Shown here piece after piece: positions 1 to 64,000 of a DNA stretch of 64,000 nt. The translations under genes and the position numbers were made by a program. The stretch covers positions 5,337 through 69,336 of the forward strand of contig JAKFFN010000113.1 of the NCBI GenBank assembly GCA_036675025.1, read 5' to 3'. Positions within the stretch are counted from its first letter, which is position 1. The number at the start of each line of letters is the position of its first letter. The DNA comes from Candidatus Sumerlaeales bacterium (GTDB lineage Bacteria; Sumerlaeota; Sumerlaeia; Sumerlaeales; Sumerlaeaceae). Under the pieces are notes generated by a model. The model was given only the letters and a program-made list of their open reading frames with translations. It searched no databases and was not told the origin of the DNA.

Positions 1-1238
1 AACGAAAATCTGAGCGAGAAGGTTCCATCAGGATTCAGCTCCACGGGCTGTCCTTGTACCGTAACCTGTGCGTCAGGCTCTGTGGCACCGTAAAGAATCA
101 GTTCCGTGTGCACCTGGAGCCAGAAGTCTTTGCCTACTGGGGGCACGGCCTGCTCACTGAAAAGCCCGCTGCTCATTGCAGCGCGCTCCCCATGTAATAC
201 GCCAGTCAGTTGGCGGTGCAAGTGCTTAAGGATACTTTCGCTAGCAGTATGGCTTTCACCGCGCAGGCGCATTGCCATGTCTGCACCAGACATCCGGGTA
301 ATTTTTTCAAAGGATTCCTCTACGATCATCCAGTCGCTGTCGACGTGGTCGCTAAGGGTATTACGCGGGGTAATAATTTCGTTGGAGCGGCACACGGCGA
401 TATAATTCTGCTCATCATCGATGATCCCAAGTTCAGCACACCATGCCTCGTTCGGCTCAGGCAGCCGCACATACCAGCTGCGCGCGTCGTTGCTAAGATC
501 AATATCGAAAAAATAATGTGCAGCTTCATGAGGCCACTGGCGGGCGGTTATTTTAAACAGGCGGAGAACAAGCCGGTTAGTATGCCCTTCCCGGGGCAGG
601 TTTAGCTCCTGACGGGTGGCGTCGTTAATTTCCCAATAAGCGTAAATCCATTCGGGATCACGAACGAGCAGAACCAGCTTGGTATCATCGTACTCGTCGG
701 GCAGGTCACGCGGTGCCTGGGGCGGGGGAGGCCCAGCGTGAACATGCTGGTCATGGAAAAAGTGCTCTTTTACATCCGTCGGCGATTCATCGGTGATATC
801 TTCTTCGCCGCGGATTGCGTCCGAGCTCGGCAGTTCTCCTATGGTATCTGCAATTTCCCTATCGGAGAGCTCAGCGCTCAAAGCTCCTGCCTTCGTCCGT
901 TTTGATGCGGTGGTTTTAGCTGCCAAGCCGCCAGCAGCTTTGCGTGTTCGGGATGTAGTCGACGCATCGGTTTTTGTCGAAGAACCAGTCTTTCTGGCCG
1001 AAACTTTTTCCGCGATTTCCTTCACAGTACCACTTACGGCAGCAGCCACCTTCTTAGCTGTCGTTTTGGCCTTCCGTGCCACCGCCTCAACCTTTTCTTC
1101 CGCAGTATCCAATTTCTTTTTCGGACGTGAACCAGCAACTGGATCTGTTTTTCTTGAAGAAGACGTCTTTTTACCCGGCGATTGCGGGGTTCTTTCCTTG
1201 TTACCTTGTGGAGTATCTTCGTTATTTCTATTGGCCAT
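1..1238 (-). CDS. DUF4912-domain protein (partial; N-terminal ~412 aa; continues past the window start)
   Basis: My own translation of the minus strand shows an uninterrupted frame starting at the ATG at 1236-1238 (MANRNNEDTPQGNKERT...). It carries the DUF4912 hallmark block KLVLLVRDPEWIYAYWEI. The plus-strand ORFs 210..605 and 793..1266 are low-complexity antisense artefacts. Confidence 0.55.
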   Translation of the reverse strand, partial: MANRNNEDTPQGNKERTPQSPGKKTSSSRKTDPVAGSRPKKKLDTAEEKVEAVARKAKTTAKKVAAAVSGTVKEIAEKVSARKTGSSTKTDASTTSRTRKAAGGLAAKTTASKRTKAGALSAELSDREIADTIGELPSSDAIRGEEDITDESPTDVKEHFFHDQHVHAGPPPPQAPRDLPDEYDDTKLVLLVRDPEWIYAYWEINDATRQELNLPREGHTNRLVLRLFKITARQWPHEAAHYFFDIDLSNDARSWYVRLPEPNEAWCAELGIIDDEQNYIAVCRSNEIITPRNTLSDHVDSDWMIVEESFEKITRMSGADMAMRLRGESHTASESILKHLHRQLTGVLHGERAAMSSGLFSEQAVPPVGKDFWLQVHTELILYGATEPDAQVTVQGQPVELNPDGTFSLRFS

Positions 1239-1626
1239 TGGTGTCAGTCTGCTTTTTCGTTTTTGATACTGCAGAGCTGCTAAGTCTGCAATTCTCATGC
1301 CTTGGCACTTGAAACAATAAACCGAAGCATTTTCACGGCGGTGTTACTCACTATCCCTACCACGCCGGAGGCTTTTTTCATTTCAATGGCAGTGAAAAAC
1401 TCCTTCAAAGTCCAGTAGTTTTTGCTCAGAAAAAGTTCGACTGGAATCGGCAGCGGGCTATACCTCTGATGCGGGATCCCACTTTGAGCTGGTGAAGGTT
1501 AAATCCAACGGTCTGGTTTTGTCACTGTCCTGCCATGAATCCGGTTGACCCTGCTGCTGTGGATTAATGCGGAAAGAGGCTAAACTCCAGCCTCTCCCTT
1601 AATCCTACGGAATTAGGAGAGAGATA

Positions 1627-2370
1627 ATGATATCTCGCCCTGCCGTTTTAGTAGTAGAGGACGAAAAGGCTATCAGCGACCTGATAGCCTTTCACCTGGA
1701 GCAGTCCGGCTTCGAACCAGTGGTGGCCGGCGATGGAAGCCGCGCTCTAAGTCTTACTCGCGAAAGGCTACCCGCGCTGGTAATCCTGGACTTGATGTTG
1801 CCGGATATGGATGGTCTCGACATCTTAAAGCTGTTCCGGCAGCAGGACCGGAGTGCACGTCTGCCCATAATATTGCTAACGGCACGCGCCGAAGAAGCAG
1901 ACCGGATACTTGGCCTTGAGGTTGGCGCGGATGATTATGTGGTAAAACCGTTCTCGCCCCGTGAACTTATGCTTCGGGTTGAGCGGCTGATAGCTACCCG
2001 CGAGAATCAGGACGCCGCGCCGGTTCCCACGGTATTTGGTTGCCTGGAAATTGACGAGAATCGCTTCCGGGTGAGTGTTGCGGGTGAACCGATTGACATT
2101 TCTGCCACGGAAATGCGGCTTCTGTGTGAGCTGATCCGCTGCCGCGGAACAGTACTTTCCCGTGGCCAACTGCTGCAGAATGCCTGGGGTTATATGCCGA
2201 ATGTAACCGAACGCACCGTAGATACGCACGTTAAACGGCTTCGCCAGAAGCTTGGCCTCGCCTCTAATTACCTGGAAACTGTCCGTGGCGTAGGTTACCG
2301 CTGGGTCGAAGATCCGTCCCAAGCCGGTGAAGCCAACGCTGCGGGCAGCGCAGCAACCATTGCAGATTAA
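1627..2370 (+). CDS. OmpR/PhoB-family response regulator
   Basis: A GGAGAGAG RBS precedes the ATG. The receiver domain (VLVVEDE, LPDMDGL) and a winged-helix output domain (VDTHVKRLRQKL, GVGYRW) are both present. Confidence 0.9.
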   Translation: MISRPAVLVVEDEKAISDLIAFHLEQSGFEPVVAGDGSRALSLTRERLPALVILDLMLPDMDGLDILKLFRQQDRSARLPIILLTARAEEADRILGLEVGADDYVVKPFSPRELMLRVERLIATRENQDAAPVPTVFGCLEIDENRFRVSVAGEPIDISATEMRLLCELIRCRGTVLSRGQLLQNAWGYMPNVTERTVDTHVKRLRQKLGLASNYLETVRGVGYRWVEDPSQAGEANAAGSAATIAD

Positions 2371-2393
2371 TTGACATATACCGGAGGCCTGAC

Positions 2394-3488
2394 ATGGATA
2401 ACGAAAGCGCACTTTCCTTTGCCACAGATATGATTCATGCACTGCCTGAGTGCGTATGTCTGTACCTCGTCAGTCCGGATATCGTTATTCCGAATACCCG
2501 ATGGAAAATGGTAGTGGGTGATACCTACAGACTGGCTGACCTGAAGGGTATTGGCGTTAACGTTGAAGAACTGGGACCAGAGGTCCGCCATGCCAGCGAT
2601 TCTTCTCGCACTATCGACGTAGCTGTCAGCAACGAAATGATAGGCATCCGGAGGCTGCTGTTCCTTCCTATCCCAGGTCACAACGGCGTATTTGTGGTGT
2701 ATTTGCGCGATGAAACCGAAGTTCGACGCCTTGAGCAGATGCGCAAAGACTTTATCGCGAATGTGTCTCACGAGTTGCGGACTCCACTGACAGCCGTAAA
2801 AGGTTATATAGAAACTCTTCTAGACCCACAGTTCCTGACTATGGAGCGGGTGCGGCAGTTCCTTCCAGTTATATTTGAGCATACAGAGCGGCTGCATAAC
2901 CTCATGCTCGACCTGCTGAGCCTTAGCCGTCTGGAGAGCCCAAATACACGCATCGAATTATCTCCCCTTAACCTTGCCGAACAGCTTCACGATTCCATTG
3001 AAGCGGTTACGCCGCTTGCCCGCATGAAAAACGTGGGTGTGACACTGATTCCACCACCTGATGAAATCCTTGTACTGGCTAACACGGAACACATGGAGCG
3101 TATCCTGGTGAATCTGTTGGATAACGCCATAAAGTACAGTGACCCCAACGAGCAGATCACGGTATGGGCAGAGAGAAAGGGCGAATACGTCTGGACTTAC
3201 GTCAAAGATGAAGGTCAGGGCATAGCCCCAGAAGAAGTAGGCCGTGTGTTTGAAAGATTCTATCGAACCCGAAGCGCGCTGAGTGGCCGGGCGCGCGGTA
3301 GCGGGTTGGGCCTGGCGATAGTAAAACACATTGTACAGCAGCTCGGAGGCGAGATACGCGTTTCAAGCCGCCCGGGCGAAGGGTCCAACTTTTTTTTCAG
3401 TCTTCGCATAGCGCATCCTGAAGGTTCTGCCGCACCTAACGTGCTTGGGCATCAGCGGGACGACACAAAAACAGCGCGAACCGCCTGA
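2394..3488 (+). CDS. Sensor histidine kinase (soluble PAS-HisKA-HATPase, PhoR-like)
   Basis: A GGAGG RBS precedes the ATG. It has the H-box ANVSHELRTPL plus N, G1 and G2 blocks (DNAIKY, DEGQGI, GSGLGLAIVK). No N-terminal transmembrane segments are visible. It lies 23 nt downstream of the regulator. Confidence 0.85.
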   Translation: MDNESALSFATDMIHALPECVCLYLVSPDIVIPNTRWKMVVGDTYRLADLKGIGVNVEELGPEVRHASDSSRTIDVAVSNEMIGIRRLLFLPIPGHNGVFVVYLRDETEVRRLEQMRKDFIANVSHELRTPLTAVKGYIETLLDPQFLTMERVRQFLPVIFEHTERLHNLMLDLLSLSRLESPNTRIELSPLNLAEQLHDSIEAVTPLARMKNVGVTLIPPPDEILVLANTEHMERILVNLLDNAIKYSDPNEQITVWAERKGEYVWTYVKDEGQGIAPEEVGRVFERFYRTRSALSGRARGSGLGLAIVKHIVQQLGGEIRVSSRPGEGSNFFFSLRIAHPEGSAAPNVLGHQRDDTKTARTA

Positions 3489-3631
3489 TACCGGGGCGCT
3501 CCTAAAGCAGCCTGCAGCAGCCAGAAAATCCCGTAAGGTGACAATTTTCTGCCGCTCCTAGGTATTACCAATCTCAATATCGGCCAAGGCTGCCGTTGTT
3601 ACTATATCTAAAGGTTGGGTTAAAACACATC

Positions 3632-5140
3632 ATGGCTCTTACCATGGACAAAATCGTATCCCTCTGCAAGAGGCGCGGTCTCATATTTCAATCGAGTGAG
3701 ATCTACGGCGGCCTCGGTAGCACTTGGGATTACGGTCCACTGGGCGTAGAGCTGAAGCGCAATGTGATGGATGCGTGGTGGCGCTCCATGGTATACGAGC
3801 GCGACGATATCGAAGGACTTGATGCATCAATTTTGATGGCGCCCCAAACCTGGATTGCCAGCGGACACGTAGCGAACTTCAGTGATCCGCTAGTCGATTG
3901 CAAAAGCTGTAAGCGCCGTTTCCGGGAAGATCACCTGCCGCAGTATTTCGGTGTGAAGCTGGTGCACGAAGGCGACGCCGCGGAGGAACTGGTTGTTGCC
4001 GGCCATGGCGATGATTTTGAATCGGTAGTAAAAAAGGTAAGGCAGGGCCGCGAGTGGAGCTCGAAGCCCAAAGGCTTTTGGACAGTGGCTGATGAACCAG
4101 TAGCAGTGCAGCCAGTTTGTCCAGACTGCGGCGGGGAACTCACAGAGCCTCGCCAGTTCAACCTTATGTTCGAAACCCATCTTGGCCCGGTTAAAGACAG
4201 TGCGGCGGTTACTTACCTGCGCCCGGAAACTGCGCAGGGGATTTTCGTAAACTTTGATAACGTACTTACAACCATGCGCCGCAAGCTACCGTTTGGTATC
4301 GCACAGATTGGTAAGAGCTTTCGCAATGAAATCACGCCCGGCAACTTCATATTCCGCACCCGTGAATTCGAGCAGATGGAACTGGAGTTCTTCTGCAAGC
4401 CGCCCGAGATGTGCGGTGAAGGGGAGTGGGATGACATGCAGTGGTGGGAGCACTGGAAAGAGGAGCGGTACAACTGGTACCTCCGCTACGGAATCCGGAA
4501 AGAAAAGCTACGCCTCCGCTCCCATGCATCTGATGAACTAGCCCACTATGCCAAAGGTTGTGTTGACGTAGAATACGAATTCCCCATCGGCTGGAGTGAG
4601 CTCGAAGGTATTGCCAACCGCACGGACTTTGATCTGAAGCAGCACATGGAATTGAGCAAGCGTGACCTGCGGTACTTTGACCAGGCACGGAACGAGAAAT
4701 ATCTGCCGTACGTGATAGAGCCGTCGGCCGGCGCTAACCGTTCGCTGCTGGCGTTCCTTTGTGATGCCTATCGGGAAGAGGCCGTTGAAGGCAAGGAAGC
4801 GCGCACATTCCTGTCGCTTCATTATGACCTGGCACCAATCAAATGCGCCGTGTTCCCGCTGCTGAAGAACAAGCCGGAACTGGTGGAGAAGGCCAAGAAA
4901 CTTGCACGCGACCTGAAGCCGCACTTCTACACGGTTTACGATGATACGGCCGCCATTGGTAAGCTGTATCGCCGCCAGGACGAAATTGGTACGCCGTTCT
5001 GCGTGACGGTGGACATGGACACCCTCAATGACGGGCAGGTGACGCTTCGCAACCGCGACACCATGCAGCAGGAGCGAATCCCCATGGAAAAGGTTCAGGG
5101 GATCGTGAGTGCTGCACTGGCAGAAGCGCGCAAAAAGTAA
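3632..5140 (+). CDS. glyQS: Glycine--tRNA ligase (class II, dimeric GlyQS type)
   Basis: The N-terminus [37 protein letters not shown] is a typical GlyQS start. It has class II motifs and a C-terminal anticodon-binding domain. The ORF-track start at 3596 is probably too far upstream. Confidence 0.88.
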
Positions 5141-5153
5141 TCATTTGGAGGGA

Positions 5154-5181
5154 GGGCCGGTAGCCGCCGGCCCTCTTTTTT
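5154..5181 (+). terminator. Rho-independent terminator after glyQS
   Basis: A GGGCCGG...CCGGCCC hairpin with a 7-bp GC stem is followed by TCTTTTTT. It abuts the NUDIX ATG at 5182. Confidence 0.7.
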
Positions 5182-5841
5182 ATGAACAAACCGGAATCAG
5201 ACTTCATCGAGCCTCGCTGGCTTGCCTGGGCAAAAGAATTACATTCCGTAGCGCAGAACGGTTTGCTTTACGTGCGCGACCCTTATGACCGGGAACGTTA
5301 TGAACAGGTCTTGCGAATAGCTGCCGAAATGATGGCGACCCAGTCGGGCAGTAAAGAGCTGGAGCCAGTGCTGGACTTACTTAAGCAGGACACCGGTTAC
5401 CTCACGCCTAAGGTCGACGTAAGAGCGGCCGTGTTTCGTGAGGGAAAGGTGCTGCTGGTAAGGGAGCTTCAAGACGAGGGACGCTGGACAATGCCCGGCG
5501 GCTGGGCCGACCCTAACGATACTCCGGCTATCGCTGCCGAACGCGAGGTGGTCGAAGAAACCGGGTACCGTGTTAAAGCGGAACGCGTCCTGGCAGTGTT
5601 TGATCGCAGCCAGCCGCACCACGGCCATTATCCCCCACACCCCTTGCACAGCTACAAAATCTTCTTCCTGTGCCGCCTGGTTGGTGGAAGTCCTGCTGAA
5701 AGCCATGAGACCGGGGAGTCGCGGTTTTTCGCAGAAGATGAATTGCCAGTCGACCTCTCAATCGCGCGCGTTACACTGCCACAGCTTACTCGGATTTTTG
5801 AACAACATCGAAGCGGCACCCTTGCTGCGGATTTTGACTAA
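5182..5841 (+). CDS. NUDIX hydrolase
   Basis: It has a Nudix box, GGWADPNDTPAIAAEREVVEETG, matching GX5EX7REUXEEXGU. Confidence 0.8.
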   Translation: MNKPESDFIEPRWLAWAKELHSVAQNGLLYVRDPYDRERYEQVLRIAAEMMATQSGSKELEPVLDLLKQDTGYLTPKVDVRAAVFREGKVLLVRELQDEGRWTMPGGWADPNDTPAIAAEREVVEETGYRVKAERVLAVFDRSQPHHGHYPPHPLHSYKIFFLCRLVGGSPAESHETGESRFFAEDELPVDLSIARVTLPQLTRIFEQHRSGTLAADFD

Positions 5842-6618
5842 CTAACGTGGTCGGCCGACGGCGATGTGCGACAAGATGATACCCGTAGCAACAGCAGCGT
5901 TAAGACTTTCCGCCTCGCCGACCCGCGGAACGCTTATTCTATAGTCTGCATTACGGAGAAGCTCCTCACTCACGCCCCGTGCTTCGTTTCCAATAAGGAG
6001 AAACCCTTCCTTAACGGGTGCCAGTTCATAAATACTCGTGCCCTCCAGTGCGGCCACGTAGGCGGGCGTGCTGCGGTTCTTTAGCAGGACGTCGACGAGG
6101 TTGGCATACTCAACCCGAACACGGGTCACGCTTCCCATTGTCGATTGAACCACCTTTGGCCCAAATGCGTCAGCGCACGTTGGGCTGCAGACAATGTTGC
6201 TAATCCCAAACCAGTCCGCTATACGGATAATTGTGCCCAGGTTCCCTGGGTCCTGTATGCCATCAAGCATGAGAGTCAAACTGGCATGATAATTCACTGC
6301 AACCTGGTAAGTCGGCTTTCGGAAGATTGCCACGACCTTATTAGGCGTGGTGAGCCCGGAGATCCGCTCCAGTTCTCGTTCCGTGATTTCCATCATAAAT
6401 CGGGAGCGCGACTGGGCAAGATCGTAATTCTGATAGAGCCATTCTTCCGTAGCAAAAACCTCATCTGCCGCGACATTGTCAGCCGCCAAAAGTTCGCTTA
6501 CAAGCTTCGGTCCTTCAGCAACGAACATGTCGTGCTCGTCGCGAGCGGACTTCTTCTGGCGAAGTTCATTAATAAACTTGATATGGGCTTTGGTGAGCAT
6601 GGTGGAACAATACAACAT
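5842..6618 (-). CDS. TrmH/SpoU-family RNA 2'-O-methyltransferase (RlmB-like)
   Basis: It has SpoU-methylase blocks (GNLGTIIRIADWFG, LLIGNEARGVS, ESLNAAVATGIIL). The start is uncertain (ATG at 6618 or 6600). The ORF-track start at 6762 would overlap the lnt start region. Confidence 0.75.
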   Translation of the reverse strand: MLYCSTMLTKAHIKFINELRQKKSARDEHDMFVAEGPKLVSELLAADNVAADEVFATEEWLYQNYDLAQSRSRFMMEITERELERISGLTTPNKVVAIFRKPTYQVAVNYHASLTLMLDGIQDPGNLGTIIRIADWFGISNIVCSPTCADAFGPKVVQSTMGSVTRVRVEYANLVDVLLKNRSTPAYVAALEGTSIYELAPVKEGFLLIGNEARGVSEELLRNADYRISVPRVGEAESLNAAVATGIILSHIAVGRPR

Positions 6619-6722
6619 TCTCGCAAGACTTTGTTTTGATCTCCAGGAAAAGGTATAGCTGATCGTCCATTGACATCGCTGCCATACAATTTCCAATTCT
6701 GCATTAGTGCAGGGAGGAACAT

Positions 6723-8231
6723 GTGAGTACGGAAGTTGTGACAAAAGCCAAAGCTGGTTCACTTTTCACCGGTACATGGCTTCGTACCGTGACGTTTGCA
6801 ATCATAGGAGCGGCATGTTATGCTGCTGCATTTCCGCCTCTTGAGTGGGCTTTATTGGCGTGGGTCGCGCCGGTGGCTTGGCTGCTGATGGTACGTGACA
6901 AAAGCCCGAGGCAGCGCTTTTGGTTTATGTTTTTAAGCGGGTACATTGGCACGGTACTTCTCGTACACTGGCTCAGTTCGCTTTTCTCCACGCTGTCGCT
7001 GATGCTTTGGATGGTGCCCGCGGCATACTTTGGGGTGTGGGGAGTAACGGCAACACTTGCAGCGGCTGCAGCGCCCGCGTTGCGTATAGTATGGCCTGCT
7101 GTGGCCTGGGCTGCCATAGAGTATTTCCGGTGCGAACTGGCGCCGCTGGCATTTTCGTTTGGCGGTCTGGGCTATAGCCAGGCAAACTGGATTGGATTCA
7201 GGTTAGCTTCCGGCGTGGGAGTCTATGGCGTTTCTGCACTCATGGTACTTCTTGCTTCGCTGCTGATCGAGACTTGGAACCGTCCAGGCAGGTTCATGCG
7301 AGTGGCAGCGATCGGGGCTCTCTGCGCTGTATTTGCAGGTACAGTGGTTAGCACTTCGTCAACTGCGCCCGACGGCAGCACCATTTTTGCCTCTGCAATC
7401 TTGCAGCAACTGAAGCAGGATGATGACATTGGAGCATGGGATGCTTTGCCTGTTCGTGAAAATACAGCGGACGTGGACTTAATCATCTGGCCTGAGCTAA
7501 CCCTGACTGATGACCCGAGGCAGCAGCAGGCATCGTGGTTTATTGATATGATAGTAACCGATGCGCGGCATGCAAACTGGGGAGTGATGTTTGGTGCCAT
7601 GGATTTCTATGGAGACAACAAGGGGAACGGAGCACCGTACCACAACTCTATATTTTTTCTTAATGATGACAAACGCGCAGTTAAAATTGCCGATAAGAAT
7701 CAGCCTATCCAACTCATGTTAGATGGTGACCCCGCAAGCGATATTGCGATTTTTCAGCCTGCGTTTGCATCGCGCGCGATACCGAAAGCCGGTGTTGGCA
7801 TCTGCTACGATGGGTGTTTCCAGAGATTCTCCCGACGTATGGTGAGCAGTGGTGCCGAGTATCTGGTCTTTCCTGCAATGAACCTGGAGAACTGGGGCAC
7901 GATACAGCATAGGCAGCACCAGCGGATGTTCCAGATGCGTGCTGCGGAAACAGGTCGAACCGTTCTGGTGGCAGCGGTAAGCGGTCCTACTTTTGCAGCC
8001 AATCCAAATGGCACGGTCGCCAAAGAAGCGCCGCTACATGAGACCTACGCCTTACGCGTTAATGTTAAGGCTGCGAAACAAACAGTGTTTAACGCCGGTG
8101 GATGGCTCTTTGGTTACATTTGTATGGCGGGCTATGTATTGGGGGTAGCAGTAGTTGCGGTTAACAAGTTTCGCAGCAGAGGCAAACGCGACGACGCCAT
8201 AGGAGCTCAAGATCCAACAGCGGCTGTGTAG
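6723..8231 (+). CDS. lnt: Apolipoprotein N-acyltransferase
   Basis: It starts at a GTG with a GGGAGG RBS. It has N-terminal polytopic membrane helices and a C-terminal CN-hydrolase domain (WPE, GICYD, catalytic Cys). Confidence 0.85.
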   Translation: MSTEVVTKAKAGSLFTGTWLRTVTFAIIGAACYAAAFPPLEWALLAWVAPVAWLLMVRDKSPRQRFWFMFLSGYIGTVLLVHWLSSLFSTLSLMLWMVPAAYFGVWGVTATLAAAAAPALRIVWPAVAWAAIEYFRCELAPLAFSFGGLGYSQANWIGFRLASGVGVYGVSALMVLLASLLIETWNRPGRFMRVAAIGALCAVFAGTVVSTSSTAPDGSTIFASAILQQLKQDDDIGAWDALPVRENTADVDLIIWPELTLTDDPRQQQASWFIDMIVTDARHANWGVMFGAMDFYGDNKGNGAPYHNSIFFLNDDKRAVKIADKNQPIQLMLDGDPASDIAIFQPAFASRAIPKAGVGICYDGCFQRFSRRMVSSGAEYLVFPAMNLENWGTIQHRQHQRMFQMRAAETGRTVLVAAVSGPTFAANPNGTVAKEAPLHETYALRVNVKAAKQTVFNAGGWLFGYICMAGYVLGVAVVAVNKFRSRGKRDDAIGAQDPTAAV

Positions 8232-8737
8232 GCTTTCAGCGCTGATTCACCAAACAAAACAAATCGCACCTCGCAGAGCGGCATATCAGGGTTTTCCGCC
8301 AGGTATTGTTTAACGGCTTTCAGTGACACAGTTGCTGCTTCGCCTATTGGGTAACCATAGATGCCGGTACTGATCGCCGGAAAGGCGATTGAACTGGCTC
8401 CAGCCTCGGCTGCGAGCTGAAGTGCGCAGCGATGTGCGCTGGCAAGCAACTCAGCTTCACCGCTGCCGCCGCCGTGCCATACAGGCCCGACTGCATGGAT
8501 CACCCATTTTGCCGGAAGGTTGCCTGCGCCGCTAATGACTGCCGAACCAGTGGGACAGCCTTGTGGGTACCGTTGCCGGGTTTCTGCATTGATTGCAGGT
8601 CCGCCTGCACGGTGGATGGCACCATCTACTCCGCCTCCTACTGCAAGGGCAGAATTCGCCGCATTCACTATGGCATCCACTTCCTGTTTAGTAATATCAC
8701 CCTGCACCAGCGTGATGTTAGTTCGGCCGATTTGCAT
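8207..8737 (-). CDS. Macro-domain protein (O-acetyl-ADP-ribose deacetylase, YmdB-like)
   Basis: It carries VNAANSAL...GGGVDGAIHRAGG and GYPIGEAA macro-domain motifs. Its 3' end overlaps the lnt 3' end by 25 nt, convergently. Confidence 0.85.
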   Translation of the reverse strand: MQIGRTNITLVQGDITKQEVDAIVNAANSALAVGGGVDGAIHRAGGPAINAETRQRYPQGCPTGSAVISGAGNLPAKWVIHAVGPVWHGGGSGEAELLASAHRCALQLAAEAGASSIAFPAISTGIYGYPIGEAATVSLKAVKQYLAENPDMPLCEVRFVLFGESALKAYTAAVGS

Positions 8738-8807
8738 AGTTATCCTTAGGCGGGATGTAGTATATCACTATACAGGATTTACTACTCAATACTGTTGGGC
8801 GTGTCCC

Positions 8808-9674
8808 GTGTCTGAGAATATTAGCGAGCAACTGCTTGGCCCGATTGCACTTGTCGTGCAGGATCTCGACAGGTGCAAGCGTTACTATGAGTTGGATATT
8901 GGACTGCAGGTAATCAGGCATAGTGGCAGTGTGGTTCAAATGGGAGTGGGCAAAAAGCCATTGCTGATTCTGGAGGAAAACCCTGCTGCCGTGCGCATTC
9001 ACCGTTCTACGGGTCTTTATCACATGGCTTTCTTGTTGCCGACGCGGCGAGACCTGGCTGCGCAAATCCAGCATTTCGTGAAAAACGGTATAGGCATTTC
9101 AGGTATGTCGGACCACGGTGTGAGCGAAGCTTTATATCTGTCTGATCCTGAGGGCAACGGGATCGAAATCTACAGCGATAGACCCCGTGACAAATGGGTG
9201 TGGATAGACGGCGAGGTAGACATGCAGACGATGCCGCTGGATATCGACTCATTGCTGGCGGAACTGCCTGATAATCCACCAGCCTGGACCGGTCTGCCTG
9301 CAGATACTGTTCTGGGCCATGTGCACCTGCGGGTTTCAGACTTGTCCTCGACTACAGAGTTTTATACCAAGATTCTGGGCCTTGAGGTGACTACACGTTC
9401 GTACCCCGGGGCTATATTTCTTTCAAAAAACGGCTATCATCACCACCTCGGCCTTAATGTCTGGGGAAGTGCCGGAGCAGTCTCCCCACCGGATGGGACG
9501 GCCGGTCTAAAGCATTACACATACAGAGCTTCGAGTTCATCGGAACTGGAGCGTATCAGCCAACGCGCGAAAGACATGGGGGTAGCGTTAACAGAAGCTG
9601 ACGGTGAAAGCATTATCTTAAACGATCCGTCTGGAAACCACGTAAGAATTAAAACCGGCGACTCGGCCGACTAA
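8808..9674 (+). CDS. VOC-superfamily protein (two glyoxalase/extradiol-dioxygenase-like modules)
   Basis: A GTG start at 8808 (VSENISEQ...) gives 288 aa, which fits two tandem VOC βαβββ modules (HMAFLL, HVHLRVSDL). The longer track ORF from 8520 would overlap the macro gene and I reject it. Confidence 0.7.
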   Translation: MSENISEQLLGPIALVVQDLDRCKRYYELDIGLQVIRHSGSVVQMGVGKKPLLILEENPAAVRIHRSTGLYHMAFLLPTRRDLAAQIQHFVKNGIGISGMSDHGVSEALYLSDPEGNGIEIYSDRPRDKWVWIDGEVDMQTMPLDIDSLLAELPDNPPAWTGLPADTVLGHVHLRVSDLSSTTEFYTKILGLEVTTRSYPGAIFLSKNGYHHHLGLNVWGSAGAVSPPDGTAGLKHYTYRASSSSELERISQRAKDMGVALTEADGESIILNDPSGNHVRIKTGDSAD

Positions 9675-11929
9675 AGACCGAAAGCGCTCAGCGCTTCACC
9701 GGTGGCAACTACCAACACTGGCGACTTCTCGGCCCCGGTAGAGGCCCACGCTATCTCCGGCATACTTCCATTCGCTTTGGCTTTTCCAATGATCTTTCCA
9801 GTCCCGGTATCTGCAACAATTACATCGCTATCGCGGACTCCTACCGCGACGTAGCCGCCACATGGCGATACAGCCATTGAATCAACGTGGCTTTTTTCCG
9901 GTGCTATTAATGTTTCCCACAGCCTGTTTCCATCGGATGAAAAGGCCGCCATTACTTCCATGGCAGTTTTACTACCTGCAGCCAGGATCCTGACGGGTTT
10001 ACCTTTGGCTGAAGATACCCTAACCATGTTTGCGTAAAAGCCAGGGTCGATGTCTCTTTCCCTTTCACCGGTACTGTTGAAGATGTGAACGTCGCCCAGT
10101 GCGGAAGTCGACAGCACCTCTAACTGGCCGTCACCTTCAATATCGCCGATGCAACAATGCCAGTGGTTTCCAAGCTCCTCGTTTTTCCAAAGAAGCTGCC
10201 CGTCAGGAGCTACAGCATAGAGACCCGTATGGCCATTAAAGCCGATGACGACCTCATCCTTTCCGTCTCCATCCAGATCGCCTGCAGCGGCGTCATTCAC
10301 CCCGATCTTCTGTGGGAAGTTCCACAATGCTTCTCCATTTATGGTATCGGCAAATACGTCTGAGCGCCAGTGTATGAAGGTTACTATTTCACGCTCGGCC
10401 GTTTTATCCAACTGTGCAAGTCTGACTGAACCCCCCAAACCTTCAATTGTAAATTCGCGGACGATATTACCATTAATATCGATGTCAGCGCATTTCCCTC
10501 GGTGGCCGGAGGCTACTATCACCTTCCGCTCTTCATCATAAGCCAGACCGTTCCACCGTCCGTTAAGACGCCACAGGGTTTTCATTAGAGGGTGAGCGTC
10601 GGATGTTTCAGTAGTTTGTTCCGCTGCCGCCGATGACTGTGGTTTTTCCTTAGGCTGTGCGACAAGTTTTTCGTCGCTAAGAAGAGTCTCTATCTGGCTC
10701 GTCAAAGTATCCTTAAACCTGGGACCTACTCCTTCATGGAAAGCCTGGATTGTTCCGTCTTTACCAATGACTAAAGTAGTAGGGATTGCACGTATACCAT
10801 ACGTTTTTCCAACACCGCCATCTTTATCCAGGGCTACCTTCAGCGCAAGCTTTTCCTTAATCAGGAACTTCTCGATCTCTTCTTCGCCTTCGCGCAAATT
10901 GACCGCGTAAAATTCGACCGGTTGATCATGAAATTGCTTAGCAATCTGCTCGACAAGCGGCATGCCGCGGCGACATGGCCCGCACCATGTGGCCCAGAAA
11001 TCGAAAACAATAACTTTCCCGGCGAGTGTGGCATTATCAATATTGCCACCGTCGAGAAGGGGCATGTTAAATTGCGGAGCCGGTCGTCCGAGGTGCGACG
11101 CTATGTGTATGGATGGAGTTGCCTTCTTTCCTGATGTGCCGTGTGCTGCGGTTGCGGAGTTCCTGGCCTGCAGAGTCCAATCAAATGTGGAATCAGGTAT
11201 ATCCACGTCAAATTGCCAGTCACGAAACTCTACCGAAAGTGTAGTGGTGACATCGGTCACAGCCGGCTTGCCATGCTTCTTAATTTCATCTGCCGGCAAT
11301 ATCTCGGCTTTAACCATCAGCGGCGGATGAGTATCAGTAAACCACGCATCCCAGTGAAACTGTTTCTGTTCAAAATGCAACCGATGGCAGGATTGATCAT
11401 TCCACTGCTCCGTGCCTCCGTAGGTTCCAGTTGTTACGCCGTCCATGAGGTTGTCATAGGGCATGCTGCCAAACAGGCCCGGAGAGCAAAGAATCATGCT
11501 GCTGTCGATGACTGTTCGAACCTCGAAATTAAGAGCGATTTCCTGAATCGTAGCAGGCGCCGGAGTAGTCGTAACTTCGTCCAGTGATGATTCAGACAAA
11601 GTAAGAATCTTTCCATCGCTCACAATAGTGGATCCCCTAAGGCCCTCTTTATGGATTATTGCCAATTTATTAGGGCGCTCAACGGCGATATCAAATCGGC
11701 TGTCCAATTGGTGCTTCTGTCCACCAGACGCCATTAGTATGGATGATACGGCTTTTACTGAAATCGACCTGGCCGATTTGAGACCTTCGGAATATTGCCG
11801 AACAATTTCAGAGGCCCGTGGCTCAATGGATGGTGAACTGTCTGCAGTTACCTGAGTAGCCGCGAAAACTGGAATGCTGACTGAAAACGCGGTTAATGTT
11901 GCACACCTGAGGCCGCGGCGTAGAGTCAT
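9671..11929 (-). CDS. Secreted multidomain protein: LolA-like N-domain, TlpA/ResA-type thioredoxin and C-terminal β-propeller (FG-GAP/PQQ-like)
   Basis: A signal peptide is followed by the redoxin core FDFWATWCGPCRRGMP and then propeller repeats (DLDGDGKDEVVIG; DIEGDGQLEVL). It overlaps the VOC stop by 4 nt. Confidence 0.7.
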   Translation of the reverse strand: MTLRRGLRCATLTAFSVSIPVFAATQVTADSSPSIEPRASEIVRQYSEGLKSARSISVKAVSSILMASGGQKHQLDSRFDIAVERPNKLAIIHKEGLRGSTIVSDGKILTLSESSLDEVTTTPAPATIQEIALNFEVRTVIDSSMILCSPGLFGSMPYDNLMDGVTTGTYGGTEQWNDQSCHRLHFEQKQFHWDAWFTDTHPPLMVKAEILPADEIKKHGKPAVTDVTTTLSVEFRDWQFDVDIPDSTFDWTLQARNSATAAHGTSGKKATPSIHIASHLGRPAPQFNMPLLDGGNIDNATLAGKVIVFDFWATWCGPCRRGMPLVEQIAKQFHDQPVEFYAVNLREGEEEIEKFLIKEKLALKVALDKDGGVGKTYGIRAIPTTLVIGKDGTIQAFHEGVGPRFKDTLTSQIETLLSDEKLVAQPKEKPQSSAAAEQTTETSDAHPLMKTLWRLNGRWNGLAYDEERKVIVASGHRGKCADIDINGNIVREFTIEGLGGSVRLAQLDKTAEREIVTFIHWRSDVFADTINGEALWNFPQKIGVNDAAAGDLDGDGKDEVVIGFNGHTGLYAVAPDGQLLWKNEELGNHWHCCIGDIEGDGQLEVLSTSALGDVHIFNSTGERERDIDPGFYANMVRVSSAKGKPVRILAAGSKTAMEVMAAFSSDGNRLWETLIAPEKSHVDSMAVSPCGGYVAVGVRDSDVIVADTGTGKIIGKAKANGSMPEIAWASTGAEKSPVLVVATGEALSAFGL

Positions 11930-12028
11930 GGTGATCCTCCTAGAGAGTACGCTTTGCTTGCAGTAGACACCAGTGCCGCGCCAAGGTTCTGCGGTTTGTT
12001 AACCAGTATTTGTATCTTACAAAGATTC

Positions 12029-13258
12029 TTACAAGCAACTGGTTCCGCAGAAAGATGGTGCGACAGTAACTCTTCGGCGCTCGCTGAGAGTTTTCCAGGC
12101 CAGCAGGCCAAGTCCGGTGCCCATGCACAGAATCATCGCCAGGGCCATAGGCATTGAAGTTCCGTTGGCAAGCGTACTAACAGCGCCTGAAGCCAGGGCA
12201 GCGATGAGCATTTGCAGGCTACCAATGAGAGCTGAAGCTGTGCCGGCGAATTTCTTGAATGGCGCCAGGGCTAGCGCGGTTGTGTTTGGTACCAACGGAC
12301 CTAGGCTGGCCATAAACAGGAAGATGAGGCCGGAAAAGGCAACGATGCTTGTGCTATGGGCTATGCTGGCAAGAAGTAGCCCCAGGCCTGCAACTGCAGC
12401 GATACTGCCGGCAATCAGGATGAGGCGCTGCGGCGACACATACTTAAGCACCACCCGGTTCAACTGGGCCGCGCCGATGAATCCCATGGCATTTAATCCA
12501 AAGAGCCATGCAAACTGGCTGTCGCTAAGCCCCAGAATCTTCATAAACAGAAGTGGTGCGCCGCTAATGTAGGCGAAAAGTCCTGCCATGCTGAGTCCGC
12601 CCGCCAGGGAATACACAAGGAAATCACGGTTCCGGAAAACCAGGCGATAATCGCGCATGATGGCGGCCGCGTTTAGCTCTACAGTCTCATCAGGTTCCCT
12701 ACTTTCTGGCATTAGGAAATATACCCCAACCAAGAGACTGCCGCTGAACAAAGTCAGGAATCCAAAAATCCAGCGCCATCCAAGTGTTGACGAGAAAAAG
12801 CTGCCGACAGTAGGTGCTAGAATCGGTGCGACGCCCATGATCAGCATAATGGTAGAGAGGACCTTAGCCATTTCATCAGGATGATACACATCCCGTACAA
12901 TGGCCCGACTGGCCACCATGCCCACACAGGCTCCCAATGCCAGCACACCCCGCAGCCAAACGAGCCAATACAGCCCCGGTGCAAGAGCGCAGCCGAGAGC
13001 GGCCAGTGCAAAAATGCTCAGACCGATTAACATCGGGGTCCGGCGGCCGAAACGGTCGATTAGCGGACCAACCAGGATCTGTCCTATGCAGATGCCGGCG
13101 AAATAGCTCGTAAGGGAAAGCCCGACATGGGCTACGTCAGTATTAAAGTCAATTGCGATAGCGTTAAAGCCGGGAAGGTACATATCGATGGCAAACGGAC
13201 CCAGTGCACCCAGGGCCCCAAGCATTCCAAGCAGCTGAACATGTTGTTTTCGCGTCAT
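12029..13258 (-). CDS. MFS transporter (Bcr/CflA DHA1-like)
   Basis: It is predicted to have 12 TM helices. It has the MFS signature GPLIDRFGRRTPMLIG after TM2. Confidence 0.85.
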   Translation of the reverse strand: MTRKQHVQLLGMLGALGALGPFAIDMYLPGFNAIAIDFNTDVAHVGLSLTSYFAGICIGQILVGPLIDRFGRRTPMLIGLSIFALAALGCALAPGLYWLVWLRGVLALGACVGMVASRAIVRDVYHPDEMAKVLSTIMLIMGVAPILAPTVGSFFSSTLGWRWIFGFLTLFSGSLLVGVYFLMPESREPDETVELNAAAIMRDYRLVFRNRDFLVYSLAGGLSMAGLFAYISGAPLLFMKILGLSDSQFAWLFGLNAMGFIGAAQLNRVVLKYVSPQRLILIAGSIAAVAGLGLLLASIAHSTSIVAFSGLIFLFMASLGPLVPNTTALALAPFKKFAGTASALIGSLQMLIAALASGAVSTLANGTSMPMALAMILCMGTGLGLLAWKTLSERRRVTVAPSFCGTSCL

Positions 13259-13393
13259 ATCAAAAAGAGACAGTAAGGTTCTTAACTAATTCAGGGGTTT
13301 CCCCGGCTCTATGCTACATAAAACTTTGCCTTGCCCAATCCTCACTGCTTGTAGTTTCAATCCTGCGTTTGTATTTCAATTAAGGATAATGCC

Positions 13394-14206
13394 ATGAGCA
13401 ACTTAGGTCTCGATATCGCACCACGTACCTTTCGCGGTACACACAAGCACGAAGGGTACCAGGAGTTCTTCTCTCCAGAGACGAAAGAAATGCGGTATTT
13501 GAGCTACGGGCGCCTTGTGTTATCTCAGTCTGTGCCTTCTCATAAGCTCGCAACGGGCGAGAGGGAGGTAATACTTTTCGCAGTGAAGGCTCCGGTTAAA
13601 GTAAAGATTGCGGCTGAAGAGTTTGAACTGGGCGAATTTGACATGCTTTATGTTCCGCGGAACACAGAGGCTGATATTTCCGGACCAGCAGGTGCGGACG
13701 TGGTTGTAGCCGGAAGCATAAGTGAAAAAGATTCGAAGCCCCAGGTCATCCGATATGCCGACGTGAAAGATAATCCGGACTATTACTTCGACGTAGGTTC
13801 GGAGGAGCTTGGAACCAGGCGACGTATCTTTAATATGGTAGGCCATAACGTAGACGCGTCCCGACTGCTTGCCGGCTTTACCATTGGTGAAAAAAGCGCC
13901 TGGACCAGCTGGCCTCCCCATGAACATCACACCAGCAAGGAAGAGTTCTATCTCTTCTTCAATATGCCGAAGCCGGCATTTAGCGTACAGTTTGTCTATT
14001 CCAACGTAGACGATATGGAATATGCCGAGGTGGTGCAGGAAGGGGATTGTGTCACAATTCCCGGTGGCTACCATCCTACCGCAGCAGCGCCTGGCTACAG
14101 CAGCGTTTTCCTCTGGGTAATGGCTGCCTATGACCCTGAGAAGGATCGCGACTTTAAGCATGGTATAAACATTCAGCCGGATTACCAGGCTGTGAAATTC
14201 GTTTAA
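13394..14206 (+). CDS. KduI/IolB-family cupin isomerase (5-keto-4-deoxyuronate isomerase-like)
   Basis: It has bicupin architecture. It sits next to a KduD-type SDR. An AAGGAT RBS precedes the start. Confidence 0.75.
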   Translation: MSNLGLDIAPRTFRGTHKHEGYQEFFSPETKEMRYLSYGRLVLSQSVPSHKLATGEREVILFAVKAPVKVKIAAEEFELGEFDMLYVPRNTEADISGPAGADVVVAGSISEKDSKPQVIRYADVKDNPDYYFDVGSEELGTRRRIFNMVGHNVDASRLLAGFTIGEKSAWTSWPPHEHHTSKEEFYLFFNMPKPAFSVQFVYSNVDDMEYAEVVQEGDCVTIPGGYHPTAAAPGYSSVFLWVMAAYDPEKDRDFKHGINIQPDYQAVKFV

Positions 14207-14265
14207 TGCCAGTTCCCGGGGCCTGCTGGATAATCAAAAAATCCCTGTCACTGGTTGGCCGCATC

Positions 14266-16260
14266 ATGTTCAAGCCAGCTTTAGTAGTTGTGCTTGCCGT
14301 TTCGACCGGCCTTGGCAGTGCCGAGCCTTATCCGTTAACTAAAGATTACTGTAACCTTTTCGTGACCTATGCGCTGCATGCGAAATCGCTTTGGCATGAC
14401 GGTGCAGAAGGCGGCTACTGGGGCGATGGCTTCGATCATAAAAACCAGAACGGAGCCGTCCGCGGCAACTGCAATACGCTGCTGACTTACGCGATGCTGG
14501 TCCGCGGATTGGATAGTGGGTGGCTGCAACCTGCCGATGTAAAGGCACTGGAGCGGGCGGGACTCGACCGGCATGAAATGATTAAGTACATCCGGCAGAA
14601 CCTGGCTTACCTTGTTGCCCATCACAAGTCCGCCGCAGCACCGGCGGCTCCTGCGTGGGGGTATAGCTGGCAATCCTCGCTCTGGATGCAGTCGCTCGGT
14701 CCTGCCGTCTTGCTAAGCTGGAATGAGATCGGAAATGATCTAAAAGACGGAGTGGCAAGGGTGGCCGCTGCCGAAGCTGACTGGGTGGCTTCCCGACCAC
14801 CAAAAGATCACGCGCCGGGCGATACAGGTGCCGAAGAAAACGCATGGAATACCGCTGCCCCGGCAGTAGCCCTGGCGCTCAAGCCAGATGCCACAAGTTC
14901 TACCCTGTGGTGGAAAACGCTGAGATCGTATTCCGTTAATACCTTTAGCCATCCGGCAGACAAACGCTCGTCGCAGACCGTCGGGCAGGATAAAGTCTCA
15001 GAGCTTGTTTCTACCACCAATGTAAGCGCAGACTGGTCACTGATAAACCATGGCTTCTTTCACCCGGATTATGTTCAGGTATCAGGCCAGCACCTTGGAG
15101 AAGCCTGGATCATTTTAACCCTGGGCGACGCTGTGAACGGAACGAACCTCGCCGAGCAGTATGTGCCCTACAGCCTTCACAACGTCCGTGAAACATGGGA
15201 AAATGTCATGCGGCCGCTTCTCCTGCCGACCGGCGAGTTCGCGTATCCCGCAGGTAACGACTGGACATACCATTGTTCCACGAACCAGGGCTATTTCGCT
15301 TTCATTGCCACAGCACTGGATAGCTACGATGCGGCCGAAGCGGAGGCTCGGGCCCTGGAACACGTGAAGGCGCGCCGCGAAGCCGGACCAGTGGGCAGGC
15401 TATTGGGCGACAGCAACCTGGAATGGTGGTGGGAACCGCTTGTGTGCAAAAGAATGGCCACTGCGCTATTGCACCACATCCTAAGGCCGGGAATTATCAG
15501 GCGGCCCGATGTGGATGCGACCATCGACCGGCTGACCACCACAGTCCAACTGAGTGATGCCAATATCTGGTGGCACCGGACGCCTCATTATTTCTTTTCC
15601 GTCAGTTCCAAAAAGCCGAAACTCGCTTATTTTGCTCCCCTTGGCGGATACGGAGATACTGCTCCTTATACCACACTGCCGGGTAAGGGATCTCTGCTGC
15701 CAAAAGACCCATGGGATTTTCAACCTCAGGATATGAAAGGTGAAAAGCAGGTAGCCGGCGGTACTTTCTGGCGCGATGGCAAGGCAATAGGCGCTGTGCT
15801 ATGCATGCAGTTTTCCACGGTGATCCTTAGCCGCGACGGATTCCGCGCATTGCCGGTGGAGAATGATAGCCTGACTGATCCCGGTAGAACCGTTACTACG
15901 GTGGCGGGATCGCGGTTCTTTCCAGCCCTGAAGAAAAAGAAAGGCATGTGGCTTCCCGGGCCCTGGCTTTGCGTAGACAATGCCTTTGGATTCATCTCAC
16001 CCAGTGGATTCCGCTGGGATCCGGCAGGCGGATGGAACCAGAAAAGCGTAGCTGTCGATAAAGTTGGACCCCGGGCAGATGCTGGTGCGTGGCAGATGCT
16101 AACTGCTGATGAAGAAGCCACCAGGGCTACAGCGGCGGTCTTTGCGGAAGATGTTACTTCGACTGGGGTTGTGGCCATTATTAAAGATGGTCCCCAGGGA
16201 AAGCGCTACAGGGCGCGGCTGACCGACAATGGAGTTGAGTATGATGTACTCGCAGAATAA
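14266..16260 (+). CDS. Secreted hypothetical protein (candidate polysaccharide lyase or unsaturated-uronyl hydrolase)
   Basis: A signal peptide (MFKPALVVVLAVSTGLGSA) starts at the ATG at 14266. The protein is large, with no motif I can assign. It sits between the KduI-like and KduD-like genes. Confidence 0.55.
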   Translation: MFKPALVVVLAVSTGLGSAEPYPLTKDYCNLFVTYALHAKSLWHDGAEGGYWGDGFDHKNQNGAVRGNCNTLLTYAMLVRGLDSGWLQPADVKALERAGLDRHEMIKYIRQNLAYLVAHHKSAAAPAAPAWGYSWQSSLWMQSLGPAVLLSWNEIGNDLKDGVARVAAAEADWVASRPPKDHAPGDTGAEENAWNTAAPAVALALKPDATSSTLWWKTLRSYSVNTFSHPADKRSSQTVGQDKVSELVSTTNVSADWSLINHGFFHPDYVQVSGQHLGEAWIILTLGDAVNGTNLAEQYVPYSLHNVRETWENVMRPLLLPTGEFAYPAGNDWTYHCSTNQGYFAFIATALDSYDAAEAEARALEHVKARREAGPVGRLLGDSNLEWWWEPLVCKRMATALLHHILRPGIIRRPDVDATIDRLTTTVQLSDANIWWHRTPHYFFSVSSKKPKLAYFAPLGGYGDTAPYTTLPGKGSLLPKDPWDFQPQDMKGEKQVAGGTFWRDGKAIGAVLCMQFSTVILSRDGFRALPVENDSLTDPGRTVTTVAGSRFFPALKKKKGMWLPGPWLCVDNAFGFISPSGFRWDPAGGWNQKSVAVDKVGPRADAGAWQMLTADEEATRATAAVFAEDVTSTGVVAIIKDGPQGKRYRARLTDNGVEYDVLAE

Positions 16261-16273
16261 GGATAACGGATAG

Positions 16274-17032
16274 ATGGAAATGTTTCGCCTTGATGGCAAG
16301 ATAGCGCTGATTACCGGCGGCACGGCAGGGATAGGACAGGCCATTTGCGAGGGCATGGCCGCCGCAGGGGCAGATGTAGTTGCTGTTGGTTCAAGTGGAA
16401 GATTTGACGAAACGAAGGCCTCCGTTGAGATTCATGGGCGAAAGTTTTATGGGATAACCGCTGATCTGTCTGACATGGTACAGGTGCAGCAGCTTGTATC
16501 GGAAACAGTCAAAGTCCTGGGCCGTATTGACATCCTGGTCAACAACGCCGGCATCATCCGCCGAACGGCCTGCACTGACTTTTCCGAAGAAGACTGGGAT
16601 TACGTAATGAACGTAAATCTCAAAGCTGCCTTCTTCCTGGCGCAGGCTGCGGCCAAAGCTTTCCTGGAGCAGGGCAGCGGCGGGAAGATCATTAACATCG
16701 CTTCCTTGCTATCGTTCCAGGGCGGCATCCTGGTACCGTCCTACACTGCAAGTAAATCAGCATTGGCCGGCATAACAAAAACACTGGCCAACGAGTGGGC
16801 ATCAAAAAATATAAACGTAAACGCGATTGCTCCCGGCTATATTGCCACGGCCAATACCCAGGCGCTTCGTGATGACCCTGTGCGCAATAAAGCCATCCTG
16901 GATCGAATACCGGCCAATCGGTGGGGCGACGCCAGGGATATCGCCGGCATGGCCGTTTTCCTTGCTTCCCCGGCTGCAGCGTACTGCCATGGTGGAATTT
17001 ACCCGGTAGACGGCGGCTGGCTCGGCAGGTGA
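16274..17032 (+). CDS. kduD: SDR oxidoreductase, KduD-like (2-dehydro-3-deoxy-D-gluconate 5-dehydrogenase)
   Basis: It has the Rossmann motif TGGTAGIGQA and an NNAG block. The catalytic residues S, Y and K of YTASK are present. Confidence 0.8.
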   Translation: MEMFRLDGKIALITGGTAGIGQAICEGMAAAGADVVAVGSSGRFDETKASVEIHGRKFYGITADLSDMVQVQQLVSETVKVLGRIDILVNNAGIIRRTACTDFSEEDWDYVMNVNLKAAFFLAQAAAKAFLEQGSGGKIINIASLLSFQGGILVPSYTASKSALAGITKTLANEWASKNINVNAIAPGYIATANTQALRDDPVRNKAILDRIPANRWGDARDIAGMAVFLASPAAAYCHGGIYPVDGGWLGR

Positions 17033-17175
17033 TGAGCACTGAGACATAAAAGATAACCTTTATGTTATGTGGAGTGGTAGACAGGGTGAAATCTGTATAA
17101 ACCACGGCAGATGCATAAATAAAAGTCGTGGAACGGGTTAAAGGTCCGAGGTTCAGCCAGTCCGGAGGATATACC

Positions 17176-17373
17176 ATGCCAGTACCAAGACGGCGCCACT
17201 GCCCCGCACGGCGGGATCGCAGGCGCGCCAACCACAAGATGACAGCCATTCAGGGCTACAAAGAGTGCGCAAACTGCGAGAAGCCGCGTTTGCCGCATCG
17301 TGTATGTCCGAACTGCGGCGAGTTCAAAGGCCGCTTTTACGGCAAGGCCAAAGACGCAAATCAGACCGCTTAA
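17176..17373 (+). CDS. rpmF: 50S ribosomal protein L32
   Basis: The sequence MPVPRRRHCPARRDRRR...CANCEKPRLPHRVCPNCGEFKG includes the L32 zinc ribbon. A GGAGG RBS precedes the start. The track start at 17128 is too long. Confidence 0.85.
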   Translation: MPVPRRRHCPARRDRRRANHKMTAIQGYKECANCEKPRLPHRVCPNCGEFKGRFYGKAKDANQTA

Positions 17374-17423
17374 GTTTTGATTTGCCGCTCACGCGGCAGC
17401 CTTCATGAAGGTGTCAAGTTTGT

Positions 17424-17465
17424 CGCCCGGTTTCCCGGTTCATCCGGAAGAAACCGGGCGATTTT
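17424..17465 (+). terminator. Rho-independent terminator after rpmF
   Basis: A perfect 11-bp stem (CGCCCGGTTTC / GAAACCGGGCG) is followed by ATTTT. Confidence 0.65.
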
Positions 17466-17573
17466 ACTTGATGGCCGTTTTCCGCTTTAATCTTTTATGA
17501 TTCTTTGTGTACTAAGACCCTTGGCGGCAGGCTTCGGCCGGGCCGCCACTATTTTGCTTTGATAAGTTGGAGA

Positions 17574-18671
17574 ATGGCATCTCGTTTCGCCCGATTACGT
17601 GAACAGGTTCGAATTCGCCGCCAGGAACGCTACCGCGGACCTGTAACAGTGGCCCTGGACGTTATGGGATCAGAAATCGGTCCAGAGGAAATGCTGCGGG
17701 GGGCACTGGAGGCAGTAGAGTCACTGCCGCTGGTAACTGTCATTTGCGTTGGTGATGAAAAGGCCATAAAGAAAGCCATGCAGCGCCTGGTGATCTCGCA
17801 TCCGCGGATTCAGGTAGAGCCTTCTACGGAAATCGTAGGCATGGACGAACAGCCTCACCAGTCACTAAAGAAAGAAGACAGTAGCATTGCCGTGGCTGCA
17901 AGGCTGGTGCATGAGAAGATTGCGGATGCCGTAGTTTCGCCCGGTAACACCGGGGCGACCATGGCCACGTGTATGGTGCAGTGGAAGCGGCTTCCCGGTA
18001 TTGCCCGTCCCGCTATTGCTACTGTTCTGCCTCATCCCAAGCGCCCCTGTCTGCTTCTCGATGTAGGTGCAAACGTTGAAGTGAAGGGGCGCCATTTGCT
18101 CCACTTCGCCATTATGGGCTCTACCTACGCCCGGTACGTACTGCATCGGCGAAATCCCAGAGTCGGTGTTCTCTCTAACGGTGAAGAAGACTGTAAGGGT
18201 ACGGAGATCGTAAAAGAAGCTGCCGGATACCTGCGAGCTTCCACTTTAAATTTTCACGGAAATGCCGAGGGTCGCGATCTTATGAACGGCAGCTTCGACG
18301 TTGCCGTTTGCGATGGATTTGTAGGTAACATCGTTCTGAAGTTTGGAGAAGCCCTCGGTGAGTTCATTATGACGAACCTTAAAGAAGAGGTTCGGCGGAA
18401 CGTAATATCGCAAGTAGGTGCCCTGGCCATGCTGCCCGCGCTTCAGCGGTTTCGTAAGCAGGTCGACCATGCGGAATACGGTGGGGCGCCCCTGCTGGGG
18501 CTAAACGGCGTGTGTATTATCTGTCATGGATCGTCACGAGCCAAGGCTATTAGAAACGCTATTCGTGTAGCCAGTGAACAGGTAAGCCTCCGGGTAAACC
18601 AGCACATTCTCGAAGTGCTGCGCGAGAATCCCGATATCCATACGAAACCGCCAGAGGCAGCCGTAAGATAG
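17574..18671 (+). CDS. plsX: Phosphate acyltransferase PlsX
   Basis: It has PlsX-family blocks (VALDVMGSE, LLLDVGANVE, ICHGSS). It follows rpmF in the conserved order. The start is taken at the ATG at 17574 with a GGAG RBS. Confidence 0.85.
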   Translation: MASRFARLREQVRIRRQERYRGPVTVALDVMGSEIGPEEMLRGALEAVESLPLVTVICVGDEKAIKKAMQRLVISHPRIQVEPSTEIVGMDEQPHQSLKKEDSSIAVAARLVHEKIADAVVSPGNTGATMATCMVQWKRLPGIARPAIATVLPHPKRPCLLLDVGANVEVKGRHLLHFAIMGSTYARYVLHRRNPRVGVLSNGEEDCKGTEIVKEAAGYLRASTLNFHGNAEGRDLMNGSFDVAVCDGFVGNIVLKFGEALGEFIMTNLKEEVRRNVISQVGALAMLPALQRFRKQVDHAEYGGAPLLGLNGVCIICHGSSRAKAIRNAIRVASEQVSLRVNQHILEVLRENPDIHTKPPEAAVR

Positions 18672-18822
18672 GGGCAATTGGGCGTCAAATAATTGCAGAT
18701 AAGGCGGGTACGCTTTGTCTGGGCAAAAACTAGTAAAAGTTGTAGAGTAACAGTAGTAGCGGTGCAATTCTCCCCCGCAAATGCAGGGGCTTTAGTCGTT
18801 CGAAAGGATCACACAAACCGGC

Positions 18823-21800
18823 ATGCTTAAAAATCTCCTGGGTAAGGTCTTCGGAAACAAGCAGGCCCGCGATATGAGACGAATTCGTCCCATCATAGAC
18901 GAGATCAACTCCTATTTCGAGGAATACCAGGGTCTTTCAGAGGAAGACCTCCGTGGTAAAACAGCCGAGTTCAAAAACCGTCTCACCGAAGGTGAGACTC
19001 TTGATGATCTTCTCCCCGAAGCCTTTGCTGTTATTAAAGAAACCTGCCGCCGGCATAAAGGTAAAACCTGGCCGGCTGCCGGTGTAGATATTACCTGGGA
19101 CATGGTTCCGTACGACGTGCAGATGGCGGGTGGCATAGCCCTGCATGAAGGTCGAATTGCCGAGATGGCAACCGGTGAAGGTAAAACCCTCGTAGCCGTT
19201 GCTCCGCTTTACCTCAATGCACTGGCAGGCCGCGGAACTCACCTGGTTACAGTTAACGATTATCTTGCCCGTCGCGATAGTGAGTGGATGGGCCCGATCT
19301 TCGAGTACCTTGGCCTCACTATCGGTTGTCTTGATTCTACCGAGCCGAACACTCTTGAACGTCGCGAGATGTACGAGCGCGACATCACTTACGGCACCAA
19401 CCACGAGTATGGCTTCGACTATCTTCGCGATAACATGGTGACAAGTCCGGACCAGGTAGTACAGCAGCGCGGTCACTTCTACGCCATCGTCGACGAAGTT
19501 GATAACATCCTGATCGACGAAGCCCGTACGCCGCTGATCATCAGTGGTCCTGTTGATCGCAGCACACACCGCTATGATGAAATTAAACCCGTAGTGTTCG
19601 ACCTGGTTAAGAAGCAGAATGAACTAACCAGTCGCTACATGACGGAAGTGGAAGAAGCGACCAAACGTGGGCCGTTGACCCGTGAAGAAGGCGTAAAATT
19701 GCTGCAGGTGCAGCGCGGACTTCCCAAGCAAAAACGATTGCTTAAGTTGAAGGCCGAGCCTGGCGTGCAGGGGCTCATTGAAAAAGTTGAACTGGAGTTC
19801 ATGGCTGAGAAGAAACTCCATGAACTGGATGAAGGCCTGTATTATACGGTGGATGAAAAAACCCACCAGATAGACCTCACTGAAAGAGGCCGAAACGAAC
19901 TTTCACCTTCAAATCCGAAACTGTGGGAATTGCCGGATATTGTTGAAGAGATTGCTGCAATTGAAGCCGGCGATTTTGAAATTATATACCTGAATGACGG
20001 CACAGAAGTGCTGCTGAACGGCACTGTCGCCCAGCGAAAGGGTATGAAGACTGCCGACGGCGGATACGAAATCCATCGTCATGATGGTATCCAGCGCATT
20101 GCTGCAGCCGATGTTGCCAAGGTTGTCTCGGGCGCAGACATTGATAAACCCGGACGTGAGCGATTCAAAGATGTAATTCGCACGGAAAACGGTGTACAGA
20201 CAGAGAAGCTTCATAACATCTCGCAGATGCTGAAGGCGTACAGCCTTTATGAGCGCGATGTTGAGTACGTGGTGCAGGAAAACAAGGTCATCATAGTTGA
20301 CGAGTTTACTGGCCGCCTTATGAATGGTCGCCGCTGGAGCGATGGTCTCCATCAGGCCGTAGAGGCAAAGGAAGGTGTGGAGATTGAAATCGAAACTCAG
20401 ACCCTGGCCACTGTAACCCTTCAGAATTTCTTCCGCCTCTATAAGAAGCTTTCCGGTATGACTGGTACCGCCGAAACCGAAGCCGGTGAGTTTGCCCATA
20501 CCTACGACATTGACGTGATGGTGGTTCCCACCAATCGCCGCATCAAACGGACTGATAACAACGATATTGTTTATAAAACGAAACGTGAAAAGTATAAAGC
20601 CGTAATTGATGAGATTGTCGCTTGCCATGAGAGGCAGCTGCCGGTTCTCGTCGGTACTGTAAGCGTCGAAGTGAGTGAGTTGCTGAGCCGCTATCTGAAA
20701 GCTCGCCGTATCCCGCACAATGTACTAAACGCCAAAGCACACCAGCGTGAAGCTGAGATCGTAATGGGCGCTGGACAGCCAGGCGCTGTTACCATTGCCA
20801 CGAACATGGCAGGTCGTGGTACCGACATTAAGCTGCACCCTGATGTTATCATACGCGATGACAACGGCGAAGGCGTGGATGGTGGTCTCCAGATTATCGG
20901 AACGGAACGCCATGAAAGCCGTCGTATTGACCGTCAGCTGCGCGGTCGTGCAGGCCGCCAGGGCGATCCCGGTTCATCGAAATTCTTTATCTCTCTCGAA
21001 GACGATCTGATGCGTCTGTTCGGCAGCGACCGCATTGTTCGCATTATGGATCGTCTTGGCCTTGAAGAGGGCGAAGACATTACGCACCCGCTGGTTACCC
21101 GTGCCATCGAAAGCGCACAGAAGAAGGTTGAAGCCCGTAACTTTGAGATCCGCAAACGCACGCTTGATTACGATAACGTAATGAACAAGCAGCGCGAAGC
21201 TATCTATAAGCTGCGCCGTTCGATTCTCCTGGGTGAAGATGTTCGTACGTTGATGCTGGATATCCACCTGCAAGCCATTGATAACCTGCTGACAGAGTTC
21301 ATGCCGGAGAGCACGCGGGAAGCCTGGGATGCAGAAGGATTCCTGGATCATCTGCAGCGCCATATCCCGTACGCAAACTTCAAGGAGCTCCAGGACCAGG
21401 TTGCCGGTGGCGACCGCGAATCCATACTGGATCTTGTTTCTGAGAAGCTGGAAGAAGCATACAATGCCAAGTCTGAGCAATTGGGTGAAGACCTGCTGGT
21501 ACGCCTGGCTCGTTACGTGGTGCTTCGCCGTATCGATGACAACTGGCGCGATCACCTTCTGGCTGTTGATGATTTACGTGAGAGCATTGGTTGGCGCGGT
21601 TATGCGCAGCTTGATCCGCTGGTTGAGTACCAGAAGGAAGCTTCCATTATGTTCGAGGAGCTCATGGGGAACATGCATAAGGAAGTTATGGAGCACTTCT
21701 TCCTTACACAGCCCGTGATGCAGGTGCAGGAGCCAGAGCATCAGATTGGGCCGATCCAGGCGCGTCAGGCTACTCTTGAAGAAGCGCTGCCTGAAGTGGC

Positions 21801-21966
21801 CGCTGAGGGCCAGGCCATTGATGAAATGGACGGTACTATCGGCCTTCCCCATGACAAGCAGGAGCCGGTACGCCGCGAACAAAAAGTTGGCCGCAATGAT
21901 CCATGCCCTTGTGGCAGCGGAAAGAAATATAAGAAATGCTGCGGGGCGACAGCCGACGTAGAGTAA
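18823..21966 (+). CDS. secA: Preprotein translocase ATPase SecA
   Basis: It is full length at 1047 aa. It has a Walker A (MATGEGKT), the DEAD-like DEVD motif and the C-terminal zinc finger [14 protein letters not shown]. Confidence 0.95.
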
Positions 21967-22079
21967 AACCTAAACTGCCGAACGGATGGGTAACCGGGAA
22001 CAACAATGCCGGCCCCATCCGCCGTCGGCTGCCGGATGCCACGCTGTGGGACCGTGCATTAATTGCAATTTTCTTTTTT

Positions 22080-22430
22080 GTGACTGGCGCCATTGCAACT
22101 GGTGCGCTCTACTGGTATCTATCACAGCCCGGATCAAACTCGGCTACCTACACGCGGCGCGGTCCGCATTCGCTGGTGATGCCGCTGGAATCCATGACTG
22201 GAGCCGAGGCCTCGACTCACTTTGTATTCGTATGCCTGGCCGGTGGGGTTGTTGCGGCTCTGGCCTATGTCTTGATTTCTGTACTGGATCCCTACGGCAC
22301 GACTGCGGCGGCCAAGGCAGAGAAAAAGCGCAAGCGCGACCGTTTCGAGTTCCTGAAGCAGGCTGGTTACCCGGTAGCTGAGCCTGACGACGAAACTGGC
22401 GAGGCGGGCGCACCTTCCCAGCCGAAATAG
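22080..22430 (+). CDS. Small two-TM membrane protein (hypothetical; start uncertain)
   Basis: The open frame lies downstream of secA. Two hydrophobic helices (IAIFFFVTGAIATGALYWY; VFVCLAGGVVAALAYVLISVL) are followed by a charged tail. There is no in-frame ATG, only GTG or CTG candidates. Confidence 0.3.
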   Translation: MTGAIATGALYWYLSQPGSNSATYTRRGPHSLVMPLESMTGAEASTHFVFVCLAGGVVAALAYVLISVLDPYGTTAAAKAEKKRKRDRFEFLKQAGYPVAEPDDETGEAGAPSQPK

Positions 22431-24344
22431 TTACCTGGCTTTTCCGCCACCCGGTGTCTCGAAATCTTTCCATTCATTAATCCCGGTGTTGCTTTGCAGT
22501 GTACCGGGACTGCCAGCTATGGCGGCATTTGCGTTGCCAGGAGTAATGGTTCGGACGCGCCACAATCCGGAAGGTGTCAAACTACCGTCTGGTGAATTGC
22601 TTACTATCGGGAAACCCCAGTTGCCGCTGTTCGGCAGTGCCTGCGGCACACGGTGCGCCGCTCGATCCACAGCAAAATCAGCCGCGCTGCCAACCCTGTC
22701 CGGGGCAAATGCATCTATAACTAGATCGGTGCTGCTCCGGTAAATATCATAGCAGTCATTTCCATTATGAGCAATATTTAAATCGGTCCCGTCTGGTGCA
22801 AATCCAAAAGCTGTCTGGAAATCTGAACTGTTATTCGCGAGTACATAAAAATCACCTGCGTCGATGGATCCTGTCGTAAGGGCTATATTTGTGGGTGCGA
22901 AGTTGCCATTCGTAAACCGCCGCAGCGATATTCCCGACGTTGCCAGGTTGATTGTTTGTGTCGTGTTATTATACAACTCCAAGTACTTTAGGTTTCCCTG
23001 GCTGCCTTCGAACACTTCAGATATTACCAGTCCAGCAAGAGGTTCACTGGTAATACCGATCTCAAACTCGTTGCTTGCGATCGGCCCGTACGGCGCGATG
23101 TTGTCTTGCCCACCATTGGCAGACAATTCTATGCCATCATCAGAAAGAGAAACGCCGACAGTTGCACCGGCAGTGGACCAAACAGGTATATCAACTGTCA
23201 CAAGGATCGGGTTAGATCCCGTCGCAAGGTAAAAAGGGTGGCTTAATGCGAGCGAAGCTATCCCACCGGTAAATGAGCCGCTTGCCAGCCGTGAATCTTC
23301 CGGACCGACTTCTCCATCGGCGTCCACATCATACCAAAGCTCGATCTGGCTTACTTCATTATCCGCTATGGTCCCCACCTTATAAAAAGTCAACACCGCC
23401 AGGTGAACTTCCTGGCCCACGGTTTCTGTGGGGAGCCGCAGCACTGGCACATTCGCTGTACCGGCAGCAATGGTGCGCGTAGCGGGTCGATCGGCTGCGA
23501 GGGTCAACGTATTATTATCCTGCGGCGTCCAAGCCGGACCACCAAACACATCATCCACCCATTCCGGATGGTCCACAAAGGGATTCGCGTTCTGCTGATA
23601 GCGATAGGCTTTATAGTTACGCGCACGTTCTTCGGCGGTCGGTGGAAACTGCCGGTGCCAGTTCAGCAGCGTAGTTAAAAATGCCATCTGTCCGGCTCCC
23701 GTTCCACCGGGATAGGAATTAGTTACTGTAAGGTTCGGCTCGCCGTTTAATCCCTCATACCGCACATCCATGTAAAGAACGGCCCGCGCCGCCCGCCCCT
23801 TGTCCACGTCTGCCGGTTCAAATACACTGGACGTGGCTTTATTTCCGAACACATCCTGGTAAGTGGGCGCAGTAACTACATCATACGGAGAATTACTGCG
23901 TCGGCTGTTTACGTCAGTATCTGATGGGTATAGCGCATGCACATCGCTGCGCATTGGCTCATCCTGGTTAAAGAATGACTGCGGAAACATATGCTCCCGA
24001 TTCCAGCCGCCCATGGAAGGCGAGCCATCAGCATCTGTGCCGGATATCTTTGCCCGCACATCCCCACCATAGATCAGCCGCACGTGATCTGCCGATGTGG
24101 TTGCTTCGTCGATGTCGCGTAGCGGTTCCCAGGTGTTGTCATAGCCCAATTGAAGTACGCCAGCCGATAACGTGGCGTTCAGGGTACTCCGCAGTAATGA
24201 GGCTGTCGATGTGTTAACGTCGTCATAATAAGCAGGGGATAGGCCGCAGCAACCGGCGCCTGCACTAAGGCTGAGTAGTACAATGGTACCAGCACTAGCC
24301 AGATACCTCAGCGGGTTGATCTGCTTATTTGTGCTCACATTCAT
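22431..24344 (-). CDS. Secreted endonuclease I-family nuclease fused to a lamin-tail domain (LTD)
   Basis: It has a signal peptide. An Endonuclease_1 block (WNREHMFPQS) is present. The C-terminal LTD signature is LVISEVFEGSQGNLKYLELYNNT. Confidence 0.7.
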   Translation of the reverse strand: MNVSTNKQINPLRYLASAGTIVLLSLSAGAGCCGLSPAYYDDVNTSTASLLRSTLNATLSAGVLQLGYDNTWEPLRDIDEATTSADHVRLIYGGDVRAKISGTDADGSPSMGGWNREHMFPQSFFNQDEPMRSDVHALYPSDTDVNSRRSNSPYDVVTAPTYQDVFGNKATSSVFEPADVDKGRAARAVLYMDVRYEGLNGEPNLTVTNSYPGGTGAGQMAFLTTLLNWHRQFPPTAEERARNYKAYRYQQNANPFVDHPEWVDDVFGGPAWTPQDNNTLTLAADRPATRTIAAGTANVPVLRLPTETVGQEVHLAVLTFYKVGTIADNEVSQIELWYDVDADGEVGPEDSRLASGSFTGGIASLALSHPFYLATGSNPILVTVDIPVWSTAGATVGVSLSDDGIELSANGGQDNIAPYGPIASNEFEIGITSEPLAGLVISEVFEGSQGNLKYLELYNNTTQTINLATSGISLRRFTNGNFAPTNIALTTGSIDAGDFYVLANNSSDFQTAFGFAPDGTDLNIAHNGNDCYDIYRSSTDLVIDAFAPDRVGSAADFAVDRAAHRVPQALPNSGNWGFPIVSNSPDGSLTPSGLWRVRTITPGNANAAIAGSPGTLQSNTGINEWKDFETPGGGKAR

Positions 24345-24403
24345 TACAGACCCCTGCAGTACGTGTATAAATCAGGCCACTAATAAAGATGAAAAGTTCA
24401 TAA

Positions 24404-24451
24404 AATAGGGAAAAGGCCGGGCTGCCTTCAGCATTCTTGATATTCCCTATT
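24404..24451. promoter_or_regulatory. Inverted repeat AATAGGGAA / TTCCCTATT in the divergent promoter region
   Basis: 9-bp perfect arms sit at 24404-24412 and 24443-24451, 22 nt before the ATG at 24474. Confidence 0.3.
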
Positions 24452-24473
24452 CTACTTCAGCATATGCCAAAAC

Positions 24474-25046
24474 ATGCATACACTTATTGTTTCTTCCAGC
24501 CTGAATCCCGAGAGTCGTAGCAACTACCTGGCGCGGCAGGCTGCCGACTGGCTTACCCATAACAATATTGACGTATCCCATATCCAGTTGAGCGGGAACG
24601 AGATGCCGGGATTCGACAATTCTGATCTGTTTGAATCAGCCATTTACCTGGACTATTACCAGCAGGCTCAGCTGGCTGATAATATTATTTTTGCCAGCCC
24701 GGTCTATAACTGGAGCATATGCTCTGAACTGAAGAAGTTTATAGAAATTGTGGGATCGACAGACGCAACCCGACAAAGCCCGTTCTTCGACAAGCTCATA
24801 TCGTTCATCTTTTCCGCCGGCCTGCCCCATAGCTATATGGTTATGGGAGGTATAGCTGTCCCGCTTATGTTGGATTTCCGGTGTGTTATTAATCCGCACC
24901 AGGCTTATTTGCATAACCGCGACTGGCAGGATAGCATCAGCCTGACTGCCGATGGTCGCACTAAGCTGGAGCGGATGTTGACAGCCCACGCAGAACTGGG
25001 CAGCCGGCTTCGTGGCTACGGAAATACAACGCTGTGGACTGTCTAG
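24474..25046 (+). CDS. NAD(P)H-dependent FMN reductase-family flavoprotein
   Basis: It has flavodoxin-like fold motifs (LIVSSSLNPESRS; FASPVYNWS). Confidence 0.7.
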   Translation: MHTLIVSSSLNPESRSNYLARQAADWLTHNNIDVSHIQLSGNEMPGFDNSDLFESAIYLDYYQQAQLADNIIFASPVYNWSICSELKKFIEIVGSTDATRQSPFFDKLISFIFSAGLPHSYMVMGGIAVPLMLDFRCVINPHQAYLHNRDWQDSISLTADGRTKLERMLTAHAELGSRLRGYGNTTLWTV

Positions 25047-25092
25047 AAATAGACTCACGAGTAAGTGAAAATGAAGGCATTTTACCCTTGCA

Positions 25093-25401
25093 GTGATGGC
25101 TTGGAGGATAGAACGGTTGTTCTATTGGCTAATGGTGATCAAGAACCCAAAAGGACGCGGCGCTGATGATAATCCCGGTAATCGCTTTGAGCGACTGCAT
25201 GTGGAACCCTATGATGAGGATCTGCTGCCGGATGACGTGACGGAAACGGTTCCGACAACGTATCTTGGAGTCGCCAGCAAGAGCGTTTTAACGACAAACG
25301 ACAGTCCGGATGTCGGCTTTCGCTACAGCGTTAACCCCTACTCAGGATGTTCCCACGCCTGCGCGTACTTTCAGTTGTTACACTGTTGCGACGGCTATTA
25401 A
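25093..25401 (+). pseudogene. Truncated radical SAM paralog (N-terminal ~100 aa only)
   Basis: It shows roughly 50% identity to the N-terminus of the intact radical SAM gene at 29166..30254 (NPKGRGADDNPGNRFE...TNDSPDVGFRYSVNPYSGC vs NPRGRGTPGNPQNRFE...KNDSPDVGFTWSINPYRGC). The CxxxCxxC cluster is degraded (CSHACAYFQ), and the frame ends right after. Confidence 0.5.
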
Positions 25402-25403
25402 GA

Positions 25404-25448
25404 AGCTCCTTCGTCCTTCCGAGGGACGAAGGAGCTACACGGTTTTGT
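25404..25448. terminator. Perfect 13-bp hairpin between convergent genes
   Basis: AGCTCCTTCGTCC-TTCCGAG-GGACGAAGGAGCT is followed by ACACGGTTTTGT on the + strand. It separates the pseudogene and the FG-GAP gene end at 25464. Confidence 0.6.
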
Positions 25449-25463
25449 AACTGTTGGGCGGAA

Positions 25464-28400
25464 CTAGTCGATCGTGAAGCTGCTTACGCTGACGGGGAGC
25501 GTTGCGGCTGCGCTTGAGACGTCAGGGGTCCATTCCAGCGAGAGTGGATTTTGGGAATTGGCATCCCACGCGCGGCTGCTGGCACTAGTTATATGCTTCA
25601 AGATGAGGGAATCGGCTCCCGTCGCATTGGCCGAACGTTCCACGCAAACGAAGAAGGTTTTCGTATTCGTGGCGGCTATCGACGTGGTAGCTGTCGCGGG
25701 AAGAAGTAACTGCAATTGCCCCAGCCAGTCAAGGTTCAGCAGTGTGGTACGCGCTACGATTGTGTCACTAGCCTGTTCGAACGAGCCTGAGGCATCGGTG
25801 TCGTGCCAAACCGAAATTGCAGAGACTAGGTAGTTTGCGCGGTTCGTGGACAACCTGTTACCCAACGAATCTGAAACGCCCAAATGAAAGCTGGACAGAT
25901 ATTCCAACGAATCGGTGGCGGACCCGTTATGAGTCGCGACAATCTTGAGCAGACTTGTGGTGGTGCCGGCGGCCAAACCCGCCGGAGCGACGCTAGTTGT
26001 CGCCAGCTTGAACTGCCCGCCGATATTAGGGAGCACCGAGACGTTATTCGATGAAGAGTTCGCCGCCGCGAGGTCTGCTTTGCTGTCGCCGTTAAAGTCA
26101 CCCACAGCGACGGACCAGGGAACCGTCCCCACGGAGAAGTTCGTCGCTGCGCCGAAGCTACCCGCGCCGTTGCCCAAAAGCACCGAGACGTTGTTCGAAT
26201 TCGCATTTACAGCGGCAAGGTCGACTTTGCCGTCGCCGTTAAAGTCACCCACCACAACGGACCGGGGGCTCGTCCCTGCGGAGAAGTTCGTCGCCGCGCC
26301 GAAGCCGCCCGCGCCGTTGCCCAAAAGCACCGAGACGTTGTTCGAATTCGCATTCACAGCGGCCAGGTCGGCTTTACCGTCGCCGTTAAAGTCACCCACC
26401 GCCACGGAATTGGGGCTGCTTCCGACGCTATAGTTCGTGGGGGGCCCGAAGCCGTCCGCGCCGTTGCCCAAAAGCACCGCAACGTTATTGGAGCTATTTT
26501 TCACCGTTGCGAGGTCGACTTTGCCGTCGTCGTTAAAGTCACCCACCGCGACGGACCAGGGGTTCGTCCCCACGAAGAAGTTAGTCGCCGCGCCGAAGCT
26601 GCCAGTGCCATTGCCTAAAAGCACCGAGACGTTGTCCGAATTCGCATTCACAGCCGCGAGGTCTGCTTTGCCGTCGCCGTTAAAGTCACCAACCGCAACG
26701 GAATTGGGGCTGCTTCCGACGCTATAGTTCGTGGAGGGCCCGAAGCCGCCCGCGCCGTTGCCCAAAAGCACCGAGACGTTGTTCGAATTCGCATTCGCAG
26801 CGGCGAGGTCCACTTTGCCGTCGGCGTTAAAGTCACCCACCGCGACGGAGCGAGGGCTCGTCCCCACGGAGAAGTTCATCGCAGTGCCGAGCGTAGCGCT
26901 GCGGTGGATTTGGTTGTTCAACAGCACCGATACGTTGTTTATGTTAAAGTTTGCAGCTACCAGATCCACCGCGCCGTCGGCGTTCAGGTCGCCAACAGCA
27001 ACGCCAAGGGGGGTCGTGCCCACACCCTGGCTGAGTGCTGCCTGAAAGGTGCCGTTGCCGTTACCGAGGAGGAATGACAGATTCGCACTCCCGGCGTTAG
27101 CTGTCACGAGATCGTCTTTGCCATCGGCATTCAAATCCGCAACGATCACGCGGTAAGGATTTGTTCCAGCGGGGTAACTGGTCGCCAAACCGAAAGTCCC
27201 GAAACCGCTACCGAGCAAAACCGACACGCTGTTCGATCCCTCGTTCGCTGTGGCAATGTCCACTTTGCCATCTCCGTTGAAGTCTCCAAGCGATGCCTGC
27301 CTGGGGTTTGTTCCGGTGGCATAAGTCAAAGCAGGGTTAAAAATGCCCTCGCCGATTCCCAGGTAGATGCCGACATTGTTTGATCCCTGATTCGCGACGA
27401 CGAGATCCTGCTTGCCGTCGCCGTTGAGGTCACCCGCAGCGACCGTATTGGGCGAGATGCCCGTATCGTAGTTGACTGGAGACGCAAAGGATCCGCTTCC
27501 ATCGCCTATCAGTACGGACATGGAGGAAACTCCGTTGGCCACTGCAAGGTCGGGCTTTCCATCGGAATTGAAGTCGCTTACAGCAAGGAACTGGGCGCCA
27601 GCGCCCGAGCTGAAGGAAGCGGCCGTTGCGAACCCGCCAGTTCCATTGCCGATGAGAACTGAGACGTTATTCGAGGTCATGTTTGCTGTCGCGAGGTCGG
27701 TTTTCCCATCACGGTTAAAGTCGCCGGAAACGATGGCGAACGGCCCTGTCCCGACCGAGAAGTTGGTACCCGGGCCGAAGGTTCCGTCGCCAGCGCCCAT
27801 GCGCACGGCGACGTTGTTTGCACCGTAATTGGCGACTGCGAGATCGCGTTTGCCGTCGCCGTTAAAATCGCCGAAGGTGACTGAGGAAGGGTTCGTTCCA
27901 GCGCCAACGGAAGTTGCAGCGCTAAACGTCGCGTCTGTCGGAGTGAAGGTTTGCAAGAGCACCGAGACCTGGTTTGTATAATTCGCCGTAACGAGGTCGG
28001 CCTTGCCGTCGCCGTTGAAGTCGCCCACCGCCACGGAATAGGAGAAGGTCCCGGCGCTAAAAGTCGTGCCGGATCCAAAGCTGCCAGCTCCGTTGCCCAG
28101 AAGTAGTGAGACAATATTGCCTGAAGAGAAGCTAACCGTGGCGAGGTCGGCCTTGCCGTCGCCGTTGAAGTCGCCCACCGCCACGGAAGTGGGGCTGCTT
28201 CCGACGCTAAAGTTCGTGGCGGATCCAAAGCTGCCGGCGCCGTTTCCCATGAGCACCGAGACGTTGCTGGACCAGTAGTTGGCCGTGGCGAGGTCTGCCT
28301 TGCCGTCGCCGTTGAAATCGCCCACCGCCACCGAAAACGGGGCGGTCCCAACGCTTAAGTTCGTGGCGGAGCCAAAGGCGCCGGCACCGTTGCCCAAGAG

Positions 28401-28991
28401 TACCGATACGGTATCCGAGCCATTATTGGCCGCGGCGAGGTCAGCCTTGCCGTCGTCGTTGAAGTCGCCCACCGCCACGGAATAGGGGTTGCTTCCGACG
28501 CTAAAGTTCGTGGGGGAGCCAAAGCTGCCGGCGCCGTTACCCAGCAGCACCGAGACATTACTAGAGCCATTGTTTGCAGTGGCGAGGTCGGGCTTACCGT
28601 CTCCGTTAAAGTCGCCCACCGCCACGGAATAGGGGTTGCTTCCGACGCTAAAGTTCGTGGCGGACCCGAAGCCGCCCGCGCCATTGCCCAGAAGCACCGA
28701 GACGTTATTTGAGTTAATGTTAGCCGTGGCGAGGTCGGCCTTCCCGTCGCCGTTGAAGTCACCTGCCGCCACGGAGCGCGGGGTGCTTCCGGCCGGAAAG
28801 TGTGTCGCCGCAGCAAAATTGACGCTGGCCGCCCTACATGAACATGAAACTGCCAAAATCCCGATAATTGTCAAAAGGGTGCTGAGCCTGCCACGTGAGG
28901 GTAGAATTGGATCAACAACAAACCGAACTGGGTACTTATCCTTCATTATCCAATTCTCCTGTGTATAAATGGAGGCAAGATCATCGGACAA
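25464..28991 (-). CDS. Secreted FG-GAP/VCBS-repeat protein (1175 aa)
   Basis: It has a signal peptide. More than 18 copies of a 49-aa unit (VAVGDFNGDGKADLA..AN..SNNVSVLLGNGAGSFG.ATNFSVG..P.S) occur. The C-terminal region is non-repeat. Confidence 0.85.
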   Translation of the reverse strand: MSDDLASIYTQENWIMKDKYPVRFVVDPILPSRGRLSTLLTIIGILAVSCSCRAASVNFAAATHFPAGSTPRSVAAGDFNGDGKADLATANINSNNVSVLLGNGAGGFGSATNFSVGSNPYSVAVGDFNGDGKPDLATANNGSSNVSVLLGNGAGSFGSPTNFSVGSNPYSVAVGDFNDDGKADLAAANNGSDTVSVLLGNGAGAFGSATNLSVGTAPFSVAVGDFNGDGKADLATANYWSSNVSVLMGNGAGSFGSATNFSVGSSPTSVAVGDFNGDGKADLATVSFSSGNIVSLLLGNGAGSFGSGTTFSAGTFSYSVAVGDFNGDGKADLVTANYTNQVSVLLQTFTPTDATFSAATSVGAGTNPSSVTFGDFNGDGKRDLAVANYGANNVAVRMGAGDGTFGPGTNFSVGTGPFAIVSGDFNRDGKTDLATANMTSNNVSVLIGNGTGGFATAASFSSGAGAQFLAVSDFNSDGKPDLAVANGVSSMSVLIGDGSGSFASPVNYDTGISPNTVAAGDLNGDGKQDLVVANQGSNNVGIYLGIGEGIFNPALTYATGTNPRQASLGDFNGDGKVDIATANEGSNSVSVLLGSGFGTFGLATSYPAGTNPYRVIVADLNADGKDDLVTANAGSANLSFLLGNGNGTFQAALSQGVGTTPLGVAVGDLNADGAVDLVAANFNINNVSVLLNNQIHRSATLGTAMNFSVGTSPRSVAVGDFNADGKVDLAAANANSNNVSVLLGNGAGGFGPSTNYSVGSSPNSVAVGDFNGDGKADLAAVNANSDNVSVLLGNGTGSFGAATNFFVGTNPWSVAVGDFNDDGKVDLATVKNSSNNVAVLLGNGADGFGPPTNYSVGSSPNSVAVGDFNGDGKADLAAVNANSNNVSVLLGNGAGGFGAATNFSAGTSPRSVVVGDFNGDGKVDLAAVNANSNNVSVLLGNGAGSFGAATNFSVGTVPWSVAVGDFNGDSKADLAAANSSSNNVSVLPNIGGQFKLATTSVAPAGLAAGTTTSLLKIVATHNGSATDSLEYLSSFHLGVSDSLGNRLSTNRANYLVSAISVWHDTDASGSFEQASDTIVARTTLLNLDWLGQLQLLLPATATTSIAATNTKTFFVCVERSANATGADSLILKHITSASSRAWDANSQNPLSLEWTPDVSSAAATLPVSVSSFTID
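25880..28800 (-). repeat. Intragenic tandem array of 147-bp (occasionally 156-bp) near-identical repeats
   Basis: I measured the periodicity from recurrences of the ...AGGTCGACTTTGCCGTCGCCGTTAAAGTCACCCACCGC... block at 26218, 26365, 26512, 26659 and 26806 (Δ=147). Confidence 0.8.
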
Positions 28992-29165
28992 TCAGGCATT
29001 GCCATTCGGATGAAATACCAGCACGCCTAAAAGTTCGGATGGATGGTTTAAGTCAATAGAATTATGAGGCGCGCAAATCTATGTGCGCCGAAGCTTATTG
29101 TCGTCAGCTTTGACTGCCGCGACATGGAACTTTTTTGTGCTTTTCCCTTGCGCCAAACATAGAAC

Positions 29166-30254
29166 TTGCGTTCCATTCCACTCCTGATGAACGTGCAGCC
29201 AAATCCGCGCGGGCGGGGTACCCCCGGTAACCCGCAGAACCGGTTCGAGAAGCACGCCATCGAGGTACAACTGGAGGATTTCGAGCACGAGGAGCTGCCC
29301 CCCGCGCCGGGAACCCAATTCATACCCGATCTAAGCAAGTCGATCCTGACGAAGAACGACAGCCCCGATGTCGGCTTCACCTGGAGCATCAACCCGTACC
29401 GCGGATGCGAGCATGGATGTTCCTACTGCTATGCGCGTCCGTACCATGAGTATTTGGGTATGTCTGCCGGTCTGGATTTCGAATCCAAAATTCTTGTGAA
29501 AGAGGATGCACCACAACTGCTACGAAAGGCCCTGGACCGGCCTAGCTATGAGCCAGACATCATAGCTATGAGCGGCGTGACTGACTGCTATCAGCCCGGC
29601 GAGCGGCAGTTTGAGCTGACCCGCGGATGTCTTAAGGTTCTGGCGGAGTACAAGAACCCCGCAGGTCTCATTACGAAGAACCGGCTGGTGACTCGCGACA
29701 TTGACGTGATGAGGGAGATGGCATCGTGGAACGGCATCTGCGTCCTGCTGTCAATCACAACACTCGATCCGGAAATGAGTGGTAAACTGGAGCCGCGGGC
29801 ATCCCGTCCCCAGGCGCGGCTTGATGCGATCAGTAAACTCGCCGATGCTGGCATTCCGGTTGGCGTAAATGCCGCGCCGATGATACCCGGCCTTACCGAC
29901 TCAGAATTGCCTGCCATAATAGCCGCGTCAGCGGCGGCCGGTGCCAAGTTCGCCGGCTATACCGTAGTGCGCCTGCCAGGTGCCGTACATGGAATTTTCG
30001 AAGGATGGTTAAACCGCAATTTTCCCGATGCAGCCAGTAAAGTGATGAATCGGATCCGAGACGTACACGGCGGAAATGTGAGCGACAGCCGCTTTGGCGT
30101 ACGCATGAAAGGGGAGGGAGAGTATGCTACCCAACTGCGTGGACTATTTAACGGCAGCTGCCGGAAAGCCGGCCTGACTAACGGCTTTCCAGAAATGACG
30201 ACAGAGCACTTCCGACGCCCGCAGAAGGGCCAGATGGACCTGTTCGACATTTAA
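29166..30254 (+). CDS. Radical SAM protein (SPL/COG1533-like family)
   Basis: The CEHGCSYCY cluster (CxxxCxxC) lies after a conserved N-terminal NPRGRG..NP.NRFE motif. It has a TIM-barrel-like length (362 aa). Confidence 0.75.
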   Translation: MRSIPLLMNVQPNPRGRGTPGNPQNRFEKHAIEVQLEDFEHEELPPAPGTQFIPDLSKSILTKNDSPDVGFTWSINPYRGCEHGCSYCYARPYHEYLGMSAGLDFESKILVKEDAPQLLRKALDRPSYEPDIIAMSGVTDCYQPGERQFELTRGCLKVLAEYKNPAGLITKNRLVTRDIDVMREMASWNGICVLLSITTLDPEMSGKLEPRASRPQARLDAISKLADAGIPVGVNAAPMIPGLTDSELPAIIAASAAAGAKFAGYTVVRLPGAVHGIFEGWLNRNFPDAASKVMNRIRDVHGGNVSDSRFGVRMKGEGEYATQLRGLFNGSCRKAGLTNGFPEMTTEHFRRPQKGQMDLFDI

Positions 30255-30326
30255 CCTGCAGGCTATTTCCTTGACACGAGTATAGCTCCATCCATCTTCC
30301 TATTTACGCAAACCCCAGAGGCAATA

Positions 30327-32465
30327 ATGTATCGTTGGACTGTTACCCCGGCTTTTCTGTCAGTATTTCTTTGTTTTAATGTGATGGCTGGAGGTTCCGC
30401 ACAAACCAGCCAGACGTCAAAACTTTCCAACTTCGATTACACTGGGGTTCGTCTACTTGATAGCCATTGGAAAGACCAGCAGCAGGATGTAATTGAGTAC
30501 TACCTCTCGATTCCTACGGATAACTATCTCATTGGTTTTCGTAAACGTGCAGGCAAGCCGGCGCCGGGTACTGAACTGGGCGGCTGGTACTCAGAAGATC
30601 GGTTTAACTCCTTCGGGCAGATACTCTCCGGTTTGGCGCGATTCCATGCGGCAACTGGGGATACAAAGGTAAAATCCAAAGTCGATGAGATGGTGGCGGG
30701 ATTCGTCGAATGTATCGAGCCTGACGGATACCATTTTTACTCGCGCAACTGCAACGCTCCCCACTACGAGTTCGATAAATTTCTCGGTGGCCTTATTGAC
30801 GCCAATTTGTACTGCGATAATGCTATAGCCCGTCAGGCCATCTCGCCGATTACAGACTGGGCGATCCAGAATCTGGACCCAAGTCCAAAGTACCCACAAC
30901 TTCCCGGCCAGGCTAACGTAGAAGGTTACACTCTCACTGAGAACTTGTACAGGGCATACATCCTTACCGGTGACCAGAAGTATCGGGATTTTGGAAAGCA
31001 TTGGGAGTATTGGGGATGGTGGGATAAGTTCATCACTAAGTCCCCGGTGGATCTTTACATCCAGCCTGATGGCAACAAGATGCCTCACTACCACGCTTAC
31101 AGCCATGTAAATTCGCTTGGCGGCCTGGCCACCGGATATACGGTAACGCAAGATGACAAGTACCTGGATAGACTGATAAACTCCTATGATGTTACCAGGA
31201 AAAATCAGGCTTATGTAACAGGGGGTTATGGCCCAATGGAGCGATATACACATCGCACCGCCCTGGAAAAGGCAATCGATTATTCTAACCGTCACTTTGA
31301 AACTCAGTGTGGTTCGTGGGCTGTCTTTAAACTTTCAAAGTACCTGCAGACATTTACAGCAGACGGCCGCTACGCCGATTGGGCGGAGCAGATGATATAC
31401 AACGGCATTGGTGGCAGCATCAATATGGACGCCGGGGGAAAAGTCCAGTATTTCAGTAACTATTCATCTCGCGGCGCGAAGAAGATTAACATTAATCCGT
31501 GGTCTTGCTGCACTGGCACCCGGCCCCAGGCGGTCGCCGATTATGTTGATCAAATTTATTACAAAGACGGATCAGATCTCTATGTAAGTCTGTTCCTGCC
31601 ATCGCAAGTCTCGTGGCAAGTAGATAGCAGTACTGCAACTTTAAAAATGGAAACCGCATTTCCAGCAGAAGAACGCGTTCGCATGGTCATAGACCATGGT
31701 CCGTCAACATCGTTTACGATTAACGTACGCCGGCCATCCTGGCTGGCTGGAGATGCACAGTTCACCGTTAATGGAGAATCAATAGCAACAAGCATTTCCG
31801 CCAGCAACTGGTACCCAATCTCCAGGAGTTGGAGTAGCGGTGACGTCCTGGAATTTAACCTGCCTATGAAGCCCGAATGGAAACCGTTCAATCCTGAAAA
31901 TCCATTTCCTGGGGCAGTAACTTACGGTCCGGTGGCCCTCGCCTGGCTTTCTTCTTCAGATAATCCGTCCGAAGGCCGAACACCGGAGCAACTAATCAAT
32001 GCGCTGCAAAGGAGTACCGGCCAGTTTTCCTGGAGCGTTAATGATAGCCCGTCTACTATAGTTAAGCCCTGGTATATGGTGGGCCCTGAAGAAAAATATC
32101 ATCTGTACCTGGATCCAAAAACCGGGCAGTACGTTGATCTCGGAAATGGATGGCGAACCAATGAAATCCACATGATTTCTGATCTTCCGAAATCCGAAGC
32201 AACTTTCTCTTTTGAAGGCACGGGCGTCCGTTTCCATTACTCCCGGTTTGATGATGCCGGAATTGCCAAGGTCCTGGTCGATGGTAAAGAAGTTGCGCTT
32301 ATAGACCAATATGCACCAGGGCGAAACATTGATGCTCATCGTGATATTACAGAGCTACCTGATGGCAAACACACGCTCGCTGTTATTTGTAGTGGTGAGA
32401 AGAATCCCGCTTCAAAGGCACGAGTGATAAATATTAAGCGGTTTGAAGTTCTTAACGGCAGTTAA
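30327..32465 (+). CDS. Glycoside hydrolase family 127-like (DUF1680; β-L-arabinofuranosidase-type), secreted
   Basis: It has a signal peptide. It has the GH127/HypBA1-like length and blocks. The conserved Cys cluster region (CCTG...) is retained. Confidence 0.7.
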   Translation: MYRWTVTPAFLSVFLCFNVMAGGSAQTSQTSKLSNFDYTGVRLLDSHWKDQQQDVIEYYLSIPTDNYLIGFRKRAGKPAPGTELGGWYSEDRFNSFGQILSGLARFHAATGDTKVKSKVDEMVAGFVECIEPDGYHFYSRNCNAPHYEFDKFLGGLIDANLYCDNAIARQAISPITDWAIQNLDPSPKYPQLPGQANVEGYTLTENLYRAYILTGDQKYRDFGKHWEYWGWWDKFITKSPVDLYIQPDGNKMPHYHAYSHVNSLGGLATGYTVTQDDKYLDRLINSYDVTRKNQAYVTGGYGPMERYTHRTALEKAIDYSNRHFETQCGSWAVFKLSKYLQTFTADGRYADWAEQMIYNGIGGSINMDAGGKVQYFSNYSSRGAKKININPWSCCTGTRPQAVADYVDQIYYKDGSDLYVSLFLPSQVSWQVDSSTATLKMETAFPAEERVRMVIDHGPSTSFTINVRRPSWLAGDAQFTVNGESIATSISASNWYPISRSWSSGDVLEFNLPMKPEWKPFNPENPFPGAVTYGPVALAWLSSSDNPSEGRTPEQLINALQRSTGQFSWSVNDSPSTIVKPWYMVGPEEKYHLYLDPKTGQYVDLGNGWRTNEIHMISDLPKSEATFSFEGTGVRFHYSRFDDAGIAKVLVDGKEVALIDQYAPGRNIDAHRDITELPDGKHTLAVICSGEKNPASKARVINIKRFEVLNGS

Positions 32466-32478
32466 GGCGCGGGGTTAG

Positions 32479-33150
32479 CTATGCACGCTGACGCACAGGT
32501 ATCTTGTAGATTTGCCCATCTGCAATACCATAAACCTTATCGCCCGCCTTTGGCTTTACGCTAGCCGTGCCAGTAAATCCGCCGAAAGCTGGCAGCAATG
32601 CCCACCCCAGCGAAAAGAGAAAACATGGCAGACGCATCGCGTGGCCAACACTGTCATACAGTTTAATCGATGGATGAACATGCCCTGATAGCACGAACAG
32701 CCCCGCCTGCTCACACGGCTCGTGGCAGTAAAGAAACGGCCCGTCCTGAATGGGGCGCCTGGAAAACTCAATATCCCAATGCGCAGGCGGCTCATTGCTA
32801 CTGCGGTCGTGATTACCCATAACAATAGTCACGGCTACAGAGGCATGCTGTACGCGCCAGGTCTCCAGCATGTCCATGGTGCGGTCGCATTGTCCGGTAC
32901 GATGATGAAAGAAGTCACCCAGTACGATCAGGCGTTCGGCCTGAGTAATACTCAGCAAATTTGTCACTCGGTTGAGGTCATTAGCTGTGGTACCTGCAGG
33001 AACAGGCACACCCGCCTGTCGAAATGCTGAAGGCTTGCCAAAATGTGGGTCTGCGATAAGCAGGGTCTTTCGGGCCGGCCAGAACAATGCACGGTCTGCC
33101 AGCAATTGAAGCTCTTCTCCAGCCCACTTACACATAGCGGTCGTTGTCAT
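32479..33150 (-). CDS. pdeM: Ligase-associated DNA damage response metallophosphoesterase PdeM
   Basis: It has calcineurin-like motifs ([22 protein letters not shown]). The start is at an internal Met (MTTTAMCKW). Its start overlaps the ynfA stop (ATGA). Confidence 0.8.
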
Positions 33151-33485
33151 GAACGCGGCGCCAGTACTATTATTGCCGTACCCATCAGTATCACCGTAAG
33201 TCCTGCCAAATCCCAACGGTCGGGTCGAATACCTTCCACCACCCACAGCCATACCACGGCTACCGACACATAAACGCCGCCATAGGCTGCGTAGGTGCGA
33301 CCCGCCGCTGCGGGGTGCAGCGTCAGCAGCCAGGCGAACAGTGCAAGCGACATTGCTGCCGGAACAAGCAGCCACGCTGAGCGCCCCTGCTTAAGCCACA
33401 GATAGGGCAGGAAACAGCCAACAATTTCGGCGACAGCCGTTGCGGCGAAAAGCCCGTATGTCTGAAGAAGGCGCATCATTGACAA
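33147..33485 (-). CDS. ynfA: YnfA/UPF0060-family small membrane protein
   Basis: It is 112 aa with 4 TM helices and typical YnfA sequence ([12 protein letters not shown]...YAAYGGVYV). It is inserted between the helicase and pdeM genes. Confidence 0.8.
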
Positions 33486-33507
33486 CTGCTACACGAAAAC
33501 CCTGCGA

Positions 33508-36015
33508 TCAATCGGTACTCATGTCCTCTTCAGCCATGATTTCAAGCTGAGACACCATCCGTTTGATCCTGTCGGCGTAGCTTTCGCTCGAAACGTGAGC
33601 TGTTGCACTCGCCATTCGACTTGCCCATAGGGGGAAAGCCAGTGGCGTAAACCTTGTCACACGGATAAGGCGAAGCTGTGTCTCCTGCAGGCGTCTCAGC
33701 GCCTCTCCCAGACGAACTACCTCCATTTGCCGTTCCATCACTTCGCGCCGTGCCTGGTCAAGCAGCAGGTTTTCCGGATCGTACTTGTTAAAAACATCAA
33801 AAAGCAGGCTGGTAGAAGATTGCACCTGCCTGGCAACTTTAGGTGCACCCGGGTAGCCTGTAAATATAAGTCCCGCCACCCGCGCCACCTCGCGAAACTG
33901 TCGTTTTGCCAGTTCGGTCGCATTAATTGACGCAAACAGATCATCCAGCAGCCGGTCCGGCGAAAGGATCTGGCGCCACGCCTTCTCATCCATTTTCAAA
34001 TCGATAGGCTCATGGCTCAAGAGTTCAAACCCATAGTCGTTCATGGTCACGCCGATTGTGCGCGGGTTCAACTGGGAGACTCTCCAGGCAACCAGGCCGC
34101 CAAGCCCTTCATGCACGAAGTGCCCTTCGAAGGGGTACAGGAAAACGTGGTAGCCCTCCCGGCTGCGTATGAACTCAATAAGCAGTTCATCCTTTGCCGG
34201 TATTACTGACCAGTGTGCCTGGATATCCAGCACCGGTTTTACCTTTTCCATCTCAGGCCCCTCGAAGTTCCCATGCCGTGCATCATCCAGTTTATCACGC
34301 ACTGCCTGGCCTAACTGGCTGGTAATGGGCATGCGGCTTCCGCCCCAGGTCGGCAGCGCGCCGCTCTGCTTCTCTGCGAACTTTACCGTCGCCGTCATTT
34401 CCTTAAGGCGCACCAGTTCAAGCAGCCGGCCCGCAAATACGAAGCAGTCGCCGTTCTTCAGTTTCGCCAGGAAGTTCTCTTCCACTGTGCCCAGGATGCC
34501 GCCGCCCTGCAGCTTTAAGGCGATGTTCATATCTGATGTAATTGTGCCGATATTAAGGCGATGAAGCTTCGCCATCTTATCACTGGAAATTGCCCAGCGG
34601 TTATCGTACTTATGAACCTTCTTGAACTGGTCGTAAGCTCGCAGCGCCTGCCCGCCATGGCTCAGGAAATCAATTACCCAATCCCATTCCTGCCGAGTCA
34701 GTTTTCGGTAAGACCATGCCTTACGCACTTCATCAAAAAGCTGCTCTTCGTCAAAACCTTCGCCGGCGGCGAGGGTCACTACGTGCTGAGTCAGCACGTC
34801 AATCGGGCGATCCGGAGGAATCCGCAGTTCTATCCGGCCCGCCTCGGCGGCGTCGCGGGTTGCAGAATACTCCACCAGTTCAAACGCGTTAGTGGGCACG
34901 CAGAGCACCCGGCTCACGCCCCCCGGCTGGTGACCACTGCGCCCCGCGCGCTGAAGCAGGCGCGCCACGCCCTTAGGGCTGCCGATCTGGATCACCTGGT
35001 CCACAGTGGGAAAATCTACACCAAGATCCAGGCTCGACGTACACACTACGCACTTGATCACGCCTGTGCGCAGGCCGTCTTCCACAGTCTCCCTGATCTC
35101 CCGGTCCAGTGAACCGTGGTGCAGAGCCATTCTGTCCTTCCAGCGCGGTCCAGCTTTCATGATCGATTGATACCAGAGCTCTGCCTGGGATCGCGTGTTA
35201 GTAAAAACCAGGGTCGTCTTTGCCCCGGAAATAGCTTTAACAACATCAGGAAGCAACCGCAGCCCGATGTGACCAGACCACGGAAACCGTTCGATGTTCT
35301 CCGGCAGCATGGTCACGATTTCGGTGATCTTGTCGTTCTCTGCGCGAATCAAAACTTTGTCACGCCTGCCTGTAGCCGTAAGTACATCCAAGGCCATGTC
35401 CAGGTTCCCAAGTGTTGCGCTAAGGCCCCAGATCCGCATGTCCGGCAGCCACGTCCTCAACCGCGCCAGGGCCAACTCCGTCTGGGTGCCCCGCTTATTG
35501 CCCAGGAGTTCATGCCACTCGTCCACAACAACGGCTTTCACAGTACCCAGCAGCTCACGCGTGTTGTCGTAAGTCAGCAGCACCGAAAGGCTTTCGGGCG
35601 TCGTCACCAGTGCCGTAGGAAGCTTCGTTTTCTGACGCGCCTTCCGTGATGCCGACGTATCACCTGTTCGTTTTTCCAGCGTCCAGGGCATGCCAAGGCC
35701 TTCGATTGGTGCACGCAGCGCCGAAAGCGTATCGTTGGCAAGAGCGCGTAGGGGAGTGATCCACAGCACTTGGGTCGGCGCTGGATCTTTCAGGTTCCAT
35801 TGCATCTTATCGGGATTGTCAGCCAGCCACTGCGATACCGGACCCAACCACACAGAGTATGTCTTTCCCATGCCTGTGGGCGCGTTTACCAGTCCATCCG
35901 CGCCTTCGGCAAAAGCAGCCCATGCTTCCTGTTGAAACTCGAACGGCTGCCAGCGCTTTCGCCTGAACCATTTCGCCAGTTCCGGGTGCAGGGTATCTGT
36001 TGTGGCCGTTGTCAT
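33508..36015 (-). CDS. Ligase-associated DEXH-box helicase (Lhr-core type)
   Basis: It has a Walker A (APTGMGKT), DEWH, SATLGN and a helicase C domain plus Lhr-specific C-terminal domains. Its start overlaps the ligase stop. Confidence 0.85.
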   Translation of the reverse strand: MTTATTDTLHPELAKWFRRKRWQPFEFQQEAWAAFAEGADGLVNAPTGMGKTYSVWLGPVSQWLADNPDKMQWNLKDPAPTQVLWITPLRALANDTLSALRAPIEGLGMPWTLEKRTGDTSASRKARQKTKLPTALVTTPESLSVLLTYDNTRELLGTVKAVVVDEWHELLGNKRGTQTELALARLRTWLPDMRIWGLSATLGNLDMALDVLTATGRRDKVLIRAENDKITEIVTMLPENIERFPWSGHIGLRLLPDVVKAISGAKTTLVFTNTRSQAELWYQSIMKAGPRWKDRMALHHGSLDREIRETVEDGLRTGVIKCVVCTSSLDLGVDFPTVDQVIQIGSPKGVARLLQRAGRSGHQPGGVSRVLCVPTNAFELVEYSATRDAAEAGRIELRIPPDRPIDVLTQHVVTLAAGEGFDEEQLFDEVRKAWSYRKLTRQEWDWVIDFLSHGGQALRAYDQFKKVHKYDNRWAISSDKMAKLHRLNIGTITSDMNIALKLQGGGILGTVEENFLAKLKNGDCFVFAGRLLELVRLKEMTATVKFAEKQSGALPTWGGSRMPITSQLGQAVRDKLDDARHGNFEGPEMEKVKPVLDIQAHWSVIPAKDELLIEFIRSREGYHVFLYPFEGHFVHEGLGGLVAWRVSQLNPRTIGVTMNDYGFELLSHEPIDLKMDEKAWRQILSPDRLLDDLFASINATELAKRQFREVARVAGLIFTGYPGAPKVARQVQSSTSLLFDVFNKYDPENLLLDQARREVMERQMEVVRLGEALRRLQETQLRLIRVTRFTPLAFPLWASRMASATAHVSSESYADRIKRMVSQLEIMAEEDMSTD

Positions 36016-37610
36016 TTATTGTGGAGCTCCAACAGGTCGTAAACAAGCTCCAGCGTATCGGCCTGGTCGGCCGGTTTATCTTTCCGCCACCGCTGAATGC
36101 GTGGGAATCTTACTGCAATGCCCGACTTGTTACGTGTGCTTGGTTGAAGACCCTCAAAGGCCAGTTCAAAAACCAGCTCCGGCTTTACCATGCGCACAGG
36201 TCCGAACTTTTCCAGCGTATTCTTTCGAACCCAGGCATCCACTTCTTTAATCTCGGAATCGGTAAGTCCGCTGTAAGCCTTTGCCACAGTAATGAGTTCA
36301 TCACCGCGCCAAACCCCAAATGTGTAATCGGTAAACAAACCAGCCCGCCGTCCACTGCCCGGCTGTGCGTACGTCAGCACGGCGTCCATCGTGTATGGAT
36401 CTACCTTCCACTTCCACCAGTCACCCTTTACGCGACCGGCGCGGTACGGAGAATCCAGCTTCTTCAGCATCAGACCTTCAGTACGATTTTCACGCGATAG
36501 CTGCCGGTGGTTCGCCAGTTCCTGCCAGCTTTCGGCGTTTACCAGCGGCGAAACATAAAGAGAGCTGTCTGGTTCCTGGTCACGCAAAAGTGACTCCAAT
36601 GCCCGGCGACGCTCCGCCAAGGGCCATTCGCGTATATCTTCGCCCTCCAACTCCATTATGTCATACGCCATAAATGCAGTCGGCGTGTCTTTTAAAATTT
36701 TAGGGGTCACAGCCTTTCGTGTAATTCGCGATTGCAGGTCCTGAAACGGTGCCGGCCGATCCACATCCCACGCCAGAATCTCACCATCCAATACGGTTCC
36801 ATCAGGTAGCGACGCTGCCGCGTCACGGATTTCCGGGAACCGGTCGGTCAGCAAATCTTCACCCCTCGACCATATGATCACCTGTCCCTGTCGACAAATT
36901 ACCTGGCTGCGGATCCCGTCCCATTTCCACTCCGCCTGGTAATGCGCCGCACTTTCCTGCTCCAGGAACTCCGTCGGCAGGGGATTAGCCAGGAAAAACG
37001 GAAATGGCTTCGCGGGATTTTCTTCCATTATCGCCGGTTCTGCCAGTCCCAGCATAGAAGTCGCAGTCGGTTCCCAGTTGCCCATCAGGCGGTGCGCCAT
37101 CACCGCAGGCTCCGCATCGTGCAGTTGGGCTAGCGCCTTTACCACAAGGGTTTTAGAAACACCTACGCGAAAAGCCCCTGTGATCAACTTGTTCCAGACG
37201 AATCGCTGATTGCAGTCCATGCGTTGCCATAACTCAATAACTGCCTTGCGTCGTTCCTCCTCAGGCATGGCTCTCAGTTTCAGCAGGTAGTCGTGCACAA
37301 GGCGATGGAGTGGAATTTCCATGGGAACTGGATTATCTGGGAGCAGCAGCGCGATTGTCTCCGCAAGGTCGCCCACATTGTGATAGCATTCGTCAACCAG
37401 CCAGTCCGGCAGTCCGGCAGCCTCGCCAACCCAACGCCGCAGCAGCGGGCTATTTACTGCGCGCTGCACTTTGGCACCCATTAAAAAATAAACAGCCCAC
37501 GCCGCATCTTCCGGCGGCGCATCTGCGAAATACTTTCGCAAGGCTTCGAGTTTTTCATTGGTCCGATTTGTGGCATCCAGGTCCATGTACAGGCGGGTAA
37601 ACTGCTGCAT
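36012..37610 (-). CDS. ATP-dependent DNA ligase (ligase-associated damage-response family)
   Basis: It has the KxDG adenylation motif (EWKWDGIRSQ) and nucleotidyltransferase and OB domains. It overlaps both neighbours. Confidence 0.9.
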   Translation of the reverse strand: MQQFTRLYMDLDATNRTNEKLEALRKYFADAPPEDAAWAVYFLMGAKVQRAVNSPLLRRWVGEAAGLPDWLVDECYHNVGDLAETIALLLPDNPVPMEIPLHRLVHDYLLKLRAMPEEERRKAVIELWQRMDCNQRFVWNKLITGAFRVGVSKTLVVKALAQLHDAEPAVMAHRLMGNWEPTATSMLGLAEPAIMEENPAKPFPFFLANPLPTEFLEQESAAHYQAEWKWDGIRSQVICRQGQVIIWSRGEDLLTDRFPEIRDAAASLPDGTVLDGEILAWDVDRPAPFQDLQSRITRKAVTPKILKDTPTAFMAYDIMELEGEDIREWPLAERRRALESLLRDQEPDSSLYVSPLVNAESWQELANHRQLSRENRTEGLMLKKLDSPYRAGRVKGDWWKWKVDPYTMDAVLTYAQPGSGRRAGLFTDYTFGVWRGDELITVAKAYSGLTDSEIKEVDAWVRKNTLEKFGPVRMVKPELVFELAFEGLQPSTRNKSGIAVRFPRIQRWRKDKPADQADTLELVYDLLELHNK

Positions 37611-38674
37611 CAGTCGCCCGCCTGCTCATCTGACTCAAATGACTGATCCACAGCCTGCTCCGCACCCTCCTCGGCTTCTGCAGCCAGTGTCTCACCCGTA
37701 TAGCGCGTAGGTACGTTGAATGCCTCTACGCGTCCCTGTTCATTAAGGAAGCGCACAAGCGGGTCAATGTGTCCATGTGTCACGCCCACGCGCTGCGCCC
37801 CCGTCGCCTCAATAGCCTCCATCAGCCCTGGCCAGTCGGCGTGATCAGACAAGATAAACCCGCGGTCCAGCGCGTTACGCCGGCGGGCTCCGCGCACTGC
37901 CATCCAGCCCGACGCAAACGCCAGCGAGGCCGGACCAAATTTCTTAAGCCACGGGCTGCCCGCGGCCGAAGGCGGCGCAATAATTAAAGCGCGCCCTTTT
38001 GCATCCTTAGAATTTTCAAGACTCGCTTTCTCTGCAAGCGGCAGGTTAATACCGGCGTCTTTATAAAGCGGCAGAAATGGGCTCACCGCCCCATGTACGA
38101 AAATGGGTCCGATAGAAGAATCAATACCTCCCAGCACCCGCTGCGCTTTTCCCAGGGAGTAGGCGAACACCACTGAAACCCGTCCCTTCTCACGGTTTCC
38201 ACTCCACCAGTTATTAATTGAGCTCATTATATCTTCTTGTGGCGACCAACGGTAAATCGGCAGGCCAAAAGTACTTTCAGTAATGAACGTGTGGCATCGC
38301 ACCGGCTCAAACGGCGTACAGGTTTTATCCGGCGTCGTCTTGTAATCCCCACTGAAAACCCATACCTCACCCTCATGCTCCAGGCGAACTTGCGAGCTAC
38401 CCAAAATATGGCCAGCTGGATGCAGCGATACCTTTACGCCATTGATAATCCGGGTCTCTCCATAAGGGATGGACTCAATATTTGCATCCGGACTCACCCG
38501 CACAGCCAACACCTGGTGACCTTCCTTGCTTGTCAGGTAAGATTTACATCCCCACCGGGCATGGTCGGTATGGGCATGCGTCACAATGGCACGCTCTACC
38601 GGGCGCCAGGGGTCCAGGTAAAAATCTCCGGCTTTGCAATACAGGCCACGATCGGTTGGTTGGATGAGAGTCAC
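37610..38674 (-). CDS. Ligase-associated metallo-β-lactamase/β-CASP exonuclease
   Basis: It has an HxHxDH motif (THAHTDHARWG) and β-CASP motifs. It is the first gene of the minus-strand operon. Confidence 0.85.
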   Translation of the reverse strand: MTLIQPTDRGLYCKAGDFYLDPWRPVERAIVTHAHTDHARWGCKSYLTSKEGHQVLAVRVSPDANIESIPYGETRIINGVKVSLHPAGHILGSSQVRLEHEGEVWVFSGDYKTTPDKTCTPFEPVRCHTFITESTFGLPIYRWSPQEDIMSSINNWWSGNREKGRVSVVFAYSLGKAQRVLGGIDSSIGPIFVHGAVSPFLPLYKDAGINLPLAEKASLENSKDAKGRALIIAPPSAAGSPWLKKFGPASLAFASGWMAVRGARRRNALDRGFILSDHADWPGLMEAIEATGAQRVGVTHGHIDPLVRFLNEQGRVEAFNVPTRYTGETLAAEAEEGAEQAVDQSFESDEQAGD

Positions 38675-38797
38675 GCTTTGAACTTATGTTCTACCCAAAT
38701 TTGTTCTCGAACTTCACCGGTAAGAGCGTACCGCGTGCCGGTTGGTCCGGATGTTTTTCAGTTGTACTGCGTGAGAGTGTCGTATAGGTAAGGCGCC

Positions 38798-39805
38798 ATG
38801 CTTCAGTTCATCTTAAAGCGCCTCGCCGTGGCCCTGCCATTGGCCCTCGGTGCGTCCTTTATCACGTTCAGCATCCTGTACTTCGTTCCCGGCGATCCCG
38901 TAGTCACAATGCTCGGCGACAAGGCTAATGACGCTGCCCTGGTTGCCAAAATGCGGGAAGAGCTTGGCCTAAACGATCCGTTTCTAGTGCGTTACGGCCG
39001 GTTTCTCAAGGGCCTCGTTGCCGGTGATCTTGGCAACAGCTTCGTTTCCAACCGCCCTGTTGTGGAAGAACTGACCGACGCACTTCCGGCCACCATTGAA
39101 TTGGCCATGTGTGGCCTGATCATCGCCTGTTGCATCGGTCTGGTTTCGGGAGTCGTATCAGCCGTTCGCCAGTACAGCGCCTGGGACTACAGCTTTATGG
39201 TCATCGCCCTGGTGGGTGTATCTATTCCCGTGTTCTGGCTGGCGCTCCTGCTAAGTTACTTCTTCGCTTTTAAATACCCCTGGTTCGACATGGCCGGCCG
39301 CATGAGCCAGCAATACTCGGATTTCGTTCCAATCACAGGACTGATGCTCATTGATAGCATACTGACTCTTGACTGGGAGGTGTTTCTCGATGTGCTTCGC
39401 CATATCACACTCCCGGCAGTCACACTTGGTCTAATAGGGTCTGCTCTTATTGCGCGAATGACTCGAAGCAGCGTGCTGGAAGTAAAAAACCGCGACTTCA
39501 TACGCACCGCCCGTGCAAAAGGTTTATCCTCTCGCCAGGTGTTGTGGCATGTGTTGCGAAACGCCATGCTTCCAGTGGTGACGGTTGTCGGGCTGCAGTT
39601 TGGCGCGTTGTTAGGCGGCGCAATCATTACGGAAGAAATCTTTGCCTGGCCCGGCCTCGGTACCTATCTCGTGCAGGCGATCCGCTACCGCGACATTGTG
39701 GCCGTGCAAGGTGCCGTAATGGTCATCGTGATCATGTTTCTCGTGGTGAACCTCGGCGTGGATGTTCTCTATGCCGTAATTGATCCGCGCACTAACGAGG
39801 GCTGA
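38798..39805 (+). CDS. ABC transporter permease, OppB/DppB type (orphan)
   Basis: It has 6 TM helices and a BPD_transp_1 EAA-like loop (IRTARAKGLSSRQV). No cognate OppC, ATPase or substrate-binding protein gene is adjacent. Confidence 0.85.
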   Translation: MLQFILKRLAVALPLALGASFITFSILYFVPGDPVVTMLGDKANDAALVAKMREELGLNDPFLVRYGRFLKGLVAGDLGNSFVSNRPVVEELTDALPATIELAMCGLIIACCIGLVSGVVSAVRQYSAWDYSFMVIALVGVSIPVFWLALLLSYFFAFKYPWFDMAGRMSQQYSDFVPITGLMLIDSILTLDWEVFLDVLRHITLPAVTLGLIGSALIARMTRSSVLEVKNRDFIRTARAKGLSSRQVLWHVLRNAMLPVVTVVGLQFGALLGGAIITEEIFAWPGLGTYLVQAIRYRDIVAVQGAVMVIVIMFLVVNLGVDVLYAVIDPRTNEG

Positions 39806-39907
39806 TCTACCCCTCCTCCGCCCGGTAAAAACCAATTCTTGCATTTGTTTCCGGCGCACTGATTCTTGAAATCCTATCAGACATTGCGTTACCGGAGGTT
39901 TCACTGT

Positions 39908-41989
39908 ATGAAGGAGTACTCTACCAGTCAAATCCGCAATGTGGTGCTGGTCGGCCACAGCCACGCAGGCAAAACATCGTTAATCGAGGCAATTCTCTAC
40001 AATCTGAAAATGACTGATCGTGTAGGGACCGTCGAAGAAGGAAATACTGTTTCCGATTACGACCAGGAAGAGATTCGGCGCCGCATTTCCCTTAACACGT
40101 CTCTTATTCCAATTGAGTTCCGCGACCACAAAATTAACATTCTAGACGTTCCCGGCTCTCGGGATTTTATCGGCGAAATACGCAATACCGTCCGTGTTGC
40201 GGACGCGATGATCATCTTTGTGGATGCCACTGCCGGCGTTGAAACCGGTACCGAGATGGCCTATGATCTTGCGGAAGAGTTTAACCTGCCCCGTATGTTC
40301 GTGATCAATAAAATCAACCATGAGAAAGCGCAATTCGAGCCCATAGTTGAACAGGTGAAATCGACCTTCGGTTGCAATGTGGTGCAATTGAATCACCCTC
40401 ACGGCACCGGGAACAACTTCAAAGGCTGCGTAAATCTTCTTCGCATGAAACTCGCCAGCGGCACCCAGGGCAAGGTGGATTACACCGATATACCAGCCGA
40501 GCTTGAAACGCAGTCAAAGGAGCTGAAGGCCGCGTTAATCGAAGCCGCAGCGGAAGGGGATGACGAACTCACCACCAAGTTTCTTGATGGCGAAGAACTG
40601 AGCCATATCGAAGTTCTACGTGGCTTGAAAGAAGACCTTCTCGATCACCGTATTTGTCCTGTTATTGCTGCCAGCGCTACGGAAGCCACCGGTTGCATGA
40701 GTCTTCTCGATTTCATTATTGAGTGTTTCCCGGCACCGGGCGAAGAGGGACCTTTCCGTGGCGAGGATCCGAAAACTGGAAAAGAGATTCTGCTAAAGTA
40801 TGATCCTGCTGCGCCCGTCGCCGCCTTTGTATTTAAGACCATATCCGATCCTTACGCCGGTCACCTTACATTCTTTAAAGTCCTCAACGGAAGCATGAAG
40901 AACGACACCGTTCTCCTTAACACCACCCGCGGACTGGAAGAGCGAGTAAACCGTTTCCTCACCATGCGAGGAAAGAATACGGAAACGGTAGATTCACTTG
41001 CCGCAGGGGACATCGGTGTTTTGGCCAAACTCAACAATACTCATACCAATGACACTCTCTGCGATCCCAAGGCGCCGCTCAAGATTGACCCGACCCCGAT
41101 GCCGCCTCATGTCGTTCACATGGCCATCCGCGCCAGCAACAAGGAAGACGAAGACCGCATCAGCCTCGCAATGCATCGCCTTATCGAACAAGACCCCACC
41201 CTGCATCTCCACCGCGACACCGAAACTCACCAGACGATTCTCAGCGGCATGGGTGACACCCACCTTGATGTCGCTGTAGCGCGTCTGAAAGCGCAGAGCA
41301 AGGTTGAGGTAGAACTGGAGGCGCCAAAAGTAGCCTACCGCGAAACCATTACAAAGCCTGCCAAGGGACAGGGCAAACACAAAAAGCAAAGCGGTGGCCG
41401 TGGCCAGTATGGCGACTGCTGGATCCGACTGGAACCGCTACCCGAAGGCAGTGGTTTTGTGTTCGGATGGGAAGTGGTCGGGGGTGTCGTACCTACCAAA
41501 TACCAGCCATCTGTAGAGAAGGGAATAGCCCAGGCGCTCGAGCGCGGCATACTAACCGGTCACCGCGCCGTTGATCTTAAAGCTATCTGTTACGACGGCA
41601 GCTACCACACTGTCGACTCCAGCGATATGGCATTCCAGGTAGCAGCCTCTAAGGCTTTTAAGAGCGTTGCAAAAAATGCTGCTCCTGTAATCCTAGAGCC
41701 AATTTATAAAATCAAAATAACAGTACCGGAGCAGTACGTGGGCGATGTTATGGGAGACCTGAACTCGCGGCGCGGCCGGATTCTCGGTATTGATTCAAAT
41801 GGGCGTAATCAGCGAATCGAAGCCCTGGTACCACAAGCGGAGATTCATGAGTACTCCCGGGAGCTTCGGTCTATAACGCAGGGACGGGGCACATTTGAAG
41901 CCGTTTATGAAAAGTATGACCGCGTTCCACAGCCGATCCAGGAGAAACTAATATCTTTTGCTCAGCATGACCAGGATGAAGACGATTAG
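39908..41989 (+). CDS. Elongation factor G paralog with degenerate GTPase motifs (EFG II-like)
   Basis: A GGAGG RBS precedes the ATG at 39908. Domains II–V are well conserved (HKKQSGGRGQYG; YHTVDSSDMAFQVAASKAF). The G-domain motifs diverge: G1 GHSHAGKTS, G3 DVPGSRDF (catalytic His→Ser), G4 NKIN (Asp→Asn), G5 SAT. Confidence 0.85.
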   Translation: MKEYSTSQIRNVVLVGHSHAGKTSLIEAILYNLKMTDRVGTVEEGNTVSDYDQEEIRRRISLNTSLIPIEFRDHKINILDVPGSRDFIGEIRNTVRVADAMIIFVDATAGVETGTEMAYDLAEEFNLPRMFVINKINHEKAQFEPIVEQVKSTFGCNVVQLNHPHGTGNNFKGCVNLLRMKLASGTQGKVDYTDIPAELETQSKELKAALIEAAAEGDDELTTKFLDGEELSHIEVLRGLKEDLLDHRICPVIAASATEATGCMSLLDFIIECFPAPGEEGPFRGEDPKTGKEILLKYDPAAPVAAFVFKTISDPYAGHLTFFKVLNGSMKNDTVLLNTTRGLEERVNRFLTMRGKNTETVDSLAAGDIGVLAKLNNTHTNDTLCDPKAPLKIDPTPMPPHVVHMAIRASNKEDEDRISLAMHRLIEQDPTLHLHRDTETHQTILSGMGDTHLDVAVARLKAQSKVEVELEAPKVAYRETITKPAKGQGKHKKQSGGRGQYGDCWIRLEPLPEGSGFVFGWEVVGGVVPTKYQPSVEKGIAQALERGILTGHRAVDLKAICYDGSYHTVDSSDMAFQVAASKAFKSVAKNAAPVILEPIYKIKITVPEQYVGDVMGDLNSRRGRILGIDSNGRNQRIEALVPQAEIHEYSRELRSITQGRGTFEAVYEKYDRVPQPIQEKLISFAQHDQDEDD

Positions 41990-42399
41990 TCAATGAGGGC
42001 CTGGGAAGCAGTGCCAGCAGTTTACTGTCCCATATGGAAGGATGCACGTACGCTCTAGTGTACCAAATCGTGCAGGTGTGATGTGGTCTCTGAAAGACCG
42101 TTGATCACAAACCATTGAACACGAACACTTTACGGAGATATCAAGCGTGCCCATTCGCTAGGACTGCTTTTTGTTACTATAGGCTGTCACGAAGCGCGAG
42201 AAAGTCACAACAAGACGCGAATCGTGACAGATTTGGCAGTTTCTGCGAGAGGGAAGCCGCAGAATGGGGGGTCGGATCCAAGCGCGAGGGATCCGGCCCT
42301 TCGCTATTTTAGCGAACTGCTGTTTAAAAGTATGGCCAGGAGGGGGGAGGAGGTTCTCCCGCTGGTGATTAAAATCCGGCCGTGAGAACGCAGCATCTT

Positions 42400-43149
42400 T
42401 TAGCCAAACATGCTGCTATTACCAATGAAGTCACAGACTTCGTAAAGCCGCTTGATACGCTGAAGGTCTTGGCACTCCGCGTGGCGGTTATGGCGATCGA
42501 TCAGCAAAGCTGCCATACCGCACTGGGCTGCCGGCCGGTAATCTTCCTCGGGATGATCGCCAACAAAAACGATCCTGCCGGGATCGCAATTGCCACATTT
42601 GTCCAGTGCGCGTCGGAAAATTTCGGTCCCCGGCTTTTCACAGCCAACCGAAGCACTCGTAATCACGAAGTCGAAAAAGTCGGCAATCTCCAGCTTCTTT
42701 AGAAAATCATCCAGGTAGGTGCTGAAGTTCGAAACAATGCCCATCTTGATGTTGTTTTCGGCAAGCGCCTGCAGCGTCTCCAGCGCATCTGGAAAAAGCC
42801 TGACGAACTCGCCCTCTTCAAAGCGGTCAATATAGTCCGCTGCCAGGTGCTCAATAAATCCAGGTGTGCGGTTCAGTCCTTTGGCGCCCAAAAGATCTGC
42901 AAATGCCGTCGAGTACAGGTGCTGCCAGAAAGCTCGGGCCTCTGCATCAGACGAACATCTTGTATCAAACTGACGGGATCTTGCAGCGCGGCGCAATACT
43001 TCGTGAACCTTGTGCACCGTGACGACGCAGCCCTGCTCTGCGCAGGCATCAACAAAGAATTGCTCATACCAATATTCCGAATCAGTATTAGTACCGAGGA
43101 GGGTGCCCCCGGCGTCGAAAAGAACGTAGGAATACGGCATGTTGGACAT
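42400..43149 (-). CDS. HAD-superfamily hydrolase (subfamily IA-like)
   Basis: Motif I is VLFDAGGTL, a DxG variant. Motif IV is VFVGDHPEEDY. An AAGGGG RBS precedes it. It lies 36 nt downstream of the 477-aa gene. Confidence 0.8.
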   Translation of the reverse strand: MSNMPYSYVLFDAGGTLLGTNTDSEYWYEQFFVDACAEQGCVVTVHKVHEVLRRAARSRQFDTRCSSDAEARAFWQHLYSTAFADLLGAKGLNRTPGFIEHLAADYIDRFEEGEFVRLFPDALETLQALAENNIKMGIVSNFSTYLDDFLKKLEIADFFDFVITSASVGCEKPGTEIFRRALDKCGNCDPGRIVFVGDHPEEDYRPAAQCGMAALLIDRHNRHAECQDLQRIKRLYEVCDFIGNSSMFG

Positions 43150-43185
43150 GGATCCGCCCCTTGAAAATTGTTAGGATCCCCCTGC

Positions 43186-44619
43186 TCAGATTTCCTGAAC
43201 GAGGGCCAGTTGCTCTTTCTCTACAAAGACTTCCGACATTTTATGGAGCGGGCGGAGCGGAATTGCGGTTTCTATGCAGAATTCCAGAATCCGCAGAATC
43301 ACCAGGTATTCAAGCGTACAGCGTTCCATTGGGAAATCATAATACACACGGACGCTGGTTGAAAACGTCTGGTCAAAAATATCGCTCATTACAGGAACAC
43401 GGATCTGCTGCAGGTCCGGTTGCTGGAACATGTCGAATTGAAGCTTCAATTGCCTGCGCTCTGTAAGCTGCTGCTCGAAATACGTGCAGCGCTCTCGCCA
43501 GAAATCCAGCACCTGCTGGATTACGTGTAGCGCCCAACCGATCCCGCTTTCTTCCAGGTCGATCCAGATAGGCTCATAAACATTTACATCATCAGCCTGC
43601 AGGCGCCGGCGAATGTTCAACGTTTCCGTTACCGAGAACTTCCACAGCTTCAGCTTGGAGTTGGCATCTGAGAAAACATCTGCCTGCACTGCCGCTGAAA
43701 ACTTTGCATGACTGAGCAGAAACAATTCCATTACGAACTGCGAAAACTGCTGGCGGGTATCCGCGCTCATCAGTGCAAAGAAGTTGCTCTCTGCAGAGGT
43801 CCATTCCAGGAACTCCACATCGTAGCGCCCCAGCACTTCAGAAGATGCCTGGTGAAGCCACGCGATTCCATCAAATGGCAGCGTACGTATTAGCCCGCCG
43901 CGACCGTTAAAATCCGCGGACCGTCGGTTATCCAGGAAGTTCGTACGTAAGCGCAGTTCCGGTTCCTGCAGACCAATCAGGGTGTCATAAAGAAACAGCA
44001 GGATAACCTTCTGCATCAATACCTGCATAAACGCCGGCGTCGCATTCGTGCGTGCGCCGATGCCTACCTTCCACAGGTCCAGCCACCGCGCAAATTCCTC
44101 AGCCCGCTGACTGTTGGTCTTGCGCTGGATCTTGTTCCACTGCTCCGCAATGTGTGCGCCCTCAGATACGGGAATGATTACCAGTTCCTGCAGGCCCGCA
44201 AAATCGTTTCCCCACCGTATGAGTTCTTCCATGGCAGAATCATATAGAAAAAAGCTCTTTTTCCCAATGAAGAGGATATAGGGAATCTCGCAATGCGGCT
44301 TTAGACGCAGCAGCGATTCTGCAATGAAAGCATTTTTATCTACGTACTGTTCGAACAATTCATGAAATTGCGGCAGATCGGCAGTCACTGTATAGATGAG
44401 GCAAAAGGGCCGCGCATCGTATTGTGGCTGGCTTACAACGTACGGCGGAAAGCGTCTTACGCCGCGGCGGACAATAGCAGAAAGATCGCGTCCCGCTTCG
44501 CTCTGCACCCCATCAGGCGCATGCACCGGGTTGAGTTCCACCGGAAACGGTTCAATGTCACCGCGGCGCTCACTCCGGATTTCGTCTATATGTTGCCAAA
44601 AGCGTTCAAACAGATTCAT
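43186..44619 (-). CDS. Hypothetical protein (477 aa, no recognisable domain)
   Basis: It is a long uninterrupted ORF, co-oriented and tightly linked with the HAD gene. I found no nucleotide-binding or metal motifs. Confidence 0.55.
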   Translation of the reverse strand: MNLFERFWQHIDEIRSERRGDIEPFPVELNPVHAPDGVQSEAGRDLSAIVRRGVRRFPPYVVSQPQYDARPFCLIYTVTADLPQFHELFEQYVDKNAFIAESLLRLKPHCEIPYILFIGKKSFFLYDSAMEELIRWGNDFAGLQELVIIPVSEGAHIAEQWNKIQRKTNSQRAEEFARWLDLWKVGIGARTNATPAFMQVLMQKVILLFLYDTLIGLQEPELRLRTNFLDNRRSADFNGRGGLIRTLPFDGIAWLHQASSEVLGRYDVEFLEWTSAESNFFALMSADTRQQFSQFVMELFLLSHAKFSAAVQADVFSDANSKLKLWKFSVTETLNIRRRLQADDVNVYEPIWIDLEESGIGWALHVIQQVLDFWRERCTYFEQQLTERRQLKLQFDMFQQPDLQQIRVPVMSDIFDQTFSTSVRVYYDFPMERCTLEYLVILRILEFCIETAIPLRPLHKMSEVFVEKEQLALVQEI

Positions 44620-44753
44620 AATACTGGGGAGCTAATTCCTGCGAAAGGGGGGAGTTAAGCAAGAGGAAACGCAGAAATTGTTATAGACCGTGTGCGGTTC
44701 TTGCTTCTTCCTTTCATTTCAGAAGATTTACAAACTTTTACTGGAGAGTTCCC

Positions 44754-45041
44754 ATGCCTGAACGCCTGGCTGACAACAAAGTCACAGAACAGTTAAATAC
44801 CTTGTCTGGATGGCAGCGAAGTGGCGACCAGATCGAAAAAGACTTTGAGTTTAAAGACTTTGCAAAAGCGCTCGCCTTTGTAAACCAGGTAGGAGATGAA
44901 GCCGAACGCATGGACCACCACCCCGACATTTTTTTGCATAGCTGGAACAAGGTAAAAATTTCCCTGACCACCCACTCCGCAAAAGGCTTAACTGAAAACG
45001 ATTTTGAACTTGCCCGCAAGATTCAGAAGCTTCAATCCTAG
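44754..45041 (+). CDS. phhB: Pterin-4a-carbinolamine dehydratase
   Basis: It has the signature ERMDHHPDIFLHSW and is 95 aa. A GGAGAG RBS precedes it. Confidence 0.9.
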   Translation: MPERLADNKVTEQLNTLSGWQRSGDQIEKDFEFKDFAKALAFVNQVGDEAERMDHHPDIFLHSWNKVKISLTTHSAKGLTENDFELARKIQKLQS

Positions 45042-45048
45042 GCATTCT

Positions 45049-45393
45049 ATGGAAAGTAAAGACCTTGATGAACTGGAAATCGGCCCCGAGGAAGTGGAAC
45101 CGCTCATCGGCAATGAAAATCACAATACTGATATCGTTGACGTGCGGGAAGAGTCTGAGCTTGCAGGGGGCATCCTGCCAGGTGCAATTCATGTCCCAAT
45201 GTCCCGGTTCCAAGAGCACATTCCTAGCTTTACCAGCGATCGCCGCTATGTAATTTACTGTGCCCATGGCGTACGTAGCCTGCATGTTGCAGAATGGCTA
45301 TGTGCAAACAAAGGCGTCAGCGCAAAGTCCATGCGCGGGGGCTTTGCAGACTGGAATGGGCCGATAGCTTCTTATAACGGCGGCACTCGTTGA
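45049..45393 (+). CDS. Rhodanese-domain protein (single domain)
   Basis: It has the active-site loop CAHGVRS with the catalytic Cys. The start is taken at MESKDL, 8 nt after the phhB stop. Confidence 0.8.
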   Translation: MESKDLDELEIGPEEVEPLIGNENHNTDIVDVREESELAGGILPGAIHVPMSRFQEHIPSFTSDRRYVIYCAHGVRSLHVAEWLCANKGVSAKSMRGGFADWNGPIASYNGGTR

Positions 45394-46118
45394 GAGGCCT
45401 GTTCATTACAGGCACCGATACTGGCGCAGGCAAAACAGTCGCAACGGCAACTCTCTGCCGGATTTTGCGAAGCCGCGGAATCGATGCCGTTGCCTTCAAG
45501 CCCTTCGCTACTGGCATAGGCCCCGATACCCGCTGGAAAGACAATGATCCACTTATCCTGGCCGCGGCTATGGACTATGCCGAACCGCCTGAGGTAATCG
45601 CTCCTTTGCGATTGAAGCCGCCCCTCAGCCCTTACGATGCTGCCCGCGTAAGCCACGCCTCGTTTGATATAGATGCAATCATACAGGCAACTGAAGCCGT
45701 GGCTACCCGACATGAACTTGCGCTTGTAGAAGGCGTGGGGGGAGTTTGTGTGCCTCTGACTGAAGATGTACTGGTTGCCGATTTTGCAAAGCGACTGGGT
45801 CTTCCGGCTCTTGTAGTTGCCAGATCAAGCCTTGGCACCATAAACCATAGTCTATTGACGGTCACCGCCCTGCGTTCTGCAGGTGTCTCCGTGGAAGGGC
45901 TGATTTTTTCCCGGCCCGGTTCCGGTGAACTCAGCCTGGATGAAATAGTGGGACCTGAAACAGCCTGTCGTTTTGCGCGTACTGCTTTTTATGGCCTCAT
46001 TCAGCATAGTAGTGAACTTGATTTCGCCGGTAGCGTTGACGAGTTCGTCTCTGCGCTGCCAGTAAACGACCAGGCTCTTATAGCAGTTGCAGATTCCCTG
46101 CTAACCGGTACTACCTGA
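45390..46118 (+). CDS. bioD: Dethiobiotin synthetase
   Basis: Its N-terminal LFITGTDTGAGKT P-loop is typical of BioD. It has a 4-nt overlap with the rhodanese gene. No other bio genes are adjacent. Confidence 0.85.
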   Translation: MRGLFITGTDTGAGKTVATATLCRILRSRGIDAVAFKPFATGIGPDTRWKDNDPLILAAAMDYAEPPEVIAPLRLKPPLSPYDAARVSHASFDIDAIIQATEAVATRHELALVEGVGGVCVPLTEDVLVADFAKRLGLPALVVARSSLGTINHSLLTVTALRSAGVSVEGLIFSRPGSGELSLDEIVGPETACRFARTAFYGLIQHSSELDFAGSVDEFVSALPVNDQALIAVADSLLTGTT

Positions 46119-46119
46119 G

Positions 46120-47478
46120 ATGCGGGGTCCGCGGACCTTTCTTCGCAAGTACTGGCCCGAAATATTGCTCCTACTGATGTTCGTGGGACTGTCGCTCTAT
46201 TATGACGCTCAACTCAAAAGTCGTCTCGATATTGATTCGCACCGTTACCTGGAGCTTGGAAATCGTCTGCTCGAAACTGGCCGGTTTGAGCATAGAGGGC
46301 TGGATGGCAACCTGACTCCCGACTACAGCAGAACTCCAACGTTTCCTCTGCTAATCGCGGCCTCGATGTCAATATTTGGCAAAAATTCAACGGCCGCAAT
46401 CACAGCAGTAATCTGGCTGCAGCGCCTGGCGTGGGCTGGCTCAGTGTGCTGGTTGCTTCCACGCATTCGCTCCGGCAGTGGAAGAGTTCGCCCTTGGTCT
46501 TTGATTGGTAAAGTCGTGCTGCTGTTTTCGCCCGTGGTGCTTTATCATGGAGCGCTGCTGCTGACGGACCTCCTTTACGCCGCCGGATTGCTGGCAGCAT
46601 GCCGGCTCACATTCCGGTCTTTAAACCAGCAACCGGTGTCTGCCCTTCCAGTGGGATTGTTTCACGGCGTGCTCACGCTCCTGCGACCTGTGCATTTACT
46701 CGTTCCCGTGATCCTGAGCCTGCCATTTATCAGGCACCGTAATACTACTGTCGTTGTTTTGATCTTCGCCGCATTTCTCGTTCCGGCAGGGTGGATGATC
46801 CGCAACCATAGCATCCACGACAGCTACTCATTAGTAGCTTTGGACGGTCGTGCCCTTGCTCTTCACCGCGAACAGACGATACGCCAGATGCAGCCCGCAG
46901 ATAGTAGCGCAGAATACGGACCGGAATTTATAGCAGCGCTTCATTCCACAAACGAGAATCCTATCACGGCCGCATGGATTCTCATGCGCGACTACCAGCT
47001 AACCGAGATTCACGCGGACAAAACAGCCAAGGCCGTTGCTCTTGAAGCGATCAGAACAGATCCGCTCAACTACCTGAAGCAAACTGCCAGCAATCTCGGC
47101 CGATTGGTCTGGAGCCGGATCGACGGCTACAACGTTGCACAGGTTCTGATGCCGGCGGCAGGGGAGCGGACCTGGCAACTGGCCGGAACAGCTAACGGAA
47201 TCTGGGGTGTTGTAATGTTTTTGTTAATCCCTGTCTGGCTTGTTGTAACGCGGATCAGGCTACGCCATTTTTACAACCGTGTCACCATAGCGTTGATTCT
47301 TCTCGCCCTATATATGGCCGCCTTACCCGCGTTTACTACCGTAACCTACGGCCGCTTCATGCTTCCCCTGCTGCCTTTGGTCGGGCTTGTTTATTGCATG
47401 GCAGATATTGGCCCACAGAAGAAGTCGTCTCGCCGTTGGCAAGAGAAAAACAAAAAGAAAAACTTTCCTGAAAGCTAG
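46120..47478 (+). CDS. GT-C fold membrane glycosyltransferase (GT39/ArnT/PMT-like)
   Basis: It is predicted to have about 10 TM helices. The N-terminal loop has a DxD-like motif (DIDSHRYLE). Confidence 0.6.
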   Translation: MRGPRTFLRKYWPEILLLLMFVGLSLYYDAQLKSRLDIDSHRYLELGNRLLETGRFEHRGLDGNLTPDYSRTPTFPLLIAASMSIFGKNSTAAITAVIWLQRLAWAGSVCWLLPRIRSGSGRVRPWSLIGKVVLLFSPVVLYHGALLLTDLLYAAGLLAACRLTFRSLNQQPVSALPVGLFHGVLTLLRPVHLLVPVILSLPFIRHRNTTVVVLIFAAFLVPAGWMIRNHSIHDSYSLVALDGRALALHREQTIRQMQPADSSAEYGPEFIAALHSTNENPITAAWILMRDYQLTEIHADKTAKAVALEAIRTDPLNYLKQTASNLGRLVWSRIDGYNVAQVLMPAAGERTWQLAGTANGIWGVVMFLLIPVWLVVTRIRLRHFYNRVTIALILLALYMAALPAFTTVTYGRFMLPLLPLVGLVYCMADIGPQKKSSRRWQEKNKKKNFPES

Positions 47479-47562
47479 GATTTTGCTTTCATGCGTTGAC
47501 ACGCTAGGCGCATCATCCGAAACCTAACAACAAAGTAAGTGTGAAAGGTCTCTCGACCACAA

Positions 47563-48945
47563 ATGGCAGAAGTTTATCCATTTATTGGAACTCGATACAA
47601 CTCGCAGCTGATCGGAAGCCTGAGTAAGGTCATCAGTCCGCCGCATGATGCGATAACACCTGAGTTGCAGAACACGTTGTATGATCGGCACGAGCACAAT
47701 ATTGTCCGAATAGCATGCGTGCGGGAAGGCGAGGGTGAAGACGAGGAAGAGGGCTTTTCCAGCCGGTTTAACCGTGCCGCCAACACGCTGGGCTCCTGGC
47801 GCAGCGACGGCGTATTTATCGAAGATGAACGTCCGTCTTTCTACTTGTATGAACAGGTGTTTAAATCTGCCGACGGCCAGGAGCAGCGCCGTTCTGGTTT
47901 TTTTGCCAAGGTAAAACTGGAAGAGACCGTTGTCAGTACTGATCCTGATGCCGTCGGACAACTCTCTGGTGCCCGGGCTGACATGCTCAGCTTTATCCGG
48001 TCCACAAAAGCCAACGTCAGCCCTATAACATCCTTGTTTGATGACCCGGGGCAGGAAGTTACCCAACTCCTCCAGGCACGCATGAAAGAAAAGCCCTGGG
48101 AGGAAATGAAAGACGAAGACGGCGTTGTTCATCGCCTGTGGGTGGTACAGAAGAAAGATTTGCTTCTTAACGTCATCGAGGCCATGAAATCTCGCAACAT
48201 CTTTGTAGCTGAAGGCCAGAAGCGCTACGTGACTGCCCAGGCGTATCGCGATGAGATGCGCGCTGAGGCTGGCAAGGGCGATGGCAAGCAGCCGTATGAT
48301 TTCATTATGATGCTGCTGCTCCCGGCGCACCAGGAAAGCCTCATGGTTGAGCCGGTACATCGCGCCCTTACCAAGAGCATCATGGCAGACGTCGATCTGA
48401 AAGACGCACTGGAAGAGCTCGGCGATAACTTTACCATCGAGCGAGATAAAGTCAACCTGGCCGACAGCGAGGCGGAAGCTGCCCGAGTAGTGGAGAGGTT
48501 GCGTGAACTTGGGAACGACGGCACTACCATCGCACTGGTTCATGCATCGGGCGGCGTGTTTTACCTGAAACTCAACAGCGACGTAGAAATGGCCGACCTG
48601 TACGACGATTCCCAGGTCCCCGATTGCATGGGGGCTGTGGACGTCTGCATTCTTCACAACTATATCATCAACCATGTGCTCATCGGGAACCCGGAATATG
48701 AACTGGATGATGATGAGTGCCTGTATGTGGAATCGGCAGAACAGCTTTTAAATCTGCTCAAACAGAAGAAGGCCGTCTGCGGCTTTCTACTGAATCCCAT
48801 GCCGGTTTCGCGCATGATGACGATTGCAGGCTCGTCGGTGCTTGTGCCCATGGACGAGGGGGCTATGCGTCCGCGTCCTGCTACAGGCCTGGTCCTTCGA
48901 AACATGCAGACCGACAATCCCAAACCCGCTCGCGCGAAGAAATAA
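47563..48945 (+). CDS. DUF1015-family protein
   Basis: Its N-terminus, YPFIGTRYNSQLIGSLSKVISPPHDAI, matches the conserved DUF1015 start (PF.G.RYN....ISPPYD.I). Confidence 0.75.
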   Translation: MAEVYPFIGTRYNSQLIGSLSKVISPPHDAITPELQNTLYDRHEHNIVRIACVREGEGEDEEEGFSSRFNRAANTLGSWRSDGVFIEDERPSFYLYEQVFKSADGQEQRRSGFFAKVKLEETVVSTDPDAVGQLSGARADMLSFIRSTKANVSPITSLFDDPGQEVTQLLQARMKEKPWEEMKDEDGVVHRLWVVQKKDLLLNVIEAMKSRNIFVAEGQKRYVTAQAYRDEMRAEAGKGDGKQPYDFIMMLLLPAHQESLMVEPVHRALTKSIMADVDLKDALEELGDNFTIERDKVNLADSEAEAARVVERLRELGNDGTTIALVHASGGVFYLKLNSDVEMADLYDDSQVPDCMGAVDVCILHNYIINHVLIGNPEYELDDDECLYVESAEQLLNLLKQKKAVCGFLLNPMPVSRMMTIAGSSVLVPMDEGAMRPRPATGLVLRNMQTDNPKPARAKK

Positions 48946-49026
48946 TACGTGCGCCTGGCCCGTGCTTAGATGCTCAGCCAGCTCGCTTCATTGATTACCA
49001 TCTCAACCCTCAGGTAGTACCGATCC

Positions 49027-50118
49027 ATGGCTCGTACGTCCAATAATCTTCTCACGCCCAACCCGGGCAGCCCGGCCGCTGCCGGCTATATCATGCCGGC
49101 AGAATGGGAGACACACGCCGCTACCTGGCTGGCCTGGCCCCATAACATTGAGGACTGGCCGGGGAAGTTTTCCGTCATCCAATGGGTTTACACAGATATC
49201 ATCAGGCACCTGGCGAAAGATGAGATCGTGAACCTGCTGGTAAACGATGCCGCCATGGAAACCAAAGCGCGGCGTGTTCTGGTTAAGCATCACGTGAACC
49301 TCGACGCTGTGAAGTTTCACCACGTAAAGACCGATCGCATCTGGACCCGTGACAGCGGCCCGATTTTCATCCAGAACTCCGACGGCAAAACCGCCATCAC
49401 CAACTGGCACTTTAATGCCTGGGCCAAATATGACAACTGGACCAATGACGACCTGGTGCCGGATGCGGCGGCTGGCGTGCTTCGCTTGAAGCAGTACAAG
49501 CCGACTGCCGGCAAGCCGAAGCGCCGGGTTGTTCTCGAGGGCGGCAGCATCGACGTGAACGGTGCCGGCCTTATCCTTACTACCGAAGAGTGCCTGCTGA
49601 GTGAAGTGCAGCAGCGCAATCCCGGGCTCAGCCGCGAAGAGGTCGAGCAGGTCATGTGCGACAACCTCGGCGTCCGCAAAGTTCTCTGGCTGAAAAATGG
49701 CATCGCCGGCGACGACACCCACGGCCACGTTGACGATCTTGCGCGCTTTACGGATAAGAACACGATTGTCATCGCCTCGGAGCAGGACAAGTCCGACGCG
49801 AACTACGAGAATCTCCGAGAGAACGTGGAACTTCTGCGCAGCATGAAGAACCTGCAGGGTCGGCCGTTCCGGGTTGTGGAACTTCCTATGCCGGCGCCCG
49901 TGGTATTCGAAGGTCAGCGTCTGCCGGCCAGTTATGCGAACTTCTACATCGCCAATAAGAAGGTTCTGGTGCCGACGTTTAATGATCCAAACGACCGCAT
50001 TGCCCTGAACATCCTGGCCGACCTGTTCCCGAAGCGGCAGATCATTGGCATTCATAGCCTGGACCTTGTCTGGGGTCTCGGCACGCTGCATTGCATGACG
50101 CAACAGCAACCTGCGTGA
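49027..50118 (+). CDS. aguA: Agmatine deiminase (porphyranase/PAD family)
   Basis: It has AguA family blocks (ATWLAWPH; EGGSIDVNGAG; GTLHCMTQQ with the catalytic Cys). Confidence 0.85.
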   Translation: MARTSNNLLTPNPGSPAAAGYIMPAEWETHAATWLAWPHNIEDWPGKFSVIQWVYTDIIRHLAKDEIVNLLVNDAAMETKARRVLVKHHVNLDAVKFHHVKTDRIWTRDSGPIFIQNSDGKTAITNWHFNAWAKYDNWTNDDLVPDAAAGVLRLKQYKPTAGKPKRRVVLEGGSIDVNGAGLILTTEECLLSEVQQRNPGLSREEVEQVMCDNLGVRKVLWLKNGIAGDDTHGHVDDLARFTDKNTIVIASEQDKSDANYENLRENVELLRSMKNLQGRPFRVVELPMPAPVVFEGQRLPASYANFYIANKKVLVPTFNDPNDRIALNILADLFPKRQIIGIHSLDLVWGLGTLHCMTQQQPA

Positions 50119-50503
50119 TTTTCGCTGGCGTGGGTAAGAAGGGCCGCGAAAGTTTTCCACAGGCAAAAAAAAAGTAATTCTAATTGCTTCAAATGCAGTG
50201 GATGCAGCGTTTTTACCTGATCTATTAAGTACATAATTATCTCGTTCTGTGCAGGTTTGGGCCGGGTAAACAGCCTTTGAATCGCTGCCGAAGTGGCCGT
50301 CGCGGAAGTGGGAGAGTTCCTGGTTCTTTTAGTTTTCATAGTGCTGGTATTTAACCGGAAGAAATCCGGTGCGCCATTCCCACACGGACCCTTAGAGACC
50401 CTTACGGGATCAGAATCATTAATCGGGGGAGTGATGCCAAACCTTGTTGATCCTGTCGGGATCATATCAGAGGAAGTAGCTTGGCGATAGCTGGAGGTGT
50501 TGG

Positions 50504-51895
50504 ATGCTCAATGGATTAAAGTCGTTAGGGTGGTGGCAGGTTTGGGTATTGCTGTTTTGTGTTGTCGGGCAGGCCGCGGAGCAATCAGACGCGAGTACGT
50601 CATCGCCGCTCTACTTTAGACAGTATGCGGTGCGGGAGTCTCGTCTGTTGGAGCTGGCAGGGGACGGCAAATACCGCCTGCTGGAGCGGGAGCATGATCG
50701 CGTAGATGAGGTCGATCGCGGGGCATGGGACGAGGTGAGTGCGGGGCAGTTGCGGTTGGTATCGTGGCGGTTTTCCAAGACTATAGATTCACCGCCTTTA
50801 AAGCTTGGTTGGGTGACAACAGAGACTTTATCGGAACTGGATCGACTGGACTCAGCCCTGGACCATATCCTGTCGCATGATCAAAGCACCACTATCCCGG
50901 GGGGATATGTCGATAACACCTTGCGCTATGCGCTTAACGATACAAAGGTGCGGCCGGATATTGATTACGAACGGATAAGAATTAAAGACCCCCAACCTAT
51001 AAGCCGGTTGGAAGTTGAGAGTTTTAAGACCGCGGTGGGCGCGGCGATGACATCACCCATTGCAGTGACGGTTGTGGCGAAGCAAAGGGAGCAGAAGGAA
51101 GTTCCGTATTTGGAGATTCCTGCCGTGACCGACTATCCGTGGGTAGGTCTGCAGAGGGCTTCTGTTAATGATGCTGCCGCGCTGGAGGCAATTACGACGG
51201 CGCCAGCGGTGGAGCGCATTCGCGGATTGTTTGTGCAGATTACGGAGGAAGAATTCCGGCGAGAGGCGACATCGCACCAGGAGTATCTGTTTGTGCCGCA
51301 GTTTGGTGCAGATGTTAGCAGTGCACCGGCGCCAGTCAAAACTTCGGATCCTGCGGTGGACCCGGTAGGCGCCATCCAGGCGTTCGTGCCGAGCCTTGTG
51401 GAGCTATCCACTAGCACGACGGAAGAAGTTGCAGGCTATTATGCGAATCCCGGCCCTACCATGAAAGGCGGATTGTCGGGGAGCAGGCTGTACCTGTTTC
51501 CGGATAGTTCCTATTTCTTCATTGAGTGGGCAGATATTATGCCCGGGCTGATAACGAGCCGGGGCATATGGGACGTGGTGGGGGATTATGTGCTGCTAAC
51601 GGATGATGGCACCGTGCAGGGCAAGGGGCGTCGGATGGATGATTTTGCATACCTGCCGGTGACGTATAAGGAGAAGGGGACAACGGTGACGGGATTGTTG
51701 GGATTTCCGGAGTCGTATGAGTGGCTGATGGATGATGATGTTTTTGACAGCCGGCGTCTGTTGTTCAGGACTATGGAGAGGTCGCGGGATATTCCGGTGG
51801 CGGAGGCAGCGGAGCTAAAGGCTGAACTGATGCGGAAACATTGGCGTCCGGATTACGCGGCGGGCAAGCCGGGGGCGCAGCCGCCGAAACGGTAG
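50504..51895 (+). CDS. Secreted hypothetical protein (463 aa)
   Basis: It has a signal peptide (LGWWQVWVLLFCVVGQA) and a GGAGG RBS. I found no assignable domain. Confidence 0.55.
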   Translation: MLNGLKSLGWWQVWVLLFCVVGQAAEQSDASTSSPLYFRQYAVRESRLLELAGDGKYRLLEREHDRVDEVDRGAWDEVSAGQLRLVSWRFSKTIDSPPLKLGWVTTETLSELDRLDSALDHILSHDQSTTIPGGYVDNTLRYALNDTKVRPDIDYERIRIKDPQPISRLEVESFKTAVGAAMTSPIAVTVVAKQREQKEVPYLEIPAVTDYPWVGLQRASVNDAAALEAITTAPAVERIRGLFVQITEEEFRREATSHQEYLFVPQFGADVSSAPAPVKTSDPAVDPVGAIQAFVPSLVELSTSTTEEVAGYYANPGPTMKGGLSGSRLYLFPDSSYFFIEWADIMPGLITSRGIWDVVGDYVLLTDDGTVQGKGRRMDDFAYLPVTYKEKGTTVTGLLGFPESYEWLMDDDVFDSRRLLFRTMERSRDIPVAEAAELKAELMRKHWRPDYAAGKPGAQPPKR

Positions 51896-52097
51896 GAAGG
51901 CTAAATGATTAGCAACTTCTGGGAATGCGCCCGGTTGCTGGCGCTGTTGGAAGGTTTGTGAGGAGCGTGTGGGAACAATAAACGTCGAGGCTGACTTCGT
52001 ACGTGAAAACTGGGGTAAATATTATGTTATGTTTGCTTCTGGCTTTGCACGCGGAAATTTTGGGTCGGTATGCGCTTTCCTACAGCGCCAGCAAGCG

Positions 52098-52124
52098 GGC
52101 GCACTCCTAGAGGGTGCGCTTTTT
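52098..52124 (+). terminator. Rho-independent terminator-like hairpin + T5
   Basis: An 8-bp stem (one G·U) with a CTAGA loop is followed by TTTTT. It lies about 200 nt after the 50504..51895 gene. Confidence 0.5.
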
Positions 52125-52265
52125 CGTGTGATGGCGCTGCGCGGGTTTGGGGTGGCGGGTTTTTCCGGTGCTGCGCACCGGCGGGCGGGACGCCCGCGCT
52201 CCCAGGAACAGCGCTCCCAGAATCTGGCGCTTCGCGGGTTGGCGCTCCAGTAAGCTTGTCAGGTG

Positions 52266-55200
52266 TTACTCGTAGCGCTCATTTTCTATTAGCCTGAACT
52301 GTACGCGGTTTACTCCGGGGGTGCGGTGGAGGTTTTTGATGAGGTTGTCGGTCAGGCGGACTTTGATTTTGTCTGACAGGTTTACGCGAAGTTCGCTTTC
52401 GCGTTCTACTGTTGGTATTACCAGGTTCACGGGCTTGGTTCCCGGTTCGCTTTTCAGCAGCGTGTGGAGTTTTTCCATCAGGCCGTTACGGGCGGCGTCG
52501 TAGTCGAGGCGCAGCTCCAGGCGTTCTGTCTGCTTTTCGCGGAGTTCTTCCACCGGCATCACGTCGTTCGCCAGCATCTTCTTTACGCCTTCGCGGTCCT
52601 GGATCTTGCCGCGGAGCATCAACACCTGGTCTAGCGCGATATACTGCCGTGTTTTTTCGAACGTGCGCGAGAAGAAGACAACCTCGATGGTCGCGTTGAC
52701 GTCGCTCACTTCCACAAACGCCATGTTGCCGCCGTTGCGGTCGACCTTGTTAATGATCTTCGTCACCATTCCCACGATCGTCGCGAACTGCCCGTCTTCC
52801 GCCAGGCTGATCTTGCTGATGGGGAAATCGGCGAAATTCTGAATGTCTGCCTCGTAGGCGTCCAGCGGGTGACCGCTCACGAAGAAGCCGATCAGTTCCT
52901 TCTCATACTGGAGCCGCAGCTTGTCATCGATTTCCGGGATGTCGCGAAGCTGAACTGATCCCGTCTCATCTGCGCCGATTTCGCCTTCGCCGTCAGAGAA
53001 TGCATCAAAGAGGCTTGCCTGGCCGCGCGCTTTTTCCTGCGCCTTCACCTGCGCCAGGCTGATGCATTGTTCCGCAACTTCAAGCAACTGGCTGCGCCGG
53101 TGCCCCAGTGAGTCAAACGCTCCCACCTTGATCAGGCAGTCCAGCGTGTTCAGTCGAAGGAAAGCCGGGTCCAGGCGCTGGCAGAAGTCTTCGAAAGACG
53201 TATACTTGCCGTTCTTATCGCGCTCGGCCACCAGGCTTTCCACCACGGCCTCGCCAACGTTCTTGATCCCGGCTAATCCAAACCGCACTGACTTCTCACG
53301 CGGTGTAAAGTTCTTATCGCTGCCGTTCACATCCGGCCCCAGCACCTTAATGTCCAGTTCGCGCGCTTCTGCGAAATAGGTCACCATGTCTTCCACTTTG
53401 CCGCCGATGGCATTGGTCATCAGGGCGGCCATGTACTCGACAGGGTAGTGGGTTTTCAGGTAGGCTGTACGGAAGGAAATGATGGCGTAGGCAGCCGAGT
53501 GCGACTTGTTGAAACCGTATCCGGCGAAGTAGTCGATCTGCTGGAAAATGTGATCCGAAATTTTTGGATCGACGTTGTGATGCTCTTTCGCGCCCTCAAC
53601 GAACTGGACGCGGATTTTCGCCATCTCCTCGGCCTTCTTTTTACCCATGGCGCGGCGCATCAGGTCGGCGCCGCCGAGGGTAAAGCCGGCCAGTACCTGG
53701 GCGATTTTCATCACCTGTTCCTGGTAAAGGATGATTCCGTAGGTCTCCCTGAGGATATCTTCAAGCAGTGGGTGATCGTACTTCACTTCCTTGCGGCCGT
53801 GTTTGCGGTCAACGAAGTCTTCCACCATGCCGCTGCCGAGCGGACCCGGGCGATACAGCGCCAGCAAAGCCGTGATGTCTTCAAAACAGTTAGGGCGCAG
53901 GCTGCGCACCAGCGATGTCATGCCGCTCGATTCCAGCTGGAACACACCAAACGTGCGGCCTTCCGTCAGCAGGCGAAGCGTCGCGGGATCATCCAGCGGA
54001 ATTTCGGCCCAGTCCACTTCCACGCCGTGGTTCTTGCGGATGCTCTTCAGACAGTTCTCGATAACGGTGAGGTTCTTCAGGCCGAGGAAGTCCATCTTCA
54101 GCATGCCGATCTCTTCCACCGTCGTCATGGTGTACTGCGTGGCCATATCGGGGCTGTCGGCCGGCTTATACACCGGCACAAGATCGCTGATATCCTGGTC
54201 GCTGATAACCACGCCGGCCGCATGGGTGCTGGCGTGGCGGGCCATGCCTTCCATGCTCTTGGCGTAGTCCATCACCTTGCGGAGGGTTGCGTCTTCTTCG
54301 TATATCTTCTTCAGCTCGGGAATTGTCTCCAGCGCGGTCTCAAAGGTCGTCTTGCCCTTCTCGGCCTTCAGCAGCGTGGGGATCAGCTTTGCTACGCGGT
54401 CGACTTCCTGCAGCGGCACATTCATGGCGCGGCCCACGTCGCGAATCGCATTCTTCGGCTTCAGGGTTCCGAAGGTGATGATCTGCGCCACGTTCTTCTC
54501 GCCGTACTTGCGTTTCACGTACTCGATCACGCGGCCGCGGTTTTCGTAGCAGAAGTCGATATCAATATCAGGCATGCTGATACGCTCGGGGTTCAGGAAT
54601 CGCTCGAAGATCAGCCCGTGCTCGATGGGATCGATATCAGTAATTTCCAAACAGTAAGCCACCAGGCTGCCAGCCGCGCTGCCGCGACCCGGACCTACAG
54701 GAATGCCGTTTACCCTGGCGTAATGGATGAAATCCCACACGATAAGAAAGTACGAGCTGAAACCCATGCTCTGGATGCAGGCCAGCTCCATGTCCATGCG
54801 TTCCTTCTGAGAAGGAGTGGGCTCTTTGTACCGCTTCACCAGGCCTTCATAGGTCACCTGGCGCAGATACTCATCAATGGAAAGGCCGTCGGGCGGCTGG
54901 AACACCGGGAGCAGCTTCTGGTTAAATTTGATATCGCAATTGCAGCGCTCCGCCACGGCCAGCGTCTCGCGGCAAGCCTCCGGCATCTCTGCAAACACCT
55001 GGTACATCTCTTCCGCCGTCTTTACATAGAAGGCATCGCTGCTGAACTTGAAGCGCTTTTCATCCTGAAGCGTCTTGCCCGTCTGGATGCACAGGAGCAC
55101 ATCATGAAAGGCGGCATCTTCTTTCATGGTGTAGTGGCAGTCGTTGGTGGCCAACAGGGGAATCTGGTAATGCTTGGCAAACTCGCGCATGTACCGGATC

Positions 55201-55766
55201 ACGGTCTTTTGCTCCGGCAGGTCGTGATCCTGGATTTCAAAGTAGTAACGGTCGGGACCGAAGATCTGAAGATAGTCGTCGATGAGTTTCTTTGCTTTGT
55301 CTTCGCGGCCCTCTACCAGCGCTTCGGGGATTTCGCCTTTGAGGCAGCTGGAGGTAGCGATGACGCCCTTGCTGTACTTTGCCAGCATCTCGTGGTCGAT
55401 ACGCGGCTTGTAGTAATAGCCTTCGGTGTAGCCGATGCTGCTGAGCTTGGCGATGTTGAGGTAGCCTTCGTAACTATCGGCCAGGAGCAGCAGGTGGTTG
55501 GCTGATTTGCGCTCGGCCACGTCGCCGCGTTTCTGGCGACCTTCGGGCGCCATGTAAACCTCGCACCCGATGATGGGTTTGATGCCGTCTTTCTTGCACT
55601 GCTTGTAAAAGTTCACCGCGCCAAACATGTTGCCATGGTCGGTAAGCGCGACGGCGTTCATGCCGAGCTGGTGCAGGCGTTTTGTCAGCTGGTCAAAGCG
55701 ACAGGCACCATCCAGCAGACTGAACTCAGAGTGCAAATGTAAATGGACAAACTCAGGCTTACTCAC
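52266..55766 (-). CDS. dnaE: DNA polymerase III α subunit
   Basis: It is 1166 aa. The PHP domain HLHLHSEFSLLDGA is at the N-terminus. It has the polymerase core, OB fold and τ-binding region. Confidence 0.95.
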   Translation of the reverse strand: MSKPEFVHLHLHSEFSLLDGACRFDQLTKRLHQLGMNAVALTDHGNMFGAVNFYKQCKKDGIKPIIGCEVYMAPEGRQKRGDVAERKSANHLLLLADSYEGYLNIAKLSSIGYTEGYYYKPRIDHEMLAKYSKGVIATSSCLKGEIPEALVEGREDKAKKLIDDYLQIFGPDRYYFEIQDHDLPEQKTVIRYMREFAKHYQIPLLATNDCHYTMKEDAAFHDVLLCIQTGKTLQDEKRFKFSSDAFYVKTAEEMYQVFAEMPEACRETLAVAERCNCDIKFNQKLLPVFQPPDGLSIDEYLRQVTYEGLVKRYKEPTPSQKERMDMELACIQSMGFSSYFLIVWDFIHYARVNGIPVGPGRGSAAGSLVAYCLEITDIDPIEHGLIFERFLNPERISMPDIDIDFCYENRGRVIEYVKRKYGEKNVAQIITFGTLKPKNAIRDVGRAMNVPLQEVDRVAKLIPTLLKAEKGKTTFETALETIPELKKIYEEDATLRKVMDYAKSMEGMARHASTHAAGVVISDQDISDLVPVYKPADSPDMATQYTMTTVEEIGMLKMDFLGLKNLTVIENCLKSIRKNHGVEVDWAEIPLDDPATLRLLTEGRTFGVFQLESSGMTSLVRSLRPNCFEDITALLALYRPGPLGSGMVEDFVDRKHGRKEVKYDHPLLEDILRETYGIILYQEQVMKIAQVLAGFTLGGADLMRRAMGKKKAEEMAKIRVQFVEGAKEHHNVDPKISDHIFQQIDYFAGYGFNKSHSAAYAIISFRTAYLKTHYPVEYMAALMTNAIGGKVEDMVTYFAEARELDIKVLGPDVNGSDKNFTPREKSVRFGLAGIKNVGEAVVESLVAERDKNGKYTSFEDFCQRLDPAFLRLNTLDCLIKVGAFDSLGHRRSQLLEVAEQCISLAQVKAQEKARGQASLFDAFSDGEGEIGADETGSVQLRDIPEIDDKLRLQYEKELIGFFVSGHPLDAYEADIQNFADFPISKISLAEDGQFATIVGMVTKIINKVDRNGGNMAFVEVSDVNATIEVVFFSRTFEKTRQYIALDQVLMLRGKIQDREGVKKMLANDVMPVEELREKQTERLELRLDYDAARNGLMEKLHTLLKSEPGTKPVNLVIPTVERESELRVNLSDKIKVRLTDNLIKNLHRTPGVNRVQFRLIENERYE

Positions 55767-55823
55767 GGGAACAACAGACCTCGATAAACTTCGAGAGGCA
55801 ACTACAGAAGATAAGAAATAATT

Positions 55824-55856
55824 GCCGCAAAAAGGCGCAAAAGGCGCAAAAAAGGC
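55824..55856. repeat. Left arm of imperfect inverted repeat flanking the GxxExxY gene (contains 3× GCGCAAAAAG)
   Basis: The arm reads GCCGCAAAAAGGCGCAAAAGGCGCAAAAAAGGC. The reverse complement of 56317..56348 is GCCGCAAAAAAGCACAAAAGGCGCAAAAAAAA. Confidence 0.6.
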
Positions 55857-55926
55857 ATCGGAAAATTCTGGATTCTTTACCTTGCCTGCTTATTCTTTGG
55901 GTGAAATTTCTCAGTGAGGAAGCATA

Positions 55927-56316
55927 TTGGAACCTGCTAAAGATCCTATTTTTCAGCTATGCGATACAATAAGGGAAACTTCATTTGCGCTGCATTCGTA
56001 CCTGCGGCACGGACAGATGGAAAAGGTTTATGAAAATGGATTAGTCCATCGATTACGGAAATTTGGCTATCATGTGGAGCAGCAGTTTCCCATTGCAGTA
56101 CGAGACGAAGATGGTACGATTCTAGGTGATTTCTTTGCTGATGTCTTTGTCCAGTCTGAAATTGTTGTTGAACTAAAGGCGTGTAGAAACCTATGTGATG
56201 AGCACGTGGCTCAACTGCTTGGCTACCTAAGGGCATCGAACCTGGAACACGGCTTGTTGATCAACTTCGGTGCACCAAAGCTTCAAATCAAGAAGCTTGC
56301 ACTGTCTCATGCCTAG
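55927..56316 (+). CDS. GxxExxY-family protein
   Basis: It has the signature GQMEKVY. It ends with the typical HGLLINFG block. It starts at a TTG with a GAGGAAG RBS. Confidence 0.8.
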   Translation: MEPAKDPIFQLCDTIRETSFALHSYLRHGQMEKVYENGLVHRLRKFGYHVEQQFPIAVRDEDGTILGDFFADVFVQSEIVVELKACRNLCDEHVAQLLGYLRASNLEHGLLINFGAPKLQIKKLALSHA

Positions 56317-56348
56317 TTTTTTTTGCGCCTTTTGTGCTTTTTTGCGGC
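56317..56348. repeat. Right arm of inverted repeat flanking the GxxExxY gene
   Basis: The arm TTTTTTTTGCGCCTTTTGTGCTTTTTTGCGGC lies immediately after the stop codon. Confidence 0.6.
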
Positions 56349-56416
56349 TAAATTTTGTTGCCTTGCCAAACGACATGTTCAATATATGATCTTAGCCTGT
56401 TTAAAGGGGAGTAGCT

Positions 56417-57340
56417 ATGCGTGCTTTATGGGGACTAGGCTTGATAAGTCTTTCTGCTGTTGTTTCGGCTGATATCATTCATTTAGATTCCGGTAAGTCC
56501 ATCCAGGGTGTTGTGGTTCAGGAGACTGCTTCTCAGCTTCAGGTGGAGACTTCTGCTGGGATCATGCGGTTTCAGCGGGGAGAGGTTTCGCGGATTGATC
56601 GTGATAATGCGCAGGTGGTGGCAACCCTGCAGAAACTTGTGGCGTCCGGCGAGGGGACTGAAGCTGTCGACCGGATCAGCCGCCTTGATCGCACCCGGTT
56701 TTCTGCCGCGGAACTGGCCACTGTAGATCAACTGGCCGCGCAGGTGAATCAGCAGTCGGCGTTATCGGCGGCGCAGACCGTGCACCAGCAGGACATGAAA
56801 GTTGTGGGCGAGGCGGCGGCCGTTTTCCAGAAACTGGGCTGGCGCGAAAGCGCTGCGCACCTTGAGCATGCATGTGCTGCTGCCCAGGTGCCTCTCATAA
56901 ATTCCCAGGTTGCCCTTGTGGAACTCTATGCGGCAAACGCCACATATCCTGAGGCCATGGATTTCTCGACAAAACTGGACGGTTATATGGCCGGAGGATC
57001 AACGGCTGTGTACCAGCAGGCACTGGCTTCTGCCCGCCAGAAGTTTGACCAGCGAATTGATCAGCTTAGGATCGACAAAGAGAAGCGCGACCAGGCGTTT
57101 ACGTCCGCCGGTGAAGCCCGGGCCCGGCTTGACCAGGCCGCCCAACAGCGCGCCCAGGCGGCTGCGGTGCAGGGTGCACGCATAGCCGCGGCAAATCCGA
57201 ACAAGTTTAAGCCGAAGGCCGCTGATCTGGGAAAGATTGAAGCTGCCAAAAAATCCCGCGCTGCCGCATTGACCCGCGAGGCCATGGATAAGGCAGGCGT
57301 AAAGATGAACTGCCAGGGCGGCGTTTGCCCTTCTCGGTAA
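56417..57340 (+). CDS. Secreted hypothetical protein, Ala/Gln-rich coiled-coil-like
   Basis: It has a signal peptide (MRALWGLGLISLSAVVSA) and an AAGGGGAG RBS. The C-terminal half is low-complexity Q/A-rich. Confidence 0.55.
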   Translation: MRALWGLGLISLSAVVSADIIHLDSGKSIQGVVVQETASQLQVETSAGIMRFQRGEVSRIDRDNAQVVATLQKLVASGEGTEAVDRISRLDRTRFSAAELATVDQLAAQVNQQSALSAAQTVHQQDMKVVGEAAAVFQKLGWRESAAHLEHACAAAQVPLINSQVALVELYAANATYPEAMDFSTKLDGYMAGGSTAVYQQALASARQKFDQRIDQLRIDKEKRDQAFTSAGEARARLDQAAQQRAQAAAVQGARIAAANPNKFKPKAADLGKIEAAKKSRAAALTREAMDKAGVKMNCQGGVCPSR

Positions 57341-57405
57341 TGATTCTTTAGTAATTTTAGGTGGGATGGAGCGCGCTGAACGCGTATGCTCCAAGGCAAA
57401 AAAAA

Positions 57406-57493
57406 TGGTGCCGGAGACAGGACTTGAACCTGCACAGCCTTGCGACTACTAGAACCTGAATCTAGCGCGTCTGCCAATTCCGCCACTCCGGCA
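57406..57493 (-). tRNA. tRNA-Leu (anticodon CAG), 88 nt incl. encoded CCA
   Basis: The minus-strand sequence is GCCGGAGTGGCGGAATTGGCAGACGCGCTAGATTCAGGTTCTAGTAGTCGCAAGGCTGTGCAGGTTCAAGTCCTGTCTCCGGCACCA. It has a 7-bp acceptor stem, a long variable arm, the anticodon loop TTCAGGT and a GTTCAAGTC T-loop. It closely matches the D and anticodon arms of E. coli leu tRNA(CAG). Confidence 0.9.
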
Positions 57494-57651
57494 CTCGGTT
57501 GAGCAAGGCGTATTACTCTGAAGTGAAATCTTCATTCGCAGCGATGCTGCTGCGCCCGTAAAAAGGTTGACCGTAAAGGAAACCCCGCTGCTAATGGGTA
57601 GCAGTGGCGCCGGTGTGGGCGCGGGTGTGTGATTAACCAGGGGATTTTTAA

Positions 57652-60048
57652 ATGACCATTTTCCGCAGGACCATGACCTATTTGTGCGCTGCATCTGTAA
57701 CGCTGACGGCCAGCAGTCTTTTAGCCGATCAGTTGCCCGGACAACCCGTATATACGACCCTGGGCGAGCAGGAGAATGCAGCCACACAGACGATGCAACC
57801 GACAGCCATACCTCCTGATGCCCGCGCGGTATCGCTGGTAGACGGACCAGGCGTATGGCGGGAAGACGAGCCGCCGACCTCGGGCGGATTGTGGGGAAAA
57901 AAGATAGCCATTGAAGCGGGCCATGGCCTCACCTGGCGCGGAAGCTTCTGGGGCTGGCAACGGGAGGACTGGTTTCCGGGGCGCCATGTGCACTCCAGCC
58001 AGGAAGACTACAACACCGCACGCATGGTGAACCGGTGGCTGCTGCCGTATCTGCGAAATGCCGGCGCTGATGTTTACCCGGACCGGTGCCCCGACGAACA
58101 GACGAACGAGGTGCTATTTGATGCTCCCGTGCAGATGCCTGCCACGCTGACTGGCAGTTGGCAGGCAACGCCAAATTCCAGTGCCCGCGGAGGCACTTAC
58201 TTTTACTCTTTGTCTACGGCTTCGTCTGCCCCAACGGCAGTGGCCCAGATCCGTGCAGACATTCCGGAAGATGGCTACTACGGCGTTAACGTCTGGTATC
58301 CCAATGGGTGGGCTCCGGCCACCGATGCTCCCGTTACAGTTGTAGATGCAGCCGGAAACCGGCACCCGTTTCGGGTAGATCAGTCGCGAAATACGGGCGA
58401 GTGGGTGTGGCTCGATCGGTTTTACTTTGAGGCTGGTGACGATGTTCTTGTCATGGAAATCTCAAACCAGACCTCTGTGGCAAACAAGCAGGTTCTACTT
58501 GATGGGGTTCGCCTGGGTGGAGGTATGGGCAGCGAGGATTTTGGTGGTGGACCGAGCGGTGTGCCGCGCTGGCAAGAGACGGCTACCTGCTGGACTAAAT
58601 ACAACGGCGCGCCGAGCAGCGTGTGGCAGGCAAACCTGGGCCAGACGCACGATTATTCTGTGCGGTTTAACTACGCAATCTGGCAGGACGCTGATCTGCT
58701 GCTGCGCCTCCACACAAATGGCAGCACTTTCCACACGGGTTTTGGAAGCGAAGCTTACCAATACGCCCCAGACAGTGCGACCCTTACTCGGCTGGGGTAC
58801 ATTTATCCGAAAATCATCCAGTCGGTACGCAACCATTATCGCCCAACATGGACAAACCGCGGCGTTAAGGCCAACGCAGTGAGTGGCTGGTCTTTTCCTT
58901 ATGTGCTGGTGGAGCTGGGCTTTCATGACTGGCTGACGGACGCACAGGCGATGATGGACGCGGATTTCAGGCGAATGGCCATGCGTGGTTATTATGAAGG
59001 GACTATCGACTTTTTCACGAACAAGACCGGAGCCTACCTGCCTGAACCGCCGGTGAACCTTGCCGTGTACAATACAGGCGACGGGATGGTGCGAGCGGAG
59101 TGGACCAGTTCGACAGTGGGAACGGCGCCGGAAAGCTATCGCGTGTATTATAGCACGCACCCTCACTGCTATAAGGATTACGTGGAGACCACCGCCCCGC
59201 TTACCTCTGTAGAAGTTGGTCTATTGGCGCCCGGGCAGGTTTATTACTTCCAGTTCCGGTCGCGAAACGACGGTGGACTTAGCCTGCCATCGGAAACGCT
59301 GGTTGCGATGACGTCTGCAAACCCTGATGCACGCAGGACGCTGCTGGTGAATGGCTTTGACCGGTTCGACTGGGATATTGATGAGACGGATAATCAGCGA
59401 AATTATTGCAAGGAGCATGCGGTGGCGCTGGCTGATGCTGCGACTTCCATTGGCATGGCGATAGTAATCGACTCGGCTTCCAACGAAGCTGTCTCCAGCG
59501 GTCGGCGTTCGCTTACTGGTTATGCATTGGTGAACTGGCAATTGGGCCAGGAGAGCGCAGCCGACGAAACGTTCAGCGCGGCAGAACAGGCTGCTGTCAG
59601 TACGTACAGGGAGCAGAGCGGGGTGCTGGTTGTTTCAGGCACCGATGTGGCATCTGACCTTGGCACAAGCGGCACGCTGGAAGATAAGGCTTTTCTGGAG
59701 GCGAACCTCGGAGTTCAATCGGCCGCTGGCAGGATCTTCGAACCGGAGGCATTGGAAGCGGATTCTGCCGGCGTGTTTGCGGGCTTGAACCTGACGATTG
59801 ACCAGTCGACAGGAACATACAACCTGCTTGGACTGGACGGCGTTAATGCCGGTGCGGCCAGCTCGACTTCTTATGTAGAGGGAGATGTTGCGGTGGCCGT
59901 GCAGTCCATCGCGCAACCCAGCCCGCTGTTCTTTTTCAGCTTCCCGCTTGAAACCATAGCCGGGGCAGAAAACAGGCGGGCGGTAATGGAGCGGATTCTT
60001 CCGTTCACACCGGACAAGGCGCGTGTGGGGGAGTGGTCTTTGTACTGA
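57652..60048 (+). CDS. Secreted protein with Amidase_3-like (N-acetylmuramoyl-L-alanine amidase-type) domain and fibronectin type III domain
   Basis: It has a signal peptide. IAIEAGHG resembles the Amidase_3 start. The FN3-like segment PPVNLAVYNTGDGMVRAEWTSS...YRVYYS is present. Confidence 0.55.
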   Translation: MTIFRRTMTYLCAASVTLTASSLLADQLPGQPVYTTLGEQENAATQTMQPTAIPPDARAVSLVDGPGVWREDEPPTSGGLWGKKIAIEAGHGLTWRGSFWGWQREDWFPGRHVHSSQEDYNTARMVNRWLLPYLRNAGADVYPDRCPDEQTNEVLFDAPVQMPATLTGSWQATPNSSARGGTYFYSLSTASSAPTAVAQIRADIPEDGYYGVNVWYPNGWAPATDAPVTVVDAAGNRHPFRVDQSRNTGEWVWLDRFYFEAGDDVLVMEISNQTSVANKQVLLDGVRLGGGMGSEDFGGGPSGVPRWQETATCWTKYNGAPSSVWQANLGQTHDYSVRFNYAIWQDADLLLRLHTNGSTFHTGFGSEAYQYAPDSATLTRLGYIYPKIIQSVRNHYRPTWTNRGVKANAVSGWSFPYVLVELGFHDWLTDAQAMMDADFRRMAMRGYYEGTIDFFTNKTGAYLPEPPVNLAVYNTGDGMVRAEWTSSTVGTAPESYRVYYSTHPHCYKDYVETTAPLTSVEVGLLAPGQVYYFQFRSRNDGGLSLPSETLVAMTSANPDARRTLLVNGFDRFDWDIDETDNQRNYCKEHAVALADAATSIGMAIVIDSASNEAVSSGRRSLTGYALVNWQLGQESAADETFSAAEQAAVSTYREQSGVLVVSGTDVASDLGTSGTLEDKAFLEANLGVQSAAGRIFEPEALEADSAGVFAGLNLTIDQSTGTYNLLGLDGVNAGAASSTSYVEGDVAVAVQSIAQPSPLFFFSFPLETIAGAENRRAVMERILPFTPDKARVGEWSLY

Positions 60049-60122
60049 GATCATTCAATTTCCAGAGTTTTCATTGGATGATCGTGTAAGGCGATTTCAT
60101 CGCATACAGGCACTGAGAGCTT

Positions 60123-61412
60123 TTGGAAACCGACGCCGTAGCACCAAATGAAGCCATCCATCCTCGCGCGGCATTTCAGCACCGCGACTTTCGTCACTTC
60201 CAGGCGGCGAGGGTGTTTGCTATTCTCGGCTGGCAGATGCAGATCACGGCAATCGGCTACCAGATCTACTCAATGACCGGGCGCGCCCTGGACCTGGGGT
60301 ATGTGGGTCTGGCGTTTTTTCTCCCGAACCTGCTGTTGTCGCTGGTGAGCGGGCATACTGCCGACCGGTTTGATCGTCGCCTGATCATGCTGCTTTGCTT
60401 CGTGGTTTTGCTTGCGGGCTCGCTGGCGCTTTTTGCCATAGCGCTTACCCCCGGGGCGCCTGTCTGGTGGATTTATGCAACCCTGGTAATAACCGGCTCA
60501 GCCCACGCTTTTTACGGCCCCGCCAGCCAGGCGCTCATGCCGCAACTGGTACCTGATAAGCACTTTGCCAATGCCGTGGCGTGGAACTCCACAATCTGGC
60601 AGGCGGTAATGATAGTTGGCCCGGCCAGCGGGGGTTTCATATACGACTTCTTCGGTGGTCCGCACGCTGTCTATGCCATAGATGCTGCATGTTCGGTCAT
60701 CGCGTTTTCGCTCATACTGACGGTTCGTATGCGCACCGGGCGCATGGAAACCGCGGAGGCCAGCTGGCAGACGGTCCTGGCCGGCCTGCGGTTTATCTGG
60801 GACAGAAAGATTGTGCTGGGTGCCATATCCATGGATCTGTTCGCTGTACTTTTTGGTGGTGCCACGGCGCTGCTTCCGGTTTATGCAAAAGATATCCTGC
60901 AGGTGGGCGAGACGGGCTTTGGCGTGTTGCGAAGCGCGCCGGCCGTTGGCGCAGCGCTTACGGCTATTGCGGTGGCTCATTTGCCGCCCATGAAGCGGGC
61001 CGGGGCTACCATGATGTGGTGCGTAGCCGGGTTCGGCGTGGCCACTATTGTATTTGGCGTAAGTAAAAATTTCTATATCTCGGTGGTGGCGCTTTTTATC
61101 ATGGGTGCCACTGATATGGTGAGTGTTATCATCAGGCATACCTTGGTCCAAGTGCTCACGCCGCCCTCTATGCGCGGGCGTGTGGCTGCTGTAAATATTG
61201 TGTTTATCGGGGCAAGCAATGAACTTGGCGATTTTGAAAGCGGTGTGGTGGCGCACTGGGTTGGCGTTGTCAGGGCGGTGGTAATCGGGGGTATCGGTAC
61301 GATACTCGTGGTAGGTGCCTGGGCGGGAATGTTCCCGCAGTTGCGCAAGTTTAAGAGGCTGGACACGCCCCACGCCGAACTCGAAGATGAACCGCGAATG
61401 AATGAGAGCTGA
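60123..61412 (+). CDS. MFS transporter (EntS/enterobactin-exporter-like)
   Basis: It is predicted to have 12 TM helices. Its N-terminal motif FRHFQAARVFAILG is like the EntS family FRxxRF... Confidence 0.8.
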   Translation: METDAVAPNEAIHPRAAFQHRDFRHFQAARVFAILGWQMQITAIGYQIYSMTGRALDLGYVGLAFFLPNLLLSLVSGHTADRFDRRLIMLLCFVVLLAGSLALFAIALTPGAPVWWIYATLVITGSAHAFYGPASQALMPQLVPDKHFANAVAWNSTIWQAVMIVGPASGGFIYDFFGGPHAVYAIDAACSVIAFSLILTVRMRTGRMETAEASWQTVLAGLRFIWDRKIVLGAISMDLFAVLFGGATALLPVYAKDILQVGETGFGVLRSAPAVGAALTAIAVAHLPPMKRAGATMMWCVAGFGVATIVFGVSKNFYISVVALFIMGATDMVSVIIRHTLVQVLTPPSMRGRVAAVNIVFIGASNELGDFESGVVAHWVGVVRAVVIGGIGTILVVGAWAGMFPQLRKFKRLDTPHAELEDEPRMNES

Positions 61413-61515
61413 GGCTCGGCCTGTGGATAAATCTGTGGAAATATGGTTGACGTCCTAAAGTAAATGGGGTTCAGGGTTGTCGTATAGTGTATCTCCAGCC
61501 CGGAGGCTGTTATAG

Positions 61516-61974
61516 ATGTTGTGCCCCTTCTGCGGACACCTCGAAAGCAAAGTGGTTAATTCGCGTCAGAATCCTCGCGGTGATGCAATCCGCCGCCGCC
61601 GCGAATGTCTTGAATGCTCCCATCGTTTTACCACTTTCGAAATGGTGGAGAAAACCCCTATTATCGTGGTGAAGCGCGACGGCAAACGGGAAGCCTACGA
61701 CCGTGAGAAAGTAACCAAGGGGCTGCTGCGGGCGTGTGAGAAGCGTCCGGTGACCATGGAGCAGGTTGAGCGCATAGTACAGACGGTGGAAAAATCGCTC
61801 TATAACAACATGGAAAAGGAAGTAAGCTCACTAAAGATAGGCGAGCTGGCGCTAAGCCAGTTGCGGTCGGTAGATGAAGTTGCCTATGTGCGTTTTGCCA
61901 GCGTTTACCGGCAGTTCCGCGATATCAGCGAGTTCAATCACGAGCTAAAGGTGCTGATGAAGAGCGATATGTAG
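61516..61974 (+). CDS. nrdR: Transcriptional repressor NrdR
   Basis: It has a zinc ribbon (CPFCGH...CLECSHRF) plus an ATP-cone and is 152 aa. Confidence 0.9.
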   Translation: MLCPFCGHLESKVVNSRQNPRGDAIRRRRECLECSHRFTTFEMVEKTPIIVVKRDGKREAYDREKVTKGLLRACEKRPVTMEQVERIVQTVEKSLYNNMEKEVSSLKIGELALSQLRSVDEVAYVRFASVYRQFRDISEFNHELKVLMKSDM

Positions 61975-62104
61975 CACATCCAACCGGGATGTGAATTATT
62001 GCTTGCTAACGCACTTTGGTGAGATTTCATTGCCTGTATTATTACGGTTGTAGCGCGTTCCGCTGTAAGCCGTGTTTGAGACCAGAGGGAAATCGACGAA
62101 GTTT

Positions 62105-63178
62105 ATGCCATCAATTAACTACGCGTTTAAAGAGATCACCTGCAAAATCGTGTATTACGGCCCCGGAGCCGGCGGCAAAACGACTAATTTGCATTACGTC
62201 CACGGTAACGTGCCCTCCAAACATCGCGGCGATTTGGTGTCGCTGGCAACGGAGCAGGACCGCACACTCTTTTTCGATTTTCTTCCGCTGGATATCGGCG
62301 ACGTAAAAGGTTTTAAAACAAAGTTCCAGCTCTACACGGTGCCCGGGCAGGTCTATTACAATGCTACCCGTAAGCTGGTGCTTCGGGGTGTGGATGGTAT
62401 TGTTTTTGTGGCAGACAGCCAGGCCAGCCGCTTCCAGGACAGCCTCGACAGTCTTCGAAACCTCGAAGAAAATCTTCGGGATTATGGCCTCGACCTTGAG
62501 ACAATTCCTTTTGTCATGCAGTACAACAAGCGCGATCTGCCCGATGCTCTCCCACTGGATCAGCTACAGGCGGCTCTCAATCCCGGCGGAAAGTATTCGG
62601 AGTATGAGGCCGTGGCCACTGAAGGTGATGGCTGCCGCGAATCTCTGCGCGATGTTGCCAGCCAGGTTCTGAAAAAGCTTAATTCCACCGCAAATATTGT
62701 TTCTGATGAACAGGTGGTAACCGAGCGATTGGGTGTGGCCGGTGGTACGGCTGCGGCAGGAAAGAGCGGCGCGTCAGCGCCGGTTAGCCATGCAGACCGG
62801 CGGGCGCCTCAAATCTCGATTGACCAGGATACGGTGTTTTCGTGGAACGGGATCAAGCTGGGTTCGGGGGATGTCCGCTTGGAAAGCCGTAAGAACGATC
62901 GCGAAGAAGTTGAGTACAACCTCTCCACGAAGCATAAGGTTCTCGGCTTGAGCAAAAGTCTTAGTCGCATGATGCGTTATGTGGGCGAAGACAAGCAGAC
63001 TGTGGATGGCATCGAACGCACTTACCACGTGCTACGCGATGCGACTTCAAGCTCTGACGGTAAACGCGTGGCGGCGTTTGTGGAAAAGGGCCACGGCATG
63101 GATCGTATCTACCTGGTCTACCCGGGCATTGCCGGAGAAATGAAAGCCGGGCCGGAAGGCGAAGCTAACCCTTTCTAA
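62105..63178 (+). CDS. mglA: MglA-family Ras-like GTPase with ~160-aa C-terminal extension
   Basis: Residues 1-195 are near-identical in key blocks to Myxococcus MglA (KIVYYGPGAGGKTTNL; DRTLFFDFLP; LYTVPGQVYYNATRKLVLRGVDGIVFVADSQ; QYNKRDLPDA). Residues ~196-357 have no recognisable domain. Confidence 0.8.
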   Translation: MPSINYAFKEITCKIVYYGPGAGGKTTNLHYVHGNVPSKHRGDLVSLATEQDRTLFFDFLPLDIGDVKGFKTKFQLYTVPGQVYYNATRKLVLRGVDGIVFVADSQASRFQDSLDSLRNLEENLRDYGLDLETIPFVMQYNKRDLPDALPLDQLQAALNPGGKYSEYEAVATEGDGCRESLRDVASQVLKKLNSTANIVSDEQVVTERLGVAGGTAAAGKSGASAPVSHADRRAPQISIDQDTVFSWNGIKLGSGDVRLESRKNDREEVEYNLSTKHKVLGLSKSLSRMMRYVGEDKQTVDGIERTYHVLRDATSSSDGKRVAAFVEKGHGMDRIYLVYPGIAGEMKAGPEGEANPF

Positions 63179-63224
63179 CTTTCAGCTGAGGGCGGATGGA
63201 GTTTGGCGCACAAACTCGGAGCGG

Positions 63225-64000
63225 CTAGTGGATTTCCGTCAGGGCTTCATTAGACAGTTTTACGGCCATCTTAAGTGTCTCGGTGGGGTTTGCGTCTCGT
63301 GCTACGATTTCATGCATGGCCCAGCGCACATGCTGCTTCATCACCTGGGCATTGGGCAGTAACTGGAGCGGTCTGCTGTCGTCGATAGCTTCTCGTACAA
63401 CCTTATAAACGCGCTGCTCGCCGAAGTAAGGCATCGGCTGGTCGAGCAATGGATTATTCCACACCTCTCGCAGCGGCGGCGGGCTGCCTACCCGGCGGAA
63501 GTAGGCGAGGGCAAATTCTTCTGAAGCCAGGAACCTGGCCAGTTCCACGGCCCCTTGCTTATTACTGGCGTTATAGGGCATGGCCAGGCAAGAGCCACCC
63601 AGCCCAGTAGAAGGGTATTGCGGCGCTCTTTTGGGGAACAAAGCCACTCGCCACTTACCAGCTTGCTCAGGCACTTTTTGTTCCAGGATTTTTGCGAACC
63701 ATGGCCCCGCAATATATCCCGCAATACGCTCCGATTTTATCAGTTCCGTGGGATCGCCTTGCGTGACACGGTTCCATTCTTTTGCTGTGTTATTTTCTAT
63801 CAGATGGTTCAGGTAGCTGAATGCAGCAATGGATTCCGGCGAATCAAAAACGGCCTCACTTAAGTCCTCGCTGAACAATTTGCCTCCCGATGCTGGAAGA
63901 AACGCCATGCGGATTGGAACCGGGTCTTCCGGATCCAGATAAAGAAGGTTCTGAGATGAGCCACGCAAAGTGCGGGGGGTGAAGGTAGCCTCACCCAGGC
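63225..64000 (-). CDS. ABC transporter extracellular solute-binding protein (family 1, sugar-type; C-terminal part only, start beyond the window end)
   Basis: The open frame runs to the window edge. The C-terminal SBP_bac_1-like sequence has the WxxxxYN-type blocks. Confidence 0.6.
   Translation of the reverse strand, partial: LGEATFTPRTLRGSSQNLLYLDPEDPVPIRMAFLPASGGKLFSEDLSEAVFDSPESIAAFSYLNHLIENNTAKEWNRVTQGDPTELIKSERIAGYIAGPWFAKILEQKVPEQAGKWRVALFPKRAPQYPSTGLGGSCLAMPYNASNKQGAVELARFLASEEFALAYFRRVGSPPPLREVWNNPLLDQPMPYFGEQRVYKVVREAIDDSRPLQLLPNAQVMKQHVRWAMHEIVARDANPTETLKMAVKLSNEALTEIH

What the first reader, a model, noticed from the sequence alone, without database searches (positions are those of the whole stretch)
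55824..56348. GxxExxY gene bracketed by ~32-bp A-rich inverted repeats (three tandem GCGCAAAAAG units), wedged between dnaE and tRNA-Leu
Left arm: GCCGCAAAAAGGCGCAAAAGGCGCAAAAAAGGC (55824-55856). Reverse complement of the right arm (56317-56348): GCCGCAAAAAAGCACAAAAGGCGCAAAAAAAA. The arms bracket the 390-bp ORF almost exactly; the right arm begins at the base after the stop. GxxExxY proteins are the family found inside 23S rRNA intervening sequences and other selfish insertions. A long-range stem enclosing the ORF is the same topology as an IVS. Here the element sits in a protein-coding intergenic spacer near a tRNA, a classic insertion hotspot. This suggests a small mobile or excisable cassette, or an RNA-level stem that regulates expression.
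Basis: seen in the sequence. Interest (0 to 1): 0.55.

Follow-up and report, generated by a model that had tools for sequence, protein, structure and literature searches.

The report
Small nuclease gene inside conserved hairpin
A 129-residue nuclease gene is enclosed by two matching 33-base arms, and the same gene-plus-arms unit, along with many gene-less hairpins built from the same arms, recurs in at least five bacterial phyla, so this looks like an undescribed family of small mobile or repeat elements that resembles the intervening sequences of ribosomal RNA.

Summary
A GxxExxY/PDDEXK_3 gene (55927-56316, +) is bracketed by inverted arms (55824-56856 region left arm 55824-55856; right arm 56316-56348). 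Each arm is three ~10-nt GCRCAAAAAG units. As RNA they fold into an uninterrupted 33-bp stem. This is not chance and not a local promoter/terminator pair. In 24 of 26 homologous loci from Planctomycetota, Acidobacteriota, Verrucomicrobiota, Geobacteraceae and other MAGs, the gene carries the same arms with the same sequence. The outer end is sharp (GCC invariant) and the two arms co-vary. Searching with the arm alone finds mostly gene-less hairpins with 0-113 nt loops, sitting in tight intergenic gaps. One hairpin is nested inside another. Two distant GxxExxY subfamilies carry different arms with the same three-unit design. PF05635 "23S rRNA IVS protein" genes do too. The protein keeps an intact D..ExK site, and its closest solved folds are Cas4/RecB-type nucleases. 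My best reading is a compact, horizontally spread element whose arms are recognition sites for its own nuclease (inferred). In transcripts the arms would form an RNase III-type stem, as in an rRNA IVS (inferred). The tRNA-hotspot idea is not supported. No Rfam family or paper I could search describes this.

The parts
55819..56352 (+). Whole cassette: left arm, 5' spacer, GxxExxY ORF, right arm (about 530 bp). GC is 0.44 against about 0.57 in the flanks.
   Evidence: The nhmmer arm profile hits 55819-55854 (+) and 56318-56352 (-), each at E = 3e-07. The unit is identical in a 915-bp Logan contig, L001.
55824..55856 (+). Left (5', A-rich) arm. Three tandem units: GCCGCAAAAAG (55824-55834), GCGCAAAAG (55835-55843) and GCGCAAAAAAG (55844-55854). 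The outer end GCC is invariant in the family.
   Evidence: The arm is 57 nt from the dnaE start codon.
55857..55926 (+). 70-nt spacer or 5' leader between the left arm and the start codon. It contains the SD-like GAGGAAG at 55916-55922. This spacer is absent in minimal relatives, where the arm abuts or overlaps the start codon.
   Evidence: dist_to_aa1 ranges from -14 to +246 nt among loci. No sigma-70-like promoter was found here.
55927..56316 (+). GxxExxY / PDDEXK_3 gene, 129 aa, TTG start. Carries the motif G29-x-x-E32-x-x-Y35 and the catalytic D72...E82-x-K84.
56316..56348 (+). Right (3', T-rich) arm, the complement of the left arm. It begins at the last base of the stop codon and pairs with 55824-55856 over 33 positions (29 Watson-Crick and 4 G-U in the sense RNA).

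Best explanation
The feature is one copy of a compact, horizontally spread genetic element. It consists of a small PD-(D/E)XK (GxxExxY) nuclease gene bounded by element-specific terminal arms, each an array of three ~10-bp units.

Shown here. Gene and arms travel together across phyla. The arm sequence is conserved, has a sharp outer end, and co-varies between the two arms. Different GxxExxY subfamilies carry different arms of the same design. The same arms occur far more often as gene-less hairpins in tight intergenic gaps, and sometimes nested in one another. Gene copies range from conserved to decayed.

Inferred. The three-unit arms are binding and cleavage sites for the element's own nuclease. 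That nuclease moves or copies the gene-bearing unit and, in trans, the gene-less hairpins, much as a transposase serves MITEs or a RAYT serves REPINs. Whenever the inverted arms are transcribed through, they fold into a ~33-bp double-stranded RNA stem. RNase III probably cuts this stem, as it cuts a 23S rRNA intervening sequence. That would free the flanking host transcript and make insertion between tightly packed genes tolerable.

In this genome (Candidatus Sumerlaeaceae) the copy sits in a variable region upstream of dnaE. It looks recently acquired because of its low GC3. It is the only copy in the 64 kb available.
For: (1) Association of gene and arms. 22 of 26 loci encoding homologues of at least 55% identity have both arms by an nhmmer arm profile, and 24 of 26 when the helix search is included. 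The loci come from Planctomycetota, Acidobacteriota, Verrucomicrobiota, Geobacteraceae and a delta-proteobacterial MAG.

(2) Sequence conservation with a sharp end. GCC is invariant in 38 of 38 arms. The consensus is (AATA)GCCRCAAARAGGCACAAAAGRCRCAAAAA.

(3) The arms co-evolve. Within a locus, the left arm and the reverse complement of the right arm are 84.6% identical, against 70.9% between loci (permutation p < 1e-4). 88.2% of cells are paired against 78.7% in shuffles. 19 of 32 pairs show double changes. 63 compensatory cells are seen against 22 +/- 4, with 0 of 500 shuffles reaching that. Slid controls give about 50%.

(4) Subfamily-specific arms of the same architecture. The L028 type has ATCATGTCG-ATCATGTAA-ATCCTGTCG paired with GACAGGATC-GACAGGATT-GACATGATG. 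The L029 type has AACCACGGATT-AACACGGATTT-TCACGGATT.

(5) Gene-less derivatives. In 88 arm-seeded loci there are 153 arms and 44 adjacent +/- pairs, 39 of them with loops of 0-113 nt. Only 3 GxxExxY genes are present, and all 3 lie inside arm pairs.

(6) Signs of movement as a unit. One hairpin is nested in the loop of another, and each pair carries its own matched variant (L082). Lineage-specific arm variants are shared by the gene's arms and by nearby gene-less hairpins (L010, L013). Insertion sites differ within one family, Pyrinomonadaceae. Cargo is variable between arms: a 281-aa ORF, Lipoprotein_16, AbiGi and DUF5655.

(7) Selfish-element signatures. ORF GC is below the flanks in every locus. 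Pseudogenised copies occur in L025, L010 and L017. The protein family has a phylum-mixed distribution, with the best non-self hit only 72-75% identical and coming from Planctomycetes, Chloroflexota and Methanosarcinaceae. Steczkiewicz 2012 reports 'multiple transfers' for this family (PMC3424549).

(8) Intact nuclease. D72, E82 and K84 are invariant, and the fold neighbours are Cas4, RecB and Dna2 nucleases.

(9) RNA stem. A 33-bp helix appears in the MFE and centroid structures. The precedent is the Coxiella IVS, with a 28-bp terminal stem cut by RNase III and three tandem heptamers (PMC4990558).
Against: No step of the mobility mechanism is shown.

- No target-site duplication was found. The frequent flanking TA is part of the palindrome, as L101 shows (ATCAGCC...GGCTGAT).
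- No precise empty site for this window's copy was recovered. The closest syntenic relative, L030, has arm-like sequences and different cargo rather than a clean empty site.
- A 125-aa PD-(D/E)XK protein is not a known transposase type.
- In Pyrinomonadaceae the cassette has stayed at one site. Its divergence (71-80% aa) is similar to that of the flanking genes (56-84%). That argues for long vertical persistence and purifying selection rather than frequent jumping.
- The window holds only one copy and no gene-less hairpins.
- Mismatches between arms show no excess of G-U over A-C on the sense strand (29 versus 26), so selection on the RNA stem specifically is not demonstrated.
- Co-variation of the two arms would also follow from a shared protein specificity or from common descent, without any pairing.
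- About 45 arms in the arm-seeded set have no detectable partner.
Confidence: 0.5

Rival explanations
1. A domesticated REP-like system. The hairpins are host-useful extragenic palindromes that protect mRNA 3' ends, attenuate transcription or organise DNA. The GxxExxY nuclease is a vertically inherited, single-copy caretaker that maintains and spreads them, as proposed for RAYTs and REPINs. It differs from the best explanation mainly in who benefits and in how rarely anything moves.
For: Gene-less hairpins lie 0-10 nt from stop codons, mostly between tandem (11) or convergent (6) genes and rarely between divergent genes (1). The cassette is syntenic in four Pyrinomonadaceae genomes, with divergence like that of its neighbours. 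The gene is flanked by its own repeats in inverted orientation.
Against: Many copies are pseudogenes. Every copy has lower GC than its host. Distribution across phyla implies horizontal transfer. This window's copy lies between divergent genes, not at a 3' end, and has no accompanying hairpins. A single arm is not self-complementary, unlike a REP unit.
Confidence: 0.17
2. An RNA-level device only. The arms exist to form a long stem in the mRNA. The stem controls the gene's own expression or stability by sequestering the start region, by RNase III processing, or by protecting against exonucleases. The protein has an unrelated cellular role such as defence or repair and does not act on the arms.
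For: A 33-bp uninterrupted sense-strand helix is predicted. In minimal cassettes the left arm overlaps the start codon and the right arm overlaps the stop codon (for example L008 and L016). Pairing is conserved with compensatory changes. The IVS precedent applies.
Against: Sequence, not just pairing, is conserved across phyla, with a sharp invariant outer end. There is no G-U over A-C bias on the sense strand. The arms are mostly found without any gene. In the L029-type subfamily the arms on either side of the gene are direct repeats and cannot enclose it in a stem. Each arm has a three-unit internal periodicity that a stem does not require. In this window the SD and start codon lie 60-70 nt from the stem.
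Confidence: 0.17
3. Operator arrays. The three-unit arms are binding sites through which the protein, or a host factor, regulates transcription of the cassette and its neighbours. No mobility is involved, and the inverted arrangement is incidental.
For: The arms contain three tandem units at about one helical turn (9-11 bp), and their sequence is subfamily-specific. The units are phased A-tracts next to the divergent dnaE and 307-aa promoter region.
Against: This does not explain gene-less hairpins in 3' intergenic gaps far from any GxxExxY gene, nested hairpins, variable cargo between arms, or cross-phylum co-transfer. The protein has a conserved nuclease active site rather than a known DNA-binding regulator fold.
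Confidence: 0.08
4. A tRNA-targeted genomic islet. The cassette arrived by integrase-mediated insertion at tRNA-Leu, and the arms are incidental.
For: The tRNA-Leu to dnaE interval differs between relatives. The window has GxxExxY plus a 307-aa ORF, and L030 has an NTase_sub_bind fragment. Other relatives have restriction-modification, TIR, RT or OLD genes upstream of dnaE.
Against: There is no integrase and no direct repeat of the tRNA 3' end. The cassette is 1.06 kb from the tRNA and separated from it by a gene with host-like GC. The same cassette sits in many unrelated, tRNA-free contexts elsewhere.
Confidence: 0.03
5. A chance or low-complexity artefact: an A-rich upstream region and a T-rich terminator region that happen to be complementary.
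For: The arms are A/T-tract rich. The region is AT-rich relative to the genome.
Against: Shuffle controls fail to reproduce the signal. The identical motif flanks homologues in several phyla. Covariation is present. No canonical terminator or promoter was detected at the arms.
Confidence: 0.01

Closest known systems
ORF-bearing intervening sequences (IVS) of 23S rRNA (Coxiella, Leptospira and others)
   Same: Both are elements of about 430-530 nt. [quoted passage not shown] Short tandem repeats lie in or next to the arm. The ORF is often decaying. Mobility is long suspected but unproven. ORF-less hairpin versions exist (PMC4990558; ORF-less IVSs from my own knowledge of the Salmonella and Yersinia IVS literature). 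Here, PF05635 genes in L168 and L171 show the same arm design outside rRNA.
   Different: This element is not in rRNA. It lies in a protein-gene spacer, and the window has no rRNA. Its ORF is a PD-(D/E)XK nuclease, whereas the documented IVS ORF is the four-helix-bundle S23p (PF05635). RNase III excision has not been tested here. The arm sequence is conserved across phyla, which has not been reported for IVS stems.
REP/REPIN elements and their RAYT transposases (own knowledge: Nunvar 2010; Bertels & Rainey 2011; Ton-Hoang 2012)
   Same: A single gene is flanked by its cognate repeats in inverted orientation. The same repeats are dispersed, gene-less, as inverted pairs in extragenic gaps, mostly at 3' ends. 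The repeat type matches the protein subfamily. The gene can be inherited vertically for a long time.
   Different: The protein is a ~125-aa PD-(D/E)XK nuclease, not a HUH/Y1 transposase. Each arm is a three-unit direct-repeat array rather than a small palindrome. The element and its arm sequence are shared across phyla. No biochemical link between protein and repeat is known.
MITEs processed as RNA hairpins, such as Neisseria Correia elements (own knowledge)
   Same: Both are short elements with ~26-33-bp terminal inverted repeats, present in many intergenic copies, co-transcribed with neighbours, and able to form RNase III substrates.
   Different: Correia elements have a TA target duplication, no associated gene, and are confined to one genus. 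Here no duplication was found, a cognate gene exists, and the family spans phyla.
Free-standing or intron-borne PD-(D/E)XK homing endonuclease genes, such as I-Ssp6803I (own knowledge)
   Same: Both are small PD-(D/E)XK nucleases encoded by selfish insertions that sit where they do least harm, such as loops of structured RNA or intergenic spacers.
   Different: Homing endonuclease genes are not bounded by conserved inverted arms, and they split a single recognition site. Here the loops into which genes or hairpins are inserted vary in sequence and length.

Membership tests
GxxExxY / PDDEXK_3 protein family (TIGR04256, PF13366) | Profile match above the curated cut-off over the full length | tested here: met
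   PF13366 scores 101.9 bits (cut-off 22), covering residues 10-123 of 129. TIGR04256 scores 111.1 bits (cut-off 35).
GxxExxY / PDDEXK_3 protein family (TIGR04256, PF13366) | GxxExxY motif and PD-(D/E)XK catalytic residues (D ... E-x-K) on a restriction-endonuclease-like fold | tested here: met
23S rRNA intervening sequence (IVS) | Inserted in a helix of the 23S rRNA gene (helices 9, 25 or 45) | tested here: not met
   The cassette lies between dnaE and a 307-aa ORF. The Rfam gathering scan of the whole window finds only tRNA-Leu.
23S rRNA intervening sequence (IVS) | Terminal inverted repeats forming a long stem (about 25-30 bp) that encloses the element | tested here: met
   A 33-bp predicted stem. 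Compare 28 bp in Coxiella.
23S rRNA intervening sequence (IVS) | The ORF, when present, belongs to the S23p / PF05635 four-helix-bundle family | tested here: not met
   The ORF is PF13366, with no PF05635 match. PF05635 genes with analogous arms were seen only in other loci, L168 and L171.
23S rRNA intervening sequence (IVS) | Excised from the transcript by RNase III | not testable with these tools
Transposon or MITE with terminal inverted repeats | Conserved terminal inverted repeats with defined ends | tested here: met
   GCC is invariant at the outer end of 38 of 38 arms, and the arms are about 32 nt.
Transposon or MITE with terminal inverted repeats | Target-site duplication flanking the element | tested here: not met
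   No direct repeat flanks the arms. The common TA is part of the palindrome, as in ATCAGCC...GGCTGAT of L101.
Transposon or MITE with terminal inverted repeats | Multiple dispersed copies and presence/absence polymorphism | tested here: inconclusive
   Many gene-less copies occur in metagenomes and in other genomes' loci, and a nested copy occurs in L082. There is only one copy in this 64-kb window, and no precise empty site was recovered.
Transposon or MITE with terminal inverted repeats | Encodes, or is served by, a recognised transposase | tested here: not met
   The only ORF is a 129-aa PD-(D/E)XK protein with no transposase family match. Whether it acts as the mobilising nuclease is untested.
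REP/REPIN-RAYT system | The gene is flanked by its own repeat type in inverted orientation, and the same repeats are dispersed in extragenic space | tested here: met
   This holds for the family. In this window only the flanking pair is present.
REP/REPIN-RAYT system | The protein is a HUH (Y1) transposase of the IS200/IS605 type, and the repeat unit is itself a short palindrome | tested here: not met
   The protein is PD-(D/E)XK. Each arm is three direct units and is not self-complementary.

The most novel reading that the evidence does not exclude
GxxExxY proteins, and by parallel the PF05635 'IVS proteins', are the cognate nucleic-acid-handling proteins of a large, undescribed class of cross-phylum palindromic repeat elements. 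Each protein subfamily recognises its own three-unit arm. It mobilises or maintains gene-bearing cassettes and swarms of gene-less hairpins, as a PD-(D/E)XK counterpart of the RAYT/REPIN relationship. On this reading, ORF-bearing rRNA intervening sequences are simply members of this class that landed in rRNA helices.
Probability: 0.35. Interest if true: 0.85.

Novelty: new variant of a known kind. Interest (0 to 1): 0.66.

Why it matters
GxxExxY/PDDEXK_3 is a very large family. More than 7,900 clusters reached E <= 1e-10 in each of two searches. Its function is listed as unknown (PMC3424549). The origin and mobility of ORF-bearing rRNA intervening sequences have been open questions since the early 1990s (PMC4990558).

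Here these genes come with conserved, subfamily-specific, three-unit arms, and the arms also exist as abundant gene-less hairpins. That gives a concrete, testable substrate for the protein, namely its own arm units as DNA or RNA. It also gives a way to annotate a widespread class of intergenic hairpins in soil and aquatic bacteria, which no Rfam family matched. And it offers a possible common explanation for IVS-like elements inside and outside rRNA.

If the nuclease is sequence-programmable through about 10-bp units, it could also interest tool builders.

For genome annotation the practical message is that such cassettes sit inside operons (leuD-leuB, upstream of holA, upstream of dnaE) and should not be read as operon members.

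Tried and rejected
- Rfam, window cassette at E <= 10: only noise, PreQ1 and a plastid UTR at E about 7.
- Rfam, a gene-less hairpin (L018): nothing.
- Rfam, whole window at gathering threshold: only tRNA-Leu.
- Viral origin: 8 arm matches in 2.9 million viral contigs, and no GxxExxY relative there. Rejected.
- tRNA-targeted integration: no tRNA-derived repeat and no integrase. Rejected.
- Target-site duplication: none found. The flanking TA belongs to the palindrome.
- G-U versus A-C asymmetry as a test for RNA-level selection: 29 versus 26, uninformative.
- Promoter/terminator reading of the arms: no sigma-70-like site or intrinsic terminator at the arms. The only good promoter-like site (56363-56390) lies just outside the right arm and serves the next gene.
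- CRISPR-like array for the three tandem arms in L071: rejected, because the 'spacers' are identical and so this is a 76-nt tandem duplication.
- Sequence search of the PDB: no hit at E <= 1.
- Literature: 'GxxExxY' appears in 3 papers, none about flanking repeats. 'PDDEXK_3' appears in one. The arm sequences appear in no paper.
- Source genome: not among the genome contigs representatives, so genome-wide copy number could not be counted.
- A first duplexfold scan over long flanks gave uninterpretable long duplexes, and a pure-Python dynamic-programming scan timed out. Both were replaced by the ungapped helix scan.
Full report
**1. Checking the observation**

On the minus strand, dnaE ends its 5' part at 55766 (ORF 52266-55766). 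57 nt further on lies GCCGCAAAAAGGCGCAAAAGGCGCAAAAAAGGC (55824-55856), which is three tandem units of 11, 9 and 11 nt. A 129-codon ORF follows at 55927-56316, with a TTG start and GAGGAAG 4 nt upstream. It matches PF13366 PDDEXK_3 (3.6e-29) and TIGR04256 GxxExxY (3.8e-32) over its full length. The complement of the first arm begins at the last base of the stop codon and runs to 56348.

The repeat finder reports the pair, extended to 46 nt at 80%. Folded as RNA, 55800-56370 closes a 33-bp uninterrupted helix in both the MFE and centroid structures (z = -4.1). The arms alone give -54.3 kcal/mol, against -24 +/- 3.5 for shuffles. The motif is unique in the 64-kb window, and there is no paralogue of the gene. 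The cassette is compositionally foreign, with GC3 of 0.42 against 0.75 for dnaE and about 0.6 for the next two genes.

One correction is needed. A 307-aa ORF (56417-57340) with host-like GC separates the cassette from tRNA-Leu(CAG) at 57406-57492. That ORF has a promoter-like site at 56363-56390.

**2. The arms belong to the gene, in many phyla**

The protein family is very large and taxonomically mixed. 7,948 clusters reached E <= 1e-10. The best non-identical hits are only 72-75% identical and come from Planctomycetes, Chloroflexota and even Methanosarcinaceae.

A scan of one genome per species returned 28 loci (L002-L029) from Planctomycetota, Acidobacteriota (Pyrinomonadaceae), Verrucomicrobiota, Geobacteraceae and others. 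I searched the 300 nt upstream against the 250 nt downstream of each ORF for the best helix. Flanking inverted repeats stood far above shuffles in about 20 loci (z of 7-40).

The key result is that the arm sequence is the same everywhere: (AATA)GCCRCAAARAGGCACAAAAGRCRCAAAAA upstream and its complement just after the stop. An nhmmer profile of the arms finds both arms, in inverted orientation, around 22 of the 26 genes of at least 55% identity. Including the helix search raises this to 24 of 26.

The outer end is sharp. GCC is invariant in 38 of 38 arms, and the flanks beyond AATA are unrelated. In the most compact copies the arm overlaps the start codon (L008...CAAAAATGAAAGACCCG) or the stop codon, and the whole unit is about 430-450 bp. 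The ORF has lower GC than its host in every locus.

**3. The two arms co-vary**

Within a locus, the left arm and the reverse complement of the right arm are 84.6% identical, against 70.9% between loci (permutation p < 1e-4). For example, GCCGC versus GCCAC is concordant in 17 of 19 loci.

On a 19-locus alignment:
- 88.2% of cells are paired, against 78.7% after shuffling partners.
- 19 of 32 pairs show changes on both sides.
- 63 compensatory cells are seen against 22 +/- 4, and 0 of 500 shuffles reach that.
- Sliding the partner by 1-3 columns drops pairing to about 50%.

This shows that the arms evolve together. It does not show at what level. Mismatches on the sense strand are G-U 29 times and A-C 26 times. 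So the window's four G-U and no A-C is not a family trait, and selection on the sense RNA specifically is not demonstrated. Shared recognition by one protein, or common descent of both ends, would give the same co-variation.

**4. The arms are mostly found without the gene**

Searching collections with GCCRCAAARAGGCRCAAAAG gave only 8 viral contigs.

In the 88 loci fetched (517 kb), the profile finds 153 arms and 44 adjacent +/- pairs:
- 39 pairs have loops of only 0-113 nt. These are 65-170-nt hairpins with ~30-36-bp stems.
- Only three GxxExxY genes occur in these loci, and all three lie inside arm pairs.
- About 45 arms have no detectable partner.

Where ORF calls are unambiguous, the hairpins fill very tight gaps, 0-10 nt from stop codons. 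They lie between tandem (11) or convergent (6) genes and rarely between divergent genes (1).

Gene-less hairpins also lie near the gene in the gene-seeded loci (L010, L013, L018, L025). They share lineage-specific arm variants with the gene's own arms. In L082 one hairpin sits inside the loop of another, and each pair carries its own matched variant. That is what insertion of one complete unit into another would look like.

Neither the window cassette nor a gene-less hairpin matches any Rfam 15 family. No searchable paper prints these sequences.

**5. Other subfamilies carry other arms of the same design**

The two distant homologues in the first set lack the GCACAAAAAG arms but have their own.

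- L028 (41% identity): ATCATGTCG-ATCATGTAA-ATCCTGTCG lies upstream and GACAGGATC-GACAGGATT-GACATGATG lies directly after the stop, in inverted orientation. A gene-less hairpin of the same arms lies upstream.
- L029 (35% identity): AACCACGGATT-AACACGGATTT-TCACGGATTA lies on both sides, in direct orientation.

A third homologue search with these two proteins, followed by contig look-ups, confirmed both arm types in independent loci.

In the L029 type the layout is [arm+]-GxxExxY-[arm+]-cargo-[arm-]. It is inserted between leuD and leuB, and the leuD stop codon lies inside the first arm unit. The cargo differs between loci: a 281-aa ORF, Lipoprotein_16 plus a 144-aa ORF, or AbiGi. So the outer boundaries are again inverted, but the gene alone is not always enclosed in a stem.

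In the same operons, PF05635 '23S rRNA IVS protein' genes sit between leuA/leuC or leuC/leuD. Each is bracketed by its own inverted arms made of short tandem units: TTAGGATTT in L168 and CCCTAAA/CCCTATA in L171.

Three tandem units of about 9-11 nt per arm, with a sequence that tracks the protein subfamily, is the pattern expected of protein-binding sites.

**6. The protein**

**7. History of copies**

dnaE homologues place the host in Candidatus Sumerlaeaceae.

The closest syntenic relative, L030 (dnaE 82% aa), keeps the 799-aa gene, tRNA-Leu and dnaE. Between tRNA-Leu and dnaE, however, it has a truncated NTase_sub_bind ORF. A degenerate arm lies at the same place, about 46 nt from the dnaE start, and a good arm lies after the ORF. 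Both are in the same orientation. Three other relatives have restriction-modification, TIR, RT or OLD genes, or unrelated genes, upstream of dnaE. So this is a variable region, but there is no tRNA-derived repeat or integrase.

In four Pyrinomonadaceae genomes the cassette sits at one site, between a lipoprotein-like gene and a holA-like gene. It starts at the upstream stop codon. GxxExxY identity is 71-80%, against 56-84% for the flanking proteins. That indicates long vertical persistence. Other Pyrinomonadaceae copies are at other sites. The copies in L025 (three in-frame stops), L010 and L017 are decaying.

**8. Interpretation**

Established here:
- The finding is one member of a conserved family of gene-plus-arms elements spread across phyla.
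- The family has abundant gene-less hairpin relatives.
- It is not a chance repeat, not a promoter/terminator pair, and not a tRNA islet.

Inferred: the arms are recognition sites for the element's own nuclease, which moves or maintains both the cassettes and the hairpins. When transcribed, the inverted arms give a ~33-bp dsRNA stem that RNase III would cut. RNase III does this for the Coxiella IVS, which is 428-444 nt, has a 28-bp terminal stem, has three tandem heptamers before its ORF, and has a decaying ORF (PMC4990558).

I put 0.5 on this combined reading. The main rivals are:
- a domesticated REP/RAYT-like arrangement, supported by the 3'-end bias of the hairpins and the vertical persistence;
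- a purely RNA-level device;
- operator arrays.

Evidence against strong claims of mobility: no target duplication, no clean empty site for this copy, no known transposase type, and only one copy in this window.

**9. Comparison with known systems, and novelty**

The element has the topology of an ORF-bearing rRNA IVS, but it is not in rRNA and carries a different ORF family, so it is not a member of that class as defined. It resembles REPIN-RAYT in the relationship between gene and repeats, but it fails the defining protein and repeat-unit features. It resembles MITEs such as Correia elements in size and hairpin form, but it lacks a target duplication and is not genus-restricted.

Steczkiewicz et al. 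list PF13366 as function unknown with multiple transfers (PMC3424549). 'GxxExxY' occurs in three searchable papers, none about flanking repeats. I therefore rate it a new variant of a known kind, with interest 0.66.

The most novel reading not excluded is that GxxExxY (and PF05635) proteins are the cognate proteins of a large class of cross-phylum palindromic repeat elements, of which rRNA IVSs are a special case. I give that a probability of about 0.35.

Noticed in passing
L168 446-940 and L171 940-1555: PF05635 (23S_rRNA_IVP, four-helix-bundle) genes are inserted between leu operon genes (leuC/leuD and leuA/leuC). Each is bracketed by its own inverted arms made of short tandem units: TTAGGATTT in L168, and TAGGGTA / CCCTAAA x5 in L171. 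This is the same cassette design as for GxxExxY.
   Followed up: partly
L162-L167, L168, L171-L172 (about 1440-3080 and 3950-5260): L029-type GxxExxY elements sit between leuD and leuB as [arm+]-GxxExxY-[arm+]-cargo-[arm-]. The cargo is variable: a 281-aa ORF with no Pfam match, Lipoprotein_16 plus a 144-aa ORF, or AbiGi (PF10899). The leuD stop codon lies inside the first arm unit.
   Followed up: partly
L030 4150-5000 (relative of the window's genome, GCA_038243585.1): The tRNA-Leu to dnaE interval is syntenic but carries a truncated NTase_sub_bind (PF08780, 79 aa) ORF in place of GxxExxY plus the 307-aa gene. An arm-like sequence lies about 46 nt from the dnaE start, and a good arm lies at 4290-4322. 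Both are A-rich on the same strand, so they are direct rather than inverted.
   Followed up: partly
L031 1-4700, L033 1-4700, L032 1-4800: In other Sumerlaeaceae relatives (dnaE 81-83% aa), the region upstream of dnaE holds type I restriction-modification genes with TIR, reverse-transcriptase or OLD-like genes, or unrelated genes. The dnaE-upstream region is a variable, defence-rich spot in this lineage.
   Followed up: no
L025 4985-5390, L010 2548-2945, L017 547-933: These GxxExxY copies have in-frame stop codons. There are three in Stieleria marina, at least two of them at positions where relatives have Tyr codons. The flanking arms are still intact, so these are apparent pseudogenes.
   Followed up: partly
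L082 3560-3745: A complete hairpin with GCCAC/GCAC-type arms is nested in the loop of another hairpin with GCCGC/GCGC-type arms. L082 carries 7 arms in 12.4 kb.
   Followed up: partly
L019 4762-4837 and 5420-5495: This cassette has an unusually long inverted repeat: 76 nt, 69 Watson-Crick pairs, z about 40. It starts with the usual GGCCGCAAAAAAGCGCAAG and then continues into unrelated GC-rich sequence.
   Followed up: no
L005 3956-5453: A two-gene cargo. A 311-aa DUF5655 protein (4008-4943) and GxxExxY (4992-5378) lie together between a left arm (3956-3980) and two right arms (5384-5416 and 5419-5453).
   Followed up: partly
L170 1100-2110: In this L028-type locus, a pair of arms plus a duplicated ORF 5' end interrupts the gene. 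The called 154-aa product is a fusion, which suggests recombination at the arms.
   Followed up: no
L071 2265-2470: Three tandem 76-nt units each contain one arm plus an identical 44-nt segment. This is a tandem duplication, not a CRISPR array.
   Followed up: yes
window 56417-57340: A 307-aa ORF with a signal-peptide-like N-terminus has only sub-threshold similarity to Leptospira-type lipoprotein N-terminal domains (NF047433, 28 bits against a cut-off of 43). It is absent from the syntenic relative L030. A promoter-like site, TTGCCA-16-TATGAT, lies at 56363-56390.
   Followed up: partly
L004 3042-5125, L006, L011, L017: In four Pyrinomonadaceae genomes the cassette lies between a 181-aa lipoprotein-like gene and a holA-like (DNA polymerase III delta) gene. 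In the window it lies next to dnaE. Proximity to a replication gene in two unrelated lineages may be coincidence.
   Followed up: no

What the first reader, a model, noticed from the sequence alone, without database searches (positions are those of the whole stretch)
62105..63178. Orphan MglA-family GTPase carrying a 160-aa unassigned C-terminal extension, no MglB partner, immediately after nrdR
The first ~195 residues are an unmistakable MglA: they have the TVPGQ switch II instead of the Ras Gln and an NKRD motif. Canonical mglA is ~195 aa and sits in an mglBA operon with its roadblock/LC7 GAP. Here there is no mglB upstream (nrdR is there instead). The protein continues for ~160 more residues with no similarity I can recognise, and it does not look like a roadblock fold to me. 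Extended MglA paralogs are known in Myxococcus (SofG). A C-terminal fusion in a non-myxobacterial polarity GTPase would be a distinct architecture, possibly a built-in regulatory or localisation module.
Basis: partly seen in the sequence, partly recalled or inferred. Interest (0 to 1): 0.6.

Follow-up and report, generated by a model that had tools for sequence, protein, structure and literature searches.

The report
MglA GTPase with novel beta-barrel tail
This gene encodes a genuine MglA-type polarity switch GTPase joined by a floppy linker to a small, uncatalogued eight-stranded beta-barrel found only on MglA proteins, almost all traceable ones from the candidate phylum Sumerlaeota; most relatives sit in an operon with MglB regulators, and this lineage has moved away from it.

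Summary

The extension is not a frameshift artefact. More than 55 full-length homologues keep it, and it is under purifying selection (pN 0.17 vs pS 0.65-0.92). It consists of a ~37-aa disordered linker and a ~125-aa all-beta domain, modelled confidently (pLDDT 90.5) as an 8-stranded up-and-down barrel. It is not a roadblock fold and has no Pfam, NCBIfam or PDB sequence match.

A profile search of 1.84 billion representatives found the barrel only at the C-terminus of MglA proteins. Every genome-assigned copy is Sumerlaeota.

No roadblock gene lies in the 64-kb window. In most other Sumerlaeota, however, the same fusion sits in a conserved cluster: TPR, Robl, Robl, MglA-barrel, MglB, PATAN. 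"Orphan" is therefore a derived state of this subclade, and the barrel does not generally replace MglB.

Sister-phylum MglAs carry a linker ending in a basic-aromatic peptide or a TM helix. I therefore favour a tethering or adaptor role for the barrel. This is inferred, not shown.

Verdict: a new variant of a known kind, of moderate interest.

The parts
62105..63178 (+). Complete gene for the 357-aa MglA-barrel fusion protein, including the stop codon at 63176-63178.
   Evidence: ORF list and sequence. An identical protein, P0004, and more than 55 full-length homologues exist.
62105..62689 (+). Residues 1-195: Group-1 MglA G domain. It carries the P-loop G19-PGAGGK-T26, the intrinsic Arg finger R53, T78-VPG-Q82 and N141-KRD144.
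62690..62737 (+). Residues 196-211, 'ANIVSDEQVVTERLGV': a conserved short motif at the start of the linker. It is specific to the short-linker, MglB-uncoupled clade.
   Evidence: Alignment of 32 clade members. The motif is absent from operon-coupled relatives. AF2 gives a low-confidence helix at 202-211.
62738..62800 (+). Residues 212-232: a Gly/Ala/Ser-rich disordered linker whose length varies among homologues.
   Evidence: pLDDT is below 50 for 197-208 and 210-229. In relatives the tail beyond residue 195 (linker plus barrel) runs from about 155 to about 265 aa for a barrel of constant ~125 aa, so linker length is highly variable.
62801..63175 (+). Residues 233-357: an 8-stranded up-and-down beta-barrel domain specific to MglA. 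Conserved positions are P235, Q241, W247, G249, G253, Y271, L273, G294, Y339, G344, P350 and G352.
61516..61974 (+). Upstream neighbour nrdR (152 aa). It is context only and is not part of the system.
   Evidence: Pfam Zn_ribbon_NrdR + ATP-cone on the identical contig. The adjacency is not conserved in orientation.
61975..61993 (+). Terminator-like hairpin directly after the nrdR stop codon. This is weak evidence that the GTPase gene is transcribed on its own.
   Evidence: Consensus scan. The number of sites in the region is not above the shuffled expectation.
63225..64000 (-). Convergent downstream gene for an ABC-type solute-binding protein, running off the window end. It shows that the GTPase gene is the last gene of its strand block.
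   Evidence: Pfam SBP_bac_1 / SBP_bac_8 on the identical contig L001. ORF list.

Best explanation
The gene encodes a functional, nucleotide-switching Group-1 MglA GTPase. A flexible linker joins it covalently to a small soluble 8-stranded beta-barrel that exists only on MglA proteins.

Most likely the barrel is a targeting or adaptor module. It would hold the switch domain at a defined cellular site or partner (the membrane or a polarity/motility scaffold), while the linker lets the G domain reach its regulators and effectors. The barrel occupies the same position as the C-terminal basic-aromatic peptides and TM helix that end the long tails of MglA in the sister lineages.

The ancestral context is a roadblock-rich operon that includes MglB and a PATAN protein. 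In the window's subclade the gene has been transposed out of that operon, the linker has shortened, and a new conserved linker motif has appeared.

What is shown:
- domain identities
- fold class of the barrel
- exclusivity of the barrel to MglA
- phyletic pattern
- operon coupling in relatives
- purifying selection on the barrel

What is inferred:
- GTPase activity
- the tethering role of the barrel
- continued dependence on roadblock regulators encoded elsewhere in the genome
For: - The barrel is modelled with high confidence as a separate domain after a disordered linker.
- The barrel profile finds 37 hits among 1.84 billion representatives. All those inspected are either MglA fusions or fragments of them, or repeat-protein noise.
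- All full-length genome matches are Sumerlaeota.
- In the NJ tree of G domains the barrel-bearing MglAs form one clade. Its sisters are long-tailed MglAs of Zixibacteria/Ignavibacteria, Planctomycetota-labelled MAGs and Fibrobacter.
- The Zixibacteria/Ignavibacteria tails end in basic-aromatic peptides such as KGFFLWRFLNKLLNR, with net charge +1 to +9 (mostly +4 or more). The Planctomycetota-labelled tails end in a TM helix. Barrel and tail peptide are mutually exclusive, and most of these genes share the Robl-MglA-MglB gene order.
- Barrels are neutral to basic, with net charge -3 to +11 and mostly positive.
- The orphan-clade G domain has almost no clade-specific substitutions and none in the switch regions. 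This is consistent with the usual partners still being used.
- pN is 0.17 against pS of 0.65-0.92 in the barrel.
Against: - No direct evidence exists for what the barrel binds.
- The fold is generic. Neighbours include ligand-binding barrels (Cap15, lipocalins), so a sensor role is equally compatible with the structure.
- The window barrel itself has net charge 0, which argues weakly against simple electrostatic membrane binding.
- The membrane-targeting reading of the sister tails rests on composition and general knowledge of such peptides, not on a test.
- No coordinates or PAE were available to look for a docked conformation or a cavity.
- Whether the window genome encodes any MglB is unknown.
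- The NJ tree is a quick distance tree without support values.
Confidence: 0.5

Rival explanations
1. Built-in regulator. The linker motif and/or barrel acts in cis on the G domain, in a GAP-, GEF- or GDI-like or autoinhibitory manner. In the MglB-uncoupled clade it would substitute for the missing MglB.
For: - The window clade lacks neighbouring roadblock genes.
- It alone has a conserved linker motif, NI[VI]SDE[EQ][VI]V.ERLG. This is loosely reminiscent of the acidic C-terminal tail of Sumerlaeota MglB, DIERDVEDRLDDLF. The C-terminal helix of M. xanthus MglB is reported to regulate MglA allosterically (PMC6785124, abstract).
- The intrinsic Arg finger R53 is replaced by Q in 8 of 32 members of this clade and in none of the 26 longer relatives.
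Against: - The same barrel co-occurs with MglB and a second roadblock protein in most lineages. The barrel therefore did not evolve as an MglB replacement.
- The barrel is not a roadblock fold.
- The motif resemblance has a 3-residue spacing mismatch and no statistical support.
- AF2 gives the linker pLDDT below 50, and the full-length pTM is only 0.56, so no confident docked state is predicted.
- The G-domain switch surfaces are unchanged between clades.
Confidence: 0.17
2. Ligand sensor. The barrel is a calycin- or Cap15-like pocket that binds a small molecule (a lipid or a cyclic nucleotide) and couples that signal to MglA localisation or activity.
For: - The top Foldseek hits are lipocalins and FABPs.
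- Conserved aromatic and polar residues (Q241, W247, Y271, Y339) could line a pocket.
Against: - All Foldseek E-values are 0.028 or higher, with TM 0.2-0.5.
- De novo designed and outer-membrane barrels score as high as Cap15, so the similarity is one of topology only.
- Sequence identity to these neighbours is 2-14%.
- No cavity analysis was possible.
Confidence: 0.15
3. Artefact. The extension is a downstream ORF fused by a frameshift or assembly error, or is non-coding read-through.
For: None was found. One distant relative (L086) has the gene called as two overlapping ORFs. This shows that such errors or pseudogenes occur in this family, but in the opposite direction.
Against: - The same single ORF is present in independent assemblies from NCBI, JGI, ENA and Logan, at 53-100% identity over 99-100% of the length.
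- No free-standing barrel protein exists among 1.84 billion representatives.
- pN is far below pS in the barrel.
- The fold prediction is confident.
Confidence: 0.01

Closest known systems
Group-1 MglA (Myxococcus xanthus MglA; Thermus thermophilus MglA, PDB 3t12/5ymx)
   Same: - Residue numbering is identical.
- The P-loop, intrinsic Arg53, Thr78 in place of the Ras Asp, Gln82 and NKRD are all present.
- In most Sumerlaeota relatives the gene lies next to MglB.
   Different: - It carries a 37-aa linker and a 125-aa beta-barrel at the C-terminus.
- In the window lineage no mglB lies within 64 kb.
- The P-loop is GPGAGGKT instead of GPGL(C/S)GKT.
'Group 2' long MglA homologues of Fremgen et al. 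[quoted passage not shown] Here this covers the Fibrobacter, Zixibacteria/Ignavibacteria and Planctomycetota-labelled long-tail MglAs.
   Same: - An MglA G domain is followed by a long, low-complexity C-terminal tail.
- They are the sister clades in the G-domain tree.
- Most share the Robl-MglA-MglB gene order.
   Different: Their tails are disordered and end in a short basic-aromatic peptide, a TM helix or the motif IELRPY(V/I)PKKK. None contains the barrel: the HMM found it in no locus from these phyla, and every barrel-positive locus with an informative taxon label is Sumerlaeota.
SofG (M. xanthus MglA paralogue with extensions; orphan)
   Same: It is an MglA-family GTPase that is longer than the canonical protein and is not coupled to mglB (PMC4316618).
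   Different: - The window protein has no N-terminal extension.
- Its G domain is a close Group-1 MglA, not a divergent paralogue.
- The barrel profile did not retrieve any myxobacterial protein.
- The comparison with SofG's own extensions rests on my recollection and was not tested here.
MglB / Roadblock-LC7 (PF03259) and RagA/Gtr1-type GTPase-roadblock fusions
   Same: It would be the obvious candidate for a domain fused to MglA.
   Different: The C-terminal domain is all-beta (8 strands, no helices), whereas roadblock is an alpha/beta sandwich. There is no PF03259 hit at E<=1.
Small soluble 8-stranded meander barrels (Cap15 CDN-receptor barrel 7n34; lipocalin/avidin/YceI-like calycins)
   Different: Sequence identity is 2-14%, there is no significant Foldseek or sequence match, and there are no shared motifs. 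This is a similarity of fold class only.
Eukaryotic Ras/Rho/Rab hypervariable region plus lipid anchor
   Same: As a functional analogy only: a G domain followed by a flexible, variable linker and a terminal targeting element.
   Different: There is no CAAX box or Cys motif. The terminal element is a folded domain. There is no evidence of homology or of membrane binding.

Membership tests
MglA family, Group 1 (Wuichet & Sogaard-Andersen 2014) | Ras-like G-domain fold closest to MglA | tested here: met
   [not shown]
MglA family, Group 1 (Wuichet & Sogaard-Andersen 2014) | G3 motif TxxGQ, with Thr78 instead of the Ras-superfamily Asp and with catalytic Gln82 | tested here: met
   T78-V-P-G-Q82 is present and invariant in 58 of 58 homologues. 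The feature definition comes from PMC3000849.
MglA family, Group 1 (Wuichet & Sogaard-Andersen 2014) | Intrinsic arginine finger in switch I (Arg53) | tested here: met
   R53 is present in the window protein. It is Q in 8 of the 32 closest clade members.
MglA family, Group 1 (Wuichet & Sogaard-Andersen 2014) | Canonical G1 GxxxxGK[ST] and G4 [NT]KxD | tested here: met
   G19PGAGGKT26 and N141KRD144.
MglA family, Group 1 (Wuichet & Sogaard-Andersen 2014) | Coupled to an mglB (roadblock) gene within four genes (true of 390 of 449 members) | tested here: not met
   No roadblock homologue lies in the 64-kb window or in the flanks of the close relatives L001-L011. The feature is met in more distant barrel-bearing relatives. 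It is typical of the family rather than strictly defining.
MglA family, Group 1 (Wuichet & Sogaard-Andersen 2014) | GTP binding and MglB-stimulated hydrolysis | not testable with these tools
   This is biochemical. Only motif conservation is available.
Roadblock/LC7 (MglB) domain, as the identity of the C-terminal extension | Alpha-beta-alpha roadblock fold and a PF03259 match | tested here: not met
   There is no PF03259 hit at E<=1 in any of 40 CTDs. The model is 8 beta-strands without helices.
SofG-like MglA paralogues | Divergent G domain with an N-terminal extension | tested here: not met
   The N-terminus aligns residue-for-residue with canonical MglA from position 1-2. The barrel profile retrieves no such proteins. 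SofG itself was not aligned here.
Calycin / lipocalin-like or Cap15-like ligand-binding barrels | 8-stranded antiparallel meander barrel | tested here: met
   [not shown]
Calycin / lipocalin-like or Cap15-like ligand-binding barrels | Detectable sequence or profile relationship, or family signature motifs | tested here: not met
   The best Foldseek E-value is 0.028 with TM 0.2-0.5. There are no Pfam or PDB profile hits.
Calycin / lipocalin-like or Cap15-like ligand-binding barrels | Internal ligand cavity and ligand binding | not testable with these tools

The most novel reading that the evidence does not exclude
Sumerlaeota and neighbouring phyla (Zixibacteria, Ignavibacteria, Fibrobacterota and some Planctomycetota-labelled MAGs) would form a large clade of permanently tethered MglA switches. 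In these, a G domain is followed by a variable linker and a terminal anchor: a basic-aromatic peptide, a TM helix or, uniquely, a folded beta-barrel. This would be a bacterial counterpart of the eukaryotic hypervariable-region-plus-anchor design.

In the window's subclade the switch would have become autonomous of MglB. It would have left the roadblock operon, gained an MglB-tail-like acidic motif in its linker that acts in cis, and in one branch lost the Arg finger. That would make it a self-regulating MglA.
Probability: 0.12. Interest if true: 0.7.

Novelty: new variant of a known kind. Interest (0 to 1): 0.45.

Why it matters
MglA is the paradigm bacterial Ras-like polarity switch. It is generally treated as a free, single-domain protein whose position is set only by its GAP and GEF.

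A phylum-wide version with a dedicated folded C-terminal domain, alongside sister lineages whose tails look like membrane anchors, suggests that covalent tethering of the switch is a widespread solution outside the Myxococcota that has not been studied.

The barrel is an uncatalogued domain family with a single, clean architectural context. This makes it a tractable target for structure determination and pull-downs.

The MglB-uncoupled subclade offers a natural experiment on how an MglA works without an adjacent GAP. Its new linker motif and the occasional loss of the Arg finger add to that interest.

The finding does not reveal a new kind of system. The organisms are uncultured, and that limits the immediate impact.

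Tried and rejected
1. Frameshift or fusion artefact. Rejected: independent assemblies keep one ORF, pN is far below pS, and no free-standing barrel exists.
2. Roadblock/MglB fusion. Rejected on Pfam results and fold.
3. Functional link with nrdR. Rejected: the orientation flips in L004/L005 and nrdR is absent in L002/L003.
4. A search with the C-terminal 162 aa alone in the word-indexed database gave only 3 hits. This was an index limitation, and the full-length search and the profile search recovered the family.
5. The search for related loci with the CTD alignment failed because no stretch was conserved enough.
6. The weak profile hit to the C-terminal DUF3427 region of SauUSI (7clg, E=0.33) and a single DUF3427 Pfam hit at E=0.13 were judged to be chance.
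8. I tried to find an MglB belonging to an orphan-clade genome. All 120 best MglB homologues, where traceable, lie beside operon-type MglA-barrel genes. The question stays open.
9. A literature search for Sumerlaeota plus MglA found no papers. Searches on Sumerlaeota motility were uninformative.
10. A scan of the other 60 kb of the window for pili, gliding or chemotaxis genes found only housekeeping and metabolic genes.
11. Clade-specific substitutions at the MglB-binding switch surfaces: none were found.

Full report
**1. What is there**

The + strand ORF 62105-63178 encodes 357 aa. An in-frame GTG at 62072 would add 11 residues. All homologues begin at the MP(S/T)IN or MA(S/T)(I/L)N that aligns with residue 1-2 of canonical MglA, so the ATG at 62105 is the start and there is no N-terminal extension.

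The P-loop G19PGAGGKT26, Arg53, T78VPGQ82 and N141KRD144 are all present. Across 58 full-length homologues the G1, G3 and G4 motifs are invariant. This is a Group-1 MglA in the sense of Wuichet & Sogaard-Andersen (PMC4316618) and has the Thr78 hallmark described by Fremgen et al. (PMC3000849).

**2. The extension is real and has two parts**

An identical protein (P0004) and dozens of homologues at 53-88% identity cover 99-100% of the query. They come from independent NCBI, JGI, ENA and Logan assemblies. A further set at 38-47% identity and 377-424 aa also covers about 99%.

In the alignment the G domain is followed by a gap-rich, compositionally biased stretch and then by a well-aligned block of about 125 residues. 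Nearly invariant positions in that block are P235, Q241, W247, G249, G253, Y271, Y339, G344, P350 and G352.

Between the window and its 83%-identical relatives, the proportion of non-synonymous differences in the block is 0.17 against 0.65-0.92 for synonymous sites. The G domain has pN 0.04-0.05. The frame is therefore translated and constrained, and the frameshift or fusion-artefact explanation is excluded.

**3. Structure of the extension**

The full-length AF2 model (58-sequence alignment) gives pLDDT below 50 for residues 197-208 and 210-229. From about residue 233 onward block-mean pLDDT is mostly 86-97, with one loop block at 70, and the whole-protein pTM is 0.56. This describes two well-defined domains on a flexible tether with no confident mutual orientation.

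The domain modelled alone (40 sequences) reaches pLDDT 90.5 and pTM 0.84. It consists of eight consecutive antiparallel strands with no helices.

- small outer-membrane barrels (OmpW, PagL, OmpA)
- lipocalin-, avidin- and YceI-like proteins, all at 2-14% identity

Foldseek finds nothing better than E=0.028. Pfam and NCBIfam find nothing in any of the 40 CTDs, and a PDB profile search finds nothing significant.

The sequence is about 30% charged residues, which fits a soluble barrel rather than a membrane-embedded one. It is not a roadblock fold.

**4. Distribution**

An HMMER profile of the barrel, searched against 1.84 billion cluster representatives, gave only 37 hits at E<=1e-3. I inspected 20 of them:
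- Those of about 360-430 aa are complete MglA-barrel fusions.
- Most shorter ones begin inside an MglA G domain or linker, so they are fragments from contig ends. One (P0151, 171 aa, E=1.3e-4) shows no G-domain sequence.
- Two are unrelated repeat proteins.

No clear free-standing barrel and no other architecture was seen.

In one-genome-per-species GTDB contigs, every locus matching the query over its full length is labelled Candidatus Sumerlaeota, Sumerlaeia or Sumerlaeaceae, or in one case just 'bacterium'. The barrel HMM hits no locus assigned to another phylum among the 85 loci held at that point; besides the unlabelled L028, the positives include the locus of P0040, whose NCBI name is 'Hydrogenedentota'. 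The window is therefore almost certainly from a Sumerlaeaceae-like member of Sumerlaeota (BRC1).

**5. Genomic context**

In the window the gene follows an MFS transporter and nrdR. It is followed by a convergent solute-binding-protein gene, then an anti-sigma/ECF sigma pair, an amidase, argG and recX.

No roadblock, PATAN or related protein is detectable anywhere in the 64 kb. This holds for tblastn and for jackhmmer-derived profiles at E<=10. The rest of the window is housekeeping and metabolism.

Close relatives are likewise isolated, and their neighbours differ. L002/L003 has CbiX and PfkB. L004/L005 has BshC and a convergent nrdR. The nrdR adjacency is therefore residual synteny, not an operon. 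A hairpin directly after nrdR (61975-61993) hints at separate transcription, but such sites are not enriched over shuffles.

**6. The key correction**

The more distant barrel-bearing relatives are the 380-460-aa proteins of other Sumerlaeota. They lie in a conserved gene cluster, in this order:
- a TPR protein
- a membrane protein with a roadblock-like C-terminus
- a 116-aa Robl_LC7 protein
- the MglA-barrel fusion
- a 160-aa Robl_LC7 protein with an acidic C-terminal tail (MglB)
- a PatA_N/PATAN protein
- often a response regulator

This is supported, and PF03259 is confirmed for the MglB.

The Robl-MglA-MglB core order, usually with a PATAN protein upstream, is also found around the long-tailed MglAs of Zixibacteria and Ignavibacteria. 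On a neighbour-joining tree of G domains the barrel-bearing proteins form one clade. The MglB-uncoupled, short-linker proteins (the window and L002-L010) form a nested subclade within it (this is a quick tree without support values).

By parsimony, the coupled state is ancestral and the window lineage is derived. At least one further uncoupled lineage exists (P0145), and one is partly coupled, with only the upstream Robl (P0135).

**7. Clues to function**

The sister lineages carry long, low-complexity tails with different terminal elements:
- Zixibacteria/Ignavibacteria tails end in basic-aromatic peptides such as RGFFLWRLLNKLLNR, GFSLWGWIKKLIGQ and RKFGLFSLFRKRKK. Their net charge is +1 to +9, mostly +4 or more.
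- Planctomycetota-labelled MAGs end in a hydrophobic TM-like helix.
- Fibrobacter tails end in IELRPY(V/I)PKKK.

From general knowledge of MinD/FtsA-type membrane-targeting sequences, the first two look like membrane anchors. This is an inference. The barrel and these peptides are mutually exclusive and occupy the same position.

I therefore favour the reading that the barrel is the Sumerlaeota version of a terminal targeting or adaptor element. On this reading MglA in this whole group of phyla is a tethered switch.

The orphan-clade G domain shows only about ten clade-specific substitutions, mostly conservative, and none in the switch regions. This argues that the usual regulator and effector surfaces are still in use.

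**8. Features peculiar to the window's subclade**

- The linker is short, about 25-50 aa against roughly 60 to about 140 aa in other Sumerlaeota.
- The linker begins with a conserved motif, NI[VI]SDE[EQ][VI]V.ERLG[VL] (A196-V211 in the window). This motif is absent from operon-type proteins, which instead have an acidic DDEYEAMDE.EL-like motif.
- Arg53 is replaced by Gln in 8 of 32 members (not in the window protein) and in none of the 26 longer relatives.
- The linker motif is loosely similar to the conserved MglB tail DIERDVEDRLDDLF. The spacing differs by three residues and I could not test this. It keeps the 'built-in regulator' rival alive at low probability.

**9. Comparison with what is known**

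- Orphan MglAs make up 59 of 449 family members (PMC4316618).
- I found no paper that mentions MglA together with Sumerlaeota.
- No domain-family model covers the barrel.

The finding is therefore a new, lineage-specific domain architecture of a well-known switch, which I class as a new variant of a known kind.

**10. Limits**

- No coordinates or PAE were available, and no AFDB fold search could be run.
- The complete genome could not be searched for mglB.
- All functional statements about the barrel are inferences.

Noticed in passing
window 62690-62737 (residues 196-211): The conserved linker motif 'ANIVSDEQVVTERLGV' is specific to the MglB-uncoupled clade. It is loosely reminiscent of the acidic C-terminal tail 'DIERDVEDRLDDLF' of Sumerlaeota MglB. 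Operon-type relatives instead carry an acidic 'DDEYEAMDE.EL' motif in their longer linkers.
   Followed up: partly
residue 53 (window 62261-62263) in homologues P0040, P0042-P0045, P0049, P0056 and P0058: The intrinsic arginine finger R53 is replaced by Gln in 8 of 32 members of the uncoupled clade and in none of 26 longer relatives. The window protein keeps R53.
   Followed up: partly
L017, L020, L023, L025, L029, L031-L037, L042, L050 (Zixibacteria/Ignavibacteria); L068, L073 (Planctomycetota-labelled); L019, L054 and others (Fibrobacter): MglA homologues of 313-480 aa have long low-complexity tails. The tails end in basic-aromatic peptides (for example KGFFLWRFLNKLLNR), a TM-like helix (GWVVAILFLIIGFVLGAATEHFV) or the motif IELRPY(V/I)PKKK. 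This suggests that tethered MglAs are widespread in these phyla.
   Followed up: partly
L079 3711-9132; also L047, L013-L016, L018, L028, L051, L055, L059, L071, L080, L087, L090: A conserved Sumerlaeota cluster has the order TPR protein, membrane protein with a roadblock-like C-terminus, 116-aa Robl_LC7, MglA-barrel, 160-aa MglB, PatA_N (PATAN) protein and response regulator. That is three to four roadblock-type proteins around one GTPase.
   Followed up: partly
L086 4660-5933 (GCA_964269675.1): The MglA-barrel gene is called as two overlapping ORFs of 306 and 135 aa. This may be a frameshift in the assembly or a pseudogene.
   Followed up: no
window 61975-61993: A terminator-like hairpin, CACATCCAACCGGGATGTG, lies directly after the nrdR stop codon. 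The number of such sites in the region is not above shuffled controls.
   Followed up: no
window 18823-21966: The SecA here is 1047 aa. Its SecA_DEAD match spans residues 8-557 for a 290-position profile, which implies an unusually long insertion around the preprotein-binding domain.
   Followed up: no
window 57652-60048: A 798-aa secreted-looking protein combines Golvesin_C, Amidase_3 (N-acetylmuramoyl-L-alanine amidase) and fn3 domains.
   Followed up: no
window 33508-37610 (- strand): An Lhr-type large helicase (835 aa) lies immediately downstream of, and overlaps by 4 bases, an ATP-dependent DNA ligase (532 aa). A 354-aa protein with no Pfam hit lies upstream of the ligase. This is probably a repair operon.
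   Followed up: no
window 25464-28991 (- strand) and 9671-11929 (- strand): The first is a 1175-aa protein made almost entirely of FG-GAP/VCBS-type repeats. The second is a 752-aa fusion of DUF2092, thioredoxin-like and FG-GAP domains.
   Followed up: no
CTD residues ~290-347 versus PDB 7clg_A 865-918: There is a weak profile match (E=0.33) to the C-terminal DUF3427 region of the restriction enzyme SauUSI, sharing a '...V.K......Y..Y.G.aG' pattern. It was judged to be chance.
   Followed up: partly
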